DNA of 64,000 nucleotides from a virus. The notes beneath the pieces were generated by a model. It was not told where the DNA came from and ran no database searches. It saw nothing but the letters and a program-made list of their open reading frames with translations. The position numbers were made by a program, and so were the translations under genes. Positions 1 to 64,000 of this stretch are shown here, piece after piece. Numbering within the stretch: the stretch's first letter is position 1; each line of letters starts with the position of its first letter. The DNA lies in the IMG/VR virus record IMGVR_UViG_3300007722_000005, positions 1 through 64,000 of that record. One strand, given 5' to 3'.

Positions 1-93
1 CGCTGCAAACATGTGCGCTCGTGTGACCATTTCACTATGGATTGTTGCTCTCATCTTCCATACCTCCAAGTTCTGTTCCCCGATTGTGAATAG

Positions 94-124
94 CTATTCT
101 ACACCAATCATTTCGAAAGGTCAA
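94..124 (-). promoter_or_regulatory. Early sigma70-type promoter TTGACC-17-TAGAAT with TTTCGAAA palindrome in spacer
   Basis: Reverse complement reads GTTGACC TTTCGAAATGATTGGTG TAGAAT; near-copy at 492-522. Confidence 0.75.
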
Positions 125-133
125 CAATAAATC

Positions 134-466
134 TCAATCTATGATGCTGCTAATATCACAAAACGCAATCTTGGCTTCGTTGAGCGAAAGTGCGATCACA
201 GTCAGCGATTCTTCGGTATCGATCACTTGTGGAATTCCACTTGCAAGAAGTTCGAGATTTATAATCCCTGCCCGGAACCCCGCGGTCAACGATTCCAACA
301 CAGCAAAATTCAATTTGAATTGTTCAAAATTCGCAGCGATCGCGGCCTCATCGTCTCGCTCCACACAACTCTTCAACACCACCAATTGTACATCAGTGAT
401 CGTGGTATTGAAAGGAAAGTGATCAAAGCCATCATTGAATTTACCGTATACGTGGAACGTCGTCAT
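134..466 (-). CDS. Hypothetical early protein
   Basis: ORF directly downstream of promoter at 492-522; start taken at MTTFHV. Confidence 0.6.
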   Translation of the reverse strand: MTTFHVYGKFNDGFDHFPFNTTITDVQLVVLKSCVERDDEAAIAANFEQFKLNFAVLESLTAGFRAGIINLELLASGIPQVIDTEESLTVIALSLNEAKIAFCDISSIID

Positions 467-491
467 TTTTCTATTTCCCAATTGTGAATAG

Positions 492-522
492 CTATTATAC
501 GCCAACCATTTCGAAATGTCAA
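492..522 (-). promoter_or_regulatory. Early promoter TTGACA-17-TATAAT
   Basis: Perfect sigma70 consensus, TTTCGAAA next to the -35. Confidence 0.85.
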
Positions 523-641
523 CGATTGTTTTCCCCGCCTATTTAATTTTAAATGAGGGAGGACACCAGCATCATCAGCAGAATCGCTTATAGGCGGTTC
601 TACCGATGATTTGACGTATGTTTAGGCCGGTGATTGATCGA

Positions 642-1415
642 TTAGCTATCGAGAGAAACCGGCATCAACGTGCTGTGAAGAATCACTGCGATCACTTGCT
701 CGTTGAGTGGCCCGGGATGAATAGCAATCGCCCGTGCAGCTGCAGCAATATTGCCCGGCAGTTTCTGCAGAGTAGTCACGGCGTTCGTCACATAGTCCTT
801 CTGCGTCACGCCGGCAGCTTTCGCTGCGTCTTCGATCGTCTTTTTCAGATCGGCGCCAACCATCACCGGTTTCAGCGTCGGAGGTTTCGTCGTCTTTTTC
901 TTGAACTCGTTGAATTCGTTGCGGAACATCGTGAACACTTCCGTGTCGGGTTTCAACGTTTTCTCGATCAGATCAACAGTCTCCGGCAGCAGTTCAGTGA
1001 ATGCTGAGCCGAAACGTGCGTACGAACCTTCGAGAGACACACACGACAGGCCGAGCGACTCCGCAGCAGATTTGAAGTGTTTGTTGTGTCGTTGCTGATC
1101 GTTGCAATCTTTGACGCCTGCAGCGAAATTCTTCAAGTGTGCGATTTCATGCACGAGAGTTTGCAGCGCTGGCAGCATACCTTTCGCGAGATGTTCCGCG
1201 CAGATGTTGATTTCGTGTTTCTTCTCGCCGTTAACTTCCCAGATGTCGTGCGAGAACCAGCCGAGCATTTTGTGTACACCTTTTGACGCGACGGTGATCA
1301 CAGGCTCCGGCAAACCGAGTGAGTGATGATCGTTGAAGAAATTGAATGCGCGGTACAATTCGCCCTGCAGCTTCATGTGCGTGTTCAACGTAGTAGCTTT
1401 CATGTGATTCCTCAT
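642..1415 (-). CDS. SprT-like HEXXH zinc metalloprotease-domain protein
   Basis: HEINI...TLVHEIAH...HNKHFK pattern. Confidence 0.7.
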   Translation of the reverse strand: MRNHMKATTLNTHMKLQGELYRAFNFFNDHHSLGLPEPVITVASKGVHKMLGWFSHDIWEVNGEKKHEINICAEHLAKGMLPALQTLVHEIAHLKNFAAGVKDCNDQQRHNKHFKSAAESLGLSCVSLEGSYARFGSAFTELLPETVDLIEKTLKPDTEVFTMFRNEFNEFKKKTTKPPTLKPVMVGADLKKTIEDAAKAAGVTQKDYVTNAVTTLQKLPGNIAAAARAIAIHPGPLNEQVIAVILHSTLMPVSLDS

Positions 1416-1433
1416 TATTTAAAGTGAACGCTT

Positions 1434-1462
1434 AGCTTACACTAAACGTTTCGAAACGTCAA
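1434..1462 (-). promoter_or_regulatory. Early promoter TTGACG-17-TAAGCT
   Basis: Same architecture with TTTCGAAA. Confidence 0.7.
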
Positions 1463-1687
1463 CAGTAATGTTGCAACGCAGCGACTCCTGCTCATTTCAT
1501 CAACCACGCAAGAAAGAACGCAGCTGCAATGACAGCGATCAACCGCACGACACCTTCACGCGATCGCTCCTCAGCGAGCTCGGGATCATCAGACTCCCGT
1601 TTGCGCGAGCCGAGCAGCCACCCAGCAACTGCAGCGACGATCAGCGCACCTCCGCCGTACCCGCTGTCTTTGTTGTCTTCATCCATT

Positions 1688-1885
1688 TCATTCCACCTCG
1701 ACGTAAGCCATTGCAGTCTGCAGGAGATGATCATAGTCGCCCGACATCATCTCCTTCTGGCACTCTGCAGCAGCTTCGGTGTGGCCGGCCCTTTTCAGAG
1801 CTCTCGTCACTGCACCAATTATTGCGTACGCGTTGCCGTCTTCGCCAACGAGCCTGACAGTTATATCCGGGAATTTCGGTTCCAT
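1688..1885 (-). CDS. Conserved small phage hypothetical protein
   Basis: LVGEDGNAYAIIG...SGDYDHLL pattern typical of a small phage protein family; SD AAGGA upstream. Confidence 0.6.
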   Translation of the reverse strand: MEPKFPDITVRLVGEDGNAYAIIGAVTRALKRAGHTEAAAECQKEMMSGDYDHLLQTAMAYVEVE

Positions 1886-1930
1886 TGTGTATTAGTCCTT
1901 TTTTGGTAGTGTAGAAAACATATGCACGTA

Positions 1931-2191
1931 CTACGCGCGATAAATCACCGCGTGCGTCGCGTCGCAGCGACGCGTCGCTGATGCAACACAACTTGGCGAT
2001 GCATTGTTTGACCTGCGCGGGCCGCGATACCAAACACGCATGCCGAGTGCGCGCATTGCCGGCCGCAGCACTGTCTCAATCTTGTTGAACATGGCGATCG
2101 GAATTCGGCCAGACACGCCCGAGTTGCCGCGCGTACTCGGCCACACAGTAACACACTGATCGACCACAACTTGTGCTGTATTCTTGTCCAT
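1931..2191 (-). CDS. Hypothetical early protein
   Basis: SD AGGAG and promoter at 2215-2243 upstream. Confidence 0.6.
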   Translation of the reverse strand: MDKNTAQVVVDQCVTVWPSTRGNSGVSGRIPIAMFNKIETVLRPAMRALGMRVWYRGPRRSNNASPSCVASATRRCDATHAVIYRA

Positions 2192-2214
2192 ATTTAATCT
2201 CCTATTGAACGTAT

Positions 2215-2243
2215 ACTATACATCAATCATTTCGAAATGTCAA
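2215..2243 (-). promoter_or_regulatory. Early promoter TTGACA-17-TATAGT
   Basis: Same architecture with TTTCGAAA. Confidence 0.75.
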
Positions 2244-2774
2244 CAGTTATTTGCAGAATTCTGCATGCAGCTTTTTCATGCTTTTCCTTTTTTTCGTGCC
2301 GGCATTGCGAACATCTGATCATCGATGATCCTCATCTTCGTTGCATAAAACGTGTCATTCTTCTGCCACAGCTTCCGACGGACCTTCTTCATAGGATACT
2401 CTTTGACGAGAACGTCACCATCCCAATATGACCCTAACGCTTCCATGTTAGATCTCCTCTGCAATTAATACAACCATTATATTATTATTAGGCAACTTCG
2501 ACAACGGCGTTTTATTGCCACATTTCGAAATTATACGCCGTTGTGCAATCGATCTATTCGTTGCATAATATAGTTATTGGTTCGATCAGCAATGCTGGGG
2601 ATGGACGGCGAGGGTGGCCGCACGTTACGTCTCCGGCGAAACTGTCCGCAGGGGAATACTCCGCGCATTGACGTTAATTTGCAAATTGACCAATACGGTA
2701 ACATTTCGAAATAAAGTGACCTTCTCGGCCACTTTTAAATTATATAAATACCTCATAAACCCGCCGGAGAAACA

Positions 2775-3074
2775 ATGTCACAATTACTGAACGAAATCAA
2801 AGAGTTAGTCCGCAAGAAGCTGCGAGATGCTAAGCTGGGGAAGAAGAAATCCGCTGCTACCCGCCGCAAGATCTCACGATCTATGCAGGGGAAGTCGAAT
2901 TTCGAGGGGAAGAAGCACACTCGCGGCACGAAGGAGAAGATGCACCGCTCCCGCGGCAAGGATGATCAGGGGAAAGTCGGCGGCAGCCGCTGGTTCAAAC
3001 CTACGGCGTATACATCTTCGAAGCCAGATCGCCGCAGCCGGGCTGCACCTCAGGGTTACGTGCACGGCCGCTAA
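2775..3074 (+). CDS. Basic NUMOD3-like repeat protein under a late promoter
   Basis: TATAAATA at 2743-2750, SD GGAG; K/R-rich motifs KKSAATRRKIS and KKHTRGTKEKM. Confidence 0.6.
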   Translation: MSQLLNEIKELVRKKLRDAKLGKKKSAATRRKISRSMQGKSNFEGKKHTRGTKEKMHRSRGKDDQGKVGGSRWFKPTAYTSSKPDRRSRAAPQGYVHGR

Positions 3075-3382
3075 CTCAGTAACGTCGCGGCGGCCTTTCA
3101 TATCAGTTTAAGTTAACGCTGCGGGGTGCCCGAATCGGTCACCTAATAGTCCCATTATAAGTGCAACGTTCGCTGTAGTTATGTTGTATCAGTTTAAGTT
3201 GACCGACGTCGAGCAACGAACGAACGCCCTTTCTGGGCATCTAATCACCCAACAACGAACGGAACGAATCGTATCACCGCGCGCGGCACGACAAAAGAGT
3301 GACGAGATATCGTCAACAACAATCTCTGTGGTCGCGTGCGCACATGCAACAACACCTCTCTCTCTGAGTGACGGTGTTGACT

Positions 3383-3637
3383 CTAATCTTTCTCTCTACC
3401 TAAAATTTTAGGCAGCTCTCTGCCTAAAAGTGTTTGATTGCGACAAAGGCGCTCGAACAACTCCCACAGCTGCTCGAACTTGTGGTCGTATAGTGTTTTG
3501 ATTGCTGTGAAGTCTTGACTGTCTGCACCCCGATCGACTAATGTTGCGATGTCCGTTGTGACATTCCAACAAGTGAGAATCTCCTGCTCAAGGTCGAAAA
3601 GATCTATTTGATCGTCATTCGTGATTGATTGTTTCAT
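3383..3637 (-). CDS. Hypothetical protein
   Basis: FDLEQEILTCWNVTTDI pattern; SD GAGGG. Confidence 0.55.
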   Translation of the reverse strand: MKQSITNDDQIDLFDLEQEILTCWNVTTDIATLVDRGADSQDFTAIKTLYDHKFEQLWELFERLCRNQTLLGRELPKILGREKD

Positions 3638-3657
3638 TGTGCCCTCATTTGTGTTGA

Positions 3658-4200
3658 TTAGACCGTTTCATATACGTGAGGCGATCTACCCCTCGTCCAA
3701 TTGAAAGGAACTGCCGTATTGGCATGCATTAACCGTTCCTCACCTGTTATAACATTGTATATCCATCGACGACCTGCTGTTGCGGCCCAATACTTGTTTG
3801 CCCGCGTCGTTTTCATCTTTGCCTTTGTGATTGTGCTGCTCTTGTGACCACGACGATTCGCATATTGCTTCATCTTTGCGGATATTTTGGCTTTCGTCTC
3901 TTCGCTGTGGTGTTTACCGAAGTTCGGGTTTTTCGCGCCTTTTTTATTTTTGGCAAAATTTGCGAGCGCTTTTTGACTATATGGCTTACGTCTTCTTTTC
4001 TTACGAGAAGGAATGGTAATGAGGTAGAAATTTCTGAGCTCAACAGCTCTTCGTTCCGCATGGACAGCTGATTTTGTGTGTTCGAGGATTTCGAACTTGA
4101 AACCTTTTTCAGCAGCGCACACACGAATTTCTCGGTCAGTTTGTTCCGTGACATCTATTTGCTTTCCTTGTGGCGTATCAAAAAGAACTATCGTATACAT
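3658..4200 (-). CDS. NUMOD3-motif protein (possible degenerate homing endonuclease)
   Basis: NPNFGKHHSEETKAKIS; no clear GIY-YIG or HNH catalytic motif. Confidence 0.6.
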   Translation of the reverse strand: MYTIVLFDTPQGKQIDVTEQTDREIRVCAAEKGFKFEILEHTKSAVHAERRAVELRNFYLITIPSRKKRRRKPYSQKALANFAKNKKGAKNPNFGKHHSEETKAKISAKMKQYANRRGHKSSTITKAKMKTTRANKYWAATAGRRWIYNVITGEERLMHANTAVPFNWTRGRSPHVYETV

Positions 4201-4227
4201 TTATATATTCTTCTGCATGCTCCGTTT

Positions 4228-4713
4228 TCATCGATGATATTCCTTCAATTTGGCGAACGCGGTTGTGATGTTGATTGCGATTCCACCAGCTTCGCTCCAT
4301 TGTTCAAGGTTCCTTGGCTGATCGTCGATCAATATTGACGATGGGTCAGCAAAATGTTTCTTGTCTCTCCACGCCATAACAAAATTAGTTGGCCACTCAA
4401 TTCCGTGTTTCTGTAACCACACACGTTTCATTTCACCAACACGACGATGTTGTTGATGTCCACCTGTAGACGACAAAATCTCGACAGGAATCTTTAACTG
4501 CTGTATCTTCCTGATATCACTAATCAACTGATCGGCCCACGGTGTTTTGTCGAGGTGAATAAATCCCTCGTTGTTGATCATCTGCACAAACAACGGAATG
4601 AATATGTTTGCAGACCTCGCTTCTGATAGCGTCAGTTTGTATGTATCCTCCCAGTATTTGTCAAAGTCGGCTATAACGCCGTCCATGTCAACGTAGATCT
4701 TGCTTATTTCCAT
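4228..4713 (-). CDS. HAD-family 5'(3')-deoxyribonucleotidase
   Basis: VDMDGVIADF and LIDD motifs. Confidence 0.8.
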   Translation of the reverse strand: MEISKIYVDMDGVIADFDKYWEDTYKLTLSEARSANIFIPLFVQMINNEGFIHLDKTPWADQLISDIRKIQQLKIPVEILSSTGGHQQHRRVGEMKRVWLQKHGIEWPTNFVMAWRDKKHFADPSSILIDDQPRNLEQWSEAGGIAINITTAFAKLKEYHR

Positions 4714-4718
4714 TTATT

Positions 4719-4961
4719 TTAGCCTGTAGATGTTGTATAATCCCACACTATGTACGTACCATATTCAGGATGTCCGTGAATCCGCATCAGATCACCGTAT
4801 GTATCAAACACTGAGACGCTCCGAATGGCGGTCAACCACTGGATGACACATTTTCCTGTGTCGAATACTACCCCTTGAAATTGAGGTTGATCTGGAGCGT
4901 TCTTCTGATCAGCAGTGTGCGACTCAGGAACGAGTGGGCGATATGCAGTGAATGTTTTCAT
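4719..4961 (-). CDS. Hypothetical protein
   Basis: Tightly packed ORF in operon. Confidence 0.6.
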   Translation of the reverse strand: MKTFTAYRPLVPESHTADQKNAPDQPQFQGVVFDTGKCVIQWLTAIRSVSVFDTYGDLMRIHGHPEYGTYIVWDYTTSTG

Positions 4962-6121
4962 TTAGATACAGTAAGTAAGTAATTGTTGTTGATAATTTTC
5001 CACGATAGTGGTTGTTTCGTTCCTCTATCATACCACTTTGTTTGTTTCAAGACAACACCTTCACGAATAGTATGCCGTAGGCTCGGGCCATCAGCGAGTT
5101 CGAAAGCTTTTTCAAGAACTATGTCTCGATTTGGCATCTCCCCACAAAGAGAACTCAACGGAAAGTCGTTGTGTAGCACAGGGATGTGCTCAATGATGTT
5201 CTGGTCACAATGCTGCAACAAAGCCTCAACAAAATGACGGCGGGCCTGTGGAAGGAGGTAGTCCATTGTGTCAATATTGTACACGTCGTAAATGAAGATC
5301 TTCAACCGATCGAGCCCTTCGTGATTACCTTCAACACCAGGCCCCATCAGCTCCCCCTGAATCGCGACGTTGACACAATATGGTTGCTCACCGTCCTGGT
5401 AATCAGGTGAGATCTGTTTGTTGTAGCAGTGTTTGCGGAGAGCGTCGAATATCTTTGAGTCTATTGCGGTCTTCACGTAACAGCTGCCGGCGACGTTTCC
5501 GTCAATAACCAACTCTTGATTTCTCGAGCAGACACCAATACTACCATTATGGTAATATATTGTGATGCTACGCCCCTCAAGTTTTGTTGTCACTTCGTAT
5601 TGGATACGATGTGGAAAACCAATAGCATCATCGATCAGATATCCAGTGATGTTCTGAACGCGCTCTTGGTCTGTCTTCGGAATGAAGTCTGGGAACGATC
5701 CTTTTGTCTCACCCATTCCTGTCGCGACAGGCTCCCACTTCTGAATGTTCAACCATTCAGAAGCGTCTTCACCCTCTACCAAAGCCTCTACCAAAGGAAT
5801 CCAGCATCCCGATTGTTCAATACAACTCGCAACAGATAGAATGAGGCCTTGCGAAATCTGTCCGCGCAGTTTGATTGTTTTCAACTTTGCTCCAGGAATA
5901 CCGTTGTACTCCTTCGGCACTGCTCCCTTCGAAAGGAACGGAGCTATTGTATGAGGAATCCAGCTGTCAATCTCGCAATAGACGATTTCATCTCCGACAT
6001 TGAATTCACCTTTCTTGACGACAGACTGCCATCCGTCGATGATCGCAAGCTCAATCAGGTCGGCGCCTTCGATTGGACGGAGGTCGGCAATCTTACGAAT
6101 TGTTGCTAGTTTTCTTTCCAT
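4958..6121 (-). CDS. RNA ligase, Rnl2/DRB0094 family with N-terminal OB domain
   Basis: RKLATIRKI N-terminus, motif I TKLEG, QGEL, REGVV, WKII. Confidence 0.85.
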   Translation of the reverse strand: MERKLATIRKIADLRPIEGADLIELAIIDGWQSVVKKGEFNVGDEIVYCEIDSWIPHTIAPFLSKGAVPKEYNGIPGAKLKTIKLRGQISQGLILSVASCIEQSGCWIPLVEALVEGEDASEWLNIQKWEPVATGMGETKGSFPDFIPKTDQERVQNITGYLIDDAIGFPHRIQYEVTTKLEGRSITIYYHNGSIGVCSRNQELVIDGNVAGSCYVKTAIDSKIFDALRKHCYNKQISPDYQDGEQPYCVNVAIQGELMGPGVEGNHEGLDRLKIFIYDVYNIDTMDYLLPQARRHFVEALLQHCDQNIIEHIPVLHNDFPLSSLCGEMPNRDIVLEKAFELADGPSLRHTIREGVVLKQTKWYDRGTKQPLSWKIINNNYLLTVSK

Positions 6122-6213
6122 TATCGGTTCTCTTTGATTTCTGTTATGAATGATTCCGTGTCGATGGGAGGCGAACGTCTTTCGGTTCAAGAAACTTGGG
6201 TTGGGTCATATAG

Positions 6214-6537
6214 TTACCTTCTCATTTTTGAAATGTCTTCTGCTTGTTGCTTCGAGAACACAGGAACAGCATTCGACTTGTGCATCACAGCAATACCGAT
6301 TATTGCAGTGCCGGTATAGACAGGGATTGGTGTTTTTGGTGCAACGTGATCGTTCGACTCAATTGAACGGATCTTTTTGAAGTCTTCCGCACCAGGCCGA
6401 ATGAAAGTATCGGGCTTTGTCCGCGTCATGATTTTGAATTTGCTCTTCGGAACGTATTGTGATGTTCGGATCTTTTTTTCCTGATCGCGTTGCTTTCGAG
6501 TGCGCGGCGATTTTTGGTTTGTGTAAAGTATTAACAT
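6214..6537 (-). CDS. Conserved T4-like phage hypothetical protein
   Basis: YTG..IIGIAVMHKSNAVPVF...ISKMRR C-terminus. Confidence 0.65.
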   Translation of the reverse strand: MLILYTNQKSPRTRKQRDQEKKIRTSQYVPKSKFKIMTRTKPDTFIRPGAEDFKKIRSIESNDHVAPKTPIPVYTGTAIIGIAVMHKSNAVPVFSKQQAEDISKMRR

Positions 6538-6974
6538 TATTTGAATTCAACTGGGACACAGTATTTGTCCTTCCACGATTTGTACGCTTCAGCAATAAAC
6601 GAATCTTTCGGTATGAACGGTTTCGACTTGTCGCACATTTTCATTAACCTTCCCACAACAAGCACGGTGGCCCCACCCATTATAACAATCACGGTGGTCC
6701 CACCCATTATAATCGCATCATTGGGGTCAGGCCATACCCCGGCGACTAGCCCTGCTGCTACGTATGAAAGAAAGGACGCTACCAAAAACAACAACATACC
6801 TACTACTCCAACACAAGCTGCAATTGCAGCACTACCAAAGAAAAAGAGAAATACTGCCTCCAGTATACCCTTTAAAACTTGGCGGCCGTATGTGCAAATA
6901 TCAGTGCATGAATGCCCATAGCCTCGAGCAAGCTTATAGTGCCACGATTCTTTATTGAATACCAGTGTTTTCAT
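6537..6974 (-). CDS. Hypothetical membrane protein
   Basis: Hydrophobic segments; short internal tandem duplication near 6665-6712. Confidence 0.6.
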   Translation of the reverse strand: MKTLVFNKESWHYKLARGYGHSCTDICTYGRQVLKGILEAVFLFFFGSAAIAACVGVVGMLLFLVASFLSYVAAGLVAGVWPDPNDAIIMGGTTVIVIMGGATVLVVGRLMKMCDKSKPFIPKDSFIAEAYKSWKDKYCVPVEFK

Positions 6975-6976
6975 GT

Positions 6977-7414
6977 TTATATCTCGTTGTACCGGTTCAT
7001 CTTGAAGATCTTCATAACGTCCTCCGCAAACTTGCGGTTAGCTGGTGTCAGAAGAAGGACTCGGTTGTGTTGGAGGGTCGTCACACGTGTACGTGTATCA
7101 TCAATGCATCGACTTTCGACGTCTAATTTGCGCAGAAGTCGGTGAGCCATATTCCCATAATAATCGTACTTCTCTCCTGTTTCCTTGACGACCGTCTGGA
7201 ATACGGGATCAGGTCGGCGGACTTGTACGAATCGCCGCAGAATCATTTTTTGGAGCTTGCATGAGTAGAACATCGTGGCCGGGATGTACCCAATGTACAC
7301 AGCTTCACGGATTTCTTCGTAGCCGGTGCATGTCGTGAAAGTAATTACTGGAGCACCACACTCTATTGTCTCCCCGAGAAAATTCACATACATATCTTCT
7401 ATACGTTTGCCCAT
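6977..7414 (-). CDS. Hypothetical protein
   Basis: SD AAGGAG; promoter TTGCAC-17-TATACT at about 7438-7467. Confidence 0.6.
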   Translation of the reverse strand: MGKRIEDMYVNFLGETIECGAPVITFTTCTGYEEIREAVYIGYIPATMFYSCKLQKMILRRFVQVRRPDPVFQTVVKETGEKYDYYGNMAHRLLRKLDVESRCIDDTRTRVTTLQHNRVLLLTPANRKFAEDVMKIFKMNRYNEI

Positions 7415-7522
7415 TTTGAAACTCCTTAATTGTAGATAGTATAATACAAAATTACGAAAAGTGCAACTCTGGGCGACGAATTAGTTCTTCACTTCTGGTT
7501 CTACGTACGTCCAATATCTCAT

Positions 7523-7957
7523 TTAGTCTCTCATCAATATAAGTTCTACAATTGCTTGATCAAATTGTTCTTGAGTTTTTGCAAAAGAGTCAGTCCAGCG
7601 CGGATTTTCAGAATAAGGAGCAACAACACGTTTGATACCAGCATTAATCACCATGCCAGCACACGTCTCACACGACATAAACGGCCACGTGTAAAGAGTG
7701 CAGTTGGATACATCGCGACGTGCAAAGATGATTGCGTTGCGTTCACAGTGCACAATTTGTGGATATTTAATATCTCTGTTTGCATACCTCTCTGGTGAAT
7801 CATCAACACCTCTTGCAAACCCGTTGTATCCAATAGACACAAGAATGTTTGTTTTGGTCTCTGCAATCACTGCACCAGTTTTTGTGCTAGGATCTTTTGA
7901 CCAACCAGCAACGTGTTCTGCAAGCCTTAAGAATTTTCTGTCCCAGTTTGTGATCAT
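7523..7957 (-). CDS. cd: dCMP deaminase
   Basis: SKDPSTKTGA, GYNG, HCERNA, CETC zinc motifs. Confidence 0.9.
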   Translation of the reverse strand: MITNWDRKFLRLAEHVAGWSKDPSTKTGAVIAETKTNILVSIGYNGFARGVDDSPERYANRDIKYPQIVHCERNAIIFARRDVSNCTLYTWPFMSCETCAGMVINAGIKRVVAPYSENPRWTDSFAKTQEQFDQAIVELILMRD

Positions 7958-8235
7958 AATATATCTTCTCCGTCATCTAGATCATTATTTAACTTTTCTT
8001 GCAGTGTTTTGAATGTTGTGGGGTGCATTACGAAAGCGCTTTCTGCTATAACATATACATTAGGGTCAGGATATGGCTCCTGCACAAATTTGTGGCTCCG
8101 CCAAGGTGTCCAAGAAAGCAGCTGCTCTTTCCATGAGCGGCTAACTTTCACCTCCTTATACTTAACAAGGTTTGGATTGGTTGTTACTGGTAGACCATTA
8201 AGAAACACTGTTTGCCCTTTCACGGATCTCACCAA
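7954..8235 (-). CDS. Hypothetical protein
   Basis: ORF in operon. Confidence 0.45.
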   Translation of the reverse strand: MVRSVKGQTVFLNGLPVTTNPNLVKYKEVKVSRSWKEQLLSWTPWRSHKFVQEPYPDPNVYVIAESAFVMHPTTFKTLQEKLNNDLDDGEDIL

Positions 8236-9577
8236 ACGTCCAACGTTTGGTTATTACCCCATTCTCATACACAGTTTGCAGCGCATCCGACTTACCAGGA
8301 ACGAACGGCCCCGAGGTGTAGTTGCCATCAATATCTTTGAACAATGTGACGCGGCCTTTCATAGAGCGCTTACCAGCGTCAGTGACAGGATCTTTGTACA
8401 CATCACGCCACTGGTTGTTTACTTGAATCGCAGAACACTTCATTGCAAATTTCTGAGTGTCGCGGTCAATTTGTTGCAACAGAGCACCACCCATACCAAA
8501 AGCAACGTTGTCGGCACTGAGACCCATTGAAGTGATCTTTTCGAGTATCGATCGAATAGTGTCTTCGTTAATACCATCACCTTGAATAACTCGTACATTG
8601 TTCAGTACTCGGTATCCTTTTGAGTTTGTTTGTGTTCCATATGCATCAGCCAGTAATGCCAGGCAATCGGCGACGACAGTGGTAGGATCACCCGAGTCTG
8701 GACGAATGACAACCGTAGCGCCAGAATCGATAACTTCCTGCTTCAGAGTGCGTCCCCAGTGATTCTCAACCGCTTGATAGATGTTGTAGCTATCAGATAC
8801 AACAGCAAGAACGCTACCAGGCTTTGCAAATTGCTGCAGCATGTTACGATACGCTTGTACTTCGTTCTCACGACCCCACGAAGTAATTGTGCTGTGTTCT
8901 GCTGCAGGAATACTGAACGACGGCTTCTTTGCTCCGTAATATTTTGAAGCATACAGAGCACCGGTAACGTTGTCTGATCCCATAAACCCAGTAGCAAGGT
9001 GAGCGGAACCACCAATACCTGCCGATTCAAACGAACTAACACCACGTGCACCGAAATCGTGCAGTTTGAAATCGAGTCCCCCTACATTGCCAGTCTTTTC
9101 CAGATACTGTTTGATCAGCCGGCGAATTGACAGACTATTTGTTGCCACGGTTGTTCCATACCACGTTGCTCGGAGAATTGCAGTTTCCAACCATGTAGTT
9201 GCCCACGCAAATTCTTGGTCTGTGTTCTCGACAGTGACCAGCACATTATTAACTGGGACAACAGACCCCTCAGGGGCAGCTCGAATGCGGACTGGCATGA
9301 ACCCGCTGTGCTTGATCAGCATGCGCAGCCAACCTTGTTTGTTGAATGGTTCGCCATGATCATTCCAAAATTCGGCGGCTTCATCAATGTCACGTTTTGT
9401 GAACGGAGTCTGCAGCACATCCTGCAAGTAAATCTGCAGACCGTACATCATTGTCCATGGGTATTTTCCACCTCGAGATTCAACGTACGAAAATACATTC
9501 TGAGTGCCAGGGGGATACTGCAGCCACATTGGCGACTTATAAGAGTCAACGTTCAGTGCTATGTTTTTAATGTTCAT
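8198..9577 (-). CDS. nadV: Nicotinamide phosphoribosyltransferase
   Basis: DSYK, HDFGARG, SIPAAEHS, VSDSY, IRPDSGDP, QGDG motifs. Confidence 0.93.
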   Translation of the reverse strand: MNIKNIALNVDSYKSPMWLQYPPGTQNVFSYVESRGGKYPWTMMYGLQIYLQDVLQTPFTKRDIDEAAEFWNDHGEPFNKQGWLRMLIKHSGFMPVRIRAAPEGSVVPVNNVLVTVENTDQEFAWATTWLETAILRATWYGTTVATNSLSIRRLIKQYLEKTGNVGGLDFKLHDFGARGVSSFESAGIGGSAHLATGFMGSDNVTGALYASKYYGAKKPSFSIPAAEHSTITSWGRENEVQAYRNMLQQFAKPGSVLAVVSDSYNIYQAVENHWGRTLKQEVIDSGATVVIRPDSGDPTTVVADCLALLADAYGTQTNSKGYRVLNNVRVIQGDGINEDTIRSILEKITSMGLSADNVAFGMGGALLQQIDRDTQKFAMKCSAIQVNNQWRDVYKDPVTDAGKRSMKGRVTLFKDIDGNYTSGPFVPGKSDALQTVYENGVITKRWTFGEIRERANSVS

Positions 9578-9637
9578 TTATAAAGATCCTTTATAGTTTA
9601 TTAGCTTGCAGTCTACCCACAAGGTTGTTTTCCAACA

Positions 9638-10636
9638 TCATACGCCCCCAAGCAAATACGTAATAATATCGAAATGATCCTCAAATATTTCTTCAGGATT
9701 CAGATCCGCAATTGGAATCCACATCGCTTTTGCCGCATCATCACCTCCTTTGACTGGTGGCAATTTCCCGTCGGGCAACCGAATCAAAAACGCGTGGGTG
9801 ATCGTTCTACCACGGAGGCTCCGCGTTGGGTGATCAAACACGTACCTATTGACAATACTTCCCTTGAGAACTGGTGCTGGCACCTTGAGACGCGTTTCCT
9901 CACGAAGCTCGCGCAGCATTCCATCTTCAATTCGTTCGGCTTGGTTAACGAATCCACCAGGAAGTGCAAGCAGACCCTCACCAGGTGCAGCACCTCTCAC
10001 AACCATCAAGACGTGACCTGACTGAACTACTACAGCATCAGAGGTTACGAACGTTGGTGCATACGGAGCAGCAAGCCAGGATTTTTTGTACTTCTTGATG
10101 TGCTCGTATTCCCGCGCCAGCTTCAGGTAATCTTCGCCTGCACGGAAGAGACTCAACGCAGCGTTTGTGGTATTCGGTAGTGCACCAGAGTAGAGTTTTG
10201 GGCTGGCACCGGAGAAGTAGAGATCACGTACGCTGGTAGCACTAACGCTATCATCCATCTTGTGATCAATGCGACTCCACTGGGGAAACATTCGCAGATA
10301 GAATGAAGTCTCGTCTTTCTCATGTCCAATCAGCTCAATAATATCGAGTTCGCTGGTATTTTGATTGACAATCTTCTGGACGCCCGCTGCCCATTGTTGA
10401 TCGTTGTAACTGATATCACGCAGAGGTTCAATTACTAGCTTGTCGCCATAAGGATAACAGGCGAGGATCATATTCTTTCTCTCCTGGAACGTCCAGGGAT
10501 TTTTGATGCTCCGCGGCTGATTAGCACTGCCGATGATTATGATGATTTTGTTTGCACCTATCATCGCACTATCAATCAGACGCTTATGCTCTGAGTGGAA
10601 AGGTTGAAATCTACCAATTAAAACTTTGACGCGCAT
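9638..10636 (-). CDS. Bifunctional NMN adenylyltransferase / Nudix hydrolase (NadM-Nudix, NatV-like)
   Basis: GRFQPFHSEH, NPWTF, SAT, Nudix box GG...RELREET, SLRGRTIT. Confidence 0.9.
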   Translation of the reverse strand: MRVKVLIGRFQPFHSEHKRLIDSAMIGANKIIIIIGSANQPRSIKNPWTFQERKNMILACYPYGDKLVIEPLRDISYNDQQWAAGVQKIVNQNTSELDIIELIGHEKDETSFYLRMFPQWSRIDHKMDDSVSATSVRDLYFSGASPKLYSGALPNTTNAALSLFRAGEDYLKLAREYEHIKKYKKSWLAAPYAPTFVTSDAVVVQSGHVLMVVRGAAPGEGLLALPGGFVNQAERIEDGMLRELREETRLKVPAPVLKGSIVNRYVFDHPTRSLRGRTITHAFLIRLPDGKLPPVKGGDDAAKAMWIPIADLNPEEIFEDHFDIITYLLGGV

Positions 10637-10882
10637 AGAATCTCCTTCTCTGCTGTTATGAAGATTAGTCTATCTAGTCTTCTGTTATGAATATTACAAC
10701 TGTTGCAATCAGAAAAATCCAGAGCCCTAATGAAGCAGCTACTTCTGTATTTCCCCTCTCAATAAAACCGCCAACAGCTACTGAGAGAACTATAAGTGCT
10801 ATCAGAAAGACGCTGTTAATCAATTTGTTCATGTTTATACTTCTAGTGAAATGTGCTAGGCCTATTCATTATAATATAACTA

Positions 10883-11797
10883 TCACTTAAAGTCAAGCAT
10901 TCTTTCTACGGGAACACGGGCTTTTTCAATCACCTCATCAGTCAGGTAATCAATCCGATCACCTATTCCTCTGATAGCAGCTTGCGCCGATTCCAGTGTG
11001 TTCATCTTCATGAACGGACAGGAATTACACTGACATCCTTTGTACGTGGGAGCCTGTCTGATATCCAGATCAGGTCGAGCTTCTCTCATATTGAAGAGCA
11101 AGCCGTCTTCGGTAGCAACGTAGATGATTGCATCGGTATCTGTATTCTTCACCCAGTTCAGCATCTTGTGTGTTGAACCAACTACATCAGCCTGTTTCAG
11201 AACGGAGAGAGGAGATTCAGGATGTGAAAGAAGAATCTTCTTCCTTCCAGGATCCTGCATGAAGGCGATAGCCAGCTCTTCAAGATTGAATTGATCATGT
11301 ACGTCACATACTGCAGACCAAAGAGGTATCTTCCAGTTGTTCGTGTAGTTGAGGTATGCACCCATGTTACGATCGGGAGAGAAGATCACACTCTGACCTT
11401 TATCGTAGATGTGCTTGATGACCTCTTCAACGTTCCTCGAGGTGACAATCCAGTCACTCAGAGCTTTGTGCTCTGCAGATGTGTTGATGTACGCTACGTG
11501 TTGAATATCAGGGTTGCGCGCTCTGTGCATGTAGACCCACGAGCGCAATCCAGTAGTACCTTCGATCTCTGTTTGCTCAACGAGCGAACAAGATGCTGCT
11601 AGAGTCGGAATGATTACTTCGGAATTGGGGTTAAGTATCTTCGCGGTTTCAGCCATGAAGCGAACACCGAGGAAGATAATTTGATCTGCTTTCGCTTCTT
11701 TAGCAGCAAGCGCGAGATCAAGCGAGTCACCGACGTGATCGGCGAGTTTCTGTACTTCTGGAACTGTGTAGTAATGTGCAAGTATGATTTTGCGCAT
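10883..11797 (-). CDS. nadA: Quinolinate synthase
   Basis: ILAHYY, GDSL, GVRFMAET, CSL, YINT, CDVH, HPES, CPFMKMNT. Confidence 0.9.
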   Translation of the reverse strand: MRKIILAHYYTVPEVQKLADHVGDSLDLALAAKEAKADQIIFLGVRFMAETAKILNPNSEVIIPTLAASCSLVEQTEIEGTTGLRSWVYMHRARNPDIQHVAYINTSAEHKALSDWIVTSRNVEEVIKHIYDKGQSVIFSPDRNMGAYLNYTNNWKIPLWSAVCDVHDQFNLEELAIAFMQDPGRKKILLSHPESPLSVLKQADVVGSTHKMLNWVKNTDTDAIIYVATEDGLLFNMREARPDLDIRQAPTYKGCQCNSCPFMKMNTLESAQAAIRGIGDRIDYLTDEVIEKARVPVERMLDFK

Positions 11798-11932
11798 AGG
11801 AAATCCTCCCATGGTTGATAGCTTCCATCTATTTGGTCGCTATATGTACTTATAATAAAGTGGATCGCTTCTTTCGTTTGACCTCGTGTGGTTTTGATGT
11901 ACAGCTGTTAAAATCCTCTGTAATATCGCTAA

Positions 11933-12649
11933 CTAATCCCACAACGCTTCGAAATATTTTCCAAAAAGCTTAAACCCGTTTGTTATGCGTTCTTGGTATG
12001 CTTCGCGTCCTTCCCAATCAAAGACTTTGGTATCGTTAGGGCCTTTGATCATTTTAAACATACCATCCTCAAGATGCAGAAATTGGGTGTCGCTTATACC
12101 GGAAGCAAACTGATCTTCCCAGCTATCATCGCACTTGCTTTCAAACGCGAAGATCATCTCGTCCAGAACCCAATCCCAACGCTCAAAGTGTTTGTCGTCT
12201 ACCTCACCTCGAGCCTTCTGTTCGTCGGTAAGATCTTCGCCGCGTAGATTTTCTGGCACGTCTGACAATTCAACAAACGGAGCCCCGTGTTTAGTTTCTT
12301 TTAGTTGTTTAAGCATGGGGAGAATAATAGGTGCAAGTGTAGAATCCATACCCCACGTGTCCCAACGATCAATGTGTACTTTGATTGTGCGGTTTCGTTT
12401 GCTTTCGATCCAGCTCAAGAAACGACTAAGCCAGGTGTCGGCGCGGTCACCATTCAAACCACGGACATCACCAACTTTAGTGTCTGGTTGTACACTACCG
12501 TAGGTGAGCCATTCACCAAACTGGTGAACCCAATAAGGTTTTGATTTGATCCCGTGCTCGTCTTTCACATCCTTTACCCAAAAGCAAAGGATTTCGGCCA
12601 ATTGATACGGCCCAATATAATTTTTATACGGTCCTATTTTAACTCTCAT
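11933..12649 (-). CDS. Conserved phage hypothetical protein
   Basis: DTWGMD...HGAP...WDWVLDEMIFAF...LFGKYFEALWD. Confidence 0.7.
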   Translation of the reverse strand: MRVKIGPYKNYIGPYQLAEILCFWVKDVKDEHGIKSKPYWVHQFGEWLTYGSVQPDTKVGDVRGLNGDRADTWLSRFLSWIESKRNRTIKVHIDRWDTWGMDSTLAPIILPMLKQLKETKHGAPFVELSDVPENLRGEDLTDEQKARGEVDDKHFERWDWVLDEMIFAFESKCDDSWEDQFASGISDTQFLHLEDGMFKMIKGPNDTKVFDWEGREAYQERITNGFKLFGKYFEALWD

Positions 12650-12793
12650 TTGGGGAATACTCCTTAGTCATAGATCAAGTTCCACAATCCAAACCTCTAT
12701 GCTACAGCAAAAGTTAAAAAAGGTCAACACATAAATACCCCGTGTGAGAGCGATGTTGTGCTCCGCGTTTTATCATTTCAACGTGGAGAAAAC

Positions 12794-13057
12794 ATGGAAT
12801 ATTTTAAGATTTTGGCGGAATTAGGGTTCCCTATTGCCGCCGCTGCCGCAAGTGGGTATTTCGTCTTCCTTACCCTCAAATTTATTTTGGCTGGTGTCCT
12901 TTCATCTATTAGATCAATGTCACTAATGATCATTGCTCTTGGGCAACGTGTCGAAAAAATGAATGACGAGCTGATACGAATTGATACCAGCACCTCCGAA
13001 GTGCTAGATATACCACCCGACACAAGTAGAATTTCCCGCAAACAGGAGAACACATAA
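12794..13057 (+). CDS. Small membrane protein (paralog A)
   Basis: GFPIAAA transmembrane motif; late-like promoter CATAAATA at 12730. Confidence 0.65.
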   Translation: MEYFKILAELGFPIAAAAASGYFVFLTLKFILAGVLSSIRSMSLMIIALGQRVEKMNDELIRIDTSTSEVLDIPPDTSRISRKQENT

Positions 13058-13138
13058 TAAAATGCGAACGACAACTTTTATTATTAGTGCAGTCGTTTTA
13101 GGGTTGGTAATCGGCTATATTTTAGAAAGGATAGTTTT

Positions 13139-13378
13139 GTGGATACTATAATAATTTTAATCAACAAATATGGCTTTCCAATCGCTGCTGCTGGCGGAAT
13201 GGGGTATTTGATTTACTACGTGTGGTTGTGGGCCACCACAGAAGTAAAACCTGTTCTCTCTGAAGCAACGAAGAACCTGGTCGGACTAATTGACCAGGTT
13301 CGTGTTCTTGATGGGGATTTGATTAGACTCCAGCAAAAAGTCAGTGTCTATATCGCGCTGCGGCATAAATTTAAGTAA
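13139..13378 (+). CDS. Small membrane protein (paralog B)
   Basis: YGFPIAAA...DLIRL, similar to paralog A. Confidence 0.65.
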   Translation: MDTIIILINKYGFPIAAAGGMGYLIYYVWLWATTEVKPVLSEATKNLVGLIDQVRVLDGDLIRLQQKVSVYIALRHKFK

Positions 13379-13558
13379 TTACTCCTCGTCGTCGTCGTCG
13401 TCATCACTCTCAAGTAAATCTTCGCCACAGAACGGGCAAAATTGCACGCCCATATCGTAATCATCCGCTATCTTGTTGACTGCAAATTCCGTGTCACAGT
13501 TGAAGCATACGTGAACATCTGGTTCGTCGGCGCTGTGCGGAAATAATGATGGTTGCAT
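13379..13558 (-). CDS. Small zinc-ribbon protein with acidic tail (59 aa, below ORF-track cutoff)
   Basis: CFNC...CPFC...DDDDDEE directly after nrdB. Confidence 0.65.
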   Translation of the reverse strand: MQPSLFPHSADEPDVHVCFNCDTEFAVNKIADDYDMGVQFCPFCGEDLLESDDDDDDEE

Positions 13559-13560
13559 AG

Positions 13561-14553
13561 TTAGTCTTTTTTATCTGATATCCATACTTGATTCCAATCA
13601 CCACTCAGCGACCCTTTTGCGTAATCAGTAGAACGATTCTCAAAAAAGTTTGTGTGTGTTGGCGCGTTAATAATTCCTTCTACCCAAAGAAGCGGATTCT
13701 TCTTAACCTTAAAGATGCCTTTGAGGCCAAGTGAAATCAATCTCCGATCTGTTATATATCTGATGTAGCTTTTGACCTCGTCACTCGTTAACCCCTCCAA
13801 CGCACCGAGCCTAAAACATAGATCGATAAACTTATCTTCGAGATCTACCATCTTCTCAGCTATCGCGTATATTGCAGACTTCAATTCATCGTTCCATATG
13901 TCACGATTCTCTTCAACGAATGTTCGGAATAGTTTGATCATTGCCTCTGCGTGCATTGTTTCATCAACAATAGACCATGTTATGATCTGCCCCATCCCCT
14001 TCATCTTTCCGTGCCTCGGAAAATTCAGCAACATAATAAAACTAGAGAATAGCTGCATCCCTTCTGTAAAAGCAGAAAACGCTGCTATCTGTTGCGCAAT
14101 TTTGTTTGGGCCCAGCCCCGATAACGACATGAAATAGTCGTGCTTCTCCCTCATCTCTGTATATTCAAGGAATTCGTTGTATGTAGAGTCCGGCATTCCA
14201 AGCGTCTCAATCAAGTGGCTATACGCTGCGATATGCATCGCTTCACGAGCCGCAAATCCACACAGCATCATCCGCACTTCTGGTTGCGGGAAATATGGAA
14301 GGTAGTTGTCAACATATCCACCAGCAACGTCAAGATCACTCTGTGTGAAGAAACGGAAGATGTTTGTCAAGAATGTTTTCTCTTCTTTGGACAGCTTCTT
14401 CTTCCAGTCCTTGACGTCTTCCATCATTGGCACTTCACCGAACAACCAATGCGATTGTTCGTGTCTTAGCCACGCATCGTATGCCCAAGGATAAGCAAAA
14501 GGTTTGAATGTTTGGCGTTTGTCAGTAAGTTTAATTTTAGGTTTTGGTGACAT
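13561..14553 (-). CDS. nrdB: Ribonucleotide reductase class Ia beta subunit
   Basis: FFTQSD, EAMHIAAY, EGMQLFSSF, DETMH, NFFE. Confidence 0.95.
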   Translation of the reverse strand: MSPKPKIKLTDKRQTFKPFAYPWAYDAWLRHEQSHWLFGEVPMMEDVKDWKKKLSKEEKTFLTNIFRFFTQSDLDVAGGYVDNYLPYFPQPEVRMMLCGFAAREAMHIAAYSHLIETLGMPDSTYNEFLEYTEMREKHDYFMSLSGLGPNKIAQQIAAFSAFTEGMQLFSSFIMLLNFPRHGKMKGMGQIITWSIVDETMHAEAMIKLFRTFVEENRDIWNDELKSAIYAIAEKMVDLEDKFIDLCFRLGALEGLTSDEVKSYIRYITDRRLISLGLKGIFKVKKNPLLWVEGIINAPTHTNFFENRSTDYAKGSLSGDWNQVWISDKKD

Positions 14554-15249
14554 TTATTTCCCGTATGTGTAAACAATATAATCTTCGACGTACGGGTATG
14601 CAGGAACGTTAGCTTCAAGCAGCTTATAACCAACCATATCTTGCATTGGTGCCTTACCCTGTAGATCAGATGCCCATACTAATCTAAGATCAGTTATATT
14701 TCGGTGACCAAACTTTTTAAAATCTTGGCTACCACGTAGATGTATTTCAATTGGGTTCTCCCCAATATACTCAATATTAAACACACCACCGAAATCCTCG
14801 AGGTGGGGTATCAGTTTTGGCGGTAAGCTAGTACCGTAAACAAAACTATCTGAAGGTTTCTTCAACCATCTTGTAAATTTCCGAGTCGATCCCTCAGCTT
14901 TAACTCCCATCACAACCTCACTCCATAAGCAAGAAGGTTTACGAGTATACCAATTGACTTGGTAGTCAACGCTTACGTGTGGTCCTTCAAAACATTCGCA
15001 CCAAAATGTTCCAGGATGTAGATTGTCAGAGCCGGCACAAAAAAACGAAATATATGAATCTTTACTCATTCCATCAAGGTTATATATTGGTCTGATGACA
15101 TACATTCCATTAGCAGGAATTGGTAGTCCTGCTGGTCCACAATTATACCCCATTGTTTCAGCTAGCCACAACTTATTGAATATCGTGTGGTGATATTGTG
15201 GAAACGCTATCCACGCTTCTGCATCATCTTTTATCATAATTCCCTTCAT
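14554..15249 (-). CDS. Hypothetical protein (possible ATP-grasp-like)
   Basis: RPIYNLDGMS, HVSVDY, NIEYIG..IEIHLR. Confidence 0.55.
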   Translation of the reverse strand: MKGIMIKDDAEAWIAFPQYHHTIFNKLWLAETMGYNCGPAGLPIPANGMYVIRPIYNLDGMSKDSYISFFCAGSDNLHPGTFWCECFEGPHVSVDYQVNWYTRKPSCLWSEVVMGVKAEGSTRKFTRWLKKPSDSFVYGTSLPPKLIPHLEDFGGVFNIEYIGENPIEIHLRGSQDFKKFGHRNITDLRLVWASDLQGKAPMQDMVGYKLLEANVPAYPYVEDYIVYTYGK

Positions 15250-17039
15250 TCACAAGCTAAGCAAGTGTCTCCTTCTGCAATAGCTTTCATATCAATCTCT
15301 TGAATAACTTGCCGCTCGATTTTCTTCGACACTTTATCCGCCTTCATCAACTTCTCTGACCTGCAGTAGTACAACGTTTTTAATCCCTGTTTCCATGCCA
15401 TGAAGTGAACAGCGTGGAGGTAAACAATATTCACATCGGGCCGAAAAAAGAGGTTGAGGGATTGCGACTGATCAATGTAATTTTGTCGGTCAGCTGCATG
15501 CTCCACAATCCATCGTTGGTCAATCTCCATACCAGTCTTGTATACGTCCTTCTGCCAATCATCGAGGAAGTCAATATGTTGTACTGAACCGTCGTTTGCG
15601 ATAATAGAGGACCACACTGTATCGTACTCGAGTTTGGGATCATTTTTACACTTCTCCTTGATGATTGCATCGAGAAACCGATTGCGGGTTACATGAGAGC
15701 CAGAGAGAGTGTCTTGTCGATATACGTTTGCTCTGTATGGTTCAATTGAAGGTGATGTGTTACCCATTATAATTGAAGAGCTCGCGTTTGGTGCTACCGC
15801 CATTAGATGGCTAAATCTTAATCCTGTACCTTTTGCGTCTGGTGCTTCTCCTCGTTCTGATCCGAGTTGTTTGTTAGCTTCATTGAGGTGCTTACGGATG
15901 TGTTTGAACATCCGAATGTTTGCAGCTTTGGCGAGTGCACCTTCGAACGGAATATTGTTTTTCTGAAGGTACGCATGGTATCCCAAAGCGCCCACACCAA
16001 TTGAGCGCTCATTCTTAGCAGAGAAAACAGCACGTCGAATAGTAGAAGGAGCACTATTAATAAAAGTGCTAAGGGTATTATCAAGCATTTCAGCAACATC
16101 TCTAAGAAAAAGTTTGTCACGTTTCCAGTCATCGTAGTACTCCAGGTTCACAGAGCTCAAACAACAAACAGCTGTCCGGTCTTTGTCGGTTGGCAGGGTT
16201 ATCTCTGAACATAGATTGCTTTGACGTATACGAAGTCCGAGATCTTTTTGAAATTGTGGTAGCGCCTTGTTGCTGGTGTCAATGAAATGAATATACGGTT
16301 CACCTGTGTGCATTCTTGCTTCTAGTATTTTCTGCCACAACTCTTTTGCAGAAACCTTCTCAGCAATAACACCATTAGCAGGGTCTTTTAATTCCCACGT
16401 GTCGTCGAAGTCTGGATCAACCATACACTTCTCAATAATATTCATGAAATCGTCAGAAATATTAACACCGTGGTGGAGATTAAGCGCGCGCATGTTCTGA
16501 TCACCCGTCGGCTTGCGCATCTCAATAAACATTTCAATATCAGGGTGATTGATATCAAGGTAAACAGCATAGCTACCGCGACGTGTTCTGCCCTGCCTAT
16601 AGGCAAGACAGCTAGCGTCATATGTTTTAAGGTGTGCCATTACTCCGGTTGATTTGTCGTCCGCCGACCGAATACCAACCCCAATCCCGATACCGCCGCC
16701 CAACATCGACAACCAATTAACTTCTGCTAACGTGTCAACAAGACCAACAGAAGAATCGGGGAGGTAAGGAAGGAAGCACGAAATGGGAAGACCGCGCGCC
16801 GATTTACCATATGAGAGGATTGGGGTTGAGTACGATAACCAGTGCTTCGAAGCATATTCGTATAATCTCTGCGCGTGTTCGGGGTTTGATGAAAAGTTTT
16901 TTGACACGTACGCAAATCTTTCTTGAGGGGAAATTTCTTCGTCTGTCATATAAGATTCTTTGAGGCGTTTAATTCCAAGAACATCAAAAAGGTTATCGCG
17001 ATCATAATCTACAGTAATACCATGCACCAAATTTTCCAT
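15246..17039 (-). CDS. nrdA: Ribonucleotide reductase class Ia alpha subunit (short form)
   Basis: PISCF, SNLCSEI, APNASSS, TLYY, C-terminal CLACE. Confidence 0.95.
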   Translation of the reverse strand: MENLVHGITVDYDRDNLFDVLGIKRLKESYMTDEEISPQERFAYVSKNFSSNPEHAQRLYEYASKHWLSYSTPILSYGKSARGLPISCFLPYLPDSSVGLVDTLAEVNWLSMLGGGIGIGVGIRSADDKSTGVMAHLKTYDASCLAYRQGRTRRGSYAVYLDINHPDIEMFIEMRKPTGDQNMRALNLHHGVNISDDFMNIIEKCMVDPDFDDTWELKDPANGVIAEKVSAKELWQKILEARMHTGEPYIHFIDTSNKALPQFQKDLGLRIRQSNLCSEITLPTDKDRTAVCCLSSVNLEYYDDWKRDKLFLRDVAEMLDNTLSTFINSAPSTIRRAVFSAKNERSIGVGALGYHAYLQKNNIPFEGALAKAANIRMFKHIRKHLNEANKQLGSERGEAPDAKGTGLRFSHLMAVAPNASSSIIMGNTSPSIEPYRANVYRQDTLSGSHVTRNRFLDAIIKEKCKNDPKLEYDTVWSSIIANDGSVQHIDFLDDWQKDVYKTGMEIDQRWIVEHAADRQNYIDQSQSLNLFFRPDVNIVYLHAVHFMAWKQGLKTLYYCRSEKLMKADKVSKKIERQVIQEIDMKAIAEGDTCLACE

Positions 17040-17061
17040 TTCTACTCCACTGTTATTGTTA

Positions 17062-18093
17062 TTAGGTTTTCTTCCACTGATTGAAAGCCATCAACGCTCC
17101 CATTCCTCTAAACGTGTTTTGATCTATTACCTCTTTGATCGCTTTAGGTGAAATGCCAGCCTCGACCATTTGATTGACATCTTTGTGTTTTACCTTACTT
17201 GGCCACACACATACATTATACCCTTTTTCTATCATAGTCAACGTACGTTTGAGCATCTCTTCATTACGTGGTTCATTATCGTAAATAATTACTGCGTTGT
17301 TCTTTTCGACATTCAACTGGTTGAGAGCAGATATACAATCCGCCCCACACATTGCTATTGAATTTGGAACAAACAATGAATCAAACGGCCCCTCGAACAC
17401 ATATGTATACTTAGCAATATTCGTGTGGTCAAGACCATATATTTTTGGTTTTGTTTCGTCGGCAATGATTGTTATATAGCGCTGCCCTTTTTTTGATAAA
17501 CTTCTTCCCTGTACTCCTATGAAGTTACCATATTGATCCAACAAAGGTATTATGATCCGTCCAGAATCCTTTTGTTTTAGATCAAACTTATCGGGTATGA
17601 ACGAGTTCACCCATTTCTTGAATGAGGGCGTGTAGAACAGTTTGAAATGGAACTGAGGCGGTATTAACCGTTCCTGAACGTATTTTTTGGCGGGATGATC
17701 AGGACGAAGTTGTGATATCTTTTGAAGATTTTTAAGAGGAGAGTTCCTGATAAATTTTGGCTTAGCTGGACTTGTGATATCCGGCTGTTTATTAGCTAAT
17801 ACTTCTTGATTTTGGCCGATATAACTTTCTTTAAACTTCTCTAAAGAATATTCGGCACTAATATTAGGGCTAACGTGCTTTATTAGCTTTGCTAGGGATG
17901 TTGAATCACCACAATTGTGGCATTTAAACACAGCATTACCCTTGTGGTCAAGGATATACCCACGAGCTTTGTGTTTATCTTTTTTTGAGTCACCACAAAA
18001 AGGACAGCGAAAATTATAGACGCCGTTTTTCTTTTTAAAGTGTGACAGGTAGCCTGAAACAAGGCCAATATACTTGTGATCGATGTAATCCAA
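17062..18093 (-). CDS. 61: DNA primase (T4 gp61)
   Basis: CPFCGDS...CHNC zinc finger, EGPFDS, DNE Toprim. Confidence 0.92.
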   Translation of the reverse strand: MDYIDHKYIGLVSGYLSHFKKKNGVYNFRCPFCGDSKKDKHKARGYILDHKGNAVFKCHNCGDSTSLAKLIKHVSPNISAEYSLEKFKESYIGQNQEVLANKQPDITSPAKPKFIRNSPLKNLQKISQLRPDHPAKKYVQERLIPPQFHFKLFYTPSFKKWVNSFIPDKFDLKQKDSGRIIIPLLDQYGNFIGVQGRSLSKKGQRYITIIADETKPKIYGLDHTNIAKYTYVFEGPFDSLFVPNSIAMCGADCISALNQLNVEKNNAVIIYDNEPRNEEMLKRTLTMIEKGYNVCVWPSKVKHKDVNQMVEAGISPKAIKEVIDQNTFRGMGALMAFNQWKKT

Positions 18094-18154
18094 TTACCAT
18101 TTCCTTTACCTCAACAAAACACATTATATAACAAACGTGGGTAAAGATCAACGA

Positions 18155-18418
18155 CTAAAATAGATTCTCAATACGGAGGTGAGCGAGGATATAACCAACA
18201 ACGACAGCACCACCAAAAATCATCCAGCGCCACCGTTCAAGCACAACAATTCGGGTCGATAACGTATCCATTTTAGCCATTAGGCAATTGTGCTGTTCCT
18301 TTTGTTCTTTACGAATCTCTTTGAGTTCGTCGATGGCGCTTCTGACTTCTGATTCCAAAACGGCTATCCTCGAATGTGTATCGTTGTACAGGGTCCTTCT
18401 CTCTCCGTGCTCTACCAT
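18155..18418 (-). CDS. Coiled-coil protein with C-terminal TM (lysis-associated?)
   Basis: Heptad pattern followed by hydrophobic tail; end of lysis cassette. Confidence 0.55.
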   Translation of the reverse strand: MVEHGERRTLYNDTHSRIAVLESEVRSAIDELKEIRKEQKEQHNCLMAKMDTLSTRIVVLERWRWMIFGGAVVVGYILAHLRIENLF

Positions 18419-18429
18419 GATTATACTCT

Positions 18430-18711
18430 CTAATTAGTTTGTGCAAGTTTTTCTTTTGTGCGACCAAAAGAAGTAATACCAACAATTGCTCCCATCGCAA
18501 TATGATAAAGGCCACCACTTTGTAGTGTAATTGGTGCCCACGGTACTAACGGCTGTTTAGTATATACTAACACCAAAGCCCATAAAACAGGAAACAGTAT
18601 AAAATCAAATACGCATGTAACCATATACACCCAACCCATTGTTGGGCGCCATTTGTTATCTATCCACGATTCAAGTTCGTGCGAACGTGGAGTGTCTTCA
18701 CTCGAGTTCAC
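18430..18711 (-). CDS. Putative holin (3TM holin-like)
   Basis: WRP.MGW...GRTKEK; adjacent to endolysin. Confidence 0.65.
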   Translation of the reverse strand: MNSSEDTPRSHELESWIDNKWRPTMGWVYMVTCVFDFILFPVLWALVLVYTKQPLVPWAPITLQSGGLYHIAMGAIVGITSFGRTKEKLAQTN

Positions 18712-19352
18712 TCCATCACACCAAACACTTGAAGAGCGTGGTTATAATGCTTAACCCGATCAGACAATCCGTTCGTCCCACCGTTGATTCTTTTTGTTAA
18801 TGTGATCATATCACCTCGATCAGCAAGAGCGTTTAAGTTGTTTGTGTCCCAATACCAACAAGCAGATTCAATCGCTCCTGGACGGGTTGTGAGGTATGTG
18901 ACGGCTTCATCAATTGTTAGTCCACATGACTCAGCAAACTTCGTGTAATTGTTCTTACCGGTCAATTGAATGAGACCGCGACCACGAAACTTATACCCCT
19001 CTTTCGTTTCTTCAGGACCGTTACCCATACGCCCACCATATACGCGACTTGCAATCTTTTCTGGATTCTTAGCGTACTGTTTGGCTTGATCAGGGTTAAA
19101 GTATCCTGGAAACACTCTTAACAGCGCATCAGCAGAATAGTAGAGGTTCTCTGAGAGAACTTTGAACCCCATACTTTCGTGAATACATTGCGCAATAAAT
19201 GCTGACACTCGGAACGGGGTTGTGATGTCGTATTTCGGTAACACTTCACACAACGCTTGATACCACTCAAGGTGGTCTGGGTTGTTTGGGATTAGCTCTC
19301 CAAGCTGGCTAGCTACCCACAAAAAATTAAAATTAGTTGTTTGCTCGCTCAT
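18708..19352 (-). CDS. GH19 chitinase-like endolysin
   Basis: FIAQCIHES, FRGRGLIQLTGKNNY, INGGTNGL. Confidence 0.9.
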   Translation of the reverse strand: MSEQTTNFNFLWVASQLGELIPNNPDHLEWYQALCEVLPKYDITTPFRVSAFIAQCIHESMGFKVLSENLYYSADALLRVFPGYFNPDQAKQYAKNPEKIASRVYGGRMGNGPEETKEGYKFRGRGLIQLTGKNNYTKFAESCGLTIDEAVTYLTTRPGAIESACWYWDTNNLNALADRGDMITLTKRINGGTNGLSDRVKHYNHALQVFGVME

Positions 19353-19612
19353 TTATTTGCCTTATTGAAGTTATCACGCTGTTGTTTGTGCCATTCAATC
19401 CATCCTTCAACTTGTGAGGCACACTTGTGATATTTCGAATAATTACCAGCAACGTTTTTTGCTACCTCACTCAACACCGTCGGCACCTCAATCTTATCGA
19501 GAGGCGGGCAGGGCGTCATCAGAGTTTTCGACGCGTCTGGAAACGTTTGTGATGCAGGAACTGTTACACATCCCGCAAGAAACATCACACTTAATAATAT
19601 TATTGTTCTCAT
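19349..19612 (-). CDS. o-spanin-like lipoprotein
   Basis: Lipobox LAGC, Pro/Cys-rich. Confidence 0.75.
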   Translation of the reverse strand: MRTIILLSVMFLAGCVTVPASQTFPDASKTLMTPCPPLDKIEVPTVLSEVAKNVAGNYSKYHKCASQVEGWIEWHKQQRDNFNKANK

Positions 19613-20043
19613 TGCTCGTCAACCGGTTTTTCAGCTGCCATATTTAGGGCATCAACAAAAGGTTGAGGAATTGGGCATGTGTTATCATATATCCTAACTT
19701 CACGGTCAACATATTCAATAACCTTCTGTGCCTTCTTTTGAATTGCCCGATCGCGATACACTATCCTCTCTACAACCTCTCTGGTAATCACAGCACTTCT
19801 TGCTTCAGCTTTAGACAGTTTCACTTCGAGAGCAGCCACGCGCTGTTTCCACACCCTTTCATTACTTATTCCACCTTCAATCCACAATGCAAAACACACT
19901 ACGATTGTAGCAATAATTCGAATCGGAAGCGTGTAGTGTTCAAATATCTTGAACGAGAATAATGATGTCGCGACGAGAGCAGCAATCCCGACAACCAAAA
20001 CGAAATGGATCAAATACTCTGGTATAAACGAAAGGATCCACAT
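19609..20043 (-). CDS. i-spanin-like protein
   Basis: N-terminal TMs, coiled coil, C-terminal Cys; overlaps o-spanin start. Confidence 0.7.
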   Translation of the reverse strand: MWILSFIPEYLIHFVLVVGIAALVATSLFSFKIFEHYTLPIRIIATIVVCFALWIEGGISNERVWKQRVAALEVKLSKAEARSAVITREVVERIVYRDRAIQKKAQKVIEYVDREVRIYDNTCPIPQPFVDALNMAAEKPVDEQ

Positions 20044-20564
20044 TACACTAAACCTTTTCTCTTCCACATATCAACAAGTCTCTTCTTGCGTTTGACAAGT
20101 ACTGTTGGGTTGACTGGTTCTGTGCCAGCAATCGCATTACCGCCAGCATTGGCCGCGACAGGCCCCTCTTCTCTTAATTGTTTCCAGTGAGGGACAAAAG
20201 CTTCTGTTAGTATTCTGTCGTTTGTGCAGTCAATATTTTTATGTTCCTTGAATAGGAATACAGCAGCAGCAACTGACGCCAATCGCGTCGACCCACCAGG
20301 TAGTTTTGCGAGAATTTTCTTGAGGTTAGAGCAGACAATATCGTAGTACCCCCACGCGGTTTGTTCTTTGGTGCCGAGAGACGACTTTTTCTTTAACACC
20401 TTACCTTTATCGTCGATAATGCCAAGCTCATAAGCAGGCCATTTTTTAAAAGGTGTTGTGATTCTTTTCATGAACTGGTAGACGAGGTACATATCAACAA
20501 ACTGGTTAGTCCCACTAACCTTTTTGTTGCTCATTGAGCTGATTTGGGAAATAGGGATGCGCAT
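20043..20564 (-). CDS. Conserved T4-like late protein
   Basis: TPFKKWPAYELGIIDDKG motif. Confidence 0.65.
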   Translation of the reverse strand: MRIPISQISSMSNKKVSGTNQFVDMYLVYQFMKRITTPFKKWPAYELGIIDDKGKVLKKKSSLGTKEQTAWGYYDIVCSNLKKILAKLPGGSTRLASVAAAVFLFKEHKNIDCTNDRILTEAFVPHWKQLREEGPVAANAGGNAIAGTEPVNPTVLVKRKKRLVDMWKRKGLV

Positions 20565-20956
20565 TAAATTTTCCTCAGTGCCTCTTCTATTACTTTATTT
20601 GAGGGAATCCCCTCCGTAAAGATTGTCTCGTTTGATATCCCTATACATTCAACAGTTACCGGCAACGTGCCGAGAAGTGAAAGAAAAGGTTTAAGCAAAT
20701 GGTATTGTCCATTAAGTTTAACAAACAACATTCTCGTCGTTTGCTCTACACCGAAAACATTATACAACACAGTCAAGTGGTTGAGAATTAATCGCTCTTT
20801 CAAATCACCCGTTTCAACAAATTTGTTAAAAAGTCTTTTAATATATTTGAACCTACTCAAATCTTCATAAAATTCTACAGTATCACAACACATTGAATTG
20901 TTGTAATGTTTTGCAGCGTATAATAAAATATTACTCTCGTCAAGTTTTACAGTCAT
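20564..20956 (-). CDS. Conserved T4-like hypothetical protein
   Basis: EFYEDLSRFKYIKRL...ERLILNH motif. Confidence 0.7.
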   Translation of the reverse strand: MTVKLDESNILLYAAKHYNNSMCCDTVEFYEDLSRFKYIKRLFNKFVETGDLKERLILNHLTVLYNVFGVEQTTRMLFVKLNGQYHLLKPFLSLLGTLPVTVECIGISNETIFTEGIPSNKVIEEALRKI

Positions 20957-21282
20957 TAGAATGAATTCAGCGGTAACCTTTTGATTGTGTTGTTTGATGT
21001 TGCAATATACAAATAACTGTCATCATAAAACATTGTCCCGCGCGCAATTGTTATTCCACTATTAGCGGGCGTTCTTTTGTCTGTTGAAATTAGCGTCGGC
21101 ACTTCAAGTACCGAGTTATTAGATAAAACAACGTTAGCATTTATTTTACCAAAAAGGTTGGCAACTGTGATTGAATTAGCGACAGGGGTGCCGGCCGGAT
21201 CCTCTACAACGTAGAGGATCGCTGTGCTGGCTATATTACTGGTCCCTAAAAGAACAGTAAGTTTTTTACCGTCAACTGCCAT
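20956..21282 (-). CDS. Putative virion structural protein
   Basis: YDDSYLYIAT motif seen in tail fibre/head-decoration proteins. Confidence 0.55.
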   Translation of the reverse strand: MAVDGKKLTVLLGTSNIASTAILYVVEDPAGTPVANSITVANLFGKINANVVLSNNSVLEVPTLISTDKRTPANSGITIARGTMFYDDSYLYIATSNNTIKRLPLNSF

Positions 21283-21284
21283 GA

Positions 21285-22106
21285 TTATGAGTCAGGGAAG
21301 ATTGTATCGTCAGACGCGTCAGAAAGCACTTCACGCATTGCAACGAGACATTCATTCTGAACACGACCAGCACGCCCACCCGAACCAACTGTACGTAGGT
21401 TCCAACCTGGTGTTACTCCTTTTGTGCGCGCGCCACTAACAACGGCAGCAGCGGTTGCTGTTTCACCTGTCAACGAATGACCATTTTCCGACGTACCCTT
21501 AGTCAGCGCAATTGCGGCGCCACCACGCGCTACCGAAAGGTAGACACCAGTTGTGTTTGCTGCCTGAACGTAGTAAGAGGTGCCAGAGGTCAATTGAGCA
21601 AGTGCTGTGTTACCTGATGATACTGTATACAACAGATAGTCACCAACAGCAAACACAGGAGTCGTCAATGTGATGAAACCGTTTGCTGCAACAGCTGTAT
21701 TAGCGATGAATGATTTTGCCGATGGTGCAGCAATTACAACATCTGGGCTTGATTCGTATGACGAACCAGCAGCTGTGATTGTCAAGTTAGCAATTTTACC
21801 AACTGAATTTGCACCACTATCAGCAGTCGCACTTGCACCACCACCACCAGTCAACGTAACAACTGCGTTGGCAGTGTAACCAGAACCAGACGACAGAATT
21901 TCGAGGGCGACGACATTACCACTCGATACACCCGCTTCTGCTGCGTCAACACAAAATTGGCCAACAGTAGCACCAGAAACGATTGCGTTCGGTGTTACGT
22001 TACCAAACAGTACAGATTGGTTACCTGAATTTTGTGTTAAGTTAACTTGTGATAGTGCGTATGCTGGTGTGTTAGCTGCATTATCAGTCTTTCCCCATAG
22101 TGCCAT
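21285..22106 (-). CDS. Putative virion structural protein
   Basis: MALWGKTD...GGRAGRVQNECLVAM; A/G/T/S-rich. Confidence 0.65.
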   Translation of the reverse strand: MALWGKTDNAANTPAYALSQVNLTQNSGNQSVLFGNVTPNAIVSGATVGQFCVDAAEAGVSSGNVVALEILSSGSGYTANAVVTLTGGGGASATADSGANSVGKIANLTITAAGSSYESSPDVVIAAPSAKSFIANTAVAANGFITLTTPVFAVGDYLLYTVSSGNTALAQLTSGTSYYVQAANTTGVYLSVARGGAAIALTKGTSENGHSLTGETATAAAVVSGARTKGVTPGWNLRTVGSGGRAGRVQNECLVAMREVLSDASDDTIFPDS

Positions 22107-22123
22107 AGTAGTACTCCTTTGTT

Positions 22124-22747
22124 TTATTTATTCTGTTGGTGGACAATTGAATCGGTAACTGTTTCAAGAACAAACAATTCGTCATCGGTGAAATCTTCTG
22201 ATATATCGATATTATCTACATTCGTTAGTAGGTTGTCGATGTACTGTTTAACCGTCATTGTTTCTTCGCCAACAGCTTGCATTCTCTTTGCAGCCATTTT
22301 ATAAAGATGTTTTTGCATCATATCCATCGATGTTTGATCTTTGTTTTGCTTTGCGACTGCATATGCAGTAGACAATTGCTTCATGATTTTGCCGTGGCGA
22401 TCTTGAAAGCTCAGCTTCTTTTTCTCCGCGGCTTGTTGAGCCTGTATATTAGCAACAGATTGTAGCTCATCAATTTGCTCAACATGGTAAGGATCACCTT
22501 CGTTATGCTCACCAGAAAGTTTGTAAACTTTCGTTGCGTTACTTCCGTGTGTGTATGTTCCAATCAACTTCTTAGCTTCGTCGATCTGTTCTGGCGCCTT
22601 TTTTGGTTTATTTGCAAGGGCTGCCTTTTCCATCAATTCCGCTTCAAGAGCGTTACGAGCCATCGGACCTTTTGCGGACGCTTCACGAACAGCATTCAAC
22701 AAGCTGTCGGAAAATCCGTTATTTTTCTTTGAAAATAAAAATGTCAT
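22124..22747 (-). CDS. Hypothetical late (possible internal head) protein
   Basis: Repeated EQIDE motifs resembling gp21 cleavage sites. Confidence 0.5.
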   Translation of the reverse strand: MTFLFSKKNNGFSDSLLNAVREASAKGPMARNALEAELMEKAALANKPKKAPEQIDEAKKLIGTYTHGSNATKVYKLSGEHNEGDPYHVEQIDELQSVANIQAQQAAEKKKLSFQDRHGKIMKQLSTAYAVAKQNKDQTSMDMMQKHLYKMAAKRMQAVGEETMTVKQYIDNLLTNVDNIDISEDFTDDELFVLETVTDSIVHQQNK

Positions 22748-22938
22748 GTTAGTCCTCGTCCCTTATGAATTTGAATCAACTCGTCGACCATGTTAGAAAG
22801 CTCCTTATCACCCTTGTATTTAGCTTTAACTTTATCACCAATCACCGTGATTCTACCAGTAGAGTCCATCGCACCGCGCAGGAGTTTCTTCTCCCCGAGG
22901 AGCATGTATATTGCGGTTTTTCCGAGACTTTTACTCAT
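22744..22938 (-). CDS. Hypothetical protein
   Basis: ORF in late operon. Confidence 0.45.
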   Translation of the reverse strand: MSKSLGKTAIYMLLGEKKLLRGAMDSTGRITVIGDKVKAKYKGDKELSNMVDELIQIHKGRGLT

Positions 22939-22959
22939 TTGTGTCCTTTTAACAGGTAT

Positions 22960-23808
22960 TTAGGTGTTTTTAGTATTCGCTTGTGATCGTTCTGCTGGAG
23001 TTGGGATTCTTGGCCAAGGTTTCTTCTGATCCTTGAGCCGTTTGAATGCCCGCATCAACTTGCCAACGCTCTTACTTTCTGTTATACCACCTTTATCTGC
23101 CTTCGTCCAATGCACATTTCCTGTCCCCTTGCAATAATTGCAATCGTCCTTTGTTTTTGGTTCATTCTTGCATTCGGGACATATCCTGTGATTTGAAGCT
23201 AGTCGTGGCGAGTAAAATACATTATTTGCTTCGATAACACAAACGTCGTACGCTTTTTCAGCGAGGTCGTTTATTTTGTCAGTCTTAACACGCATTATTG
23301 AATTCGTTATTGGACGGTAGTTGTACTTCGAACTCCGGCGGCCAGCGGCAAGGCGGGCGCCTTCTGCTTGTTTGACTCTTGGAAGAAGTCGGTCAGCTAC
23401 GCGATTAATCGCTCCTTGCTTCTTACTAATAATCCTATCGACAACAATCTTGTCTGATGGGCCGAGTTTTTGATAATTTGAACCCAACTTACCAGCATAC
23501 CGGCGGCGCATATAGTTGCGCGCAAGGTTGCGTGTCCTCTTCTTGAGGTTCTTCTTATTTGCAAATCTATTCAGCGCAAGCTGTCTTCCTTTTTTGATCT
23601 TTGGAAGACGGCGGCGAATGCTAATAGCACGCTTACGACGCTCTTGATACGTAAGAACGCGGGACTCTCTTACACCCTTTGTTGGCTCGACGACAACCTC
23701 GTCTCCATCTTTGTTGAGGATAACTTTCTTCTTGCTACCCTTCATTATGATCGGCTTTTCGTCGGGCGACATTTGTTTGTCGGGTGTCATTTCACCAGCT
23801 GGTTTCAT
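22960..23808 (-). CDS. Highly basic protein with CxxC-CxxCxGxG zinc motif
   Basis: R/K-rich; CPEC...CNYCKGTG. Confidence 0.6.
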   Translation of the reverse strand: MKPAGEMTPDKQMSPDEKPIIMKGSKKKVILNKDGDEVVVEPTKGVRESRVLTYQERRKRAISIRRRLPKIKKGRQLALNRFANKKNLKKRTRNLARNYMRRRYAGKLGSNYQKLGPSDKIVVDRIISKKQGAINRVADRLLPRVKQAEGARLAAGRRSSKYNYRPITNSIMRVKTDKINDLAEKAYDVCVIEANNVFYSPRLASNHRICPECKNEPKTKDDCNYCKGTGNVHWTKADKGGITESKSVGKLMRAFKRLKDQKKPWPRIPTPAERSQANTKNT

Positions 23809-24398
23809 TTTTTAAGGTTCCCTTTTACGTCGTGGAATAGGTCTTTTGCGTGCCCCTCATTCTTCTTCAGCGCAGATGGAAGATTTTTCTTGAACGAGTG
23901 GAAGTCGTTGTTGTGTACGTGGTTCCGCATATCTGTTCCCGATACTCCCTTTGATCGCGCACCAGTATTTACCACATTGATTGATTTGAAAGGTTTTTCG
24001 GTTCCTGGACCGTGGTACTTTTTAATCTTTTCCAATTCTCCAGCGCGGTCTTCTCCACCAGCAAGTGTCAGGTGCCTGTAACCTTGATCGTGAAGATGCT
24101 CAACATGTTGATAGATTGAAGGCCGCTCTTTCGACGACATTGTGATGTTCGTGTTGGGGAATGCGCGCTTCAAATGCTTTTCTTTTTGTTGAGGAGAAAG
24201 AGGGTTCTTTTTCGAATCATGTGAGTGTGAAGCGATAACGAGATGATCAGCCCCTACCTTCTTTGCGTGGGCTTTTAATCCGTTGATATTTGCTTCATGC
24301 CCTGATGTAGGAGGGTTCATACGGCCGTAGAGAACAGCAACGTGCTTGTCGTTGTCGTCGCTCGACTCTCGTATGTATTGGAGGAATCTTTTAATCAT
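23805..24398 (-). CDS. Cytidyltransferase-like protein
   Basis: GRMNPPTSGHE, KNPL, GEDR, SGTDMR. Confidence 0.8.
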   Translation of the reverse strand: MIKRFLQYIRESSDDNDKHVAVLYGRMNPPTSGHEANINGLKAHAKKVGADHLVIASHSHDSKKNPLSPQQKEKHLKRAFPNTNITMSSKERPSIYQHVEHLHDQGYRHLTLAGGEDRAGELEKIKKYHGPGTEKPFKSINVVNTGARSKGVSGTDMRNHVHNNDFHSFKKNLPSALKKNEGHAKDLFHDVKGNLKK

Positions 24399-25534
24399 TT
24401 TTGTGGGTACTTTGGGTTGTTAAGAAGAGCGTGAGAGACTTCTTTTGGCACTAATTTGCCAACCGGCCGATGCAATCCTAACCGGTCTTTCTTCAAGAGG
24501 ACAATCCCCTCACCTGGTGAGGGGTTGCCGTCAATCGAAGTTGTAACGTCTGGGTGGTGCACTCCTTTTAAAAGGTGCTCAGTAGCTTGCCCCAAATGGT
24601 GTTGAATGACGAGCGATCTATTAAAATGTTCCGCGTGTTTGTCAACGTGACCCGAATGAGAAGCAAACGTGCTGAGTTTTCTTTGTTGCCCAGCAACGGT
24701 AGAAAGTTTGCTGGCCTCTTTTTTACCAACAGCAGAGAGATGTTTTTTGTATCCCTCAGTAGATGGATCACCTCCTTCCCTTGTTGTATTGTTCAGGTAG
24801 GACGTCAAGTGCTTTGTATGATCTGGTGTTAAGTGGTTTGTTGTGTGTTTGCTTAGAAGCTCCTTTGCAGACGAAAGATGTTTTTCTACAGCTTCGCGAT
24901 CCTTTGGTTTATACGTGCTTGGGTCAGGTTTGTATTCTGATTGTGTTGTGAAAATATCTTTGTGGCGCTTGGTTGCTTCTGGTGTGATAGCGTGCGCAAT
25001 CCCCTGTGTTATTTCAGTATGAGCTGCAAGTCCTACCTTTGCTTTTGTATCCATCCCATATTCAATACGATTAGGGGTAGCTGATGCTACTCCTTTTGAT
25101 AGCGTAGGCTTTTCGTGTTCATTATATAGTAGGTCTCCTTGGACTGTGTGCCCAGGATTAACGAGCTTGTGACCATGCGACAAAACGTTTTTTAACGTTG
25201 CTGCGTATTGAGGGGCATGCCCGAAATGATGATCAACTTCTTCTGGAGAGCGCGCTTTGACACCACGTGAGAATCGATGTTTATCAGAAACAAAAGGACC
25301 TTGATGGTCGTGGCCAATGACAACCGAAGCGCCGCCGTCGACCTTTAGTTGTCCTCGAACCCCACTCGGTTCTCCCATTCTGTGCTTATGGAAATCCTGC
25401 ATGAGGCTCAGAGCATGATTGCCACCCGAATCAGGCAGTTCGTGTGGGAGATCTTTCACGTGCGTCAAATGCCCGAGTAGCTCAGCATCGATCGACGTCT
25501 TGGCTTCTGTTAGAAAATTGTTGAACTTAATCAT
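24395..25534 (-). CDS. Conserved T4-like protein with nucleotidyltransferase-like motifs
   Basis: KVDG, QGDLL, EGIV; N-terminal FNNFLTE. Confidence 0.6.
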   Translation of the reverse strand: MIKFNNFLTEAKTSIDAELLGHLTHVKDLPHELPDSGGNHALSLMQDFHKHRMGEPSGVRGQLKVDGGASVVIGHDHQGPFVSDKHRFSRGVKARSPEEVDHHFGHAPQYAATLKNVLSHGHKLVNPGHTVQGDLLYNEHEKPTLSKGVASATPNRIEYGMDTKAKVGLAAHTEITQGIAHAITPEATKRHKDIFTTQSEYKPDPSTYKPKDREAVEKHLSSAKELLSKHTTNHLTPDHTKHLTSYLNNTTREGGDPSTEGYKKHLSAVGKKEASKLSTVAGQQRKLSTFASHSGHVDKHAEHFNRSLVIQHHLGQATEHLLKGVHHPDVTTSIDGNPSPGEGIVLLKKDRLGLHRPVGKLVPKEVSHALLNNPKYPQK

Positions 25535-26574
25535 TTTGTTGCCTTTGTTAGACTTGCCCCTGGCTTTGATCCGTTGTATGGAGTGTGTGGTGATGAGCCC
25601 AAACTCTTTGATCTAAACTCGAGCGAAGCTAATTTATGTGTTGCTCCTTTAGAATCAGTGCCGTGAAAGTGTATTCTATTTTTGTCAACGGTCGTGTGCA
25701 CTTTATTCATTGAATCAACGAATTTGTTTGCCTTCGAGTCGTAATCAGAAATATGCGTCTTACCTTTTTCGTGATGAACTTTGAGAGTTTCAATTGATTT
25801 ATTGCCGCTACCAACAAGCGATTTAACAGCCTTCTTCATATTAGGGGTGCTCGTTTTGCTAAAATGTTCGTGGTGATGATTAGCCAGCGCGACACCACGA
25901 TCGCGGGCGATACTTTTCGCTTGGTTGTGCACTTCTATGTCAGCGGGCTTTGTAGACGACCTCAAGACCCGGAAGTGGTCTGCTTTCGCTTTGCTCGTCA
26001 TACCACTAAAACCTGGCTTTGATTTCTCCATATGCTTGTCTAGTTTTGCGTTAAACGTTTTAATTGTGCTCACTCCATCAGATCCACCGTGCATCTTAGC
26101 TAACGTCTTGTGCCCCGGTGTCATCGTCGAGTGGCTTTCTTTTTTACTGCTGACGCCAACATGCTTAACATCGCCGGTTTTTGGATGTTTAAGTGACACG
26201 ACGTAATCGGCGTTATCGTCAACCGTTTGTTGCTTTTTTGAATTGTGGGCATCGTGGAATTTTTGGATATCTTTTTTTTCAGAAGTCCAGTGTACTTTGC
26301 TGATTTTGTATTCAGGATGTGTTTTTTTCAAATGGTCTTTTAATGCTCCAGCTGCGTGAGTTCCAGCAGCTTTTGATTCAATATGATCTTGGGGAGCCAT
26401 TGACTTTTGAACATGCACAGCAGCTTCCGAAGGAGATTTTCCTTCCTTTGTACGGAAATTATCAGGAGGTGATCCTGTCAGCGCATGCATCGTGTGTAGT
26501 TCGAACGCAACGCCACCATGCGCGCCTTTTGCACCTTGTTTACTCTCAACCAAAAAAGATCTGAAGTTTATCAT
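25531..26574 (-). CDS. His/Lys-rich late protein (possible PD-(D/E)XK fold)
   Basis: FE...AD...GVSSK; N-terminal FRSFLVE; late promoter upstream. Confidence 0.5.
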   Translation of the reverse strand: MINFRSFLVESKQGAKGAHGGVAFELHTMHALTGSPPDNFRTKEGKSPSEAAVHVQKSMAPQDHIESKAAGTHAAGALKDHLKKTHPEYKISKVHWTSEKKDIQKFHDAHNSKKQQTVDDNADYVVSLKHPKTGDVKHVGVSSKKESHSTMTPGHKTLAKMHGGSDGVSTIKTFNAKLDKHMEKSKPGFSGMTSKAKADHFRVLRSSTKPADIEVHNQAKSIARDRGVALANHHHEHFSKTSTPNMKKAVKSLVGSGNKSIETLKVHHEKGKTHISDYDSKANKFVDSMNKVHTTVDKNRIHFHGTDSKGATHKLASLEFRSKSLGSSPHTPYNGSKPGASLTKATK

Positions 26575-26600
26575 AATTACCTCTATTATTTGTTCAGAAG

Positions 26601-26608
26601 TATTTATA
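26601..26608 (-). promoter_or_regulatory. T4-type late promoter TATAAATA
   Basis: Exact consensus upstream of the late operon. Confidence 0.8.
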
Positions 26609-26612
26609 AAAT

Positions 26613-26639
26613 AAAAAAAGCCCGCGGTTGCGGGCTTTT
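26613..26639 (-). terminator. Intrinsic terminator (possibly bidirectional)
   Basis: AAAAGCCCGC AACC GCGGGC TTTTTTT. Confidence 0.85.
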
Positions 26640-26651
26640 AAGTCAGCTGTA

Positions 26652-26867
26652 TTACTTTTTTACTACACTGTCAATGAATTTGTTTGCTGTTTTTTCGTTT
26701 AAAAAGAACCGAGTATGACCTTCTTGTGTTACATCGTTCCACATAACAATACAGTATGTGTCAAAACTCGACAAGCTCCCTTTGAGGCGCCAGTTACCAA
26801 ATTCAATAACGTCTGATGTTAATAGTGTCCAGATACTCTTGTTTAGAGGTAGTGAGGGCGTTGGCAT
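26652..26867 (-). CDS. Hypothetical protein
   Basis: SD AGGAGG. Confidence 0.55.
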   Translation of the reverse strand: MPTPSLPLNKSIWTLLTSDVIEFGNWRLKGSLSSFDTYCIVMWNDVTQEGHTRFFLNEKTANKFIDSVVKK

Positions 26868-26882
26868 AGTGCCTCCTTTTCA

Positions 26883-27413
26883 TTATTTAGTCAATCTCAA
26901 ATCAGGCAGTGCCTCTTTCAAAAAGTTCCTTACTTGACAATTGCTCATGTCACCAAGATCTTTACCGAAATCGCATACAACGTGTTTTGAGCACGTTTCA
27001 GCTAGTTTTAACCCAGCTTTATCGTTGTCACAAACAGCGACCGTCAAACGTGGTAGACAACCGAGCCACGGTTTGAGTTGCGAGGGGTTATTTGTGAGGA
27101 CAGCGACGGCAGGGACACCGAGATTATGTAGCTTGCATGCGTCGAAAACTCCCTCCACGACGAATAGGACGTCATCGCGATAATCAAACGATTCGAGCCC
27201 CCACACAGCTAGCTTATCTTTGGCATATGTGAAGTATCTTCCGTCTTTGGGGTTGTTGCGAACACTTTTGGGAGCGAACGGCCTGTATTGTTGATACCCA
27301 ACAAGCTGCCCACTGAGGTTGAAAAGGACAAACGAAGCGGTCTCGTCATCCCAACTACAATTGTAGCGTGAAGGATCGAGACCGCGGTCGTGAAGGTGTG
27401 CTTTTACGTCCAT
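26883..27413 (-). CDS. Stand-alone Toprim/primase-like protein lacking a zinc finger
   Basis: VEGVFDA, CDNDKAG, KDLGD. Confidence 0.75.
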   Translation of the reverse strand: MDVKAHLHDRGLDPSRYNCSWDDETASFVLFNLSGQLVGYQQYRPFAPKSVRNNPKDGRYFTYAKDKLAVWGLESFDYRDDVLFVVEGVFDACKLHNLGVPAVAVLTNNPSQLKPWLGCLPRLTVAVCDNDKAGLKLAETCSKHVVCDFGKDLGDMSNCQVRNFLKEALPDLRLTK

Positions 27414-27443
27414 TCTGGTATTATACCAGAATTTCAAAAAAGG

Positions 27444-27707
27444 TCAACCTTCTTTTACGATGTACATAATTGCTGTCGGCGGAATCCAATACATGTTTTC
27501 AGAGAAAAGGTCGTCGACAGCAAGCTCGAGATCTCTTGTCAACCAAAAGCCACTTTGAAATAACTCGATCCCTCTGCGATGCCGCGAATCAGCCAACCAC
27601 ACGGAATATACTTCTCCGCGCATTTTAAAAAAGCATGTGTATCTTGTTTCTTTGGAATTTTTAACATATCCAAAAATTGCCGCGGCACTTTTTTTGAGAA
27701 ATGTCAT
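27444..27707 (-). CDS. Hypothetical protein
   Basis: ORF in operon. Confidence 0.5.
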   Translation of the reverse strand: MTFLKKSAAAIFGYVKNSKETRYTCFFKMRGEVYSVWLADSRHRRGIELFQSGFWLTRDLELAVDDLFSENMYWIPPTAIMYIVKEG

Positions 27708-27949
27708 TTGTTAACACCTATAGCGACGTGTTGATAATAGGTGCCGAAAATAAAATCGAGCTGCACGCGGCACTTGATTACCTCATTTTTTCGTGTGTCA
27801 ATTACGGAGTCTGCTAGTGCCATTCGCGTGAACCTAGACGTACCAGGAAGGGACGCTTCATCGAAATGCTGTTTTGTTTGATAATAAAAATTTAGATCTT
27901 GTTTTTCAAGTAGGAACATAATATAATTACTCCTTAATTGAGGAGACAA
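27704..27949 (-). CDS. Hypothetical protein
   Basis: ORF in operon; start uncertain. Confidence 0.45.
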   Translation of the reverse strand: MSPQLRSNYIMFLLEKQDLNFYYQTKQHFDEASLPGTSRFTRMALADSVIDTRKNEVIKCRVQLDFIFGTYYQHVAIGVNK

Positions 27950-27962
27950 GCGGGTAGTAACC

Positions 27963-28526
27963 CTACGCCGCTCGTCTTACCCTCGAGTGCTTTGGTAAGA
28001 ACCCTACTAAGAACTCCATCTGATCTGCAAGGATGTTGCGGTTTTGCAAGATCAATCCTTCTGCCTTGTCGGGGACGTATGGAACGTACAACAACTGCTT
28101 TCCAAAATCCTTCAAAGACTTGTCGTCCTTTTCACAGTTGCATCTGTAGCAAGCTGTAACGCAGTTCATCCACGTGTTTTCACCACCTTTTGAAACTGGA
28201 ACGATGTGATCACGAGTCAACTTTTCGTCGCCGTGCTGTTTTCCACAGTATCCACAGATGTGGAGGTCGCGACGAAATAGGTTCTTGTTGCTGAGTGTTG
28301 GAGTGCGATCAATGTACTTGAATTTTGACTTCAAAGCAACGATTGATCCAATTTCAACATGCGAACGTTCACCCGTCATTCTTGACGTACCACCTTGAAA
28401 CATAAAATCTTCGTCGCCAAATTCCCACGCGACAAGGCCTTTACATTTCAAAGTCACGGCGTCCTGCCAGTTCATCCAGCTATGTGGCTGACCACCTGCA
28501 TTTACTGCTAAGATAAGGTTATGCAT
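27963..28526 (-). CDS. HNH endonuclease
   Basis: CGYCG...DHIVPVSKGG..W.N.VTACYRCN. Confidence 0.9.
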   Translation of the reverse strand: MHNLILAVNAGGQPHSWMNWQDAVTLKCKGLVAWEFGDEDFMFQGGTSRMTGERSHVEIGSIVALKSKFKYIDRTPTLSNKNLFRRDLHICGYCGKQHGDEKLTRDHIVPVSKGGENTWMNCVTACYRCNCEKDDKSLKDFGKQLLYVPYVPDKAEGLILQNRNILADQMEFLVGFLPKHSRVRRAA

Positions 28527-28541
28527 GTTACACTTCTATAA

Positions 28542-28802
28542 TTAATCGCCGCCTGGGCGGCCGGTAAATTCTTCGTCTGACATTCCACCCCACTCATCAA
28601 ACCCGAGGTCGATGTCCTTATGTTTGTTATTATATACTGAATAACTATTATTGGCAACAACTTTAATTCTCTCGGGTGGCGTCAACGAAAACCCTTGTAT
28701 TGCGTTATTTATCAACCAATTGATGTATCCCATGTCGTTTTTGATAACGTGATCAACAGTTTTACCTTTATATTTCCCAAAACTAAGCCGGCGCTTTTTC
28801 AT
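28542..28802 (-). CDS. Small protein with FGKYKG motif (exonuclease X C-terminal-like)
   Basis: FGKYKGKTV...YINW. Confidence 0.6.
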   Translation of the reverse strand: MKKRRLSFGKYKGKTVDHVIKNDMGYINWLINNAIQGFSLTPPERIKVVANNSYSVYNNKHKDIDLGFDEWGGMSDEEFTGRPGGD

Positions 28803-29124
28803 TAATCTCTAACTCCGCTGTTGTCTCGATCCACAACCGTGCACCACAATTAAGTGGTTTGTTTGGACGGTATACAAACTCCGATGGGCCAAGAATCTTG
28901 ACACCATACCCCTTAATTGGACCTGCCGACGTTTGTATAGTGACCGGCGGGTCATTCTTTCCGTGTTTCAAATTGCTCATAATAACCTTCTTATCAACGT
29001 GTATACGCTTGATCGAAACGTTATCATGTGCCTTCTCGCGTCTTCTGTTATGAACTTCGCGTATAGACGGTTCTGACACTAATTTGAACGCTTTTCTACG
29101 ACTATATACACGCTTCTCGGCCAT
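28783..29124 (-). CDS. Conserved phage hypothetical protein
   Basis: IHV...GPS..VY.P.KPLNCGARLWIET. Confidence 0.6.
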   Translation of the reverse strand: MAEKRVYSRRKAFKLVSEPSIREVHNRRREKAHDNVSIKRIHVDKKVIMSNLKHGKNDPPVTIQTSAGPIKGYGVKILGPSEFVYRPNKPLNCGARLWIETTAELEINEKAPA

Positions 29125-29148
29125 GGTTGTCGTATTGTTTCCTTATAG

Positions 29149-29331
29149 TTAGACTCTCGGGTGGGTGATCTTCGCGAACGTTTCGATACCACGAAGACGC
29201 TCAATTTCATCAGCAGCTTCTTCGAGGATATCTGCAATACGATCTGATTTGCCTTCCTGCACACTTTTGCGGCCGGGAATTTGACGACGGATTTTGGCGC
29301 GTACTCTCAGTCTGGTAATAAGATCGTCCAT
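29149..29331 (-). CDS. Small conserved protein (paralog of 55605-55805)
   Basis: RLR.RA.IRR.IP...DRIADILEEAA. Confidence 0.6.
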   Translation of the reverse strand: MDDLITRLRVRAKIRRQIPGRKSVQEGKSDRIADILEEAADEIERLRGIETFAKITHPRV

Positions 29332-29333
29332 AA

Positions 29334-29777
29334 TTAAATGCTAGGGGCGCCACAATTTGTGCAACCTCCTGCCATACTCCTCTGTTCGTTTTCGCAGCAC
29401 AGGCCTTTGTAGTAACCACTCTCGTTGCCATCGTAAATAATTACGTGAGTAGTTATCCGCGCAATTGAAACCATGTGTTTAGTTCCTTTACTTTCCTTGA
29501 TGTTTGGGTGAAAGGCAACAACCAAATCTGGCTTCTCGGCCAACATCGCCTTGTTACGAATTGGACCTGCTGCATTTTTGTATTTCTTCCAATCCGCTGG
29601 AAATTTCTTGGCGGGGATTCCATTATGGTCCGCCCAGTTGCGCGACATAATGTCAACGCCGCGGCACTCCCCCTCAATCAGCAGGGTGAAGTTGTTGACT
29701 TTGTGGAGTTCGTCGAGATGCAGCTCGAGATACTCACTATCAATCCAATCTCTATCGCCACACACAAGAACTTTCAT
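29334..29777 (-). CDS. SLOG/YspA-family (DUF2493-like) protein
   Basis: VLVCGDR, IEG..RGVD, ADW..Y..AAGPIRN, SKGTKHM. Confidence 0.8.
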   Translation of the reverse strand: MKVLVCGDRDWIDSEYLELHLDELHKVNNFTLLIEGECRGVDIMSRNWADHNGIPAKKFPADWKKYKNAAGPIRNKAMLAEKPDLVVAFHPNIKESKGTKHMVSIARITTHVIIYDGNESGYYKGLCCENEQRSMAGGCTNCGAPSI

Positions 29778-29778
29778 A

Positions 29779-30040
29779 ATTTTAACCTCTCTATAGCCGG
29801 GGTTCTGTTCTATCTGCTAATTCGTCTGTGAGTTTCCTCACCCTCGTCAGGTTTCAATCTGAGTCATAGGTGCACCAACCCGATATCTCGGCGAGTCACG
29901 TCATCGATATCTGTTTGGCTTGCTGCCGCTGATGTCATCGTACAAGCGACTTTCGTCTCCGATGTAGCATTTACAGCTGCTCTTGGCAGCCCCGAACTTC
30001 CTCGACAACAAGTTGCCGCTAGCAGTCGAGAGGTTAAAAT
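29779..30040 (-). ncRNA. rnpB: RNase P RNA, compact form
   Basis: 13-bp terminal P1; P2 CTGCTAG/TTAGCAG; CR-I GAGGAAGTTCGGGGCT; CR-V ACAGAACCCCGGCTATA complementary for P4. Confidence 0.85.
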
Positions 30041-30041
30041 T

Positions 30042-30611
30042 TTAAACTCTTTTGGCGCCGTGACCGTCGATAGGTTTGAACGTTTTCTTTTTCATGATCT
30101 GTTTAACATGATCGTAACTGATTGGGCAATAGTTGTGATTATCGACACCCACATCAATAGATAATGAATTTGGATCGTCTGGTAGATTCCCGTGCGAATG
30201 GCCATATAACTGCCACGAACCGTGGTGCGATTTGTTCCACACCTTCATTGCATAGTGCATAAGAATGATAAGCTGCTGACCTTTGCTTTTTGTTTTGTCA
30301 GTAACTTTTAATTCAAAATAATCCTTGACCCACACAAAATGTTTTGCAACACACGGGTCCATTTTGCTGTCGTGATTGCCACGAACTAAGAACTTGCGGC
30401 CGTTCAATCTTTTGATGACCGCTTCGGCTTCATGGGGGCGAAGAAATGCAAAATCACCAACAAAATAAACTTCGTCATCAAATTGAACATGATCGTTGTG
30501 GTTAGTGATCAATGTCTCGTTCATATTATCAACATTCGCGAATGGCCGATTGCAAAATTTTATTATATTTGCGTGACCGTAATGTTGATCGCTTGTGAAC
30601 CATATTGTCAT
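30042..30611 (-). CDS. Calcineurin-like metallophosphoesterase
   Basis: SDQHYGH, GD, GNHD, GHSH. Confidence 0.9.
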   Translation of the reverse strand: MTIWFTSDQHYGHANIIKFCNRPFANVDNMNETLITNHNDHVQFDDEVYFVGDFAFLRPHEAEAVIKRLNGRKFLVRGNHDSKMDPCVAKHFVWVKDYFELKVTDKTKSKGQQLIILMHYAMKVWNKSHHGSWQLYGHSHGNLPDDPNSLSIDVGVDNHNYCPISYDHVKQIMKKKTFKPIDGHGAKRV

Positions 30612-30659
30612 TTTTTTTATTCCCTAGCACGTTTGGTTATTTTCCTTGCTTTTACAATG

Positions 30660-30754
30660 TGGTGCCCCCGCCCGGATTCGAACCGAGATCATGCGCCAAT
30701 CTAGCGCCAATGCCGAGGTATAAGCTCGGAGTTTTACCGTTAAACTACAGGGGT
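30660..30754 (-). tRNA. tRNA-Ile(UAU) with long extra arm
   Basis: CCGAG CT TAT AC CTCGG; T-loop TTCGAAT; encoded CCA. Confidence 0.8.
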
Positions 30755-30756
30755 TT

Positions 30757-30831
30757 TGGAGCTCCAGGACAGAGTTGAACTGTCTTTCGCACTTTACCAA
30801 AGTGCAGTAATAACCATTATACTACAGGAGC
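30757..30831 (-). tRNA. tRNA-Thr(GGU)
   Basis: Cloverleaf, CCA. Confidence 0.85.
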
Positions 30832-30908
30832 GTTAATAAGTCCAGCCTAAAACTTTCATCAATTTCGTTTTGACTCTAATGCTGGTGCGTTAATTATCCA
30901 CATAATTT

Positions 30909-30981
30909 TGGCACCCCATGAAGGAATTCAACCTCCGCAATCAAGGGTAGAAACCTCGACGCCGACATCATCGGATGGGGC
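30909..30981 (-). tRNA. Atypical tRNA-Arg(UCU), mini D-arm
   Basis: 7-bp acceptor, CCGA TGATG TCGG D-hairpin, loop TT TCT AC, CCA. Confidence 0.65.
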
Positions 30982-31484
30982 ATTGTTAAAAGTTAAAATC
31001 CTGTTATTTGTACAGCTATAAAAAATATCCTATAGCAACTATAACGAACCACTCTGTCAGTGAAAATTGGTAACACCAACTCGGCAGCTTGAATGCAATA
31101 TATTCAAATATTTTGTCAAACATTTTAGTAGTGCCTTTCGTTTGGATGAAGTCGCCAAAATAACCGGCTCGCTTTCTCTGGCGCTTTGTGGTAAACATCA
31201 AACCAATATTCGTGCACAATGTCTAGCTTCTGGTTCTTCTGCTTGTGCCCGATCCAATAGGGGTTCGAATGGCCACGAGGGCGCCACGTTTTTTCGTGGT
31301 AATTCCTGCGTAGTTGCCTGTCGAGGAATCTATACCCCCACATATCAGACGTTCAGGTGCTTCTTGAGAGATTCGAGCTCGCGCTGTTTCCGAGCAACAT
31401 ACTTCTCATTATCAGGGTAAGCTATTTTGAAACGCTCAAGTGCACCTTTACGACGTTCCTGACGACGAATAAAACTATTCTTGA

Positions 31485-31874
31485 TCATTTTAGCTGGTCC
31501 TCCATCTCATTAAATGCTCGACTAAGTTGTACCGATGCTATCTGAACAAGTTTTGGATCCTTGAATCCAAAATTATCAGGTAGATTTAATGTTATCACGT
31601 GTTTGTCGGCAAGGTCGAATTCGCTCGAAGTTTCCTCGAAATTCTCTTTGTTGACAAACACAACAGCATCGGACCAATGAATCAGAACGTCGTCAGCGTG
31701 GATCAACGCAAATGTTTTTGTTGACCCTGCTGCACGTGTGTTGAAGTTGAATGGATCGTTTGATAGAATCCAAGCGACGGTCGGGGAGCGTAGCAGTCCA
31801 GCTGAGCACACACAAAGAACCTTTAACGAAGTTCCTTGGTGAGAATTAGTAGAATTGTGTTTTCTGTTATTGAT
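31485..31874 (-). CDS. LMW protein-tyrosine-phosphatase-like protein (probable AUC start)
   Basis: VLCVCSAGLLRSPT CX5R loop; SD AAGGAG followed by ATC. Confidence 0.75.
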   Translation of the reverse strand: MNNRKHNSTNSHQGTSLKVLCVCSAGLLRSPTVAWILSNDPFNFNTRAAGSTKTFALIHADDVLIHWSDAVVFVNKENFEETSSEFDLADKHVITLNLPDNFGFKDPKLVQIASVQLSRAFNEMEDQLK

Positions 31875-31968
31875 GATGAACTCCTTTTTGATGAAGGTTT
31901 CGTAACTGTTTGAATATGACTATTATACGTTTTTTTTACAAAAGGTCAACAATTTTAAATTTCAAAAG

Positions 31969-32043
31969 TGGAGCAGGTGGCGGGGATCGAACCCGCGACA
32001 TTCACGTTGGCAACGTGGCATTCTTCCGCTGAACTACACCTGC
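31969..32043 (-). tRNA. tRNA-Gly(GCC)
   Basis: Cloverleaf, U73, CCA. Confidence 0.9.
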
Positions 32044-32077
32044 GTTATTACATTTCTTCGTGTGTGCTTACGCTTGT

Positions 32078-32155
32078 TGGTACCCCCGGTCGGATTCGAA
32101 CCGACACTGTGCAGGTTTTGAATCTGCTGCCTCCTACCAATTGCGCTACGGGGGC
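32078..32155 (-). tRNA. tRNA-Leu(CAA), short variable loop
   Basis: Cloverleaf, CCA. Confidence 0.85.
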
Positions 32156-32167
32156 ATAGTTTTTGAT

Positions 32168-32238
32168 TGGTACCCTGAGTGAGATTCGAACTCACAAAAG
32201 CTGGTTTAGGAAACCTGCTCCCGTCCATTGGTCAGGAT
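32168..32238 (-). tRNA. Atypical tRNA-Arg(CCU), reduced D-arm
   Basis: Loop TT CCT AA; normal T-arm; CCA. Confidence 0.65.
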
Positions 32239-32239
32239 G

Positions 32240-32632
32240 TTATGTATGTATTATTGCTGAGGCGATATACTTCTGTATCTTAGCAGGTACGTTATGTGCT
32301 TTATTCATTACATCGGTCATTGTGAACTCGCTCGTGATTCCTTCTCGTGCGAAACTATATAGCGTTCCACCTGGGTGCTCAGTAGCGAGTATCTTCAACA
32401 TACCGGCATCAGTAGCTGGAGCGTTGACTGCTGTTTTCTTGATCTTTACCGCCTGTGCAATGCCCATTGTATCTCGGAGCATAGACATCACCTCAGAGGG
32501 ATCAGCATTGCGCATTACAGACAACACTTTACCGACGAGGACGTTGATGGCCTTATCTTTTCCAGACTTTACTTGCTCAACGGTCTTTTGATTGTCTGCA
32601 ATGACTTGGGTAATTAGTTCTTCTATTTTCAT
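32240..32632 (-). CDS. Protein with GatB/YqeY C-terminal-like segment
   Basis: VEQVKSGKDKAINVLVGKVL...ADPSEV. Confidence 0.55.
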   Translation of the reverse strand: MKIEELITQVIADNQKTVEQVKSGKDKAINVLVGKVLSVMRNADPSEVMSMLRDTMGIAQAVKIKKTAVNAPATDAGMLKILATEHPGGTLYSFAREGITSEFTMTDVMNKAHNVPAKIQKYIASAIIHT

Positions 32633-32640
32633 ATGAATTT

Positions 32641-32730
32641 TGGCGGAGAGTAGAGTAGTCGAAACCCATTCCATTCCTGGAACCAACTGTTTTCGAGGCA
32701 GTGTCGTCAATCCCTGACAATTTACTCTCC
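32641..32730 (-). tRNA. (8/4) tRNA-Ser(CGA)
   Basis: 8-bp acceptor GGAGAGTA/TACTCTCC, 4-bp T-stem, long variable arm. Confidence 0.8.
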
Positions 32731-32907
32731 ATTAAGTATTTTAGCGTCTTTCTCGCTGAGAGGAGTGCAACAATCTACCTTCAACTCTTCGTATGGAAGC
32801 TTTCTGAATATACGATCCCAACCTTCACGATAAGCATTGGTCGGTTGTTTCGTTTTCAGTTCGTCGCCAGTGATGTCGTTTTTTGATGTCATAATCTATT
32901 TGTGTAG

Positions 32908-32983
32908 TGGTAGTGACCGTGGGAGTCGAACCCACCTATTCTTCCTTATGAGGGAAGCACATAAGCCGCTCTGTCAGGTCACT
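32908..32983 (-). tRNA. tRNA with CAU anticodon (Met or Ile2)
   Basis: CTTCC CT CAT AA GGAAG; CCA. Confidence 0.8.
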
Positions 32984-32988
32984 GCTGT

Positions 32989-33062
32989 TGGTGGTTCCAA
33001 GAGGAATCGGACCTCTATATTCGCCATGTCAAAGCGACACTCTACCATTGAGTTATGGAACC
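32989..33062 (-). tRNA. tRNA-Val(GAC)
   Basis: Cloverleaf, CCA. Confidence 0.8.
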
Positions 33063-33069
33063 TAATTTA

Positions 33070-33145
33070 TGGGGTGATCGACGAGATTCGAACTCGCGCT
33101 ATCTGATTCACAATCAGAGGTGCTGACCTTTACACTACGACCACC
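33070..33145 (-). tRNA. tRNA-His(GUG)
   Basis: G-1:C73, cloverleaf. Confidence 0.9.
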
Positions 33146-33151
33146 ATTGTT

Positions 33152-33224
33152 TGGTAGCGGCCGAGGGTAACGATCCCTCTCCCATCGCAGGTTATGAGCC
33201 TGGAGTCTACCACTAGAAGCCGCA
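33152..33224 (-). tRNA. Atypical tRNA-Met(CAU), mini D-arm, 1:72 mismatch
   Basis: TCTA GTGG TAGA D-hairpin; CAGG CT CAT AA CCTG; CCA. Confidence 0.65.
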
Positions 33225-33246
33225 ATAGTCTTCTTTACTTCAATTC

Positions 33247-33323
33247 TGGTGCGCGGGCAGAGAATCGAACTCTGCAAATCCCACTTGTAAGGAGGGTGGT
33301 GTCACCAGCTACGCTCCCCGCGC
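33247..33323 (-). tRNA. tRNA-Val(UAC)
   Basis: Loop CT TAC AA; CCA. Confidence 0.75.
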
Positions 33324-33379
33324 TTTGCGTGAAGTTATAAGGTTGTCAAGCCAACCTTCTCAAATCATGAGATGAAAAT

Positions 33380-33456
33380 TGGTCGGAGTACAAGGATTCG
33401 AACCTTGGACCCTCTGCTCCCAAAGCAGATGCGCTGCCAGACTGCGCTACACTCCG
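33380..33456 (-). tRNA. tRNA-Pro(UGG)
   Basis: Canonical cloverleaf. Confidence 0.92.
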
Positions 33457-33461
33457 AAACT

Positions 33462-33535
33462 TGGTGCCCCTTGACGGAATCGAACCGCCGTAAGCTGCTT
33501 ACAAAACAGCCGTAATACCATTATACTAAAGGGGC
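33462..33535 (-). tRNA. tRNA-Thr(UGU)
   Basis: Canonical cloverleaf. Confidence 0.9.
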
Positions 33536-33555
33536 AAATTATATTAATTACTTTT

Positions 33556-33590
33556 CTAAGTCAACTACTCGACCGCTGAGCTATCGAGTA
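33556..33590 (-). pseudogene. Remnant 5' half of a tRNA
   Basis: TAGCTCAGCGGTCGAGTA D-arm plus GTTGACT, no 3' half. Confidence 0.45.
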
Positions 33591-33607
33591 ATAATTCTAT
33601 TTATAGT

Positions 33608-33804
33608 CTACGTTTCTTCCATTCCTGACGCTCCAGAGAGGCTTACACAATTTGGATCCTCTGCAATTACCGCAACAAACCGCATGTGGATGCTTCGCAA
33701 CGTTGCTGCAATCGAAAGAGCGTCGCTCAAATCGCTGGCAACGTGGCCTTGTGTTACACTATCAAGCGTTGTCCAATATACTTTATATTCAGCTTTGTTC
33801 ATAT
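33608..33804 (-). CDS. Hypothetical protein (start probably MNKAEY)
   Basis: KVYWT...FVAVIAEDPNCV. Confidence 0.5.
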
Positions 33805-34045
33805 GTTTTACTTGTGACACTATCGTTTAAGCCCGCTCAGGCCCGCACCCTCGAGGTATGTTGACCATATTTGCAAGACTCCTATGTAGCTTTCATAGGC
33901 GTAACGCCACAAGTAAAACATTCGGCTCAGTACACCGAGAGGTATGATGAGTATCCTTTATGGTGTAGGGGACGTCCAGGCACATCACCGCGGTACACCA
34001 TTTCATCTTCTTTTGTTGCACTAAGGCGAAGAATCTTCAGAAGGT
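33803..34045 (-). ncRNA. Candidate structured RNA
   Basis: 20-bp helix 33803-33822/33902-33921 with G-U pairs; further hairpins; own promoter upstream. Confidence 0.5.
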
Positions 34046-34119
34046 AACCTTTTCAACAATGTCTATTATACTACCATTTAAAGAATAGTCAACACTTTTC
34101 TTTTTATTGTTAATTCGGC
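34046..34119. repeat. 74-bp direct repeat (copy 1) containing minus-strand promoter TTGACT-16-TATAAT
   Basis: Copy 2 at 35548-35621, one mismatch. Confidence 0.9.
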
Positions 34120-34710
34120 TGTGTACTTCTCTTTAATTCTGTGAAGCTGTCCCGTTGCCCACTCCAAATTCCTGATGTATTGGTGTTGTTCAGAAGTTTG
34201 TTGAACACCAACAACGGTGTTTAACCGTCGGTCAAAAAACTCTTCTGGCATGTTGTCGTGTGTTATTATAGTTCCTCTTGTAGGGAAGAATTGAACATAT
34301 CTGCGCATGAATTCATTCCACTGTTCAATATGTTCAACAGGAGCTGTAAAATTAAATAGTTGAATTTCTGTTGATATCCTGAAACCAAACTGTTTTGCAA
34401 GAAGGAAGCTGAGTCCTGCTTGAACCATATCTTTTTCGACAACGAAAATTTCGTGCCGTGTTGTTTTCATCACCTTTTTGTACCACGCAATTGATTGTGG
34501 GAATCGGCAAAGATGATGGCCATGCAACTTTATAACAGTGTTTCCATTGTTCAAGCGATGAAGTAACCAATATTTTCGAAATACTGATGCAAAATTATCA
34601 TCGTAACGAGGTGCAAACGGCTCATAAATTTTGTTTTGTCGTTTGCACGAATGAAAAATAGCGCTACCATCTGTGCGGCGGTGGCTGTAAATTATTACTG
34701 GGTTTTTCAT
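34078..34710 (-). CDS. Sulfotransferase/P-loop-like hypothetical protein under a late promoter
   Basis: SHRRTDGSA...YEPF; TATAAATA at about 34734-34741. Confidence 0.5.
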   Translation of the reverse strand: MKNPVIIYSHRRTDGSAIFHSCKRQNKIYEPFAPRYDDNFASVFRKYWLLHRLNNGNTVIKLHGHHLCRFPQSIAWYKKVMKTTRHEIFVVEKDMVQAGLSFLLAKQFGFRISTEIQLFNFTAPVEHIEQWNEFMRRYVQFFPTRGTIITHDNMPEEFFDRRLNTVVGVQQTSEQHQYIRNLEWATGQLHRIKEKYTAELTIKRKVLTIL

Positions 34711-34742
34711 AACACATCCTTTTTGAGATGTATTATTTATAA

Positions 34743-34819
34743 TGGTGCGAGTCATGGGAGTCGAACCCACACTGACCAGGTTTTAAATCTGGCGCCTCTT
34801 CCAATTGGGCTACACTCGC
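34743..34819 (-). tRNA. tRNA-Leu(UAA), short variable loop
   Basis: Cloverleaf, CCA. Confidence 0.85.
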
Positions 34820-34825
34820 GAAACT

Positions 34826-34900
34826 TGGAGCCCTGTGACAGATTCGAGCTGTCCTCTGAACTTTACGAAAGTTCTGTGTCGCCGTCTACACTTACGGGGC
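34826..34900 (-). tRNA. tRNA-Thr(CGU)
   Basis: Cloverleaf, CCA. Confidence 0.8.
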
Positions 34901-34906
34901 AAAACT

Positions 34907-34982
34907 TGGTGCGTCCCACAGGAATCGAACCTGTTTCAATGGCTCTTCAAACCACCGCTATGACCACATCAGCTAGAGACGC
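34907..34982 (-). tRNA. tRNA-Phe(GAA)
   Basis: Cloverleaf, CCA. Confidence 0.85.
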
Positions 34983-35018
34983 AAATATCTCCGTTACACT
35001 ATTTGTAGCTATTAAATT

Positions 35019-35092
35019 TGGAGACTCGAGACAGAGTTGAACTGTCATCTTCGGGTTTGCAATCCGAGGCACGGCCGTTATACCACCGAGTC
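35019..35092 (-). tRNA. tRNA-Cys(GCA)
   Basis: Cloverleaf, U73, CCA. Confidence 0.85.
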
Positions 35093-35098
35093 ATTGTT

Positions 35099-35175
35099 TG
35101 GTGCGCGAGGTGGGACTCGAACCCACAGAACCTACCCTCTCAAGATAGTATGTTTACCAATTTCATCACAAGCGC
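35099..35175 (-). tRNA. tRNA-Leu(GAG), short variable loop
   Basis: Cloverleaf, CCA. Confidence 0.85.
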
Positions 35176-35184
35176 GTTGTTAGT

Positions 35185-35264
35185 TGGTGGAGTGAAAGAG
35201 AGTCGAACTCTAAGGCTACTAGTATGAGCGACCGCAAGGTCGCCGCCGCGATCCGAACCACCCC
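35185..35264 (-). ncRNA. Ala-identity tRNA-like RNA resembling an isolated tmRNA tRNA-like domain
   Basis: G3:U70, A73, CCA, T-loop TTCGACT, stemless D region TTCGGATC. Confidence 0.55.
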
Positions 35265-35269
35265 GTATT

Positions 35270-35342
35270 TGGTACCCCATGAAGGAATTTAACCCTCGCA
35301 ACTGAGCTTCGAAGGCTCTGCGCCGACATCATCGGATGGGAT
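35270..35342 (-). tRNA. Atypical tRNA-Arg(UCG), mini D-arm
   Basis: Same CCGATGATGTCGG hairpin as 30909; loop CT TCG AA. Confidence 0.65.
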
Positions 35343-35345
35343 ATT

Positions 35346-35417
35346 TGGCAACGGTGCACGGAGTCAAACCGTGTTGTATTTCCTTCAGAGGGAAAACCAG
35401 CTTCAAGCTTCACCGCA
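35346..35417 (-). tRNA. Atypical tRNA-Gln(CUG), mini D-arm
   Basis: AGCT TGA AGCT hairpin; TTTCC CT CTG AA GGAAA; CCA. Confidence 0.65.
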
Positions 35418-35425
35418 ATTGTTCT

Positions 35426-35502
35426 TGGTGCCCTAGAGGGGACTCGAACCCCTAAAATCTACATTCTAAGTGTAGCACGTATGCCAATTCCGTCACCAGG
35501 GC
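35426..35502 (-). tRNA. tRNA-Leu(UAG), short variable loop
   Basis: Cloverleaf, CCA. Confidence 0.85.
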
Positions 35503-35547
35503 AATATTATTTAGATGTTATTAGTGTTGGTGTTTCCACGTTCACTC

Positions 35548-35621
35548 AACCTTTTCAACAATGTCTATTGTACTACCATTTAAAGAATAGTCAACACTTT
35601 TCTTTTTATTGTTAATTCGGC
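35548..35621. repeat. 74-bp direct repeat (copy 2), internal array promoter
   Basis: Matches 34046-34119. Confidence 0.9.
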
Positions 35622-35642
35622 CTTGCGGCTCTCGCGTTGTAC

Positions 35643-35719
35643 TGGTGGGGGTAGAGGGATTCGAACCCACAATGACCCAGATTCAAAGTCTGGTACGCTT
35701 CCAGTCGCGTGTTACCCCT
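35643..35719 (-). tRNA. tRNA-Gln(UUG)
   Basis: CCAGA CT TTG AA TCTGG; CCA. Confidence 0.8.
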
Positions 35720-35725
35720 ATTGTT

Positions 35726-35799
35726 TGGTACTCCGGGAAGGAATCAAACCTTCGTGGGCCCCTTATCAAGAGGCTATCTTATCATTAGATGACCGGAGC
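35726..35799 (-). tRNA. tRNA-Ile(GAU)
   Basis: Cloverleaf, CCA. Confidence 0.8.
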
Positions 35800-35805
35800 A
35801 TATTT

Positions 35806-35895
35806 TGGCGGAAAGCAGAGCGATCGAAGCCCAAACCCTTTCAGGTTCCAACCGATTAGCAATCGGCGCCGCACTCCATGCGCAATTTACTTTCC
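35806..35895 (-). tRNA. (8/4) tRNA-Ser(GCU)
   Basis: 8-bp acceptor, 4-bp T-stem, long variable arm. Confidence 0.8.
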
Positions 35896-35900
35896 AAATA

Positions 35901-35976
35901 TGGTCTTTCAGGTGAGACTCGAACTCACGAAATCTTCGCCCCAAACGAAGTGGTATAGCCGCTAACCGACTGAAAG
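35901..35976 (-). tRNA. tRNA-Pro(UGG), second copy
   Basis: CTTCG TT TGG GG CGAAG; CCA. Confidence 0.8.
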
Positions 35977-35984
35977 ATATTCAT

Positions 35985-36140
35985 TCCGTGTTTTCTATAG
36001 CACGGAGTATAACTTACCGGAGCCCATATAACCGTCATCAAGTGACTCGGTCTTATGAACTCCGACGTAGATTTTATTATTCACGAGTTAGTGATTTGAT
36101 AGAGGCAATATTTCATGCCTCTATCGATAATAGATCTACT
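35985..36140 (-). ncRNA. Candidate three-domain structured RNA
   Basis: Helices GTAGATCTATTAT/ATAATAAAATCTAC, GATAGAGGCA/TGCCTCTATC, GGAGTTCATA/TATGGGCTCC, TCCGTG/CACGGA. Confidence 0.5.
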
Positions 36141-36145
36141 ATGTG

Positions 36146-36217
36146 CTCCATCTCCTGGGATCGAACCAGGGACCTAGCGATTAACAGTCGCTTGCACTAC
36201 CGCTGTGCTAAGATGGA
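36146..36217 (-). tRNA. tRNA-Asn(GUU), CCA not encoded
   Basis: Canonical cloverleaf ending G73-CAC. Confidence 0.85.
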
Positions 36218-36223
36218 ATAACT

Positions 36224-36318
36224 TGGCTCCGCAGAGAGGCTTCGAACCTCTATATTGCGCCTTTCGGCCTTTACGTCTCATTAACAGTGAGGTCTCTTAC
36301 CAATTAGAGTACCGCGGA
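36224..36318 (-). tRNA. tRNA-Asn(GUU) with long extra arm
   Basis: Loop CT GTT AA; about 24-nt variable region with GCC GAAA GGC; CCA. Confidence 0.75.
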
Positions 36319-36369
36319 ATAAATCTTTATAATTCATATATCTCGTTGGAAATACATCAATTATAACGA

Positions 36370-36448
36370 TGGTGGGAGCGCCGGGATTCGAACCCGAATC
36401 TATCAGATTAAAAGTCTGTTGTGTTAAATCCGTTGACACCACACTCCC
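36370..36448 (-). tRNA. tRNA-Lys(UUU)
   Basis: Cloverleaf, CCA. Confidence 0.85.
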
Positions 36449-36518
36449 ATTTGTTTACTACGTTTACCATCTTTCGATTTTCGTTTCATATCAAGATCCT
36501 TTTTTGATAAATATTAAC

Positions 36519-36677
36519 ATGCAAAAACTACAAAATTTTAAAGCCTTCTTTCAGCGCAATAAAAAGCAGGCTGAAGCCGAACCCCACACTGGCCCCGATC
36601 GTCGGAAAGGACCACGTCGCACTGTGACGAAGATTAAAACAAACTATACCGCGTGGCATGATCGCCGTGCTGCATAA
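36519..36677 (+). CDS. Small basic protein antisense to the tRNA array
   Basis: ATAAATA late-like promoter just upstream of ATG; MQKLQNFKAFF N-terminus. Confidence 0.45.
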   Translation: MQKLQNFKAFFQRNKKQAEAEPHTGPDRRKGPRRTVTKIKTNYTAWHDRRAA

Positions 36678-36680
36678 TGC

Positions 36681-36761
36681 CAAGAGTGTCCTAGGCCACT
36701 AGACGATCTCGCACACGCCAGTAGCGTGGGTCGAGTGGGATTTGAACCCACGTCTCTCTTG
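36681..36761 (-). ncRNA. Circularly permuted tRNA-like RNA (YrlA-like module) A
   Basis: Order T-arm, closed acceptor-like hairpin, D-arm; closing stem CAAGAG/CTCTTG. Confidence 0.65.
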
Positions 36762-36764
36762 TTC

Positions 36765-36840
36765 TGGCGCCGAGGACGGGGATTGAACCCGCCTGAGAAT
36801 GATCGACAGTCATCCTGTATCCCCAGATAGCTACCTCGGC
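36765..36840 (-). tRNA. tRNA-Asp(GUC), atypical D-arm
   Basis: Loop CT GTC GA; G73; CCA. Confidence 0.7.
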
Positions 36841-36871
36841 AAATATGGAGTTGCGTAAACGCAACATTGTT

Positions 36872-36999
36872 TGGGACGCGATGGTGAGGTTTTCACTCAC
36901 GACGATTTACAAGATCGCTATCAGCTTTACCCCTCATGGTTGTAACCCCACTACTCATAAAGCATTCCTGTGGACTCGGTCACCACAGCTTCACCGCGT
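36872..36999 (-). ncRNA. Oversized (128 nt) CCA-ending tRNA-like RNA
   Basis: 8-bp acceptor ACGCGGTG/CATCGCGT, T-like arm GTGAG/CTCAC, three internal arms. Confidence 0.65.
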
Positions 37000-37000
37000 T

Positions 37001-37074
37001 TGGAGCACCTGCGCGGATTCGAACCGCGTTCAATAGTTTGGAAAACTATGTCCTCTCCCAGGAGCGACAGATGC
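37001..37074 (-). tRNA. tRNA-Gly(UCC), atypical D-arm
   Basis: ATAGT TT TCC AA ACTAT; CCA. Confidence 0.75.
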
Positions 37075-37108
37075 ATTAGTTGAATGTCGACTATTTATAA
37101 TATTGTTT

Positions 37109-37183
37109 TGGCGGCCCTGCACGGAATCGAACCGCGTTGGCTGGTTTTGGAGACCAGTGCATCACCTTTCATGCTTCAGGGAC
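37109..37183 (-). tRNA. tRNA-Trp(CCA)
   Basis: CTGGT CT CCA AA ACCAG; G73; CCA. Confidence 0.85.
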
Positions 37184-37194
37184 ATAATTTAATT

Positions 37195-37283
37195 TGAGCT
37201 AAGACAAAAAGGACTCGAACCTTCGCTTTCGCCAGAACCAGTTGTGCACCTACGTCTATAAACGTTTCCACAACCTTCTCAGC
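37195..37283 (-). ncRNA. T-arm-containing tRNA-like RNA without CCA
   Basis: GCTGAGA/TCTTAGC closing stem; GAAGG TTCGAGT CCTTT; long irregular hairpin. Confidence 0.45.
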
Positions 37284-37351
37284 AACATGCAAACCCTACA
37301 TTATATCAAATTCACACAACAATTATAGTTGCAAGTGTGAACCTCAAAACT

Positions 37352-37435
37352 TGGTGGTTGTGGTAGGATTCGAACCTACTCAGCTAGTGGGCCACTGATT
37401 TACAGTCAGCTTATCTCTCCAAGGAATGCACAACC
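37352..37435 (-). tRNA. tRNA-Tyr(GUA)
   Basis: Loop CT GTA AA, long variable arm, CCA. Confidence 0.8.
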
Positions 37436-37452
37436 ATTGTAATACGAAATCT

Positions 37453-37526
37453 TGGTGGTTCTAGAAGGTAACGATCCTTCGTCGCACGATTATCAGTCGT
37501 GTGCTCTACCTTTGAGCTACAGAACC
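37453..37526 (-). tRNA. tRNA-Ile(GAU), second copy
   Basis: Cloverleaf, CCA. Confidence 0.85.
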
Positions 37527-37532
37527 TAAAAG

Positions 37533-37603
37533 GCGGGAGTGTCCTACCACTATACGATTACCCTCACGAGGGTAAGTGGAAATCGAATCCACGTCTCTTT
37601 CTT
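37533..37603 (-). ncRNA. Circularly permuted tRNA-like RNA (YrlA-like module) B
   Basis: GTGGA TTCGATT TCCAC, TTACCCT CGTG AGGGTAA, TCGTATAGTGGTAGGACA. Confidence 0.6.
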
Positions 37604-37607
37604 TACT

Positions 37608-37682
37608 TGGCGGTCCCAAGGGGTAACGATCCCCTTCTTCGACAGTGACAGTGTCGTGTGCGTCCATGAACACTTTGGAACC
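37608..37682 (-). tRNA. tRNA-Asp(GUC)
   Basis: Cloverleaf, CCA. Confidence 0.85.
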
Positions 37683-37694
37683 GAATGCAATAAC

Positions 37695-37786
37695 TGGCGG
37701 AGAGCAGAGGAGTCGAACCCCATCCCCTTTCGGGGAACCTAGTTTTCAAGGCTAGTCGACACACCAACGCGTCTGCATTACTCTCC
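37695..37786 (-). tRNA. (8/4) tRNA-Ser(UGA)
   Basis: 8-bp acceptor, 4-bp T-stem, long variable arm. Confidence 0.8.
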
Positions 37787-37794
37787 ATTAATAC

Positions 37795-37869
37795 TGGTGC
37801 ACCCGAGGAGAATCGAACTCCCTTTCGCAGATTGAAAGTCTGCTGTCCTAACCGGTAGACGACGGATGC
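37795..37869 (-). tRNA. tRNA-Glu(UUC)
   Basis: Cloverleaf, CCA. Confidence 0.9.
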
Positions 37870-37950
37870 ATAATTCGCAGGCGTATTCCGGAGCAGCTCA
37901 CGCAAGGTGAGTGCCCATTGAGTCATCAACTCAACTTACGCCATTGATCT

Positions 37951-38025
37951 TGGTGGGCCCTGTGGGATTTTAACCCACATCGTCTCGGGTAAGAGCCGAG
38001 TGTAATAACGTTATACGAAAGACCC
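37951..38025 (-). tRNA. tRNA-Lys(CUU)
   Basis: Cloverleaf, CCA. Confidence 0.8.
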
Positions 38026-38031
38026 ATAATT

Positions 38032-38105
38032 TGGAGCGGGATAGGAGAATCGAACTCCTTTAACTAGTTTGGAAGACTAGGACACAACCAATATGCCAAT
38101 CCCGC
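38032..38105 (-). tRNA. tRNA-Gly(UCC), second copy
   Basis: Cloverleaf, CCA. Confidence 0.85.
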
Positions 38106-38111
38106 GTTGTT

Positions 38112-38186
38112 TGGTGGAGGCCGAGGAAATCGAATCCTTCTAGTCAGAATCCTTGCAAAGGATACCCGTAACCCATTACTGCCCCC
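38112..38186 (-). tRNA. Atypical tRNA-Ala(UGC), mini D-arm
   Basis: G3:U70; GTAA TGGG TTAC hairpin; loop TT TGC AA; CCA. Confidence 0.7.
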
Positions 38187-38402
38187 AATGTTCTTAATTA
38201 ACAGCAATTTTGCAACTATCCAAAAATGCTTTCAATTAAGGAGTAGGCCGTCCCCACTCAGATCTCTTTTACTCTTCCTGTTTACGCCAGGAATTTCATC
38301 CAGACCGCCGCCAAATTGGAGATGTTTAAAGTGCCTCCGCGAATCGCGTTTCCGTACACTTTACTTCAAAAGAACGATTACTTCTTTGTTACTAGATTGA
38401 CT

Positions 38403-38430
38403 ATTATCAACATTTTAAAACAAAAGTCAA
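38403..38430 (-). promoter_or_regulatory. Array-proximal promoter TTGACT-16-GATAAT
   Basis: GTTGACT motif shared with the other early promoters. Confidence 0.55.
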
Positions 38431-38458
38431 CAGTTATTTTAAATCCTTGATTCTACAA

Positions 38459-38493
38459 CAAAAAACCCCAAGTCTTTCGATCTTGGGGTTCTT
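38459..38493 (-). terminator. Intrinsic terminator / attenuator hairpin
   Basis: AAGAACCCCAAG-loop-CTTGGGGTTTTTTT. Confidence 0.85.
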
Positions 38494-38516
38494 TTTAAAA
38501 GAGATCTGATACTACC

Positions 38517-38627
38517 TTATCTCATAAGAACCCCGATCGCTTCATCACTACGGCCAAACCATGAGCAAATCCCTGGCGCATTATATGCGGCGGGTTGGCT
38601 TAATGTTTGTGGTAGTGTTTTATTCAT
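38517..38627 (-). CDS. Leaderless 36-aa leader peptide MNKTLPQTLSQPAAYNAPGICSWFGRSDEAIGVLMR
   Basis: ATG 7 nt after the -10 box; 3' codons complementary to the terminator 5' arm. Confidence 0.7.
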   Translation of the reverse strand: MNKTLPQTLSQPAAYNAPGICSWFGRSDEAIGVLMR

Positions 38628-38634
38628 ATGAAGC

Positions 38635-38663
38635 ATTATAGTACCTTTTGAAAGAAAAGTCAA
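38635..38663 (-). promoter_or_regulatory. Strong promoter TTGACT-17-TATAAT for leader and tRNA array
   Basis: Near-perfect sigma70 consensus. Confidence 0.85.
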
Positions 38664-38719
38664 CATCTATATTATATATATGTAAAAGTTAATTTTTGAC
38701 CACTTTTGAACAAAAATAT

Positions 38720-39172
38720 TTAAAAGGTTTGATATTCGTCGGAAAACCACTTCTTGAAGTCGCCGTATAAATGTGCTTCAAGGTGTTCCGCTTCTTTTTC
38801 CCAGGGGCGATCGCGGTAATGGTCATCTTCCTGCAGCGACACACTAACACGGCGAGCTTTCCACATTGTGTGACATATTGATAATTCGCGCTTCGCATAT
38901 TGTTTGACGTGGACCATCTCGTGGGACAACGCCAATATGGGATCAATCGTCTTCTTGTTAATGTTAATTGTAAACTTTCGTGGCTTATCGTTAATAATCG
39001 ACGACGGGTAGCACTCTGCATAACAGCCATTTTCGATTGCTCGGAAGTTAATGGTCACCGTTAGTTTACGAGAAAGATTCACATGCATCAATTGTCCGGA
39101 ATAGAATTTGATTGCTTCACCAACTTCAAATTTCAACTTATCATCACGACAGTTGCGGATTATGAACTTCAT
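38720..39172 (-). CDS. HEXXH metallopeptidase-like protein
   Basis: LSHEMVHVKQY...PWEKEA. Confidence 0.75.
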   Translation of the reverse strand: MKFIIRNCRDDKLKFEVGEAIKFYSGQLMHVNLSRKLTVTINFRAIENGCYAECYPSSIINDKPRKFTININKKTIDPILALSHEMVHVKQYAKRELSICHTMWKARRVSVSLQEDDHYRDRPWEKEAEHLEAHLYGDFKKWFSDEYQTF

Positions 39173-39180
39173 CGTTCCTC

Positions 39181-39366
39181 CTAGTTTGGTTCGTCGTCTT
39201 GTTTGTCAGGTGCACCAGTCAACAAGACGTCCAACTGATGAGGAATGCTAATGACATCTAGCATCCAAATAAAAATATGGGATGTAGTCGTCATAACAAA
39301 AGCGACGGGTGCCAGTAGTATAATACACAGTAACCAATAAGCAAATGCTATGATTGTAGACATCAT
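39181..39366 (-). CDS. Small membrane protein
   Basis: Hydrophobic ORF coupled to gp41 stop. Confidence 0.45.
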   Translation of the reverse strand: MMSTIIAFAYWLLCIILLAPVAFVMTTTSHIFIWMLDVISIPHQLDVLLTGAPDKQDDEPN

Positions 39367-40748
39367 TAATTGAAGCTTTCGAATTTCGACGGATCAGATT
39401 TACCTAACCTTTTTCCGGTCGGGGATTTATCGAATGCCGGGCTGTCGTCCACAATATCCTCTTGGGCAGACTGCTCGACGTTGTACAATCTCATCTTCGA
39501 CTTATCAACACCAAGCACAAAACGCCTGTTCCTTGAAATGTCGTTGTAGCGGTTCTTCAATTGCTTGCAAAGAATTTGATTCATTTCAGCTAATTCTTCT
39601 GTAGTAATCAGAGCGAGCATCAAATCTGCTGTTGCAGGAAGGCCAAAACTTTCGCTTGTATCTTCTAAACCAACGTCAGTGTTTGAAAAACCTGATCGTG
39701 TTGTTTGTGTTGCAGAGATGAGTGGTACATCAAGTTCAATCGCGAGTCCACGCAATTCTTCCGCAATAGCTTTCACGTAAAGATATGAGTTAACGTTGGC
39801 ACCAAATTTCAATCTTGCTGATTTACATATATTTAGGTAATCGACAATAACGACGCGCGGTTTAAACTTCCTTTTTAGCTTTAACTCGCTGATTAAGTAC
39901 CGGAAATTATTTGCGTCCGCCGCGCCCGTAGGATACTCCTTAATAATCAAGCGGCCAGTCGTTTTCTCCCGCACACGTGCCATTTTCTTTGTGTACACGG
40001 CGTGTGGGAGCATTATTAATTCATCAAGTGACACGTTTAATAGATTCGCGTCAATCCGCTCGGCAATTTTCTCCTCAGACATTTCAAGTGTAATATACAG
40101 AACATCCATTCCTATCGAGAGATAATGGGATGCAAAGTGGCACATCGCTAACGATTTACCAACACCTGTACCAGCTAAAATTATATTGAGAGTTTTGTTT
40201 GACAGACCACCTTTTGTTATTTTATTTAAGAACTCTAGATCAAAAGGAATTTTATCTTCAACACGGTGGTAGAATTCATAACGCTCTTCACTATCACCAA
40301 TAAAATCGTGACCAATGTGGTTATCGAATGACACTGCCAACGCGGTCGATAGCAAATCCGGAATAGACCCCTTGTCGAGTTGTTTATCAGAACCATCCAA
40401 AATTTTAATCGAGGACATGACAGCATTATAGATTGCTTTATCTTGACAGAATTTTTCTGTCTCCGCCACAAGCCAATCAACGTTGTCGTCAACATTTTCT
40501 GTCAGACTTTTAACGAGCTCAACAATATCTGAATGTTGGTCATCCGAGATGCCTTTGATTTTGTCCGCTTCAAGAAGCAGCACGTCCGGCGTTACTATAC
40601 GGTTGTATTTTGTAAAGTGCTCATACACAATCTTATAAAGATGGCGTTCCGTGTCTCCAGAGAAATATGACTCCTTGAGAAACGGAAGAACCTTCCTCGC
40701 ATATTCATCGTTATATGCGATATTTTTTATGATCAGCTGATCAAGCAT
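39366..40748 (-). CDS. 41: Replicative DNA helicase (gp41)
   Basis: AGTGVGKS, LEM, DYLN, SESFGLPATAD, KNR. Confidence 0.95.
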   Translation of the reverse strand: MLDQLIIKNIAYNDEYARKVLPFLKESYFSGDTERHLYKIVYEHFTKYNRIVTPDVLLLEADKIKGISDDQHSDIVELVKSLTENVDDNVDWLVAETEKFCQDKAIYNAVMSSIKILDGSDKQLDKGSIPDLLSTALAVSFDNHIGHDFIGDSEERYEFYHRVEDKIPFDLEFLNKITKGGLSNKTLNIILAGTGVGKSLAMCHFASHYLSIGMDVLYITLEMSEEKIAERIDANLLNVSLDELIMLPHAVYTKKMARVREKTTGRLIIKEYPTGAADANNFRYLISELKLKRKFKPRVVIVDYLNICKSARLKFGANVNSYLYVKAIAEELRGLAIELDVPLISATQTTRSGFSNTDVGLEDTSESFGLPATADLMLALITTEELAEMNQILCKQLKNRYNDISRNRRFVLGVDKSKMRLYNVEQSAQEDIVDDSPAFDKSPTGKRLGKSDPSKFESFN

Positions 40749-41796
40749 TCACTTCTCCCATTAGGTTACCGCTTGATATCTTGTAGTGCTCGTTAATGGC
40801 TTTTTCAAAGTCTGCGTTTGCTAAAAGATCAACCCAAAAAGATTTATTGCTCGTTTGCTTTTCTGAAAACGTTTCTTCTGAAACTGTACCCGTCTCTTTA
40901 TCAACGAGAGCGTATGTTCCTTTTGATATCTTTGTGATGAATTTCGTTTCAACAGCAATATCAAACAATCCTGACCACTCAGCAATACCACCTTCGAACA
41001 TAACCTGCACTGGAATCTTTGACTTCTCACGAACGTATCGTGATTTTTCTACATTGATTATGAAGTTATACCCCGCCAATTCGTCTTTCTCTTTCTCCTG
41101 TTGTCGACCAATAATAAAGATATTGTCCGCGGAGTAGTAGCTTCCTGTTCCTCCACCAACAACGTCCTTTGAAAACATCTCCAAAGTTTTGTATGTGTGA
41201 TTGACGGCTACCATTGGAATATTCTTCAAGTTGAGGTGGGGAGTTACCATTCGAAACAAGCTCTTGATTTGTTTTGCTCTCGTCATATCAGCAACAGATT
41301 TTTGTTCCAACGAATCCTCAATCTCTTTTTTCGAAGCGAGATTCCCAATTGAATCGATTGCGATGAATACCTTGTCGCCACGTTCGATGTGCTCAAGTTG
41401 CGTCATAACATCGAACTTCAATTTCTCTACGTCAGTAATAGGTGTGTGTACTACACGAGATTTATCAATACCGAGTGCATCAAAGTAGCTGATTGGAGTA
41501 CCAAATTCTGAATCATAAAACAACAGAGCAGCATCTTTGTACTGATCCATATATGCTTTTGCCAAAATCAACGTGAACATGGTTTTAAAGTGTTTCGACG
41601 GACCAGCAAACATTGTTAGCCCTGGAGTGAGCCCGCCTTTCAAGCTTCCCGAAAGGGCAATGTTGAGAACGGGGATGCGTGTCGAAATCATATCCTTTTC
41701 GGAAAAAAGTTTCGATTCCATCAACGTGTCTGTCAATCCAATAGTTGTATGCTCACGTAGTTTATCAACAAGACTGTTTCCTTTTGCTTTTGCCAT
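40741..41796 (-). CDS. uvsX: RecA-like recombinase
   Basis: GPSKHFKT, YDSEFG, DSIGNLASKKE. Confidence 0.95.
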   Translation of the reverse strand: MAKAKGNSLVDKLREHTTIGLTDTLMESKLFSEKDMISTRIPVLNIALSGSLKGGLTPGLTMFAGPSKHFKTMFTLILAKAYMDQYKDAALLFYDSEFGTPISYFDALGIDKSRVVHTPITDVEKLKFDVMTQLEHIERGDKVFIAIDSIGNLASKKEIEDSLEQKSVADMTRAKQIKSLFRMVTPHLNLKNIPMVAVNHTYKTLEMFSKDVVGGGTGSYYSADNIFIIGRQQEKEKDELAGYNFIINVEKSRYVREKSKIPVQVMFEGGIAEWSGLFDIAVETKFITKISKGTYALVDKETGTVSEETFSEKQTSNKSFWVDLLANADFEKAINEHYKISSGNLMGEVNA

Positions 41797-41816
41797 AAAC
41801 GGTTCCCTTTTTTATA

Positions 41817-44408
41817 CTAATCAAATAACGATATTGTTCTCTCAGCTTTCCAACCAACCGCATTAAGTATTGTTTTGATTGGACCTAAGAACGTTTTTTC
41901 AAACTGCATGTCGATGTCAACATATTGATCGAGGCCTAACTCTTTCGGTAATCTACCAAGAGTTGCAATGACGTGTTGATGTGTTGGATTTGGTAACGTT
42001 AAGTAGCTGAATTTGGTCTTGTCACCGTTTCTTATCTTCAAGTACTTCGACTCAAGATTTTTACTTTCAATTAGAGTGTTGTACACAATCGCACCACGAA
42101 CGTGAATTGGACACCCTTTTTCTACATCACTGTATTCATCATTATCATCGAAAAGAGTAATTTTATCAACCGGTGTTCCTCGCCACTTTTCGATATTCAT
42201 AATTCCTCGAGGAAAAGCGACTTGTTCGAATGGTAGATTATAAAATTTTTCCTTAAAGGCTGCAATGTAGTCAATCACGGTTTCTTCATTGCTTGCCATA
42301 ATCAATTCGAGTGTTGCTTTGATACTTTCCTTGCACGCTATAGGTGTAGACGACTTAACCGCCTCAATACCCTGCATTTTCAGTCTTGGCTTCGCGTAGC
42401 GGACACCCTCGTTGTCATACACATTAAGAATATAGTGTTTCTTCCCTGTCCAAATACCCTTATTCGCGATTGCTTCACGTTTCATTTTCATCTTTTGCTG
42501 AAACGCGTTGACGTTCACTGCTAATTGGTCAAAACACTGATCGATGTAAGGTTCTAGGACTTGTTGGCATAATACATCAAGACTATCCACTATTTGCTCG
42601 TCTGTTTGTTTTGGATAGTTCTTTGTGACGAATGTATCGAGGTTAAGATACATTGAATCGGTGTCACACGCGATAACATAATCAACGTCGACAGTGTTCA
42701 TCTTATCGTTGAGTAATATGTTAATATGTTTCTCAATCCATCTGATAGCGAGTTGGCCCGATAGTGTAATGGACTCAGCATACTTCCGCTCAAACCACCT
42801 AAAGTGTTTGTTAGCAAGGGCGCCGTAAGCACTGTTCAATTGAATCTTTTTTGCTTGCTGCATATTATTACATCGTGCAATCTCGTTAACCAATTCAGCA
42901 CGACGTGTTTTGCTTGTTGCTTTTTCAAGTTCTTGTTTGGCCACGAGCATTCGGTTTTTCCACACAACACGGTCGTTGTACATCTTCTCCATCAAGAAGG
43001 GAAGGAATCCTTGACGGTCGCGGTCGAACATACAACCAGATCCACAAATAGTTTTGTTGTTATCTACCGTTTCTTTTTTAATCTTCTCGTCAAGCAATCC
43101 ACCATTAATTAGGTTCTCGATTTCAAGCCCGTGAATTTGATCAACAAACGTTTCCGGTGAGATATTATACTGCATAATAATATGAGGGTACAAACTATTC
43201 AAGTCAAAGGATACCACCCATTCATACATTCCAACCTTAGGTGTTTTGACGAAGGCTCCTTGAATTTTTTCGTCGGTAGCAACATCAAATCCTGTGTGGT
43301 ACGGTACAATTATATTCTTCGTGCGAAGGTGGTTGTGGATCATGACGTCCCATATACGCACTGTCGTCAAACACTCGACTAGGTTAACTTTTGCTGCGTA
43401 CGAAATAGAAACAGCTTGTTCAATTAGCTTTAGCTTATTCTCCATTTCATAAACCAACTCAACGTCAATAATGTTATAGTTAACGAAATTGAAGAAGTCT
43501 TTTTCGTAGAATTCTGCTAGCGTATCAAAACCAAGACTATTGTAGTCTAGTTTTTTGCGACCAAGCTCCATGAACGACACGTGGTCCAGTGTGTAGTTTT
43601 CCTGTGGGGTATAAGAGAATTTCTTATACAACACGAGGTAGTCGAGGATTGTAATTCCTGCTGGGTGATTCATTTCTTTTGGTGGCCCGTCGGGATTGAA
43701 GCGATTGGGAACAAACCTTTTGACGAAAAAACCAAATGGCGACAAGCGACTTACATGTTTGTTACCGAGGACAACCTCAATCCGCTTCATTAAGTAGGGC
43801 ATATCAAATTCTTCCACGTTCCACCCTGTCACAATATCAGGTGCAAACTGTTTCGAATTCCATATGATAAGGAATTTGTTAAGTAAATCCTTTTCGCTTT
43901 GGCACTTGAGGTAAGTTACATTTGGATTGTCGGTTTTATATGGTCGCGTGCCAAGAACAATGTACTTACCGTTCTTGGCTAGTGATATTGTGATGACTGC
44001 TTTGTCGCCGGTTTCCATGTTTTGGAAACCACCTTTCGAGTCCGTCTCAATGTCAATTACTACTAAAGAAAGTTTCGAATGTTCAAATTCAATATCAGTG
44101 CTGTAGCGGTCGTTAATATAATTGTGTACTATTTCAAATTCGCGGTGGCCAAACCCGTACATTATTTGTTGGTCATCGAGATTGCCGTACAATGCAGCTG
44201 CATTACGAAAATGCTTTCGTGACGTGAAAGTCTTTTTGACGAGAGGAATGCCTTTGAGTGAATGGAATGTTGTCGGCAGACCTTGAGCAGGAACGAAGCA
44301 ATATGGTTCACACTCTACTTCTTCACTAAAACGTTTACCGTCGCGATACCCGACAACACATAGTTTGTTGTCTTTGTTGCGGTAGCTTACGTTTGAATAA
44401 AATTCCAT
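41817..44408 (-). CDS. 43: Family B DNA polymerase (gp43)
   Basis: DIET, FDLNSLYP, KIQLNSAYG, DTDS. Confidence 0.95.
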   Translation of the reverse strand: MEFYSNVSYRNKDNKLCVVGYRDGKRFSEEVECEPYCFVPAQGLPTTFHSLKGIPLVKKTFTSRKHFRNAAALYGNLDDQQIMYGFGHREFEIVHNYINDRYSTDIEFEHSKLSLVVIDIETDSKGGFQNMETGDKAVITISLAKNGKYIVLGTRPYKTDNPNVTYLKCQSEKDLLNKFLIIWNSKQFAPDIVTGWNVEEFDMPYLMKRIEVVLGNKHVSRLSPFGFFVKRFVPNRFNPDGPPKEMNHPAGITILDYLVLYKKFSYTPQENYTLDHVSFMELGRKKLDYNSLGFDTLAEFYEKDFFNFVNYNIIDVELVYEMENKLKLIEQAVSISYAAKVNLVECLTTVRIWDVMIHNHLRTKNIIVPYHTGFDVATDEKIQGAFVKTPKVGMYEWVVSFDLNSLYPHIIMQYNISPETFVDQIHGLEIENLINGGLLDEKIKKETVDNNKTICGSGCMFDRDRQGFLPFLMEKMYNDRVVWKNRMLVAKQELEKATSKTRRAELVNEIARCNNMQQAKKIQLNSAYGALANKHFRWFERKYAESITLSGQLAIRWIEKHINILLNDKMNTVDVDYVIACDTDSMYLNLDTFVTKNYPKQTDEQIVDSLDVLCQQVLEPYIDQCFDQLAVNVNAFQQKMKMKREAIANKGIWTGKKHYILNVYDNEGVRYAKPRLKMQGIEAVKSSTPIACKESIKATLELIMASNEETVIDYIAAFKEKFYNLPFEQVAFPRGIMNIEKWRGTPVDKITLFDDNDEYSDVEKGCPIHVRGAIVYNTLIESKNLESKYLKIRNGDKTKFSYLTLPNPTHQHVIATLGRLPKELGLDQYVDIDMQFEKTFLGPIKTILNAVGWKAERTISLFD

Positions 44409-44472
44409 ATTATTGCCAGTATGTTTGATTTTACGATTCACCATTATACCACACAATCAAGTTGAAGACAAC

Positions 44473-44497
44473 AAAAAAGGCGCCGAAGCGCCTTTTC
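44473..44497 (-). terminator. Intrinsic terminator
   Basis: AAAAGGCGC TTCG GCGCC TTTTTT. Confidence 0.85.
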
Positions 44498-44604
44498 TTA
44501 CACGAAGTTGCGATGCTTTAATTTGCTTTGTGCTTCAAGTTCGCGTGCTTCGTGTAGTACTTCTAAAACAGTCATCAACGATGACCAAATTTTCTTAAAC
44601 ATTA

Positions 44605-45090
44605 TTACTCCATTAATAGTTGTTTGCTGCCCTTTGTTTCGACGCCCGCATTGATCTCAACCTTTTTAGGCTTCTTTGAGTCGGGTATAATTTTCTCAAG
44701 AAAGATCCTGAGCATTCCATCGATCAACTCTGCGTTCTGTACTTCCATGTAGGTAGGGATTCCCCATCCTCTTGTGAACGCTCTCGATCCAATTCCTTTC
44801 CAGACGATGCCTTTGCTATCTTCTTTCGAAGACCCCTTTACCACAATGGTGTCGTCATCAATTGTGATCTCGAGTTCTTGTTTATCAAACCCAGCAACGG
44901 CAATTTCAATTTCGTACTTTGTGTCGCTAATCTTTTTGATGTTGTATGGTGGGTAGTTTGGAACATTTTTTGTTAGTTGTTCATAAAGCTTGTTCATTTT
45001 CTCGAACTCTGCTTCAAACCCAACAAAATAAGGGGCAACCGCGCTTGCCCAGTACTGTCCAAATACCAATGATAGTGGTAAGTTTTTCAT
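44605..45090 (-). CDS. Small heat-shock protein Hsp20
   Basis: NYPPYNI, EIAVAGF, DGML. Confidence 0.9.
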   Translation of the reverse strand: MKNLPLSLVFGQYWASAVAPYFVGFEAEFEKMNKLYEQLTKNVPNYPPYNIKKISDTKYEIEIAVAGFDKQELEITIDDDTIVVKGSSKEDSKGIVWKGIGSRAFTRGWGIPTYMEVQNAELIDGMLRIFLEKIIPDSKKPKKVEINAGVETKGSKQLLME

Positions 45091-45151
45091 GTGTTCTCCT
45101 TTAAATTAAGCAAGATTAAAAAATACAGGCTCCTTTCGGCAACCTGTATTA
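45091..45151 (-). promoter_or_regulatory. ROSE-like RNA thermometer upstream of hsp20
   Basis: 5' hairpin plus UCUUGCU opposite SD AAGGAGA. Confidence 0.6.
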
Positions 45152-45223
45152 ATATATATCAAACATATGTTGTGGGGCAACATAGTTCTGACCTCGAATA
45201 TCTGCGAGGTCAGATTAGAAAAA

Positions 45224-45853
45224 CTAAGCCGTCTTTATGTAACTAGCTTTTCTTGCAGTCTTTTCGACAAGTTTAAATCCTAAGGTATCGATTAGTTTTT
45301 CTATATCGTCGTGTGGATACAACAATATATCATCAAAAACCCAGGCTCCACCTACTGCAGTGCGTTGCGCGAAAAAAGAAATCTCGTCTCTCAGGGCTTT
45401 TGCGGTGTGTGGTCCGTCAAAGAAAACTAATGCGTACTTGTTTTCAATTACCTTGAAGTTGTTGTAGAAAGGGACGCCATCTGCAAATCGCGTAAAAAAT
45501 TCTGTGTCCTCGAGACACATAAACGTCACATTAATTGGTTTACCTTGGAGATACTCATATATTGCTGGGAGCGCCTCGTTCCGCATATCGTTTGTGTAGT
45601 CAAGTTTGACTGAACGCTGTCCTTCGAGTTCACCAGGAAGGTAATCAATATTACCATAAGGATCAATACACACAACATTTCTGTTGATGTCACTATTCTC
45701 AAGAACAGCGTCGACGATCACTTTTAAGCTACCGCCACGCCGCGTTCCAACCTCACACAGCATCCCATTGACAGGTTTAATTAGTTTTGCTGCGTTCGCG
45801 AGGACGTGGTAGTCGGTTGAATCTGTTTCAAGTCCTATTACAATTTTTAACAT
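45224..45853 (-). CDS. Class I SAM-dependent methyltransferase
   Basis: EVGTRRGGS, IDPY, FDGPH, FDD. Confidence 0.75.
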   Translation of the reverse strand: MLKIVIGLETDSTDYHVLANAAKLIKPVNGMLCEVGTRRGGSLKVIVDAVLENSDINRNVVCIDPYGNIDYLPGELEGQRSVKLDYTNDMRNEALPAIYEYLQGKPINVTFMCLEDTEFFTRFADGVPFYNNFKVIENKYALVFFDGPHTAKALRDEISFFAQRTAVGGAWVFDDILLYPHDDIEKLIDTLGFKLVEKTARKASYIKTA

Positions 45854-45957
45854 AAAAAAGTTCTCCTCAATTCAGTTATCATGCTAAGATCGGTTCGTCG
45901 TTTTCGGGTGGTGTTGTTAGGAAAGTGGTCGTGCCACTTGCTCGCAGTGTTTCACTT

Positions 45958-46344
45958 TTATCGTTTTCCTATGTTATACTTTGTGACGAGCTCCCACTCA
46001 CCTTTTTCCCTGTGGGTAATAACTTTAATCTGGCTGAGTGGAGCTTTTGGTTCAGCGGTCCTTGTTTTCTCTACTATTGAAACAAGCCCCCACTCACTTA
46101 GCAGATTTGTTATAGTGTTCCGGCGGCCGCGATCTTCTTCGGAAAAATTAGACGGCTTGCCGTCCAGAGCAAACAACTCTTTGAAATGGACGATGTAGTA
46201 CTTGCCCCGCTTGTGAAGAATGTGACAGCTCTGGAAAAGTTTTTTGTCTTTACGTGATGCCACCCCAATCCTCGTAAGTGTTTCCCGTATTTTAAGGAAA
46301 GCGTCGGGATCAGCAAGAATTACTTCCACCAGACTTTCAATCAT
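45958..46344 (-). CDS. regA: Translational repressor RegA
   Basis: FLKIRETLTRIG...CHILHKRGKYYIVHFKELF. Confidence 0.95.
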   Translation of the reverse strand: MIESLVEVILADPDAFLKIRETLTRIGVASRKDKKLFQSCHILHKRGKYYIVHFKELFALDGKPSNFSEEDRGRRNTITNLLSEWGLVSIVEKTRTAEPKAPLSQIKVITHREKGEWELVTKYNIGKR

Positions 46345-46727
46345 GATTCCCACCTTTTTATTATTTTTTTTATAATGGTGAGCTGATCTGGCGTTAGTAT
46401 TTTAAGTGCTTGCAAAGTCTTATCGTTGCTATATCGATAATATGCTTGCACCGCCTTAAAATCCTCACTATCCAACCTTTTCACCCACTTTGCAAACCTT
46501 TTTGCGGGTCTGATACTATTTAGAAAAAAGTGATATTGTAACTTGTTGGGTAGTGTGGTAAATTGGTTCATTTCATTGCTGTGCAATATTGTATCGGGAA
46601 AGTAAGATAACCCCTTGTTTACAATGAATGGTACGTATAATTTTTCTACTCGGGTGTCGTTCTCGCTCCCTGTCATTAAGTCTTTTTTAGACCCATTTAT
46701 TGAGTTGATGAAGTCAAATGGGCTCAT
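46341..46727 (-). CDS. 62: Clamp loader small subunit (gp62)
   Basis: YVPFIVNKGLS...NEMN...KRFAKW; synteny. Confidence 0.88.
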   Translation of the reverse strand: MSPFDFINSINGSKKDLMTGSENDTRVEKLYVPFIVNKGLSYFPDTILHSNEMNQFTTLPNKLQYHFFLNSIRPAKRFAKWVKRLDSEDFKAVQAYYRYSNDKTLQALKILTPDQLTIIKKIIKRWES

Positions 46728-46905
46728 TGTTATTAAGCTCATTAGGTACTTCATCAACAAACGTTTGTTGACGATCATCAACAAACCATTCTGCAACCTC
46801 TCTCGTATTAAACGTGGTGTAGATGACCCATACGTCCGAATGGTCTTCGGCACGCATCACTGCAAACTTTGGTGCATTTGGCTGAAGAACTATTTTGTAT
46901 TTCAT
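46714..46905 (-). CDS. Small hypothetical protein inserted between 44 and 62
   Basis: ATGA overlap with gp44 stop. Confidence 0.5.
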   Translation of the reverse strand: MKYKIVLQPNAPKFAVMRAEDHSDVWVIYTTFNTREVAEWFVDDRQQTFVDEVPNELNNNEPI

Positions 46906-47843
46906 ACGAACTCACAGTCTGCCATAATCTGTGTGAAGCACGCTGCAAGATTAATTTCCTGGTCGGCAACAAACGCTGCTTTATACTGATATTCAGCGAG
47001 GATAAGAACTAGTGAAGGAATGCACGGCTGCTTGACATATTGAATTGCTTCATCATACAACCGCCGAAACAACGTCGTTTGATCGATATCACTATTCTCC
47101 CCTACCCATTTGCGCATCTCGGTGAAACTTTTTGCTTTGAGATGTTTTACGAGGTTTTTCAATGATTCGTCTGATAGTGATGTAAGAATCCCCACATCAA
47201 TTGCACCCGTCGAACTATAGCGTTGCAGCTCGTTTAGTGCTCTCCGCCAATCAGGAAAGAACTTCGTAATGAGAGCGGCAACAACCTTCTTATCATGCTT
47301 GACACCTTCTTTTGTGAGAATGTCAATTGTTAGGTCGAAGAACTTTTTCGCGAGAGTAGGTTTTTCTCTGTTCTCAATTTTGAATTCAATTACGCTGCAC
47401 CGCGAGTGTAGCGGTTCAATGATTCTGTTCTTGAAATTGCACGTGAGAATAAAACCACAATTGGTGGCAAACTCTTCCATAAAATTACGAAGAGCTGGCT
47501 GTGTGGAGTTTGCGTTAAGGTAGTCTGCTTCATCAAGAATAACATACTTCCGGCCTCCCGTAAAAGACACAGAGGACGCAAACGCAGTGATATCATGTCT
47601 TAATGTATCAATATTGCCGTTCAGTGATCCGTTGATCACAACACTGTCGCAGCCAAGCTCGTTCAACATTGCCTTGGCGACAGTAGTTTTACCAACACCA
47701 GATCGACCAGTCAGCATCAAATTTGGAACATTCTTATCATCAACAAATTGTTGAAAGGTCTTTTTTAGCTGTTCAGGCAGCACACAGTCAGCGACAGTTT
47801 TAGGTCGGTATTTCTCAGTCCACAAAAAATCACCATGTATCAT
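46902..47843 (-). CDS. 44: Clamp loader large subunit (gp44)
   Basis: EKYRP, GVGKTT, DEAD, SRC. Confidence 0.95.
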   Translation of the reverse strand: MIHGDFLWTEKYRPKTVADCVLPEQLKKTFQQFVDDKNVPNLMLTGRSGVGKTTVAKAMLNELGCDSVVINGSLNGNIDTLRHDITAFASSVSFTGGRKYVILDEADYLNANSTQPALRNFMEEFATNCGFILTCNFKNRIIEPLHSRCSVIEFKIENREKPTLAKKFFDLTIDILTKEGVKHDKKVVAALITKFFPDWRRALNELQRYSSTGAIDVGILTSLSDESLKNLVKHLKAKSFTEMRKWVGENSDIDQTTLFRRLYDEAIQYVKQPCIPSLVLILAEYQYKAAFVADQEINLAACFTQIMADCEFV

Positions 47844-47850
47844 AATATAG

Positions 47851-48516
47851 TTACTTTCTAAAAGTTGATTGGCTTCCGTTTGCAGCTATCCAATACTGCA
47901 CATCTCCTCCCTTAAAATGCGATATCCCTTTTGATGTGATTTCTACTTCGTAATCTTCTGGAAGCAGTTTGAAATGCTCTCCGTTGAATACGATTTTAAA
48001 TTCATATGGTGTATTACCGACCGGCGTTTCATACCTATTGTTTGTCGTCTTTGTTCCCGCATCCAAAGCAGTTAATTTGATAACATCACGATCCCCTATA
48101 ACACCAATTGAAGGCAACTGAAGAACATTAAGGGCCTTTATTAGTGAGCTGTATGTTTGCTGTGGGAGAACGAAAGCTATCTCGGGGTTTTTTAGGATAA
48201 CCTCTTTGTCAGGTGGCGTTGGGATCAATTCCTTCACGGTGTAGAATATTGATACCGACTCTTTTGAATTAGCGATTCTTAGGTGATTAGTTTCAAACTC
48301 AATATCTGGGTCTTCGAACAACGAAAGAACACCCAGCAAACTACCGAGATCAAGAATTGCAAACGGCTGCGTAAACTTCTCGACCACAGTTGCGCTTGCG
48401 AGAATCTCTTTGTTTGCTGATACAGTAGAGATTGTGGAGCCAGGTTCAATCGCGATCGATTTGTTGATCAACGTAAAGTTTTTTAAAATTTGCAACGTGC
48501 GTGCACTAAGTTTCAT
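47851..48516 (-). CDS. 45: Sliding clamp (gp45)
   Basis: MKLS..T..ILKNF..IN; synteny. Confidence 0.9.
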   Translation of the reverse strand: MKLSARTLQILKNFTLINKSIAIEPGSTISTVSANKEILASATVVEKFTQPFAILDLGSLLGVLSLFEDPDIEFETNHLRIANSKESVSIFYTVKELIPTPPDKEVILKNPEIAFVLPQQTYSSLIKALNVLQLPSIGVIGDRDVIKLTALDAGTKTTNNRYETPVGNTPYEFKIVFNGEHFKLLPEDYEVEITSKGISHFKGGDVQYWIAANGSQSTFRK

Positions 48517-48531
48517 AATATAAAGGTCCTT

Positions 48532-48780
48532 TTAGTGTAACGTGTCCCATCTAGATCCCTCTGAAGGCTTTTCAGCAAGACTCTCAATAGTTTTCGTAAG
48601 CATTTTAATCAGCATCTCGTTTGAAACAACTAATTTGAAAGATTGGATTGCCATTGAATAAAGTGCAGAAGCAGAGAGCATCATTGTTTCTTTATCCTGC
48701 ACTTCGCTCTCTACAACATTCCCGACACGAGTAATCATATTATCAATGAATTCTTTGTGTTGTTTTTCTAACACAATCAA
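48532..48780 (-). CDS. Hypothetical protein
   Basis: ORF in operon. Confidence 0.45.
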   Translation of the reverse strand: MIVLEKQHKEFIDNMITRVGNVVESEVQDKETMMLSASALYSMAIQSFKLVVSNEMLIKMLTKTIESLAEKPSEGSRWDTLH

Positions 48781-49724
48781 GCCCTTTTTCCAAGTTGCGC
48801 CGCATCAGCTGTTGCCGATGCACCGATTGAAGCGAGATCTGCGAGGCTGCCTCCAAACACGTAAGACCCAACATGTTGCAGTTTCATCCATGGACACAGC
48901 CATACCTTCAGATTGGCTTTGTCGCAATTGTAGCAAAACATATAATCTTCTGATAGGTATCGCTTTGATGCACCGGCTTCAGTATCCAACAACTTTTGTG
49001 CAAGTTCTTGCAGACCTTCTTTTCCCTGTGCTACATCTTTAAGCAGTGTGTGGAGGTCTTCGTTTGTGTATCCCCGATCGATAATGCAATCAAAATACGC
49101 CATAATCTCCCTAGAACCGTCAAATGCGGCCGTTCGAATGTGATCTGGCTTGTACAACTGCTTTGGATAATGTTTCTGGTACGTTTCAAATGTTTTGCGA
49201 CGGATCATCATAAATCCAGTCCCAAGCTCACGAACCTCTGTTGGCTTGTCAATTGCAATTTGGAGCTGACCACCTTTAGGATTGAAAACATAATCACCAA
49301 CATACTTCTCAAGCTCGTTGGGGTTCTTATCAGCTACACCCTTATCAACAGCCGATTTAATTTTCTCCCACGAGATGCACTTCTTTGGATATGGACCACC
49401 CATTACATCATATGGAGAGTCGTCTGACATTATGGCGGCCAATGCAAGAACGTCGTTTGGGTCAAAACCAATATCCGCATCGATGAACATTAGATGTGTA
49501 GCCTCTGAGCGCAAAAATTCATCAACACAATAGTTGCGAGCTCGTGTAATCAAACTCTCGTTGAACAAGAAGTACAATTGTAGCTGTACTTGATACCTCG
49601 CACAAATAGCTGCAAGATCTGCAATTGATCGGGTATACATTCCAGCACACATGCCGCCATACATCGGTGTCGCGACAAACAGCTTCTTTTTCCTAAGCTC
49701 GTCTACCTCTATCTTAATTTCCAT
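48777..49724 (-). CDS. GT-A-fold glycosyltransferase-like protein
   Basis: ATPMYGG, NESLITRARN, FIDADI (DxD), GTGFM, LSEDY. Confidence 0.75.
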   Translation of the reverse strand: MEIKIEVDELRKKKLFVATPMYGGMCAGMYTRSIADLAAICARYQVQLQLYFLFNESLITRARNYCVDEFLRSEATHLMFIDADIGFDPNDVLALAAIMSDDSPYDVMGGPYPKKCISWEKIKSAVDKGVADKNPNELEKYVGDYVFNPKGGQLQIAIDKPTEVRELGTGFMMIRRKTFETYQKHYPKQLYKPDHIRTAAFDGSREIMAYFDCIIDRGYTNEDLHTLLKDVAQGKEGLQELAQKLLDTEAGASKRYLSEDYMFCYNCDKANLKVWLCPWMKLQHVGSYVFGGSLADLASIGASATADAAQLGKRA

Positions 49725-49733
49725 AAAGTTTCC

Positions 49734-50228
49734 TTATTTGTTGTATTTTTTGTCGTGCTCTTTGCCAATTCCATATGACCCATCGTATAGAGTCAGTGCT
49801 TCTGCATCGAACGATATGTATTGCCCAATTCGTGTTCCTTGTTTAATTCTCATTGGTGCAACAGAGACATGCATTACAGCTGCCATGACACCGTGGTATC
49901 CTGAGTCATACAACCCTGACGTCAGGAACACACCATTACGGTTGAGTGTTGATCGTGTAATAACCCAACCAGCTTCACCGGCGCCAACACGTATAACATT
50001 TTCCATCACTACTTCATAATCACCTGGCATCAACTGGTACCAACCGTTTACGTCAGGAGTGCACTCTACTGTGCCACGGTGTGTTTTGTTTTCGTTGTCT
50101 ATCGTGAACACGTTAGGTTTGATAAGAAATATTTTACCCAGCCTCAGGTCGACCGCGTTTGGCTGTGAATCTCCCTCGGCGACATTGGTAAGTTCTGATT
50201 TTGAATTTGGGCCGCAAATATGTTTCAT
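49734..50228 (-). CDS. dUTPase/dCTP deaminase family protein
   Basis: RSTLNRNG, YDSGYHG, RIGQ, YDGSYG. Confidence 0.85.
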   Translation of the reverse strand: MKHICGPNSKSELTNVAEGDSQPNAVDLRLGKIFLIKPNVFTIDNENKTHRGTVECTPDVNGWYQLMPGDYEVVMENVIRVGAGEAGWVITRSTLNRNGVFLTSGLYDSGYHGVMAAVMHVSVAPMRIKQGTRIGQYISFDAEALTLYDGSYGIGKEHDKKYNK

Positions 50229-50632
50229 TTATCATATTCCTTTAACTTATGGTTGATAAATTTGACATTTTTTGTCGCCAAATCTAGAAGCTCATAAGTT
50301 GAGTATAAATCTACGCCCGACTTGCCAGCTGGACCATCGGAGCCGCGCGGTGGATCATCTGATTTTTCCGCAACCTCACTTTTATCTCTCACATACATCA
50401 TCAAGATGATATAATGCATTGCTTTCAAAAGATCCTTTTCGTTTCGGCCGTCTTTCTTGCCATACCGTGCAAGATATTTGATTGCGGTGTCACGTGCAGT
50501 TGTTTCAAGAGAACCGTTTGCCTCCCACAAATCGATTACTTGCACATCTTGTTTTCCAACATAATGTTGTTTGTATGTTGATTGAATAAAAGCTAACAGC
50601 TTTTTAATATTTTGTTCTTCATTAAATCTCAT
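50225..50632 (-). CDS. DUF3310 / T7 gp1.7-like protein
   Basis: HY...IKYLARYGKKDG...DLLKAMHY. Confidence 0.7.
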   Translation of the reverse strand: MRFNEEQNIKKLLAFIQSTYKQHYVGKQDVQVIDLWEANGSLETTARDTAIKYLARYGKKDGRNEKDLLKAMHYIILMMYVRDKSEVAEKSDDPPRGSDGPAGKSGVDLYSTYELLDLATKNVKFINHKLKEYDK

Positions 50633-51534
50633 TGTGGTGGCCTTTCCCAGCTCGCGCTGTGTTCTGGATCTTCCCACAATTTTAACTTATTGTTGATAAA
50701 TTTGATATTTTTTGTCGCCAAATCTAGAAGCTCATGATCGTGGCATTTGTGATTAAAGTCAACATGATGGAGAATTTTGCCCCTCTTCAATCCTGTTGGA
50801 GAGCAATCAAAACCTACACCCATAAGACCTGCCCATATTGCGGCGCTCGAATCCCACGAATTAATGTATGGAACAAAATCTTCGAGTAGATCAATTTCGT
50901 TTGGACCGTCGGTCATACCAAGACAATGAAACCGCTTGTATGCTTTGTCATTAACCAGAGCTCCGGCATCTCTCAGAGCTTTAAACACAGTCCAACGAGA
51001 TAAATATCGTTGAAGTTTATGCGCATCAGAGGTGACGGCTAGTGGGCCCTCGTCAATACCAAGGGCGTGAGGGCAAGCTAGTATAGACACACCAATTAAA
51101 TCAATAAGAGGATTATCGATTGCCCATCGGAAGCTCGTAATTAGCCCGTGTAGATCGCCGATTTCGCTTTGAGGGACAAAGAATGTTTTGAATCCTGCTT
51201 GTCGAATAACAAGTGCTTGAAGTTGCGCGGTGTTGATCGTATCGGTGAACGGGCAACCTGGATGATCAGTCATAACAATAACGTCGGCTTTACAAGCTCT
51301 ACCCATTGCAATCAGTTTATTCGCGGGATACATCGGCCGGCCTTGTTTGAACATTTCAAACGCGGAGTTATCCATAATCTTTTCTTTGCCGTCATCAAGG
51401 TTTGTGTAGAAGTCGCGGTATACTTCGTCTGATTCAACAAGATGAGCAAGGATTAAATGGGACTGGTTGTAGTGGGAAAAGAGGCCGAGGTATGGGGTCG
51501 GCGCTATATGGCAAAATTTAATATTTGTGGTCAC
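50629..51534 (-). CDS. TGT/DpdA-like protein (7-deazaguanine insertion)
   Basis: MDNSAFE, HCLGM, WDSS motifs; next to DpdL-like and folE. Confidence 0.6.
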   Translation of the reverse strand: MTTNIKFCHIAPTPYLGLFSHYNQSHLILAHLVESDEVYRDFYTNLDDGKEKIMDNSAFEMFKQGRPMYPANKLIAMGRACKADVIVMTDHPGCPFTDTINTAQLQALVIRQAGFKTFFVPQSEIGDLHGLITSFRWAIDNPLIDLIGVSILACPHALGIDEGPLAVTSDAHKLQRYLSRWTVFKALRDAGALVNDKAYKRFHCLGMTDGPNEIDLLEDFVPYINSWDSSAAIWAGLMGVGFDCSPTGLKRGKILHHVDFNHKCHDHELLDLATKNIKFINNKLKLWEDPEHSASWERPPQ

Positions 51535-51536
51535 TA

Positions 51537-51905
51537 TTAATCCTTCCAATAGTAGTTGCGGCAACCGTTTTCACCATCTTCAGACACCTCGATGAAAACG
51601 TTTCTGTTGGGGTATTTCTTCTGAATGTACTTTGCAAGATCGTTTGCGAGCATTTCGCACGATTTGCTTTCCATAGCACCGTGTGTTTTATCAATCACTT
51701 TTTCAAGTTCGCGCTTGAATAAGATAAATTCTACATCGCGGTTATCATGAAAAACTTCCATCTCAACTCTAAAATGGAATATGTGTCTGTGAGGATGTCC
51801 GAGAAATGCTACATCCTTTAATTTTGGGTCTGTTAGAGCCTCAGGGTAAAGATGAATACCTTCTCTTTGAAACGTAACAAATATAAAGCTATCAGTTTTA
51901 TTCAT
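51537..51905 (-). CDS. QueD-like T-fold protein (DpdL-like)
   Basis: LGHPHRHIF (LxxxHRHxF), SCEM, VSEDGENG. Confidence 0.7.
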   Translation of the reverse strand: MNKTDSFIFVTFQREGIHLYPEALTDPKLKDVAFLGHPHRHIFHFRVEMEVFHDNRDVEFILFKRELEKVIDKTHGAMESKSCEMLANDLAKYIQKKYPNRNVFIEVSEDGENGCRNYYWKD

Positions 51906-51920
51906 CTTATATTACCTATC

Positions 51921-51952
51921 AAAAAAAAACTGCCGCCGGAGGCGGCAGTTTT
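51921..51952 (-). terminator. Intrinsic terminator
   Basis: AAAAACTGCCGCC TCC GGCGGCAG TTTTTTTTT. Confidence 0.85.
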
Positions 51953-51982
51953 TGGCTCAATCAAAATACTAGGTATTAAATG

Positions 51983-52225
51983 TTATCGGCCACCAAAGAC
52001 CGTTTGACCACCGAATGCATAAGCGAGGCGCACCATTTCTTTTGATGGGCGGCCAATCTTGTATGACGATCCGGTTTTGGTGCGGTTCGTATAGATTGGA
52101 TACCCTTCTGCACGAAGTTCGGAAATACGTGCTGACGGGTTAGTGATACCTAGCGAATACGCCTTACGTGATGTAAGTTTGCGACCAGTGTTGAGGACAT
52201 TAAGAATTTTTGTATATTGGTTCAT
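51983..52225 (-). CDS. Winged HTH DNA-binding protein
   Basis: GITNPSARISELRAEGYPIY; own promoter at about 52293-52320. Confidence 0.7.
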   Translation of the reverse strand: MNQYTKILNVLNTGRKLTSRKAYSLGITNPSARISELRAEGYPIYTNRTKTGSSYKIGRPSKEMVRLAYAFGGQTVFGGR

Positions 52226-52322
52226 TTAGATCTCCTTTAAAAACTACTCATTTCAGAATAATAGAGTCACAATAACTCCATCAACGTACCACTTTACTAC
52301 ATTTAAAAATAAAAGTCAACAG

Positions 52323-52517
52323 CTACTGTGCTATCTTGGTCTTTCTTAGAGCACCGACAGCCATTTTGACAACACGAGGATGGGTTTTCATCCGAAGTAT
52401 GTAGAAAGGTTTCCCTTCAATATCTTCGGTCCCCATATAAAAGGCTTCAAAATACTCACCGGACATGATGTTCGTGTATGCTGCTAGTGGGTATTTTTTT
52501 GTTCTGCTTTGTTTCAT
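52323..52517 (-). CDS. Hypothetical protein
   Basis: Coupled to folE stop. Confidence 0.5.
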   Translation of the reverse strand: MKQSRTKKYPLAAYTNIMSGEYFEAFYMGTEDIEGKPFYILRMKTHPRVVKMAVGALRKTKIAQ

Positions 52518-53239
52518 TTTTCTGCGGACTGCATCCTAATATTGTTATAAAATTCTGCCTTAACAGAATCGTTGTGGAATAGACCGTGGACAACTGACGT
52601 TTGAGTGAGACTCGAGTGGGCTTCAACTCCTCTGTTCTCCATACAACCATGATGGGCTTGTATATAAACAGCAACATTTTCTGTGTCAGTTGCGTTCTTG
52701 ATTTCGTTTGCTATTTGATTGACGAGGTCCTCTTGCAGCTGGCCGCGTCTCGCACACCACTGCGCAATTCGAGCGTATTTCGAAAGCCCAATAACTTCAC
52801 CCGTCGGGATAATCCCAATATATGCTACACCATTGACTGGTTGGTGGTGATGTGAACACATTGATGTTATTTCTGCACGAACAACTAACATTCCCTCAAA
52901 CCTGTTAGGTCCTTCATTGGGGAATGCGGTAATATCTGGTTTTGCTGTGTATCTGCCGACCATCAGCTCGTTGATATACATCTTGGCGAGACGCCTCGCC
53001 GTTCCTTTAGAATTTGGGTCATTATTGACATCAATGACAAGTGAGTGCAGCACTCCTTCAAACTTTGAAGCTACCTCGTCAATCAACTGATTAATCTCAC
53101 CATCTTGTATTGCATCGGAGATGTTGTCGCCAGCCCAAAATCGTTTGTTGTTTGCAATTAGCCGTTCGCGAATATAGGTTGATGTCGGTTTGCGCGACAC
53201 TGCTATACCTTTATCTTCGTCGTCATACAAAATATTCAT
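52514..53239 (-). CDS. folE: GTP cyclohydrolase I
   Basis: CSHH, GLSK, QE, HGCM..RG. Confidence 0.93.
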   Translation of the reverse strand: MNILYDDEDKGIAVSRKPTSTYIRERLIANNKRFWAGDNISDAIQDGEINQLIDEVASKFEGVLHSLVIDVNNDPNSKGTARRLAKMYINELMVGRYTAKPDITAFPNEGPNRFEGMLVVRAEITSMCSHHHQPVNGVAYIGIIPTGEVIGLSKYARIAQWCARRGQLQEDLVNQIANEIKNATDTENVAVYIQAHHGCMENRGVEAHSSLTQTSVVHGLFHNDSVKAEFYNNIRMQSAEK

Positions 53240-53420
53240 GGGCGTCCTTTAGTAATTATCGTGTGAATGTGCCGTGCGGGTCATATCATTGTGGAAATTA
53301 ATTAGATCGTTCTCTGCTTGGTCAACGACTTGTTCGACCCGAACAGCTCCAAAATCGATTCGAAGCTGTGTTATAACGTCCCTTTTCGGCGTCCCTTTAA
53401 GGAGAAGGTCTATTGCCTCA

Positions 53421-53843
53421 TTAATTATTGGAAACGATGAATTCGTTTTCATTGGTGAATCCCTCTTTAACGAGTTTAATGTGCTTACATTTGTTGTGGT
53501 ATTTGAATCCTGTACAATCACAAGCAAAGTGGTCTCCACTTCGGCTAACATTGTACATTTTTCCTTTTGATCCTGCAACAGGAAATTCTTGATACTGCAC
53601 GCTTTTGCCTGAGGACTTCATATCAACAACATTATTGATGCTAATTATTGATATGGGGAACCGACTATTGCCTGTTTCAACTGTAAAACTATCAGCGGGA
53701 ACCCACGGCGCATTTCGAAGCACTATACCTTGATAACGAAAAGTCTCGAAAGGCAAATCTTTGGATGTGAAATAGTTGATGTTGCGGTGTGAGGTTACCA
53801 CCGCAACATCAGACCCAACTGCTGGAATTTGAATATTATTCAT
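53421..53843 (-). CDS. SWIM zinc-finger protein
   Basis: GSKGKMY.V...CDCTGF...CKH. Confidence 0.75.
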   Translation of the reverse strand: MNNIQIPAVGSDVAVVTSHRNINYFTSKDLPFETFRYQGIVLRNAPWVPADSFTVETGNSRFPISIISINNVVDMKSSGKSVQYQEFPVAGSKGKMYNVSRSGDHFACDCTGFKYHNKCKHIKLVKEGFTNENEFIVSNN

Positions 53844-53889
53844 AATGCCAGCTTACACTAGATTACTGGTGAGGTCAACCCCTCATTAA
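53834..53889. repeat. 56-bp direct repeat (copy 1): gene end + promoter + leaderless start
   Basis: Copy 2 at 54665-54720, one mismatch. Confidence 0.9.
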
Positions 53890-54135
53890 AAGATCTTTTT
53901 GAACTGGAACTACAGAATCTTCATACTTAAGCTTAGTGAGCGCCATATAATCAAGGTGCCGCCTAAAGCCATTATTAGAGATTTTCCAGCCGTGGAACTT
54001 TGACCATTTGCTCGGATTGTTTCGCTTGAGCTTCTTGAGCGTCCCACCCTTGATTGAGTAGAGCCACTGTTCATTAACGTTCCAGAAGTAACCTGGATAC
54101 TTGGTTGCGGTGAAACCGCTTGGTAATGTTACCAT
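53875..54135 (-). CDS. Conserved phage hypothetical protein
   Basis: ATKYPGYFWNV...LYSIK; SD GGAG. Confidence 0.6.
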   Translation of the reverse strand: MVTLPSGFTATKYPGYFWNVNEQWLYSIKGGTLKKLKRNNPSKWSKFHGWKISNNGFRRHLDYMALTKLKYEDSVVPVQKDLLMRG

Positions 54136-54201
54136 AATTAAGCTCCAAAGAAAGCGTACACGTCTTGCATTTTACCGCTAACCAGCGGTGGATTGTGCTT
54201 C

Positions 54202-54444
54202 TCACATTTCTTGTAGAAGAAGATCATGATCATGATCGAGTTTCTTGCTACTGAGCACTTGAAGAAGCATCCGAGCTTGAAACTCTTCTACCTCATTAAG
54301 TGCATTGAGGCCGAGGAATGCTAATGCAACGGTACTCCATGCACTATGTTTCTCCTCCTCGGTGAAATTAGAGTCATGGAGTACGTCGAGATACTGCTTA
54401 CCGATTTTTTTGAGCTCATCAAGATTACATGGTAGAGTAGACAT
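54202..54444 (-). CDS. Hypothetical protein
   Basis: ORF in operon. Confidence 0.5.
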   Translation of the reverse strand: MSTLPCNLDELKKIGKQYLDVLHDSNFTEEEKHSAWSTVALAFLGLNALNEVEEFQARMLLQVLSSKKLDHDHDLLLQEM

Positions 54445-54674
54445 TACTTCTCCTTGAATCCTTCGATCACACCAGATACCCCAGCGTGATAAATATCACG
54501 ATAACCATCTGGTGTTGCAACGTAAAGCAGCATTGAGATAATGAGGGCGATACCGACGATGACCGCGAATATCGCTCCAATCCACTTAACAAAAAACAGC
54601 AGAACCTTCGCCCCTAAGTAGACGCAAAAGCCTGCTGCGAGTAACAGTAAAATTTCCATAACATTATTATTCAT
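54444..54674 (-). CDS. Small membrane protein
   Basis: Two hydrophobic segments; leaderless start. Confidence 0.5.
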   Translation of the reverse strand: MNNNVMEILLLLAAGFCVYLGAKVLLFFVKWIGAIFAVIVGIALIISMLLYVATPDGYRDIYHAGVSGVIEGFKEK

Positions 54675-54720
54675 AATGCCAGCTTACACTAGATTACTGG
54701 TGAGGTCAACCTCTCATTAA
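54665..54720. repeat. 56-bp direct repeat (copy 2)
   Basis: Matches 53834-53889. Confidence 0.9.
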
Positions 54721-55020
54721 TTGAAATTTCTTGAGTGGCTTACGCTGATCACCTACAAGAGGAAACGTACAGATAGCTGTATGACCAGCAATCTCTGGCA
54801 TCGTCTCCTTGAAGATCTTGTACTTGATCCCATGCATCTCAAGGTGCATTGCAATCTCTTCGAGCTCTACTTCACATTTTGCAGGAGAGAGTACAAAATT
54901 AACTGCGCCCTCTTGAGGACCAATTTCTGATCCAACCCACATACAGACGTGGCCTGCTTGCACAATCTGCTGAGGCACAGTGAGATCGGTTCTCACGAAC
55001 ACATATGAGTATTTGTTCAT
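54706..55020 (-). CDS. Peptidyl-tRNA hydrolase II (Pth2)-like protein
   Basis: YVFVRTDL...QIVQAGH...F.E...HTAIC..P...L..F.L. Confidence 0.7.
   Translation of the reverse strand: MNKYSYVFVRTDLTVPQQIVQAGHVCMWVGSEIGPQEGAVNFVLSPAKCEVELEEIAMHLEMHGIKYKIFKETMPEIAGHTAICTFPLVGDQRKPLKKFQLMRG

Positions 55021-64000: not shown

Follow-up and report, generated by a model that had tools for sequence, protein, structure and literature searches.

A conserved hairpin leader of NAD genes in phages and bacteria, a candidate translational operator

Results

NAD genes and their leaders in the window

The genes nadA, nadM-Nudix and nadV lie on the minus strand of the window, that is, the whole 64-kb stretch of DNA from an uncultured T4-like phage that was analyzed (Table 1). 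From its Pfam domains the nadM-Nudix product is annotated as a bifunctional NMN adenylyltransferase/ADP-ribose pyrophosphatase, and its homologues occur in 466 phage records. The start codon of nadA was picked by the position of the Shine-Dalgarno sequence (SD) and of the second hairpin.

Each gene is preceded by a pair of hairpins, H1 and H2. Sequence check and folding placed all six where the preliminary description had put them, on the same strand as the genes, and the distance from the end of the H1 loop to the AUG is 33 nt for nadV, 31 nt for nadM and 29 nt for nadA. The H1 loop of nadA has six nucleotides, AAUAGA, and is closed by an A-U pair. The extension of the nadM-Nudix H2 is a 3-bp outer stem that includes the UG of the AUG (10636). 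In all three leaders of the window the H2 loop displays the SD, and the hairpin stops at the start codon or inside it; the background of such hairpins is 3.3% of the ATGs in the window. This hairpin had been described as an SD-sequestering stem. It does enclose the SD, but the SD core stands in the loop, and the stems hold its flanks together with part of the AUG in nadA and nadM.

An intrinsic terminator was rejected as an explanation, the terminator scan listing none of the six hairpins (0/6). In the window H1 is internal to the transcript, following orf52 in one case and lying between nadM and nadV in another, and the same holds for many bacterial operons. Taken singly, the 71-nt leaders fold only modestly better than shuffles (z of -2.06, -1.84 and -1.88), so the case against chance has to be a comparative one.

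Table 1. Genes, promoter and leader hairpins of the NAD locus (positions in the window)
Feature	Position	Strand	Description
nadV, nicotinamide phosphoribosyltransferase	8198..9577	-	459 aa; Pfam NAPRTase 2e-60, NAMPT_N 9e-21
nadV leader H2	9579..9595	-	7-bp A/U stem around SD (AAGGAU); end 1 nt 5' of AUG 9577
nadV leader H1	9605..9623	-	7-bp stem including two G-U pairs, G-C closing pair, loop GUAGA; -6.2 kcal/mol
nadM-Nudix	9638..10636	-	332 aa; Pfam CTP_transf_like 2.8e-8, NUDIX 1.6e-16
nadM-Nudix leader H2	10637..10649, extendable to 10633..10653	-	4-bp stem around GGAGA; -5.9 kcal/mol
nadM-Nudix leader H1	10660..10682	-	9-bp stem with one mismatch, G-C closing pair, loop AUAGA
orf52, small ORF	10674..10832	-	No Pfam family; TAG stop (10676-10674) inside 5' arm of nadM H1
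Sigma70-like promoter	10868..10896	-	11/12 consensus matches; would drive orf52-nadM-nadV
nadA, quinolinate synthase homologue	10883..11797	-	304 aa from ATG 11797; Pfam NadA 4.5e-81
nadA leader H2	11795..11813	-	7-bp stem, upstream CAU pairs with start codon (11797), SD in loop; -6.8 kcal/mol
nadA leader variant H1	11818..11843	-	5-bp outer stem, 2x2 internal loop, 3-bp inner stem; -7.1 kcal/mol

Covariance searches

Two covariance models, one of H1 only and one of both hairpins, were built without any sequence from the window. In the 64-kb window the two-hairpin model found the nadV leader with 34.3 bits (E 8e-5, span 9575-9629) and the nadM-Nudix leader with 32.3 bits (E 2e-4, span 10634-10686), and these two leaders took ranks 1 and 2 of the 128 kb searched. 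The H1 model gave the nadM leader as its top match in the window (21.4 bits) and scored the nadV leader at 18.3 bits. Extra H1 matches, in the phages L117, L118 and L120 and at 58211-58241 of the window, were dismissed as chance: they are terminator-like or lie inside ORFs, and no SD and AUG follow them.

With the two-hairpin model the nadA leader ranked third in the window, with a weak 15.0 bits (E 0.79), and the H1 model did not reach it there up to E 10. We count it as a tentative member because its loop ends 29 nt before the AUG and because canonical copies stand upstream of the nadA orthologues in the closest relative (L026) and in a bacterium (L163). Loop variants precede nadA in L181 and L184, a loop variant of the nadA type is also found before nadV in L083, and the H2 design of this leader recurs in the nadA leaders of L163, L181 and L184. 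Another two nadA homologues in phages, at 50% and 41% identity, lack a copy. The nadA copy is a degenerate variant and not an equal third member, so that the two-hairpin leader which the preliminary description saw at all three NAD genes holds for nadV and nadM and only in this weaker form for nadA.

Consensus of the element

The consensus of H1 is a pentaloop, R-H-A-G-W and mostly AUAGA, on a covarying stem of 6-9 bp whose closing pair, G-C, is invariant. Outside the SD just seven nucleotides of the element are conserved, and the linker is not conserved. Across 73 distinct leaders the H1 partners pair in 88% of cases, a value that falls to 28-44% when the partner columns are slid; the covariation score is 0.77 versus 0.19 in shuffles, and G-U pairs fill 46 cells. 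In bacterial loci 43 of the 45 matches lie on the strand of the gene. The distance from loop to AUG is 24-39 nt in 70/76 copies, with a mode of 31, and the SD loops of H2 are closed by A-U across taxa. The covarying stems, the fixed loop, the G-U pairs and the sense-strand bias support the view of the element as a signal at the RNA level, as had been proposed from stems that differ around a conserved loop.

In one clade loop positions 1 and 5 change jointly, from A,A to G,U, which suggests a cross-loop pair that would leave a triloop. UCUAU at the nadM AUG had suggested that the H1 loop might form a pseudoknot with the start region, an idea that was rejected, complementarity being no better than in shuffles: between the loop and the downstream leader the mean longest run in the 73 leaders was 2.96 versus 2.97.

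Distribution across phages and bacteria

Far from being absent from the leaders of homologues, the element was found there in more than 100 distinct copies; in phages and in several bacterial phyla it precedes nadV or nadM and, in some cases, nadA or an SPFH gene. Elsewhere in these genomes it is nearly absent, and almost all matches are on the sense strand. In the 110 nt before nadV, nadM or nadA the 7-mer of loop and closing pair was found in 117 distinct instances, versus 76 in the other 2.48 Mb of sequence. Phage genomes of up to 344 kb, searched whole, have every match at E<0.1 at NAD genes; this clustering bears out the earlier claim of a leader common to these genes and shows it to be specific to them. 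Unlinked nadV genes can carry the element too (41.3, 32.1 and 25.3 bits, none from the training set).

Among cultured phages the carriers are Xanthomonas phages LucasX and RTH11, Synechococcus phages B3 and BUCT-ZZ01 and Ralstonia phage RsoM2USA, and among cultured bacteria Psychrobacter, Budvicia aquatica and Pseudoalteromonas luteoviolacea. There was no copy at the NAD genes of KVP40-like ValKK3, Aeh1, Miro, EJP2 and PG07, and many genomes with both NadM and NadV, KVP40-like phages included, are without the element. Presence or absence in bacteria was scored on fetched gene leaders, not by searches of whole genomes with the two-hairpin model.

A cmscan of positions 7000-14000 against Rfam 15, with E up to 10, returned no family, NAD+-I and NAD+-II included, in agreement with the preliminary description, and a literature search found no paper describing this leader. 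The element appears to be uncatalogued; the analysis adds its tentative nadA membership and its independence from NadV. It flags further members of the regulon: besides nadA these are SPFH genes and small ORFs that precede nadM.

Co-occurrence with NadM-Nudix

If a protein reads the element, which one accompanies it? The comparison drew on 14 NadV-bearing Gammaproteobacteria. The element was found in 0/8 nadV leaders of those without NadM-Nudix and in 2/4 of those where nadM and nadV are neighbours (of the other two, one had been used to train the model and one fell outside the check); with an unlinked nadM it was absent in 0/2. Two genomes without detectable NadV have the element, and five phage contigs seemingly without NadM all proved to have nadM 3-4 kb away (5/5). 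NadM-Nudix is the only protein always present alongside the element, and the cross-tabulation, as a matter of co-occurrence only, favours NadM over NadV, in keeping with the NadM-Nudix reader suggested in the preliminary description. The genomes are not independent, and the pattern may merely reflect common descent of a mobile nadM cassette.

In the NadM alignment no column separates genomes with the element from those without it, the highest mutual information being 0.33. Loop type (..AGAC or ..AGUC) changes once on the NadM tree versus six times on the NadV tree, a contrast that is uninformative because ..AGUC occurs only directly before nadM and so is inherited with it. The Pfam search found no HTH in NadM-Nudix, and we know of no RNA-binding activity or domain in this protein. 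CsrA was also considered as the reader and judged unlikely: H2 resembles its GGA-loop site, but H1 has no GGA.

Discussion

Possible mechanism

Together nadV and nadM-Nudix form NARP2, by which phages rebuild NAD destroyed by defence; the pathway is costly and can be toxic, and in E. coli the KVP40 operon is reported to give an excess of NAD, to use PRPP and to be toxic (10.1101/2024.02.11.579819). A dedicated RNA signal common to the NARP2 genes would be the first known layer of control in this pathway.

In our main reading, to which we assign a probability of about 0.55, a conserved cis-regulatory RNA marks a NAD regulon and serves as a translational operator read by a protein, with NadM-Nudix as the best candidate reader. 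The regulon would consist of nadM-Nudix and nadV, plus nadA in this lineage. H2 would hold the ribosome binding site (RBS) in a weak hairpin that has to open for initiation. H1, with about 31 nt from loop to AUG, would lie at the edge of the region bound by the 30S subunit, and its G-C-closed pentaloop is a putative recognition site for a trans-acting reader. This reader would be a protein whose binding lowers translation when NAD is sufficient, and repression would curb the drain of the pathway on PRPP and ATP. Two sequence features, the RBS hairpin and the set spacing of H1 from the AUG, are consistent with translational control. The comparisons show the structure of the element, how far it is conserved, its restriction to NAD genes and its co-occurrence with NadM; that it acts on translation, that it represses and who reads it we infer. 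Among possible readers NadM-Nudix stands first because it is always present with the element and because its domains are homologous to the sensor domains of NadR (NMNAT) and NrtR (Nudix).

More specifically, and only tentatively, NadM-Nudix might double as an RNA-binding repressor that senses NAD or ADP-ribose and reads the G-AUAGA-C hairpin, tuning the NARP2 module and its bacterial counterparts. If this is true, the system would do at the RNA level what NadR and NrtR do and would offer a bacterial and phage parallel to aconitase and the iron-responsive element (IRE).

Alternative explanations

The element could instead be a very small riboswitch, in which H1 alone or with H2 binds NAD+, NMN, ADP-ribose, nicotinamide or PRPP and alters access to the RBS. 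The genes form a metabolic regulon that leads to a single end product, the presence of the element in phages and several bacterial phyla implies a reader that is universal or travels with it, and very small riboswitches such as guanidine-II and HMP-PP are known. The RBS hairpin would be the expression platform, as in NAD+-II (PMC8632094). Against this stand the seven conserved nucleotides with an unconserved linker, the loop without excess complementarity to the downstream leader and the lack of an Rfam family. A loop dimer of the guanidine-II type is unlikely, since only one hairpin has the conserved loop; moreover, loop positions 1 and 5 are altered in one clade, and nadV of genomes without NadM never had the element. 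We consider a riboswitch rather unlikely. On either of these two readings the element would be new, as an operator read by an enzyme or as a class of very small riboswitch for NAD metabolism, and the matter is directly testable, as the element is short, clearly covarying and present in cultured systems.

A role in mRNA stability or processing seems improbable. Here H1 would be a 5'-terminal stem-loop against 5'-end-dependent decay, or a nuclease site, and there would be no NAD-specific reader. Of 91 distinct phage leaders, 53 have a sigma70-like -10 box whose end lies 12-28 nt (mode 16) upstream of the loop-closing G, and by this spacing the stem starts within a few nucleotides of the transcription start. 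However, a protective stem needs no invariant loop or closing pair, confinement to NAD genes would be unexpected, and H1 is transcript-internal in the window and in many bacterial operons.

It is highly improbable that the element is a double-stranded DNA operator, a palindrome for a NAD-responsive transcription factor such as NrtR or NadR. Inverted repeats beside the promoters of NAD genes are indeed typical of NrtR and NadR regulons, but here the arms vary around a fixed centre, the reverse of a dimeric operator, and the 46 G-U pairs of the RNA would become mismatches at the DNA level and in the complementary strand. The orientation follows the gene, and many copies are intercistronic and far from promoters.

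That unrelated small hairpins share a loop word of 4-5 nt by chance is scarcely credible: although each leader alone has a z of about -2, the nadA copy alone an E of 0.79, and the minus strand of the window 24 hairpins with a 3-bp stem and a TAGA loop, this explanation is already refuted for the nadV and nadM leaders by their top ranks with independent models and by the covarying copies at the same place before orthologous genes.

Comparison with known systems

The element resembles guanidine-II (mini-ykkC) in its very small hairpins near the RBS, with a fixed loop and closing pair on free stems. Guanidine-II, however, needs two hairpins with the same loop that pair with each other, whereas here the loop is on H1 only and is not self-complementary.

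With NAD+-I (nadA motif) and NAD+-II (pnuC motif) the element has in common that all are leader RNAs of NAD genes, nadA included, and NAD+-II acts via the RBS (PMC8632094). Unlike them, it has no internal-bulge aptamer and no SD pseudoknot, far fewer conserved nucleotides, and a gene set of nadM and nadV.

The same regulon logic is seen in the transcriptional regulons of NadR, NrtR and NiaR. The NMNAT domain of NadR and the Nudix domain of NrtR are homologous to the two domains of NadM-Nudix. These regulators, in contrast to the sense-strand RNA hairpin described here, act on double-stranded DNA operators via an HTH.

Protein-read translational operators near the RBS include those of E. coli thrS, read by ThrRS, of T4 gene 32 and gene 43, and the MS2 coat-protein hairpin; the IRE, read by IRP1 (aconitase), also belongs here. 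Like them, the element is a small hairpin with a fixed loop on a free stem within the initiation region. The IRE loop has a cross-loop pair leaving a triloop, as is suggested for our element by the coordinated change at positions 1 and 5. Unlike those operators, a single signal serves nadM, nadV, nadA and SPFH genes in phages and bacteria alike, and its loop sequence matches none of theirs. Several of these systems are read by an enzyme that thereby regulates its own production, a part for which NadM-Nudix is here a candidate.

Leader hairpins of the window and covariance searches

The six hairpins attributed by the preliminary description to the leaders of nadV, nadM-Nudix and nadA are all found at these places in the window sequence. 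Each leader has a hairpin 1 (H1), with a fixed pentaloop in nadV and nadM-Nudix, and a hairpin 2 (H2) with the Shine-Dalgarno sequence (SD) in its loop. All genes of the window lie on the minus strand, and its source record is 92 kb long and about half complete according to IMG/VR. The nadV and nadM-Nudix genes form the NARP2 pair, with which phages restore NAD after defence systems have destroyed it (10.1101/2024.02.11.579819).

Positions of genes, leaders and hairpins in the window and, where an L number is given, in retrieved phage or bacterial loci (R1, covariance model of H1)
Feature	Positions	Strand	Remarks
Unknown ORF	12649-11933	minus	First in transcription order of the NAD region
nadA leader	11795-11843	minus	
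nadA	11797-10883	minus	Pfam NadA, 4.5e-81; second in order
Promoter	10896-10868		Only good one for the nadM-nadV region
orf52	10832-10674	minus	52 codons; third, between nadA and nadM-Nudix; stop codon inside 5' arm of nadM H1
nadM-Nudix leader	10634-10686	minus	
nadM-Nudix	10636-9638	minus	Cytidylyltransferase-like and NUDIX; fourth
nadV leader	9575-9629	minus	
nadV	9577-8198	minus	NAPRTase and NAMPT_N; fifth
dCMP deaminase gene		minus	After nadV in transcription order
tRNA genes	55844-55918 (minus) and 30660-38105		30 by ARAGORN, one with anticodon CUA, which would read UAG
Hairpin	38460-38494		Strong, between A-runs and U-runs, just upstream of tRNA array; R1 score on both strands; looks like a two-way terminator
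Hairpin	58211-58241	minus	7 bp, loop AUAGA, U-A closing pair, inside ORF 58019-58333; R1 14.9 bits, E 0.41; probably chance
Two ORFs	57487-57987 and 58303-58881	minus	By eye, look of QueD-type 6-carboxytetrahydropterin synthase / phosphoribosyltransferase with PRPP-binding motif
H1 before SPFH/Band-7 gene	L125:5638-5668, L129:5559-5589, L179:4049-4079		Bacterial loci
Full leader before small unknown ORF	L073:520-574, L076:887-941, L082:557-610		ORFs of 155, 67 and 108 aa
Psychrobacter nadV leaders	L145:4083-4165, L156:4124-4209, L161:4047-4135, others		Extra G+C-rich hairpin between H1 and H2
Upstream ORF with CxxC motif	L026:1750-1861		Reads through H1, stops in nadM SD

The window alone is insufficient to settle the element, because each 71-nt leader folds only about 2 standard deviations better than its shuffles and short TAGA-loop hairpins are by no means rare, the minus strand having 24 when stems of 3 bp are allowed. 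However, a chance origin becomes negligible with models trained without any window sequence: in 128 kb searched without filters, R1 ranked the nadM leader first (21.4 bits) and the nadV leader second (18.3 bits). The model R2, comprising H1, linker, H2 and AUG, gave 34.3 bits (E 8e-5) for the nadV leader and 32.3 bits (E 2e-4) for the nadM leader. H2 is no general habit of this phage, since a hairpin of this type is found at only 3.3% of the window's ATGs.

Comparative evidence for an RNA element

We took relatives of NadM-Nudix and NadV from IMG/VR, cultured phages and bacterial genomes. In contigs with NadM 38-45% identical, the hairpins before nadM have a common loop on unrelated stems, and in Xanthomonas phage LucasX and Synechococcus phage BUCT-ZZ01 element-type hairpins precede both nadM and nadV. 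Far from being absent from homologous leaders, the motif was found in 76 distinct copies at phage loci, plus bacterial ones. The loop and closing pair read G-AUAGA-C in 54 of the 76; loop variants differ by G, or A/C, at positions 1 and 2, and by U at position 5. In 70 copies, 24-39 nt separate the loop-closing C from the AUG (mode 31). When all strong pentaloop hairpins upstream of NAD genes were counted irrespective of loop, G-AUAGA-C was the commonest class, and SD loops with an A-U closing pair, which are those of H2, came next.

Over 56 leaders in fixed register H1 was 87.9% paired, with covariation of 0.91 versus 0.18 in shuffles; both bases vary in seven of its eight pairs, and the G-C that closes the loop is invariant. 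This set had been picked for pairing, and the bare 7-mer (pentaloop plus closing pair) was counted as a second test. This 7-mer had 117 distinct occurrences in the 110 nt preceding nadV, nadM or nadA and 76 in the other 2.48 Mb searched. At least four of six flanking pairs were formed in 94 of the former versus 15 of the latter, several of these 15 being further real copies. H1 and H2 together were 84% paired over 73 phage and bacterial leaders, and 29-44% with partners slid.

The same 73 leaders contain 46 G-U cells in H1, and 43/45 matches at bacterial loci have the orientation of the gene. Both observations point to a sense-strand RNA, not a DNA palindrome, and make an operator acting as DNA highly improbable; the proposed RNA-level signal, with stems varying around a fixed loop, is thus borne out. 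Loop positions 1 and 5 change in concert, from A,A to G,U, a sign that these two bases may pair across the loop and leave N-A-G as a three-base apex.

Distribution

All matches better than E 0.1 in five phage genomes, 49-318 kb in size, were at NAD genes; weaker extra ones were terminator-like or inside ORFs. Among seven further complete cultured phages outside training, all matches at E<0.5 fell where nadM or nadV begins (Synechococcus phage B3, Xanthomonas phage RTH11, Ralstonia phage RsoM2USA), and the other four had none at this threshold. The KVP40-like and other T4-like cultured phages examined were without the element. It was present at 43 of 80 bacterial NadM loci, in Gamma-, Beta- and Campylobacterota-type proteobacteria and cyanobacteria.

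Several loci depart from the usual arrangement. The SPFH/Band-7 gene preceded by H1 lies downstream of the NAD genes and is a possible further regulon member, without obvious NAD link. The small ORFs with a full leader, seen in some phages, head operons with nadM, which itself then has no leader. Psychrobacter nadV leaders have a loop-to-start distance of 60-100 nt and the start codon GUG.

The nadA leader

The nadA leader scored 15.0 bits by R2 (E 0.79, rank 3 in the window), and an A-U pair closes the 6-nt loop of its H1. In L026, the closest relative (NadA 75%, NadV 77% identical), nadA, nadM and nadV are each preceded by a canonical copy. In a Burkholderiales genome a canonical copy precedes a nadA 60% identical and adjoining nadM; in Silvimonas and Andreprevotia the loops upstream of nadA are variants, and H2 pairs to the AUG as in the window. 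These copies suggest, on comparative grounds, that the nadA hairpin is a diverged member of the family. The AAUAGA loop variant recurs before nadV in locus L083, and two more distant phage nadA genes were without the element in the leaders examined. In this lineage nadA is probably a peripheral member: a leader shared by all three genes, as first described, holds well for nadV and nadM and in weaker, diverged form for nadA.

This nadA, a quinolinate synthase homologue, adjoins phage salvage genes; NadB-type (PF00890) and NadC-type (PF01729) proteins had no match over cut-off across the 92-kb record. NadA homologues at 60% identity adjoin nadM in Betaproteobacteria (L163, L181, L184).

Association with NadM-Nudix and possible reader

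Our sample of 401 Gammaproteobacteria included 14 with NadV, six of which had full NadM-Nudix and eight none. The element was found in 0/8 nadV leaders of genomes without NadM. It was present at 2/4 adjacent nadM-nadV pairs (a third was a training-set member; G311 was left out of the check), and both genomes of the sample with unlinked nadM and NadV were without it. Three genomes with nadV far from nadM have strong copies before nadV (41.3, 32.1 and 25.3 bits). Two element-bearing genomes had no NadV detectable by protein or Pfam search, one with canonical copies before nadM and SPFH (G418), the other, an isolate, with nadA preceded by a variant copy (G419). All five phage contigs seemingly without NadM had it 3-4 kb away. 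The eight leaders lacking the element, the unlinked nadV copies, the NadV-less genomes and these contigs suggest that the element follows NadM-Nudix, not NadV, and behaves as a regulon signal, not as a by-product of gene adjacency, this being co-occurrence among related, horizontally moving cassettes, not proof.

What would read the element? Of 91 phage leaders, 53 have an H1 that begins within a few nt of a predicted transcription start, as would suit a stability element, and that may therefore have an added role in 5'-end protection. However, the window nadM H1 is internal, overlapping the orf52 stop codon downstream of the region's only good promoter, and stability as the main function is decidedly unlikely. 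The preliminary description proposed a translational operator or a small NAD riboswitch, of which the part that stands is a real leader RNA of NAD genes. A riboswitch we consider unlikely. Complementarity between the H1 loop and the remainder of the leader does not exceed that of shuffles, so the loop would be free for a trans factor. We favour an operator read by a protein, with a probability of roughly 0.55. NadM-Nudix is a tentative candidate for this protein, well short of even odds overall; no column of NadM residues varies with the presence of the element, and a tree test of loop type against NadM and NadV was uninformative on the reader.

For a protein-read operator, H2 would have to melt before the 30S subunit binds, and H1, at about -24 to -45 from the start, would lie at what we take to be the upstream edge of the 30S binding region. 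With a protein bound to H1, 30S docking would be impeded or H2 kept closed. Inserted sequence, as in Psychrobacter, forms its own hairpin and would so keep the two leader ends close; the element would melt when an upstream ORF is translated. Because H2-only leaders are common, the most likely effect of H1 is added repression, and negative feedback would fit the reported cost of NARP2 (10.1101/2024.02.11.579819).

Comparison with known NAD-related RNAs

Rfam 15 gave no match at the leader sites even at E 10, in keeping with the earlier impression that they resemble neither NAD-I nor NAD-II riboswitches. The NARP2 paper is silent on any leader element (10.1101/2024.02.11.579819), two Breaker-laboratory surveys describe pnuC and pntA motifs and nothing before nadV or nadM, and full-text literature searches found no account of it. 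Set beside these catalogued RNAs, the element is a real, widespread and uncatalogued leader RNA of NAD genes.

Follow-up and report, generated by a model that had tools for sequence, protein, structure and literature searches.

Among ribozymes, RNase P RNA belongs to the few that are universal, and its gene has, to our knowledge, been regarded as exclusive to cells and organelles. A description of a virus- or phage-encoded RNase P RNA was not found in the full-text literature, including RNase P reviews of 2016 and 2024, a scope that stops at subscription-only papers. The closest described system is the bacterial type A RNA (rnpB, the M1 RNA of E. coli; RF00010), which is cellular and usually 340–420 nt long (PMC4919922). 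The phage RNA described here is viral, comprises 264 nt and has the type A order of elements, i.e. P1-P2-P3, CR-I, P5, S-domain, P15-P16/17, P18, CR-IV, P2', CR-V and P1'. Furthermore, both RNAs contain a P4 with a bulged U, a GGU in L15 for the CCA end of the tRNA and a GNRA loop on P18. In contrast to type A, the phage RNA is devoid of P8/P9 and P13/P14, its P10-P12 region is a stub and an extra hairpin is inserted between P15 and P18.

A natural RNA that keeps the catalytic domain and has nearly lost the specificity (S-) domain has been reported for Pyrobaculum (type T/P; Lai et al. 2010, as cited in PMC4919922). As far as this citation goes, it works like a 'C-domain only' enzyme, and it shares with the phage RNA the natural origin, the retained catalytic domain and the loss of most of the S-domain. 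However, the Pyrobaculum RNA is archaeal, cellular and associated with archaeal proteins, whereas the phage RNA clearly descends from type A and has a small conserved S-domain stub. Cleavage by the C-domain at reduced rate and affinity is likewise cited for isolated C-domain constructs and for the Mycoplasma fermentans RNA (Siegel et al. 1996, cited in PMC4919922). These may be taken as a biochemical precedent for an activity of the phage RNA, but, in the terms of that citation, they are laboratory deletions or reduced cellular genes, whereas the phage RNA represents a natural lineage maintained by phages. Within phages, the Theta (HDV-like) ribozymes are encoded inside tRNA clusters and have been proposed to process phage tRNA precursors (PMC10879173). 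These are small, self-cleaving and act in cis on 3' trailers, in contrast to RNase P, which is unrelated in fold and acts in trans on 5' leaders.

The window, i.e. the whole stretch of 64,000 nt analysed (positions 1 to 64,000 of the IMG/VR virus record IMGVR_UViG_3300007722_000005), contains the RNase P RNA gene at 29778-30041 on the minus strand, 264 nt with the full P1. The position of about 260 nt at 29779-30040 given in an earlier note on this DNA was thereby borne out. All elements below are on the minus strand, and RNA position i corresponds to window coordinate 30042-i. The model RF00010 (RNaseP_bact_a) matches in full length (model positions 1-367) at 29778-30037 with 63.5 bits. In a permissive Rfam scan of 29600-30250, the covariance-model search that the earlier note had proposed, this was the only match listed (E 5.4e-19 in a 651-nt search), and across the whole 92-kb virus record RF00010 was found at the same place with an E of 1.8e-20. 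The score is below the RF00010 gathering cut-off of 100 bits, and a scan of the window at gathering thresholds reported 28 tRNAs only and no RNase P RNA. Routine annotation therefore misses this RNA. The minus strand of the RNA folds better than 200 of 200 shuffles (z = -3.1), and it occupies the exact gap between the stop of the ORF at 30042-30611 (-) and the ATG of the ORF at 29334-29777 (-).

Judged from its sequence, the catalytic half of the RNA is complete, comprising P1-P5, CR-I/IV/V, J5/15, P15 with the CCA-binding GGU, P16/17 and P18. P1 is a helix of 14 bp, all canonical, between 30028-30041 (RNA 1-14) and 29778-29791 (RNA 251-264), the latter strand containing a GAGAGG at 29786-29791. 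It is followed by P2, which pairs 30019-30025 with 29814-29820 (RNA 17-23 and 222-228), and by the P3 hairpin at 30003-30018 (RNA 24-39) with 6 bp and a CUUG loop. The conserved regions all align to the consensus: CR-I, GAGGAAGUUCGGGGC, at 29989-30003 (RNA 39-53), CR-IV, AGACGAAU, after P18 at 29820-29827 (RNA 215-222), and CR-V, ACAGAACCCCGGCUAU, at 29793-29808 (RNA 234-249). Here, CR-I harbors the 5' strand of P4 (29990-29998) with the bulged U at 29995 (U47) and CR-V the 3' strand (29795-29802), so that AGU[U]CGGGG pairs with CCCCG-GCU (RNA 44-46 and 48-52 with 240-247).

P5 connects 29985-29989 with 29923-29927 (RNA 53-57 and 115-119), is anchored on both sides and covaries. Between P5 and P15 lies J5/15, CAA, with the conserved adenosines. 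P15 is formed by GCCA at 29916-29919 and UGGU at 29874-29877 (RNA 123-126 and 165-168), and within 29874-29919 the junction J15/16, AACA(G), leads to the P16/17 hairpin at 29882-29911 (RNA 131-160) and to the L15 motif GGGU at 29878-29881 (RNA 161-164), the motif binding the 3'-CCA of the tRNA. The P18 hairpin, GUGAG-GAAA-CUCAC, is located at 29828-29841 (RNA 201-214) and carries the GAAA loop. In the window copy, the P6 pseudoknot between J5/7 and the P16/17 loop (L17) is weak, with 3 + 2 bp and a bulge, no better than in shuffles; many phage relatives form 7-9 bp. P15-P17 with the GGU, P18 and, though weak in the window copy, P6 make a bacterial type A descent of the phage RNA clearly the indicated one.

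The window RNA belongs to a family. A pattern consisting of CR-I, 135-226 nt and CR-V identified 45 loci in IMG/VR, and RF00010 gave full-model matches of 221-348 nt in 28 of the pattern-positive records. Eleven phage homologues exceed the RF00010 cut-off (102-173 bits), and the remaining matches score 27-85 bits. Among the carriers are phage genomes of 94, 170, 358 and 498 kb that are complete by direct terminal repeats, and a metagenome scan added about 13 further contigs with a phage mini RNase P RNA. Of 22 loci, 16 have the RNA in or beside a tRNA array of the same strand, and at least nine have a tRNA boundary no more than about 20 nt away from the RNA. The same pattern, applied to one genome per species of 185,579 bacterial and archaeal genomes, produced two hits, both false. 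In INPHARED, comprising 50,697 GenBank phage records, blastn of the RNA with and without flanks, a search that is weak for this RNA, gave no match and hence no example from a cultured phage. A blastn search with a phage homologue of 167 bits returned 47-nt CR-I stretches only, in a Salmonella genome record and two Acinetobacter phage records, and at these stretches of the Acinetobacter records nothing is annotated.

A covariance model of the family, called R1, was built from four relatives and the window copy. Within the fetched loci it yielded 43 matches, 34 of them distinct, with E <= 4.5e-8 and all covering model positions 1-249; the 249.5 bits of the window RNA are high by construction since R1 was built partly from it. 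Seven pattern matches (L081, L086, L087, L088, L090, L096 and L097) had no R1 match and were rejected as RNase P RNA. The nearest syntenic relative, L098, was the one locus obtained in a search with the protein encoded downstream of the window RNA. Its RNA is absent from the DNA-pattern matches yet matched by R1, and is located at 2182-2560 (+), 379 nt, in a gap between protein genes. On its 3' side a homologue of the C-terminal tail of the window SLOG protein and an ExoX-like-C gene are present, as in the window.

Two of the loci attracted attention for other RNAs. In addition to a mini RNase P RNA (57 bits) and many tRNAs, L079, a 214-kb contig from a human-skin metagenome, carries a tmRNA (117 bits), a small SRP RNA and a tRNA-Sec-like gene. 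The contig seems to represent a huge phage whose repertoire of translation-related RNAs is unusually complete. In L095, a GOLLD RNA truncated by the contig end has its 3' part at positions 1-202 (51 bits), next to tRNAs and a mini RNase P RNA.

The pairing was analysed across this family. The P4 pseudoknot is outside both the Rfam model and R1 and therefore serves as an independent test of the catalytic core. P4 consists of 3 bp, the bulged U and 5 bp in the window RNA as well as in each of the 24 distinct phage homologues of the first collection. Its pair A67-U359 occurs as AU, GC or CG, G68-C358 as GC, UG, UA or CG and C71-G356 as CG, GC or AU; these three positions were free, not fixed, in the search pattern. 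L098 adds a further compensatory change from G-C to A-U (CAGAG/CUCUG). The earlier note's statement that P1-P4 and the catalytic conserved regions are present thus holds, both by the RF00010 match and by P4 in 24 of 24 distinct relatives.

With 11 relatives aligned by plain MAFFT, the structure derived from the window has 70.1% of its cells paired versus 56.5% in shuffles, none of 500 shuffles reaching the observed value, and its covariation score is 0.32 versus 0.14 for shuffled and <=0.12 for slid structures. In the R1-fitted alignment of the 34 distinct sequences, 87.4% of the cells are paired versus 59.2% in shuffles, and the covariation score is 0.48 versus 0.13 (shuffled) and <=0.07 (slid). 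Across these 34 sequences, pairing amounts to 86% for P1, where 10 of 10 modelled pairs changed on both sides, 89% for P2, 88% for P3, 99.6% for P4, which was not modelled, 99% for the three outer and 79% for the two inner pairs of P5, and 99% for both P15 (4 of 4 pairs covary) and P18 (5 of 5).

A sub-cut-off Rfam score, a largely missing S-domain and a weak P6 in the window copy are also what one would expect of a decaying host rnpB fragment that was picked up by chance, or of a chance resemblance. This explanation is extremely improbable, since the match spans the full model with an E of 5e-19, and the compensatory changes in P1, P2, P3, P4, P5, P15 and P18 over 34 distinct sequences contradict it. 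Moreover, in complete phage genomes the copies are fitted precisely between genes or between tRNAs, a related phage has the RNA in the same gene neighbourhood, and matching cellular copies were not found in the genomes searched. The evidence instead marks 29778-30041 (-) as a true homologue of the bacterial type A RNA that is maintained by selection. The core proposal of the earlier note, a minimal RNase P RNA encoded by a phage and having a shrunken S-domain, is supported; its catalytic domain is complete and it belongs to a conserved phage family.

A conserved family of phage-encoded RNase P RNAs would add a catalytic RNA to the translation-related functions of viruses. It would furthermore supply natural 'minimal' bacterial-type RNase P RNAs of 220-265 nt, bearing on the need for the S-domain, and such compact RNAs would offer ribozymes for tRNA processing and for RNA-targeting tools. 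Since most copies of the family are below the Rfam cut-off, they are invisible to standard annotation.

The most obvious difference from cellular RNAs is the S-domain. The remnant enclosed by P5 in the window RNA (29928-29984) comprises only 57 nt, in agreement with the roughly 60 nt noticed before. In the RF00010 alignment, 18 nt stand in for about 110 model positions (P10-P14), and neither in this alignment nor in the P5 interval were P8/P9 or P13/P14 found. The remnant starts with J5/7, whose P6 strand is at 29978-29982, followed by P7, GCUG/CAGC, which pairs 29974-29977 with 29928-29931 (RNA 65-68 and 111-114) and shows a pairing of 50-78% in few sequences, i.e. it is not conserved. After a linker of 9 nt, a P10/11-like stem, CAUCG/CGAUG, is formed by 29960-29964 and 29936-29940 (RNA 78-82 and 102-106). 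Inside this stem are a GA junction, a P12-like hairpin, GAC-GAAA-GUC, at 29948-29957 and a 7-nt junction, GCUUGUA, at 29941-29947. Among the relatives that have these elements, the P10/11-like stem pairs in 85% and the P12-like hairpin in 100%.

P10-P12 is thus a stub of about 29 nt in the window RNA, with J11/12 cut to about 2 nt. The segments GGAGACGAA and GCUUGUA, which flank the 3-bp hairpin, resemble CR-II and CR-III of larger phage homologues, of which they would be degenerate traces only. In L098, the P12-like hairpin has grown to about 150 nt. P12 is commonly expanded in RNase P RNAs. Due to this expansion and to the CR-II- and CR-III-like flanking letters, the stub is read as a collapsed P10/11-P12 module. 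Across the family, three sizes of the S-domain inside P5 are observed, a full-size class of about 160 nt, a class of about 100 nt without P13/14 and a mini class of 42-60 nt including the window RNA. The mini class consists of one covarying stem enclosing GA, a hairpin of 3-5 bp and a 7-nt junction, often G-Y-U-N-N-N-A; the automatic parse of this junction chose wrong stems in about half of the sequences, and the clearly parsed ones were used. The U...A pentanucleotide within the junction is compatible with a T-loop-like turn, and the conserved junction may still touch the tRNA elbow.

The earlier note had explained the shrinkage as a specific adaptation for processing phage tRNAs with remodelled D-arms, which the RNase P of the host would handle poorly. 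The S-domain is indeed the part of the enzyme reading the D/T elbow (PMC4919922), and the odd tRNA-like genes on which this idea depends do exist (e.g. at 30909 and 35270), some of them with altered T-loops. The adaptive link itself found no support in this form. Most tRNAs of the array are canonical, the 28 that pass Rfam in the window included, and S-domains of the same small size are also present in phages with canonical tRNAs (60-75 bits) next to the RNA. Remodelled D-arms are neither needed nor shown to account for a mini S-domain. Furthermore, with classes of about 45-60, 100 and 160 nt, the S-domain seems to have been reduced stepwise across the family rather than fitted to the tRNAs of one phage, and a junction kept in the stub could still contact the elbow. 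We therefore regard this adaptation as unlikely; streamlining of the genome at the cost of a dispensable domain explains the data equally well.

A further peculiarity is the extra hairpin between P15 and P18 at 29842-29870 (RNA 172-200). It is composed of a CC/GG stem, a 3-nt bulge, tandem GA/GA and a distal stem, and the same motif is present in L091, L084, L013 (G002) and L098. Here, the C-stem pairs in 100% and the distal stem in 87.5% of the cases, and the distal stem covaries (UCAG/CUGA, CCGC/GCGG and CCAU/GUGG). The consensus suggests a K-turn-like fold, and as a peripheral element the hairpin is new to RNase P RNAs of the bacterial type. It may also be the reason for the better score that L091 obtains with the class B model. 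One could imagine an orthogonal tRNA-maturing enzyme, in which the stub and the additional K-turn arm together accept D-arm-remodelled tRNAs that are poorly processed by the host enzyme. We consider this doubtful; if true, it would make the private tRNA set of the phage independent of host processing.

With respect to function, the presumed substrates are close by. The tRNA array is located at 30660-38105 (-) and contains 29 genes according to ARAGORN and several non-canonical tRNA-like genes. Its last tRNA ends at 30660, and one gene of 189 aa lies between the array and the RNA, which fits the earlier description of a site just downstream of the array. Of the 28 tRNAs, 27 encode CCA, and a search of the 92-kb record for a CCA-adding enzyme (PF01743) was negative. 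As a promoter-like or terminator-like site of the RNA's own was not found on the minus strand at the RNA, it is likely to be co-transcribed with the tRNA array and the flanking genes.

Unlike the cellular type A RNA, the phage RNA has no cognate rnpA beside it or in the phage records searched. RnpA (PF00825) had no match in the 92-kb record, which is about 51% complete, so that a protein cofactor of the phage could lie in the missing half, and none in five complete or near-complete phage genomes bearing the RNA; the PF00825 control was positive in 10 of 14 genomes. The regions contacted by bacterial RnpA are all retained in the RNA (P2/P3, P15, CR-IV/V), and since no phage copy was found, the RNA would most likely borrow RnpA from the host. 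A bacterial C-domain alone cleaves pre-tRNA with or without RnpA, at lower rate and affinity (PMC4919922). Based on the retained RnpA-contacting regions, the GGU, the J5/15 adenosines, the CCA encoded by 27 of 28 tRNAs and this precedent, we infer catalysis, protein partner and substrates as follows. The RNA would fold into an active ribozyme and cleave the 5' leaders of the phage's own CCA-encoding, polycistronic pre-tRNAs, by which the phage would gain a tRNA-maturing capacity independent of how much host RNA subunit is present and of what becomes of it. That it is a working ribozyme subunit of this kind, with host RnpA as the probable partner, is the reading we consider to have a good chance of being correct.

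The missing phage RnpA together with the retained RnpA-binding elements P2/P3, P15 and CR-IV/V would also fit a decoy, which titrates host RnpA or pre-tRNAs without cleaving and in this way disturbs tRNA maturation of the host. Such a role is very unlikely: dozens of divergent phages conserve features of chemistry and docking, namely P4 with the invariant bulged U, the J5/15 adenosines and the L15 GGU, and the RNA sits among tRNA genes of the phage itself, which need processing.

The protein genes adjoining the RNA directly are both on the minus strand. Upstream, the gene at 30042-30611 encodes a phosphoesterase of 189 aa (phrog_547, E 3e-50), the TAA stop of which abuts the RNA. Downstream, the gene at 29334-29777 encodes a SLOG-family (YspA-like) protein of 147 aa (PF10686, E 2e-16; phrog_289), and its start abuts the RNA as well. 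The ATG of this gene is at 29775-29777, and the GAGAGG in the 3' strand of P1, 8 nt upstream, is its likely ribosome-binding site. This site would be sequestered in the closing helix and removed if the RNA is cut out. The RNA might be thought of as acting mainly in cis, as a leader or processing signal of the SLOG gene, and not as a trans-acting enzyme, in line with its direct contact to the ATG and the sequestered GAGAGG. However, in most relatives the RNA is flanked by tRNAs and not by the SLOG gene, and conservation tracks the RNase P core, not the ORF junction, which renders a mainly cis-acting role highly improbable. In the window copy, unlike in most relatives, tRNAs that would release the ends of the RNA are missing from its flanks.

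Several tRNA genes of this phage are unusual in themselves. Both ARAGORN and Rfam miss tRNA-like genes at 30909-30990, 32168-32250, 35270-35350, 35346-35430 and 38112-38190 (-). These have a 7-bp acceptor stem, an abutting short hairpin that replaces the D-arm, an anticodon arm, a T-arm and an encoded CCA, and some have non-standard T-loops, e.g. UUGAAUU. The tRNA-Ile(UAU) and one tRNA-Asn(GUU), at 30660-30754 and 36224-36318 (-), are 95 nt in length and bear long extra arms, an unusual format for tRNAs of these identities. A tRNA with a CUA anticodon (an amber suppressor, named 'Pyl' by ARAGORN) is present in the window at 55844-55918 (-) and in L098 at 4844-4917.

The predicted genes place this uncultured phage among the T4-like myoviruses, as a distant member. 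Its DNA polymerase, of the gp43 type, shares about 45% identity with cyanomyovirus homologues, and the gene set includes an RNA ligase, NrdA, a DnaB-like helicase and SbcCD. The ligase, at 4958-6190 (-), is T4 Rnl-like (phrog_968, E 3e-75) and suggests tRNA repair against anticodon nucleases of the host, in keeping with the heavy investment of this phage in its own tRNA supply.

Follow-up and report, generated by a model that had tools for sequence, protein, structure and literature searches.

Six tRNA genes with compact D-arms in a phage tRNA array

The DNA analysed here is a stretch of 64 kb (hereafter, the window) of a 92-kb record from an uncultured, freshwater T4-like phage, the record amounting to about 51% of the genome. 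Its minus strand carries an array of approximately 41 tRNA genes, and inside this array we confirmed the position and strand of six units that a preliminary description had singled out for their short D hairpins. They comprise three tRNAs-Arg, which are all the Arg tRNAs of the phage in the 92-kb record, the sole tRNA-Ala, one tRNA-Met and one tRNA-Gln, and they are located within the transcription units of the array. The stretch from the acceptor to the anticodon stem spans 14–16 nt in these six genes versus 18–22 nt in the other array members, so that the two ranges are disjoint. Other aberrant tRNA-like units occur in the array as well, and it contains three 8/4 tRNAs-Ser. An amber suppressor tRNA at 55844–55918 is an ordinary cloverleaf.

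Outside the D-arm, all six share a 7-bp acceptor stem that is fully paired or has a single mismatch, a 7-nt anticodon loop of the form Y32-U33-NNN-A37, a 5-bp T stem with a 7-nt T loop (with one conserved bulge in the stem in the Ala family) and an encoded N-CCA 3′ end, and a 7/5 split of the acceptor and T stems fits every one of them. The N-CCA end is also found in every other tabulated array member, with the exception of the tRNA-Asn at 36145–36217. The anticodon loop, T-arm and CCA are thus kept as originally proposed, although four of the six have a changed T loop (UUGAAUU, UUAAAUU, UUUGACU and AUCGUUA). Likewise, the D hairpin was said to adjoin the acceptor stem, and this holds for Arg(UCU), Arg(UCG), Met, Ala and Arg(CCU), whose best models have a connector of 0 nt, but not for Gln, with 1 nt; alternative registers with a 1-nt connector were obtained for some of the compact tRNAs with ViennaRNA and ARAGORN. 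The D hairpin has 4–5 bp and a loop of 3–4 nt, except in Arg(CCU), where a stem of 2–3 bp, kept in its relatives, closes a 7-nt loop. Variable regions are 5–8 nt long. A standard 26:44 pair occurs in five of the six, versus 5 of 31 canonical array members (Fisher p = 0.003), and the anticodon stem contains a mismatch in four of the six and in 8 of the 31 canonical members, stem integrity being overall about equal. The z-scores of the MFE lie between −0.3 and −1.8, which is weak, those of Met and Ala being poor, and the MFE fold of Ala is not a cloverleaf.

We found no canonical gene with anticodon UCU, CCU, UCG, CUG or UGC in the array, and no canonical tRNA-Arg or tRNA-Ala in the 92-kb record, in agreement with the earlier statement that all Arg tRNAs and the only Ala tRNA are of the compact type; such canonical genes could sit in the other half of the genome, given that the record covers about 51% of it. 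The array covers all 20 amino acids once the six compact and the three 8/4 Ser tRNAs are counted, and the compact set fills exactly the gaps in the decoding set, namely Arg, Ala and CAG-Gln.

Compact tRNAs are often missed by gene finders

Standard ARAGORN called none of the six genes, and the Rfam tRNA model RF00005 (gathering score 29 bits) reported none of them even at E values up to 10; in the Rfam scan, Ala(UGC) was matched only as a tmRNA-like end, with 16.9 bits. Members of the Ala family at other loci were not reported as tRNAs by RF00005 at E values up to 0.001 either. The mitochondrial mode of ARAGORN found five of the six in place and folded all six when submitted singly. With a descriptor of our own (connector of 0–1 nt, D stem of 3–5 bp with a loop of 3–5 nt, and the remaining arms intact), a search of both strands of the window yielded four matches, all of them compact candidates and all followed by CCA. 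The same descriptor gave 37 matches in 1.79 Mb of related phage DNA versus 29 in reversed controls, and from that background the window would be expected to contain about 1.3 matches, or about 0.02 if CCA is also required.

The compact tRNA-Ala belongs to a large viral family

The gene for tRNA-Ala(UGC) (38112–38186, minus strand, 75 nt) is the first after a promoter-like site at 38430–38403. Its acceptor stem, GGGGGCA/GGCCUCC with G3:U70, is followed directly after A7 by the D hairpin GUAA-UGGG-UUAC and then by GG; a U×U mismatch lies in the 6-bp anticodon stem, the variable stretch has 6 nt, the T stem contains one bulged A, and the gene ends with A73 and CCA. The D loop keeps GG and the T loop keeps C56. 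In a plain 7/5 drawing the molecule shows three apparent mismatches.

A pattern search of IMG/VR located this family in at least 118 viral contigs; among the matches listed there were 68 distinct sequences, all of exactly 75 nt, and the family was almost purely viral. The pattern fixed the acceptor stem (including G3:U70), GGG and CGG, so covariation information is absent there. In the alignment, 97.8% of the cells are paired and both sides change in 13 of 21 pairs; the covariation score was 0.436, compared to 0.123 in shuffles (none of 500 reached 0.436) and at most 0.095 with the partners slid. The D stem of 4 bp (at 9:18 and 11:16), the 6-bp anticodon stem and the bulged T stem all covary strongly. 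Covariation also proves the 26:44 pairing, the sixth pair of the anticodon stem varying among UA, CG, GC, AU and GU. An 8/4 arrangement was ruled out because column 64 covaries with column 47 (GC in 59 sequences and CG in 10) and not with the invariant G8.

Among the matches listed, the anticodon was UGC in 66 and GGC in 3 of 69 sequences, and is therefore always that of alanine, while at 84 of 117 loci the stretch fetched contained no other Ala tRNA. The gene in the window carries the complete alanine identity set: G3:U70, A73 and an alanine anticodon.

Compact Met, Arg and Gln tRNAs

The tRNA-Met(CAU) (33152–33224, minus strand, 73 nt, A73, CCA) starts with a U1×U72 mismatch, and its D hairpin UCUA-GUGG-UAGA adjoins the acceptor with no connector. 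C×C occupies 27:43 of the 6-bp anticodon stem, the variable region has 7 nt and the T loop is AUCGUUA; both the D-loop GG and the T-loop C56 are kept. The one homologue found (L398:6058-6130) differs at nine positions, eight of them in stems. No pair is broken, and the D, anticodon and T stems have each undergone one double compensatory change, three in all, while the U1×U72 mismatch and a pyrimidine×pyrimidine apposition at 27:43 are conserved.

In tRNA-Arg(CCU) (32168–32238, minus strand, 71 nt, A73, CCA), the D region CCAAUGGACGGGAG forms a 2-bp stem that adjoins the acceptor, with a loop that includes UGG. Its anticodon helix can be extended to 7–10 bp, with A×A at 28:42, the T arm is canonical, and the D-loop GG and C56 are kept. 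Relatives occur in five contigs, including L394, L342 and L340 (Arg UCU), in which the D stem is likewise short and next to the acceptor and A×A persists at 28:42, and which show compensatory changes at 26:44 (G-C/C-G), at 31:39 (U-A/C-G) and in the T stem.

The other two Arg tRNAs, Arg(UCU) (30909–30981, minus strand, 73 nt, G73, CCA) and Arg(UCG) (35270–35342, minus strand, 73 nt, A73, CCA), have an identical D hairpin, CCGAU-GAU-GUCGG, which in Arg(UCU) directly adjoins the acceptor and whose loop lacks GG. Arg(UCU) has a 6-bp anticodon stem and the T loop UUGAAUU, and Arg(UCG) has A×A at 27:43 plus C26-G44 in its anticodon stem as well as the T loop UUAAAUU, C56 being lost in both. They are paralogues, retargeted to another Arg codon box, whose stems stay paired through two double and five single changes. 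The D-loop nucleotide that ArgRS normally recognises, A20, has its position changed in the compact Arg tRNAs.

The tRNA-Gln(CUG) (35346–35417, minus strand, 72 nt) has U1×U72, G73 and CCA, one connector nucleotide, A8, the D hairpin AGCU-UGA-AGCU, without GG in the loop, a 5-bp anticodon stem and the T loop UUUGACU, without C56. No homologues of Arg(UCU), Arg(UCG) or Gln(CUG) appeared in anything searched.

Together, these comparisons separate two of the original proposals. That the units represent an alternative fold and not pseudogenes is supported, more strongly than the sequence by itself could show, by the covariation of Ala in at least 118 viral contigs and by the recurrence of Met and Arg(CCU) with compensatory changes and conserved mismatches. 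Conversely, the six do not form a family, as had been assumed, since they are structurally heterogeneous, with at least three unrelated designs, and other phages with the compact Ala have canonical Arg tRNAs.

Loss of the elbow pair and a reduced RNase P RNA

The D-loop GG, described at first as often missing, is absent in three of the six: Arg(UCU), Arg(UCG) and Gln. Across the array, the five tRNAs without D-loop GG are exactly the five without C56 (5/5 versus 0/34, p = 1.7e-6), these three being joined by two of normal length, Lys(CUU) (37951–38025, minus strand; T loop UUAAAAU) and Ile(GAU) (35726–35799, minus strand; T loop UUUGAUU). This coincidence indicates coherent structural evolution and not scattered decay.

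Just downstream of the array lies a class-A-like RNase P RNA of 260 nt (29778–30037, minus strand), which matches RF00010 with 63.5 bits (E 1e-18), short of that family's gathering score, 100. Around 110 nt of its specificity domain (P10-P14), the reader of the tRNA elbow in RNase P, are replaced by 18 nt. Genes for a phage ArgRS, RnpA or CCA-adding enzyme were not found in the 92-kb record. Maturation of the compact tRNAs might need neither the elbow nor a CCA-adding enzyme, since their CCA ends are present in the genes and the phage's own RNase P RNA is devoid of the elbow-reading domain.

Comparison with known tRNA systems

The six agree with canonical class I tRNAs (RF00005) in the acceptor stem (7 bp), the anticodon arm (U33 and a purine at 37), the T arm (5-bp stem and 7-nt loop), CCA and identity elements. 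A canonical core combines two connector nucleotides (8, 9), a 3–4-bp D stem and a 7–11-nt D loop with G18G19; in the six, the connector is absent or cut to 1 nt, the D loop has 3–4 nt (7 nt in Arg(CCU)) and lacks GG in three, the anticodon stem generally reaches 6 bp, and the D region is 2–6 nt shorter than that of the shortest canonical array member.

The nearest natural precedents are tRNAPyl and some mitochondrial tRNAs. The tRNAPyl of M. alvus, used in genetic code expansion, has 0 nt between the acceptor and D stems and a 4-nt D loop; considering also M. barkeri and D. hafniense, the connector has 0 (M. alvus) or 1 nt, the D loop 4–5 nt, and the 6-bp anticodon stem may be interrupted (by an unpaired A in M. 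alvus), with a 7/5 acceptor/T geometry (PMC7609411). Met and Ala share this compact core: a 4-nt loop closes a D stem of 4 bp that follows the acceptor without a connector, and their 6-bp anticodon stem contains one mismatch. In M. barkeri tRNAPyl, moreover, G18G19 were lost together with the UΨC of the T loop (PMC7609411). However, tRNAPyl has a 3-nt variable loop, the anticodon CUA, G73 with G1:C72, and a cognate PylRS, whereas the compact six have variable regions of 5–8 nt and sense anticodons, bear no sequence relationship to it, and are encoded by a bacterial phage within a tRNA array. Gln, as well as the ARAGORN models of Arg(UCU) and Arg(UCG), resembles the type I mammalian mt-tRNASer(UCN), with a 1-nt connector, a small D loop and a 6-bp anticodon stem (PMC7609411), and the G19:C56 loss in Arg(UCU), Arg(UCG), Gln, Lys(CUU) and Ile(GAU) recalls type II mt-tRNAs without D/T-loop contacts (PMC7609411). 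Mitochondrial tRNAs, though, are served by dedicated synthetases, EF-Tu and ribosomes, whereas the phage tRNAs would need the bacterial ribosome, and the T arms of the latter are full-size. In D-armless nematode mt-tRNAs (Ser AGY type) the D-arm is an unpaired loop, an organization that none of the six has and to which Arg(CCU) comes nearest.

The 8/4 tRNASer, tRNAHis and allo-tRNAs (Mukai et al., PMC5389517) are also non-canonical, found in phage tRNA clusters and missed by standard finders, but their acceptor and T stems are split 8/4 or 9/3, while the compact six keep 7/5 and alter the D-arm and core. An engineered D-armless tRNA, the mini HisT, is accepted by the HisRS, EF-Tu and ribosome of E. 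coli (Edelmann et al. 2024, PMC11551756), but it is artificial and required a PNPase mutation for stability (PMC11551756); in contrast, the phage tRNAs occur naturally, still have a small D hairpin and, for three of six, are conserved in phages.

Discussion

The six could be dead copies decaying through D-arm deletions in a large array that would tolerate junk, as the anticodon-stem mismatches in four of them, the three apparent mismatches of Ala in a plain 7/5 drawing, the poor folding z-scores of Met and Ala, the singleton status of Arg(UCU), Arg(UCG) and Gln and the other aberrant units in the array would suggest. We consider this very unlikely: relatives of Ala, Met and Arg(CCU) preserve the mismatches while true pairs covary, the array contains no canonical parent with a matching anticodon, CCA, U33 and A37 are retained in all six, the losses of GG and C56 match perfectly, and the stems are about as intact as those of the canonical members, 8 of 31 of which have an anticodon-stem mismatch themselves. 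It is also quite unlikely that they are non-decoding mimics, which would be processed like tRNAs but serve as a decoy or sponge for such host enzymes as tRNA nucleases, synthetases or modification enzymes. Stable tRNA-like RNAs of unknown function are known from phage arrays, this one having several, and many anti-phage tRNA nucleases exist (PMC10264068, PMC11555353, PMC13056530). Nevertheless, a standard 7-nt anticodon loop in all six, a nearly invariant anticodon in the Ala family, whose sole switch among the matches listed is to another Ala anticodon, the retained amino-acid identity marks and the exact filling of the decoding gaps are features of decoding molecules.

The preliminary description also raised the idea that such folds evade elbow-recognising toxins or nucleases. 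A selected escape, with compact or elbow-less cores dodging host enzymes that read the D loop, core or elbow while decoding is kept, is unlikely in our estimation, even if it has a precedent in the anti-phage tRNase AriB of PARIS, modelled in contact with U16-U17 and impaired in cleavage by a U16C change (PMC12409363), and even if phage tRNAs are known to evade by sequence change (PMC10264068). The joint loss of the G19:C56 elbow pair in five array tRNAs and the rebuilding of all three Arg isoacceptors would fit it. Still, no result links a defence system or nuclease to the compact tRNAs, we found no elbow-specific antiviral nuclease in the literature searched, and the data are accounted for, with no need of selection, by a constraint relaxed through the encoded CCA and the phage's own RNase P. 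Furthermore, Ala, Met and Arg(CCU) retain the elbow nucleotides GG and C56, so evasion through the elbow cannot apply to these three.

The six genes are probably working, decoding tRNAs in which the D-arm and core were rebuilt in compact forms; for Ala, Met and Arg(CCU), the conserved relatives in other phages indicate working RNAs. Charging by host synthetases could rely on retained identity marks: G3:U70 and A73 in Ala; the unpaired 1:72, G73 and CUG in Gln; C35 and A/G73 in Arg; and CAU, perhaps with an initiator-like 1×72, in Met. The short D region may be offset by the 26:44 Watson-Crick pair, which would extend the anticodon stem to 6 bp, and, in Met and Ala, by a longer variable region, and the L shape would thereby be retained as in tRNAPyl and mammalian mt-tRNASer(UCN). 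EF-Tu binds the acceptor and T helices, and these are intact in the compact tRNAs. As for why the phage keeps compact forms, constraint may have been relaxed, or the tRNAs may resist host enzymes that target tRNA.

The phage and its tRNA array

The 92-kb record of which the window is the first 64 kb, estimated by CheckV to be ca. 51% complete (the remainder of the genome lies on a 147-kb contig), comes from a T4-like phage whose gp43 polymerase (41817-44456) is ca. 45% identical to cyanomyovirus homologues and is flanked by UvsX, the gp41 helicase and a split primase. The closest gp41 match in IMG/VR and metagenomes shows 63% identity, and loci anchored on gp41 at about this level in the same collections contained few tRNA arrays, which were placed elsewhere and were canonical. 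Three runs from freshwater and one from an estuary contain near-identical DNA; the contigs from these four DNA runs showed no informative differences within the candidate tRNAs described below.

The tRNA array occupies 38186-30660 on the minus strand, with gp41 on one side and the primase on the other. Standard ARAGORN called 29 genes in it, plus an amber suppressor at 55844. Rfam added Ile(GAU) at 35729, ARAGORN with relaxed settings added Thr(CGU) and Ser(UGA), and a custom scan for an acceptor stem, a T arm and NCCA added two further Ser genes of the 8/4 type and an 80-nt RNA with an alanine-type acceptor. No Arg or Ala tRNA was present among the array genes called by these four procedures in this ca. 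51% complete record, and none of RnpA, a CCA-adding enzyme or ArgRS is encoded within its 92 kb. GCA is the commonest Ala codon of the phage, and the commonest Arg codons, CGU and CGC, have no dedicated phage tRNA; codon usage gives no decisive signal. Five strong sigma-70-like promoter matches on the array strand (10-11 of 12 positions; 38663-38635, 38430-38403, 35594-35567, 34092-34065 and 31949-31922, minus strand) split the array into several transcription units, and the compact Ala gene described below is the first past the site at 38430. An ORF inside the array (34078-34710) is an orphan, with no homologue in the collections searched.

Six tRNA genes with a compact D arm

A preliminary description had singled out six minus-strand tRNAs with a short D hairpin: Arg(UCU) (30909-30981), Arg(CCU) (32168-32238), Met(CAU) (33152-33224), Arg(UCG) (35270-35342), Gln(CUG) (35346-35417) and Ala(UGC) (38112-38186). 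All six are real units at these positions. They lie within the array and have intact acceptor and T helices and anticodon loops; each ends in an encoded N-CCA, followed by an A-rich spacer as in its neighbours, with 3-8 nt to the next gene. In mitochondrial mode, ARAGORN reported five of them in place and folded all six, and outside the array it returned only matches of 55-69 nt without CCA. The four-arm fold with a small D hairpin is also the minimum-energy structure predicted by ViennaRNA for five of the six. The stretch from the acceptor to the 5-bp anticodon stem measures 14-16 nt in the candidates versus 18-22 nt in the other members, two disjoint ranges. A structural descriptor (connector between acceptor and D stem of 0-1 nt, D stem of 3-5 bp, loop of 3-5 nt, other arms intact) had four matches over both strands of the window, all four of them candidates and all four followed by CCA. 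In 1.79 Mb of related phage DNA the same descriptor gave 37 matches versus 29 in reversed controls, which is noise level.

The designs and their elbow

The idea that the six form one family was not borne out, since their anatomy falls into three designs. In Met and Ala, the D hairpin starts directly after position 7 and has 4 bp and a 4-nt loop containing GG (UCUA-GUGG-UAGA and GUAA-UGGG-UUAC, respectively); the anticodon stem reaches 6 bp through a 26:44 pair, with a pyrimidine×pyrimidine mismatch at 27:43, and the variable region is long, with 7-8 nt. The paralogues Arg(UCU) and Arg(UCG) have the hairpin CCGAU-GAU-GUCGG in common; in Arg(CCU), a D stem of just 2 bp closes the loop AAUGGAC. 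The 3' part of the D region could pair with the variable region in all three Arg tRNAs and extend the anticodon helix to a predicted 9-10 bp; the registers of this putative helix vary between programmes and show no covariation. The D hairpin of Gln, AGCU-UGA-AGCU, follows a single connector nucleotide, and the variable loop of this tRNA is normal. A standard pair at 26:44 occurs in five of the six candidates versus 5 of 31 canonical members (p = 0.003).

The loss of the elbow follows a different boundary. Of all members tabulated, five have no GG in the D loop, namely Arg(UCU), Arg(UCG), Gln, Lys(CUU, 37951) and Ile(GAU, 35726), and exactly the same five carry A, G or U in place of C56; both GG and C56 are kept in the 34 other members (34/34; Fisher p = 1.7e-6). 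Because the two losses coincide, the tertiary G19:C56 pair has been lost as a unit. The elbow-less state thus holds for half of the candidates, Arg(UCU), Arg(UCG) and Gln, and fails for Ala, Met and Arg(CCU), in which GG and C56 are present, and it reaches beyond the candidates to the Lys and Ile tRNAs, which are of normal length. As a separate peculiarity, the T loop of Met (33152-33224), Ile(GAU) at 37453-37526 and Asp at 37608-37682 (minus strand) reads AUCGUUA, A54 and U58 having changed places compared with the usual U54...A58; this loop recurs in other phage arrays among the loci fetched (L315, L374, L348 and L351), including Ala(GGC) members of the compact family.

The Ala design is a large phage family

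As the collections contain no close relative of this phage, we sampled unrelated phage tRNA arrays, using a generic T-arm-plus-CCA pattern and then the descriptor. One locus, L195, contained a clear homologue of the Ala gene (2089-2163), and a pattern derived from the two genes matched at least 118 viral contigs, every listed match being exactly 75 nt long, with 68 distinct sequences. In 185,579 species genomes the pattern was found only in eight MAG contigs, seven of them inside dense tRNA clusters. It had no match among isolate phage records, and blastn against 50,697 such records returned nothing for Arg(UCG)+Gln, Ala, Met or consensus-like Ala queries.

In the alignment of this family, 97.8% of the cells are paired and 13 of the 21 pairs show changes on both sides. 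Its covariation score was 0.436, compared with 0.123 in shuffles (0 of 500 reached 0.436) and at most 0.095 with slid partners. The acceptor stem, GGG and CGG were fixed by the search pattern and are thus uninformative on covariation. The D stem covaries at 9:18 (CG 40, UA 29) and 11:16 (GC, AU, CG), as do all six pairs of the anticodon stem, including the extra 26:44 (UA, CG, GC, AU, GU); 28 of the 69 sequences have U×U at position 28:42. In the T stem, 47:64 (GC 59, CG 10) is followed by a bulged nucleotide and four further pairs, so that the apparent A×C mismatch in the Ala T stem is a conserved bulge. The covariation rules out an 8/4 drawing for Ala. An association between columns 12 and 59 was rejected as a tertiary pair, as it tracks the two clades of the family. 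The anticodon loop is near-invariant, with 66 sequences carrying the anticodon UGC and three carrying GGC; the family therefore stays within alanine. Within the stretch fetched, 84 of the 117 listed loci contain no second Ala tRNA. Standard ARAGORN calls the compact Ala in 42 of these 117, and the Rfam tRNA model left it unreported in all five family loci scanned.

Relatives of the Met, Arg and Gln genes

A pattern search for Met retrieved a 73-nt gene in another phage (L398:6058-6130) with 88% identity to that of the window. Eight of the nine differences lie in stems and no pair is broken; the D, anticodon and T stems each carry one double compensatory change, three in all. Both U1×U72 and the mismatch at 27:43 are kept, as are the 6-nt AUGGGA and the T loop AUCGUUA. 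Both phages also carry a canonical Met(CAU), and the compact Met, with 1:72 unpaired, may be an initiator-type species. The L398 locus encodes in addition a tmRNA (9121-9453; Rfam beta_tmRNA 110.9 bits, permuted tmRNA 117.7 bits). Other phage contigs contain compact genes for Met(CAU) at L170:639-711, L170:797-867 and L262:11628-11699; their D hairpins have 4-5 bp and loops of 3-4 nt, two of them abutting the acceptor and that of L170:639-711 following a 1-nt connector. A 71-nt Gly(GCC) in L238 (1813-1883) has a 1-nt connector and a 6-bp anticodon stem.

For Arg(CCU), blastn against all fetched loci retrieved Arg(UCU) genes in L394, L342 and L340, whose D region of 14-15 nt directly follows the acceptor and reads CCAAUGGAAUGGGAG or CUG-AUGGAG-CAG. 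All the Arg(CCU) relatives keep A×A at 28:42; 26:44 is either G-C or C-G, 31:39 is either U-A or C-G, and the T stems are fully compensated. As judged from covariation, the architecture is conserved for the three designs of Ala, Met and Arg(CCU).

No relative of Arg(UCU) or Arg(UCG) was found by exact 20-mer, degenerate pattern or blastn of the fetched loci, nor of Gln(CUG) by pattern search or blastn of those loci, and the support for these three genes is internal to the array. Arg(UCU) and Arg(UCG) are paralogues retargeted between Arg codon boxes, and differ by two double and five single pair-keeping changes, with one pair lost. Gln(CUG) resembles the canonical Gln(UUG) of the array in keeping G73 and a weak 1:72 pair. 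The anticodons of the three are carried by no other array gene.

Other unusual RNAs of the array

All further RNAs in this section are on the minus strand. The Ser genes CGA (32641-32730), GCU (35806-35895) and UGA (37695-37781) are 87-90 nt long and combine an acceptor of 8 bp with a T stem of 4 bp, the geometry reported in phages by Mukai et al. (8/4; PMC5389517), and standard ARAGORN missed all three. The four Leu genes that ARAGORN called in the array, CAA (32078-32155), UAA (34743-34819), GAG (35099-35175) and UAG (35426-35502), have 77-78 nt and a 5-nt variable loop, unlike bacterial tRNA-Leu with its long arm; L195 and L238 also contain short Leu tRNAs. Ile(UAU) (30660-30754) and one Asn(GUU) (36224-36318) reach 95 nt through an insert or extra arm of ca. 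24 nt past the anticodon stem. Another Asn(GUU) (36145-36217) is the sole tabulated array member without an encoded CCA. The 80-nt RNA (35185-35264) combines a normal T arm and CCA with an acceptor of the alanine type (G3:U70, A73); its anticodon arm is replaced by a 7-bp hairpin with a 4-nt loop, and it cannot decode. The amber suppressor (CUA, 55844-55918), away from the array, is canonical; TAG is the stop of 9 of the 96 long ORFs in the record.

A reduced RNase P RNA and tRNA maturation

The array is closely followed downstream, on the minus strand, by a 260-nt RNase P RNA of the bacterial class A type (29778-30037; Rfam score 63.5 bits with E 1e-18, under the gathering score), in which both P4 strands are present and 18 nt take the place of ca. 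110 nt of the specificity domain. In bacteria, this domain reads the T/D-loop elbow. The RNA was unmatched in 50,697 isolate phage records; within the short loci fetched, nhmmer found no match to it and Rfam found no RNase P RNA in five Ala-family loci. As the P RNA lacks most of the specificity domain and CCA is encoded nearly everywhere, maturation in this one phage may be independent of both the canonical elbow and a CCA-adding enzyme, and elbow-independent maturation would in turn explain why odd cores are tolerated there.

Known systems make such cores credible. The M. alvus tRNAPyl, which lacks a connector and has a D loop of 4 nt and a 6-bp anticodon stem with an interruption, adopts the L shape and serves in genetic code expansion (PMC7609411), and a D-armless tRNA is accepted by E. 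coli HisRS, EF-Tu and the ribosome, with decay by PNPase being limiting (PMC11551756). Host synthetases would charge the six tRNAs through the retained acceptor and anticodon marks, and the length of the anticodon branch would be restored by the 26:44 pair and, in Met and Ala, also by the longer variable region. One ORF of the array, of 130 aa (32240-32632, minus strand), contains a GatB/YqeY C-terminal domain (Pfam PF02637, E 7.5e-11). In GatB, this domain touches the D loop and elbow of the tRNA, and the product of the ORF could be a tRNA-binding helper.

Why the compact fold is kept

The preliminary description had also suggested evasion of elbow-recognising toxins or nucleases; none of our results links the tRNAs to any toxin or nuclease. 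That a rebuilt D arm defeats a tRNase is plausible in principle, because PARIS AriB has been modelled contacting D-loop U16-U17 and the change U16C impaired cleavage (PMC12409363), and we regard it as a minority hypothesis that concerns why the fold is kept, not the identity of the genes. Three of the six candidates keep the elbow nucleotides, and relaxed constraint fits the data equally well. A broader reading would join both ideas: a P RNA without specificity domain and an encoded CCA would have freed the tRNAs of large phages from canonical constraints, and these phages would have used this freedom for 'stealth' tRNAs, the Ala family being a widespread counter-defence tRNA and the window phage having gone furthest, with every Arg decoder replaced. 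We consider this combination improbable; if true, tRNAs with a compact D arm or without the elbow pair could not be gripped by the tRNA-directed defence nucleases or decay enzymes of the host.

No description of phage or bacterial tRNAs that serve standard amino acids with a compact D arm was present in the literature searched. The nearest known compact cores are those of tRNAPyl and mitochondrial tRNAs, and the phage 8/4 Ser and His tRNAs (PMC5389517) are also among the nearest known systems; the cores described here serve ordinary amino acids and must work on a bacterial ribosome. The Ala design is a large conserved phage family, of which standard ARAGORN misses about two-thirds of the listed members, and counts of phage tRNAs and claims of 'missing amino acids' are biased. 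With these natural sequences, it can be tested what bacterial AlaRS, ArgRS, GlnRS, EF-Tu, RNase P and the ribosome minimally require of tRNA structure, and the compact tRNAs are candidates for orthogonal or nuclease-resistant tRNAs. Together with a phage RNase P RNA without elbow reader, they offer a testable tie between the shape of a tRNA and the enzyme that matures it.

Follow-up and report, generated by a model that had tools for sequence, protein, structure and literature searches.

The leader region and tRNA array of the window

The DNA analysed here (the window, 64,000 nucleotides) belongs to a 92-kb IMG/VR fragment of an uncultured T4-like phage from freshwater metagenomes, whose gp41 helicase is 57-63% identical to its cyanomyovirus counterparts. 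On the minus strand, a promoter (P1) is followed by a short leader ORF, an intrinsic terminator, a second promoter (P2) and a long array of tRNA genes (Table 1). The two hexamers of P1 are separated by a 17-nt spacer and match the consensus in 11 of their 12 positions in the promoter scan, and the consensus promoter described in an earlier reading, made from the sequence alone (hereafter, the sequence-only reading), is thus present on this strand with the coordinates of Table 1. The ATG of the leader (38627) lies only 7 nt past the -10 hexamer, which implies that the mRNA is leaderless or nearly so; the leaderless ATG and the 36 codons that follow it are likewise as that reading had seen them.

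Table 1. Predicted features of the leader region and the tRNA array in the window
Feature	Coordinates	Strand	Basis or remark
P1 -35 hexamer, TTGACT	38658..38663	minus	promoter scan
P1 -10 hexamer, TATAAT	38635..38640	minus	promoter scan
Leader ORF, 36 codons + TAA, MNKTLPQTLSQPAAYNAPGICSWFGRSDEAIGVLMR	38517..38627	minus	19 amino-acid kinds, no His
Antiterminator 5' strand, GATCGGGGTTCTT-AT-GAGAT	38519..38538	minus	codons 30-36 and first stop base
Antiterminator 3' strand, ATCTC ... AAGAACCCC-AA-GATC	38479..38505	minus	distal part doubles as 5' arm of the terminator
Intrinsic terminator, AAAGAACCCCAAG / CTTGGGGTTTTTT hairpin + U6	38460..38494	minus	fold -19.9 kcal/mol, z -6.0
P2, sigma-70-like, TTGACT-16-GATAAT	38403..38430	minus	promoter scan; between terminator and array
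tRNA array	30660..38105	minus	ARAGORN 29 genes; Infernal 27, one of them extra

The leader, which ends in a TAA at 38519-38517, had drawn attention for containing 19 of the 20 amino acids, with His as the only one absent. The count is correct, but within the window alone it carries little weight (19 kinds in 36 residues, p ~0.04), so that its significance comes from the relatives described below. There is no tandem amino-acid repeat above two (AA) in this leader, and the codons of the relatives' leaders are dispersed in the same way.

The last codons of the ORF are also part of a predicted RNA structure. The segment GATCGGGGTTCTT itself (38538-38526, i.e., 7-19 nt upstream of the stop) pairs with AAGAACCCC..GATC (38493-38479), and GAGAT pairs with ATCTC inside that helix; in RNA form, GAUCGGGGUUCUU faces AAGAACCCC-AA-GAUC, with GAGAU and AUCUC inside. 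When the 3' arm of the terminator is omitted from the calculation, the fold of lowest energy is this antiterminator (-23.7 kcal/mol, z -4.0). The terminator, in turn, consists of a hairpin at 38494-38466 and a U-tract at 38465-38460, and since AAGAACCCC is common to both structures, they are mutually exclusive; the helices are the same as those of the mutually exclusive pairing proposed in the sequence-only reading. The whole leader transcript folds well (z -4.3). Folding also places two small hairpins within the ORF, neither of which overlaps the antiterminator. No variants within the element were found in four metagenomic DNA runs. As for the opposite strand, the terminator is symmetric (38455-38500), being preceded by an A-run and followed by a T-run, and could therefore also end plus-strand transcription.

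Beyond the terminator, transcription of the array has further possible entries. P2 lies some 200-300 nt before the beginning of the array, and one or more promoters are found at the same place in the loci most like that of the window (L083-L087); in addition, at least three promoter-like sites with starts at 35594, 34092 and 31949 were found on the minus strand inside the array. Those at 34092 and 31949 were considered as further leader cassettes and rejected, since both head ordinary inserts with no attenuators. The inserts headed by the latter (31490-31949, minus strand) are protein-coding, and one of the ORFs has a CX5R(S/T) motif (VCSAGLLRS) of the kind usual in low-molecular-weight phosphatase or ArsC-type enzymes. 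The stretch between P2 and the first tRNA-like gene (38190-38400, minus strand) measures about 200 nt, and the corresponding spacer of L085 is similar in length.

Regarding the array itself, the estimate of about 40 tRNA genes made from the sequence alone was too high, given that 29-30 genes in total are detected by the two tools of Table 1. A further gene resembling tRNA-Ala(UGC) was read by eye at 38112-38186; for Ala, Ser and Arg, which the leader uses nine times between them, ARAGORN found no tRNA in the window. Outside the main array, ARAGORN reports at 55844-55918 (minus strand) a tRNA with the anticodon CUA (given as Pyl), which would be of the amber-suppressor type, and similar genes also lie within the arrays of two relatives, L259 (from the record of L086) and L266 (from that of L218).

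The gene at 38720-39172 (minus strand) encodes a 150-aa protein with a HEMxHVKQ (HExxH-like) motif and a PWEKEA segment, for which no significant match was obtained against Pfam. Many T4-like phages have it conserved immediately after gp41, often with a tRNA array behind it; the homologues in Melnitz and Cr30 have no adjoining tRNA array.

Conservation of the ORF and of the alternative RNA pairings

Relatives collected through gp41 were dropped as a set for leader alignment because, with identities of up to 63%, they were too distant. The element was instead searched for directly in IMG/VR with the pattern GGGGTTC-N15-45-GAACCC-N8-30-GGGTTTTTT, which forces the core pairing in this main sample. 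Eighty-eight loci match, and 68 of them have tRNA genes on the same strand within 1.2 kb downstream, whereas in bacterial genomes (596 Gb) the pattern occurs at about the chance rate and a tRNA follows in only one of 79 matches. Each of the 16 phage records examined holds a single copy of the motif, and the exact 30-nt terminator of the window is present in three other viral contigs. The motif subfamily is thus widespread, comprising at least 65 viral contigs and 28 clusters of leader peptides (<50% identity between clusters). The element is, nonetheless, absent from annotation, from Rfam and from cultured-phage records: BLAST searches of GenBank phages with the leader of the window and those of two relatives gave no match, and no Rfam family reached or approached its gathering score (the matches at E<=1 were limited to two tRNA genes and two weak ones of leader type, whose scores lay far below gathering). 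The gap between the terminator and the first tRNA is only 6-10 nt in several clusters; there the switch would be the sole entry to the array, and the terminator must be conditional if these tRNAs are to be made from that promoter.

Several observations argue that the leader ORF is translated. In 65 of the 68 tRNA-linked loci, an ORF that begins with ATG and spans 20 codons or more stops within the 30 nt after the motif start, compared with 12% in shuffled flanks; within clusters, synonymous changes per site outnumber non-synonymous ones (pN/pS = 0.44); and the distance from a consensus or near-consensus TTGACA-17-TATAAT to the ATG is, as in the window, exactly 6 or 7 nt in 13 of the 28 clusters, while Shine-Dalgarno-like sequences occur at some other loci. 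From these sequence comparisons we infer translation of the ORF. The same data weigh on the idea that the locus encodes a non-coding RNA or a processing element (a small RNA or a structured 5' precursor) in which the ORF is fortuitous. The good fold of the whole transcript speaks for such an RNA, but neither the excess of ORFs, nor the constraint on their codons, nor the fixed +6/+7 position of the ATG relative to the -10 box, nor the correlation of amino-acid content with the tRNA repertoire (next section) agrees with it, and we regard it as highly improbable.

The only element common to all the leaders is the nucleotide motif GGGGTTC, which occurs in each of the three reading frames (GV, GF, GGS...). 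This points to its conservation as RNA, precisely where a terminating ribosome would sit: the stop codon is located 7-25 nt (mostly 11-15) after the start of the motif in every cluster, and 15 nt after it in the window, and the 5' arm of the terminator in the relatives lies 28-44 nt beyond the motif. The masking of the antiterminator by a ribosome at the stop codon was judged from these distances and the general size of the ribosome footprint.

Since the search pattern itself imposes the core helix, compensation was evaluated in the pairs that extend it unforced. These extensions amount to 2.43 contiguous pairs within a locus versus 0.85 across loci (permutation p<5e-5), with energies of -4.1 kcal/mol within the locus versus -1.8 kcal/mol when partners are taken from other clusters. 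In alignment A2, the first unforced pair is UA in 11 cases, GC in 7, UG in 3, AU in 2 and CG in 1, being unpaired in the other 4, and the covariation score (0.222, versus 0.135 +/- 0.019) was reached in none of 500 shuffles, all the slid controls being lower. The terminator stems covary across relatives too, as judged from per-locus hairpins, given that alignment columns fall out of register between CCC and CCCC stems. Furthermore, three loci found through the neighbouring 150-aa gene instead of the pattern (L108, L130 and L141) have different motifs, and the end of their ORFs still folds onto the 5' arm of the terminator. The conserved ORF and the compensatory pairing that the sequence-only reading had proposed to look for in related phages are therefore both present, and the attenuation architecture it described, in which the end of the mini-ORF provides the 5' strand of the antiterminator, is backed by conservation, covariation and geometry across some 65 phage loci.

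Could the leader simply be an ordinary gene for a small functional peptide that has a promoter and a terminator to itself, while the array is transcribed from P2? The position of P2 directly past the terminator, in the window as well as in L083-L087, would suit such an organisation, and so would the constraint at the peptide level (the pN/pS of 0.44) and a Trp that is nearly universal in the leaders, together with a frequent Cys. Nevertheless, the peptides are almost wholly different from one cluster to another, their sole common C-terminal "motif" is the RNA motif in its three frames, the antiterminator covaries, and the composition follows the array. In the many relatives whose first tRNA begins 6-10 nt past the terminator, moreover, a constitutive terminator would leave that gene promoterless. 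A plain small-protein gene is thus quite improbable.

Leader composition and the tRNA repertoire

For the comparison between leaders and arrays, the latter were filled out from the source records, and the start codon and the motif-encoded tail of each leader were excluded. The residues covered by the leader's own array add up to 406, versus 346 +/- 12 with arrays permuted among clusters (p<5e-5, although permutation values of this kind overstate the independence of clusters that are related by descent), and for the arrays serving 12 amino acids or fewer the figures are 113 and 80 +/- 6.7. Expressed by amino acid, presence in the leader is 90% if the array serves it and 50% if it does not (odds ratio 9.3), and the number of kinds in the array goes along with that in the leader (rho 0.79).

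The effect of shared ancestry is mitigated by two other comparisons, one within a lineage and the other against each phage's own genes. Within the single lineage of leaders beginning with "MKN...", the association between leader and array still holds (permutation p 1e-4): leaders contain Ala in all 5 loci with a tRNA-Ala and in 1 of the 9 without it, and Pro in all 6 loci with a tRNA-Pro and in 2 of the 8 without. Against the own genes, 318 leader codons are readable by the anticodons of the array, versus 256 expected from the long ORFs of the same locus (z 6.35), with a positive enrichment in 17 of 21 loci (Wilcoxon p 8e-5); the array-readable share is, for instance, 0.53 in the leader and 0.17 in the genes of L222, and 0.71 and 0.27, respectively, in L168.

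Individual loci illustrate this correspondence. In L222, a complete 162-kb genome, the array serves Trp, Tyr, Thr, Gly, Asn and Met, and the leader reads MKNLHITTSNYYNTSGTWCSGVRL; the array of L218 is limited to Cys, Phe, Gly, Ile, Asn, Arg, Ser and Thr, which make up 33 of its 43 leader residues; L104, with an array for Leu, Pro, Thr and Met, has the leader MKFNFTNLPLLNLPVQRGVLL; and L193, whose array lacks tRNAs for Asp, Glu, His and Tyr, has a leader without Glu, His and Tyr. There are mismatches as well, since the leaders of some relatives contain Cys or His with no matching tRNA and some arrays carry Glu tRNAs with no Glu codon in the leader. In the window, where tRNAs detected by ARAGORN serve 22 of the 30 core residues and the other 8 are Ala, Ser or Arg, the array has a tRNA for His and the leader has no codon for it.

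High amino-acid diversity, by contrast, had to be rejected as a universal rule. It is raised across the family as a whole (mean z +1.3; p<0.05 in 12 of 28 clusters), but not everywhere: L104, with 11 kinds in 21 residues, and L177, with 15 in 43, both accompany narrow arrays. The proposal that the leader samples almost every tRNA consequently holds for phages with near-complete arrays, whose leaders have 19-20 kinds, and fails for those with small arrays and narrow leaders. The leader composition mirrors its own array, and the "pan-amino-acid" leader of the window hence reflects a near-complete tRNA set. Two residues recur regardless of these differences: Trp is found in the leaders of nearly all of the 28 clusters, and Cys in those of most, even where no tRNA-Cys was found. 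A tRNA-Trp is present in nearly all arrays, often as the first gene.

This tracking bears on whether the leader might be a generic sensor of translation speed or stress, with codons that are not tuned to the array, akin to the uORF of whiB7 or to bmrB-bmrCD. A sensor of that kind would have the same three-strand geometry, with read-through as the default when no ribosome is present, and would need no tandem regulatory codons, in keeping with what is observed; leaders also often include residues for which the array has no tRNA (the 50% presence mentioned above), and precedents for uORF attenuators answering to general ribosome stalling have been published (PMC10274678, PMC4191407). However, a generic sensor predicts no tracking of the own array beyond what the composition of the proteome and the arrays of other phages would give, and such tracking is seen, which makes this explanation rather improbable. 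The match between leader and array repertoire points instead to a feedback on the very tRNAs that the array supplies.

A putative attenuator gauging tRNA supply

Taken as a whole, the comparisons make it likely that the element is a ribosome-mediated transcription attenuator that gates the read-through from P1 into the tRNA array, with the leader peptide acting as a gauge of tRNA supply, and slow decoding would probably lead the phage to raise its tRNA transcription. The predicted sequence of events would be as follows. As the conserved spacing suggests, the RNA would start from P1 at or next to the AUG, and a ribosome would translate the 36 codons close behind the RNA polymerase. If decoding is prompt, the ribosome arriving at the UAA would cover GAUCGGGGUUCUU..GAGAU, a step for which the geometry is apparent from the distances given above, whereupon the terminator would form and the P1 transcripts would end at 38460-38465. 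If the ribosome stalls at an earlier codon (approximately 2-25), the more stable antiterminator would form first and transcription would read through into the tRNA genes. With no ribosome loaded, the antiterminator and hence read-through would be expected as well, which is in line with the lack of a clear 1:2 protector hairpin, from which it follows that untranslated RNA should read through.

How much of the tRNA supply depends on this switch would differ among phages. In the window, P2 and the internal promoters bypass P1 with constitutive transcription, so that the switch would only modulate the share of transcription that comes from P1, and its physiological weight there may be small. The claim that it switches on the tRNA set is not supported for this phage, as those promoters can transcribe the array independently.

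The sequence-only reading had gone further and seen in the leader an inducible counter-defence switch, which would deliver replacement tRNAs upon damage of the host tRNAs by anticodon nucleases or toxins. As a primary function, this fits the logic of the stalled ribosome, a near-complete leader would report the loss of almost any tRNA, and a leaderless start would free the gauge from Shine-Dalgarno pairing. On the other hand, no defence-related evidence was found, the array of the window has bypass promoters, and the device also occurs, with narrow leaders, in phages that have only 4-8 tRNA kinds, a pattern that supply feedback fits better than broad damage sensing; we therefore hold counter-defence to be unlikely as the main role. 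A broader version, in which the codon set is a "barcode" for the tRNA repertoire of the phage and works as a self-calibrating gauge that couples array transcription to decoding speed and is at the same time an inducible answer to tRNA-depleting immunity or to phage-induced decay of host tRNAs, is a tentative possibility, with somewhat better prospects. On that reading the arrays would be regulated, demand-driven organs, not constitutive patches for codon usage.

The closest designs are the leader-peptide attenuators of amino-acid operons, such as trpL, hisL, leuL and pheL, the multivalent thrL and ilvL, and pheM of the pheST operon. In both, a mini-ORF near the promoter comes before an intrinsic terminator, one strand of which is also used by an antiterminator that a ribosome at the stop would mask, and the regulatory codons name what the operon supplies. 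Given that the leader draws on the amino acids and codons that its own array serves, the logic of the trp, his and ilv attenuators would here be applied to tRNA genes. Unlike the amino-acid leaders, the phage element belongs to a phage and regulates tRNA genes, is three-stranded with no clear protector hairpin, often has a leaderless start, and contains many regulatory codons, each used 1-4 times and with no tandem runs, which leaves its sensitivity to a partial tRNA shortage uncertain. There is also no sequence or Rfam similarity between the two.

Other known systems share only some of these traits. T-box riboswitches also report tRNA status through transcription attenuation, but they bind the uncharged tRNA directly, without an ORF, and control synthetase and amino-acid genes; the Rfam T-box model gave no match in the window element. 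In the mycobacterial whiB7 uORF (PMC10274678) and in bmrB-bmrCD of B. subtilis (PMC4191407), a stall in a short ORF prevents the terminator, as proposed here, and both respond to impaired translation in general; they differ from the phage element in that they control resistance or stress genes and that their leaders are not known to mirror any tRNA repertoire. The nearest published conditional tRNA array is the trn operon of Anabaena, a conditionally expressed array of 26 genes on a bacterial plasmid (PMC8421152), which is repressed by the ribbon-helix-helix protein TrcR (PMC10272220). It resembles the phage case in being an extra tRNA array whose expression goes up when translation is impaired, and departs from it in its protein repressor and its non-phage location; the words leader, attenuat- and terminator are all absent from the 2021 paper on this operon (PMC8421152). 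A full-text search of the literature, short of most subscription journals, returned no account of leader-peptide control of tRNA genes.

The proposed attenuator bears on why phages carry tRNA arrays and on how these are controlled. If it is real, tRNA genes would be under leader-peptide attenuation with a leader tuned to the repertoire of the array, an arrangement that we have not found in print. The composition of a leader would then predict which tRNAs a phage supplies, and a reporter of about 200 nt should respond to the shortage of defined tRNAs. This would also link phage tRNA biology to the sensing of translation stress and, possibly, to tRNA-targeting defence.

Finally, two observations were made at loci around the 150-aa gene. 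In L138 and L158, a terminator directly follows this gene, and the last codons of the latter are complementary to the 5' arm of the terminator (GAGG-a-TTTTG / CAAAACCTC; GGGTT / AACCC), so the stop-codon-linked antiterminator design may also be used after ordinary genes. In L104 (~3020-3100), L142 and L158, a conserved RNA-like segment of about 75 nt, ATGCGGT...CCACCGCTCCA(A/T)AT, lies downstream of the 150-aa gene, following a consensus promoter and preceding the tRNAs, perhaps representing an atypical tRNA or a structured RNA of some other kind.
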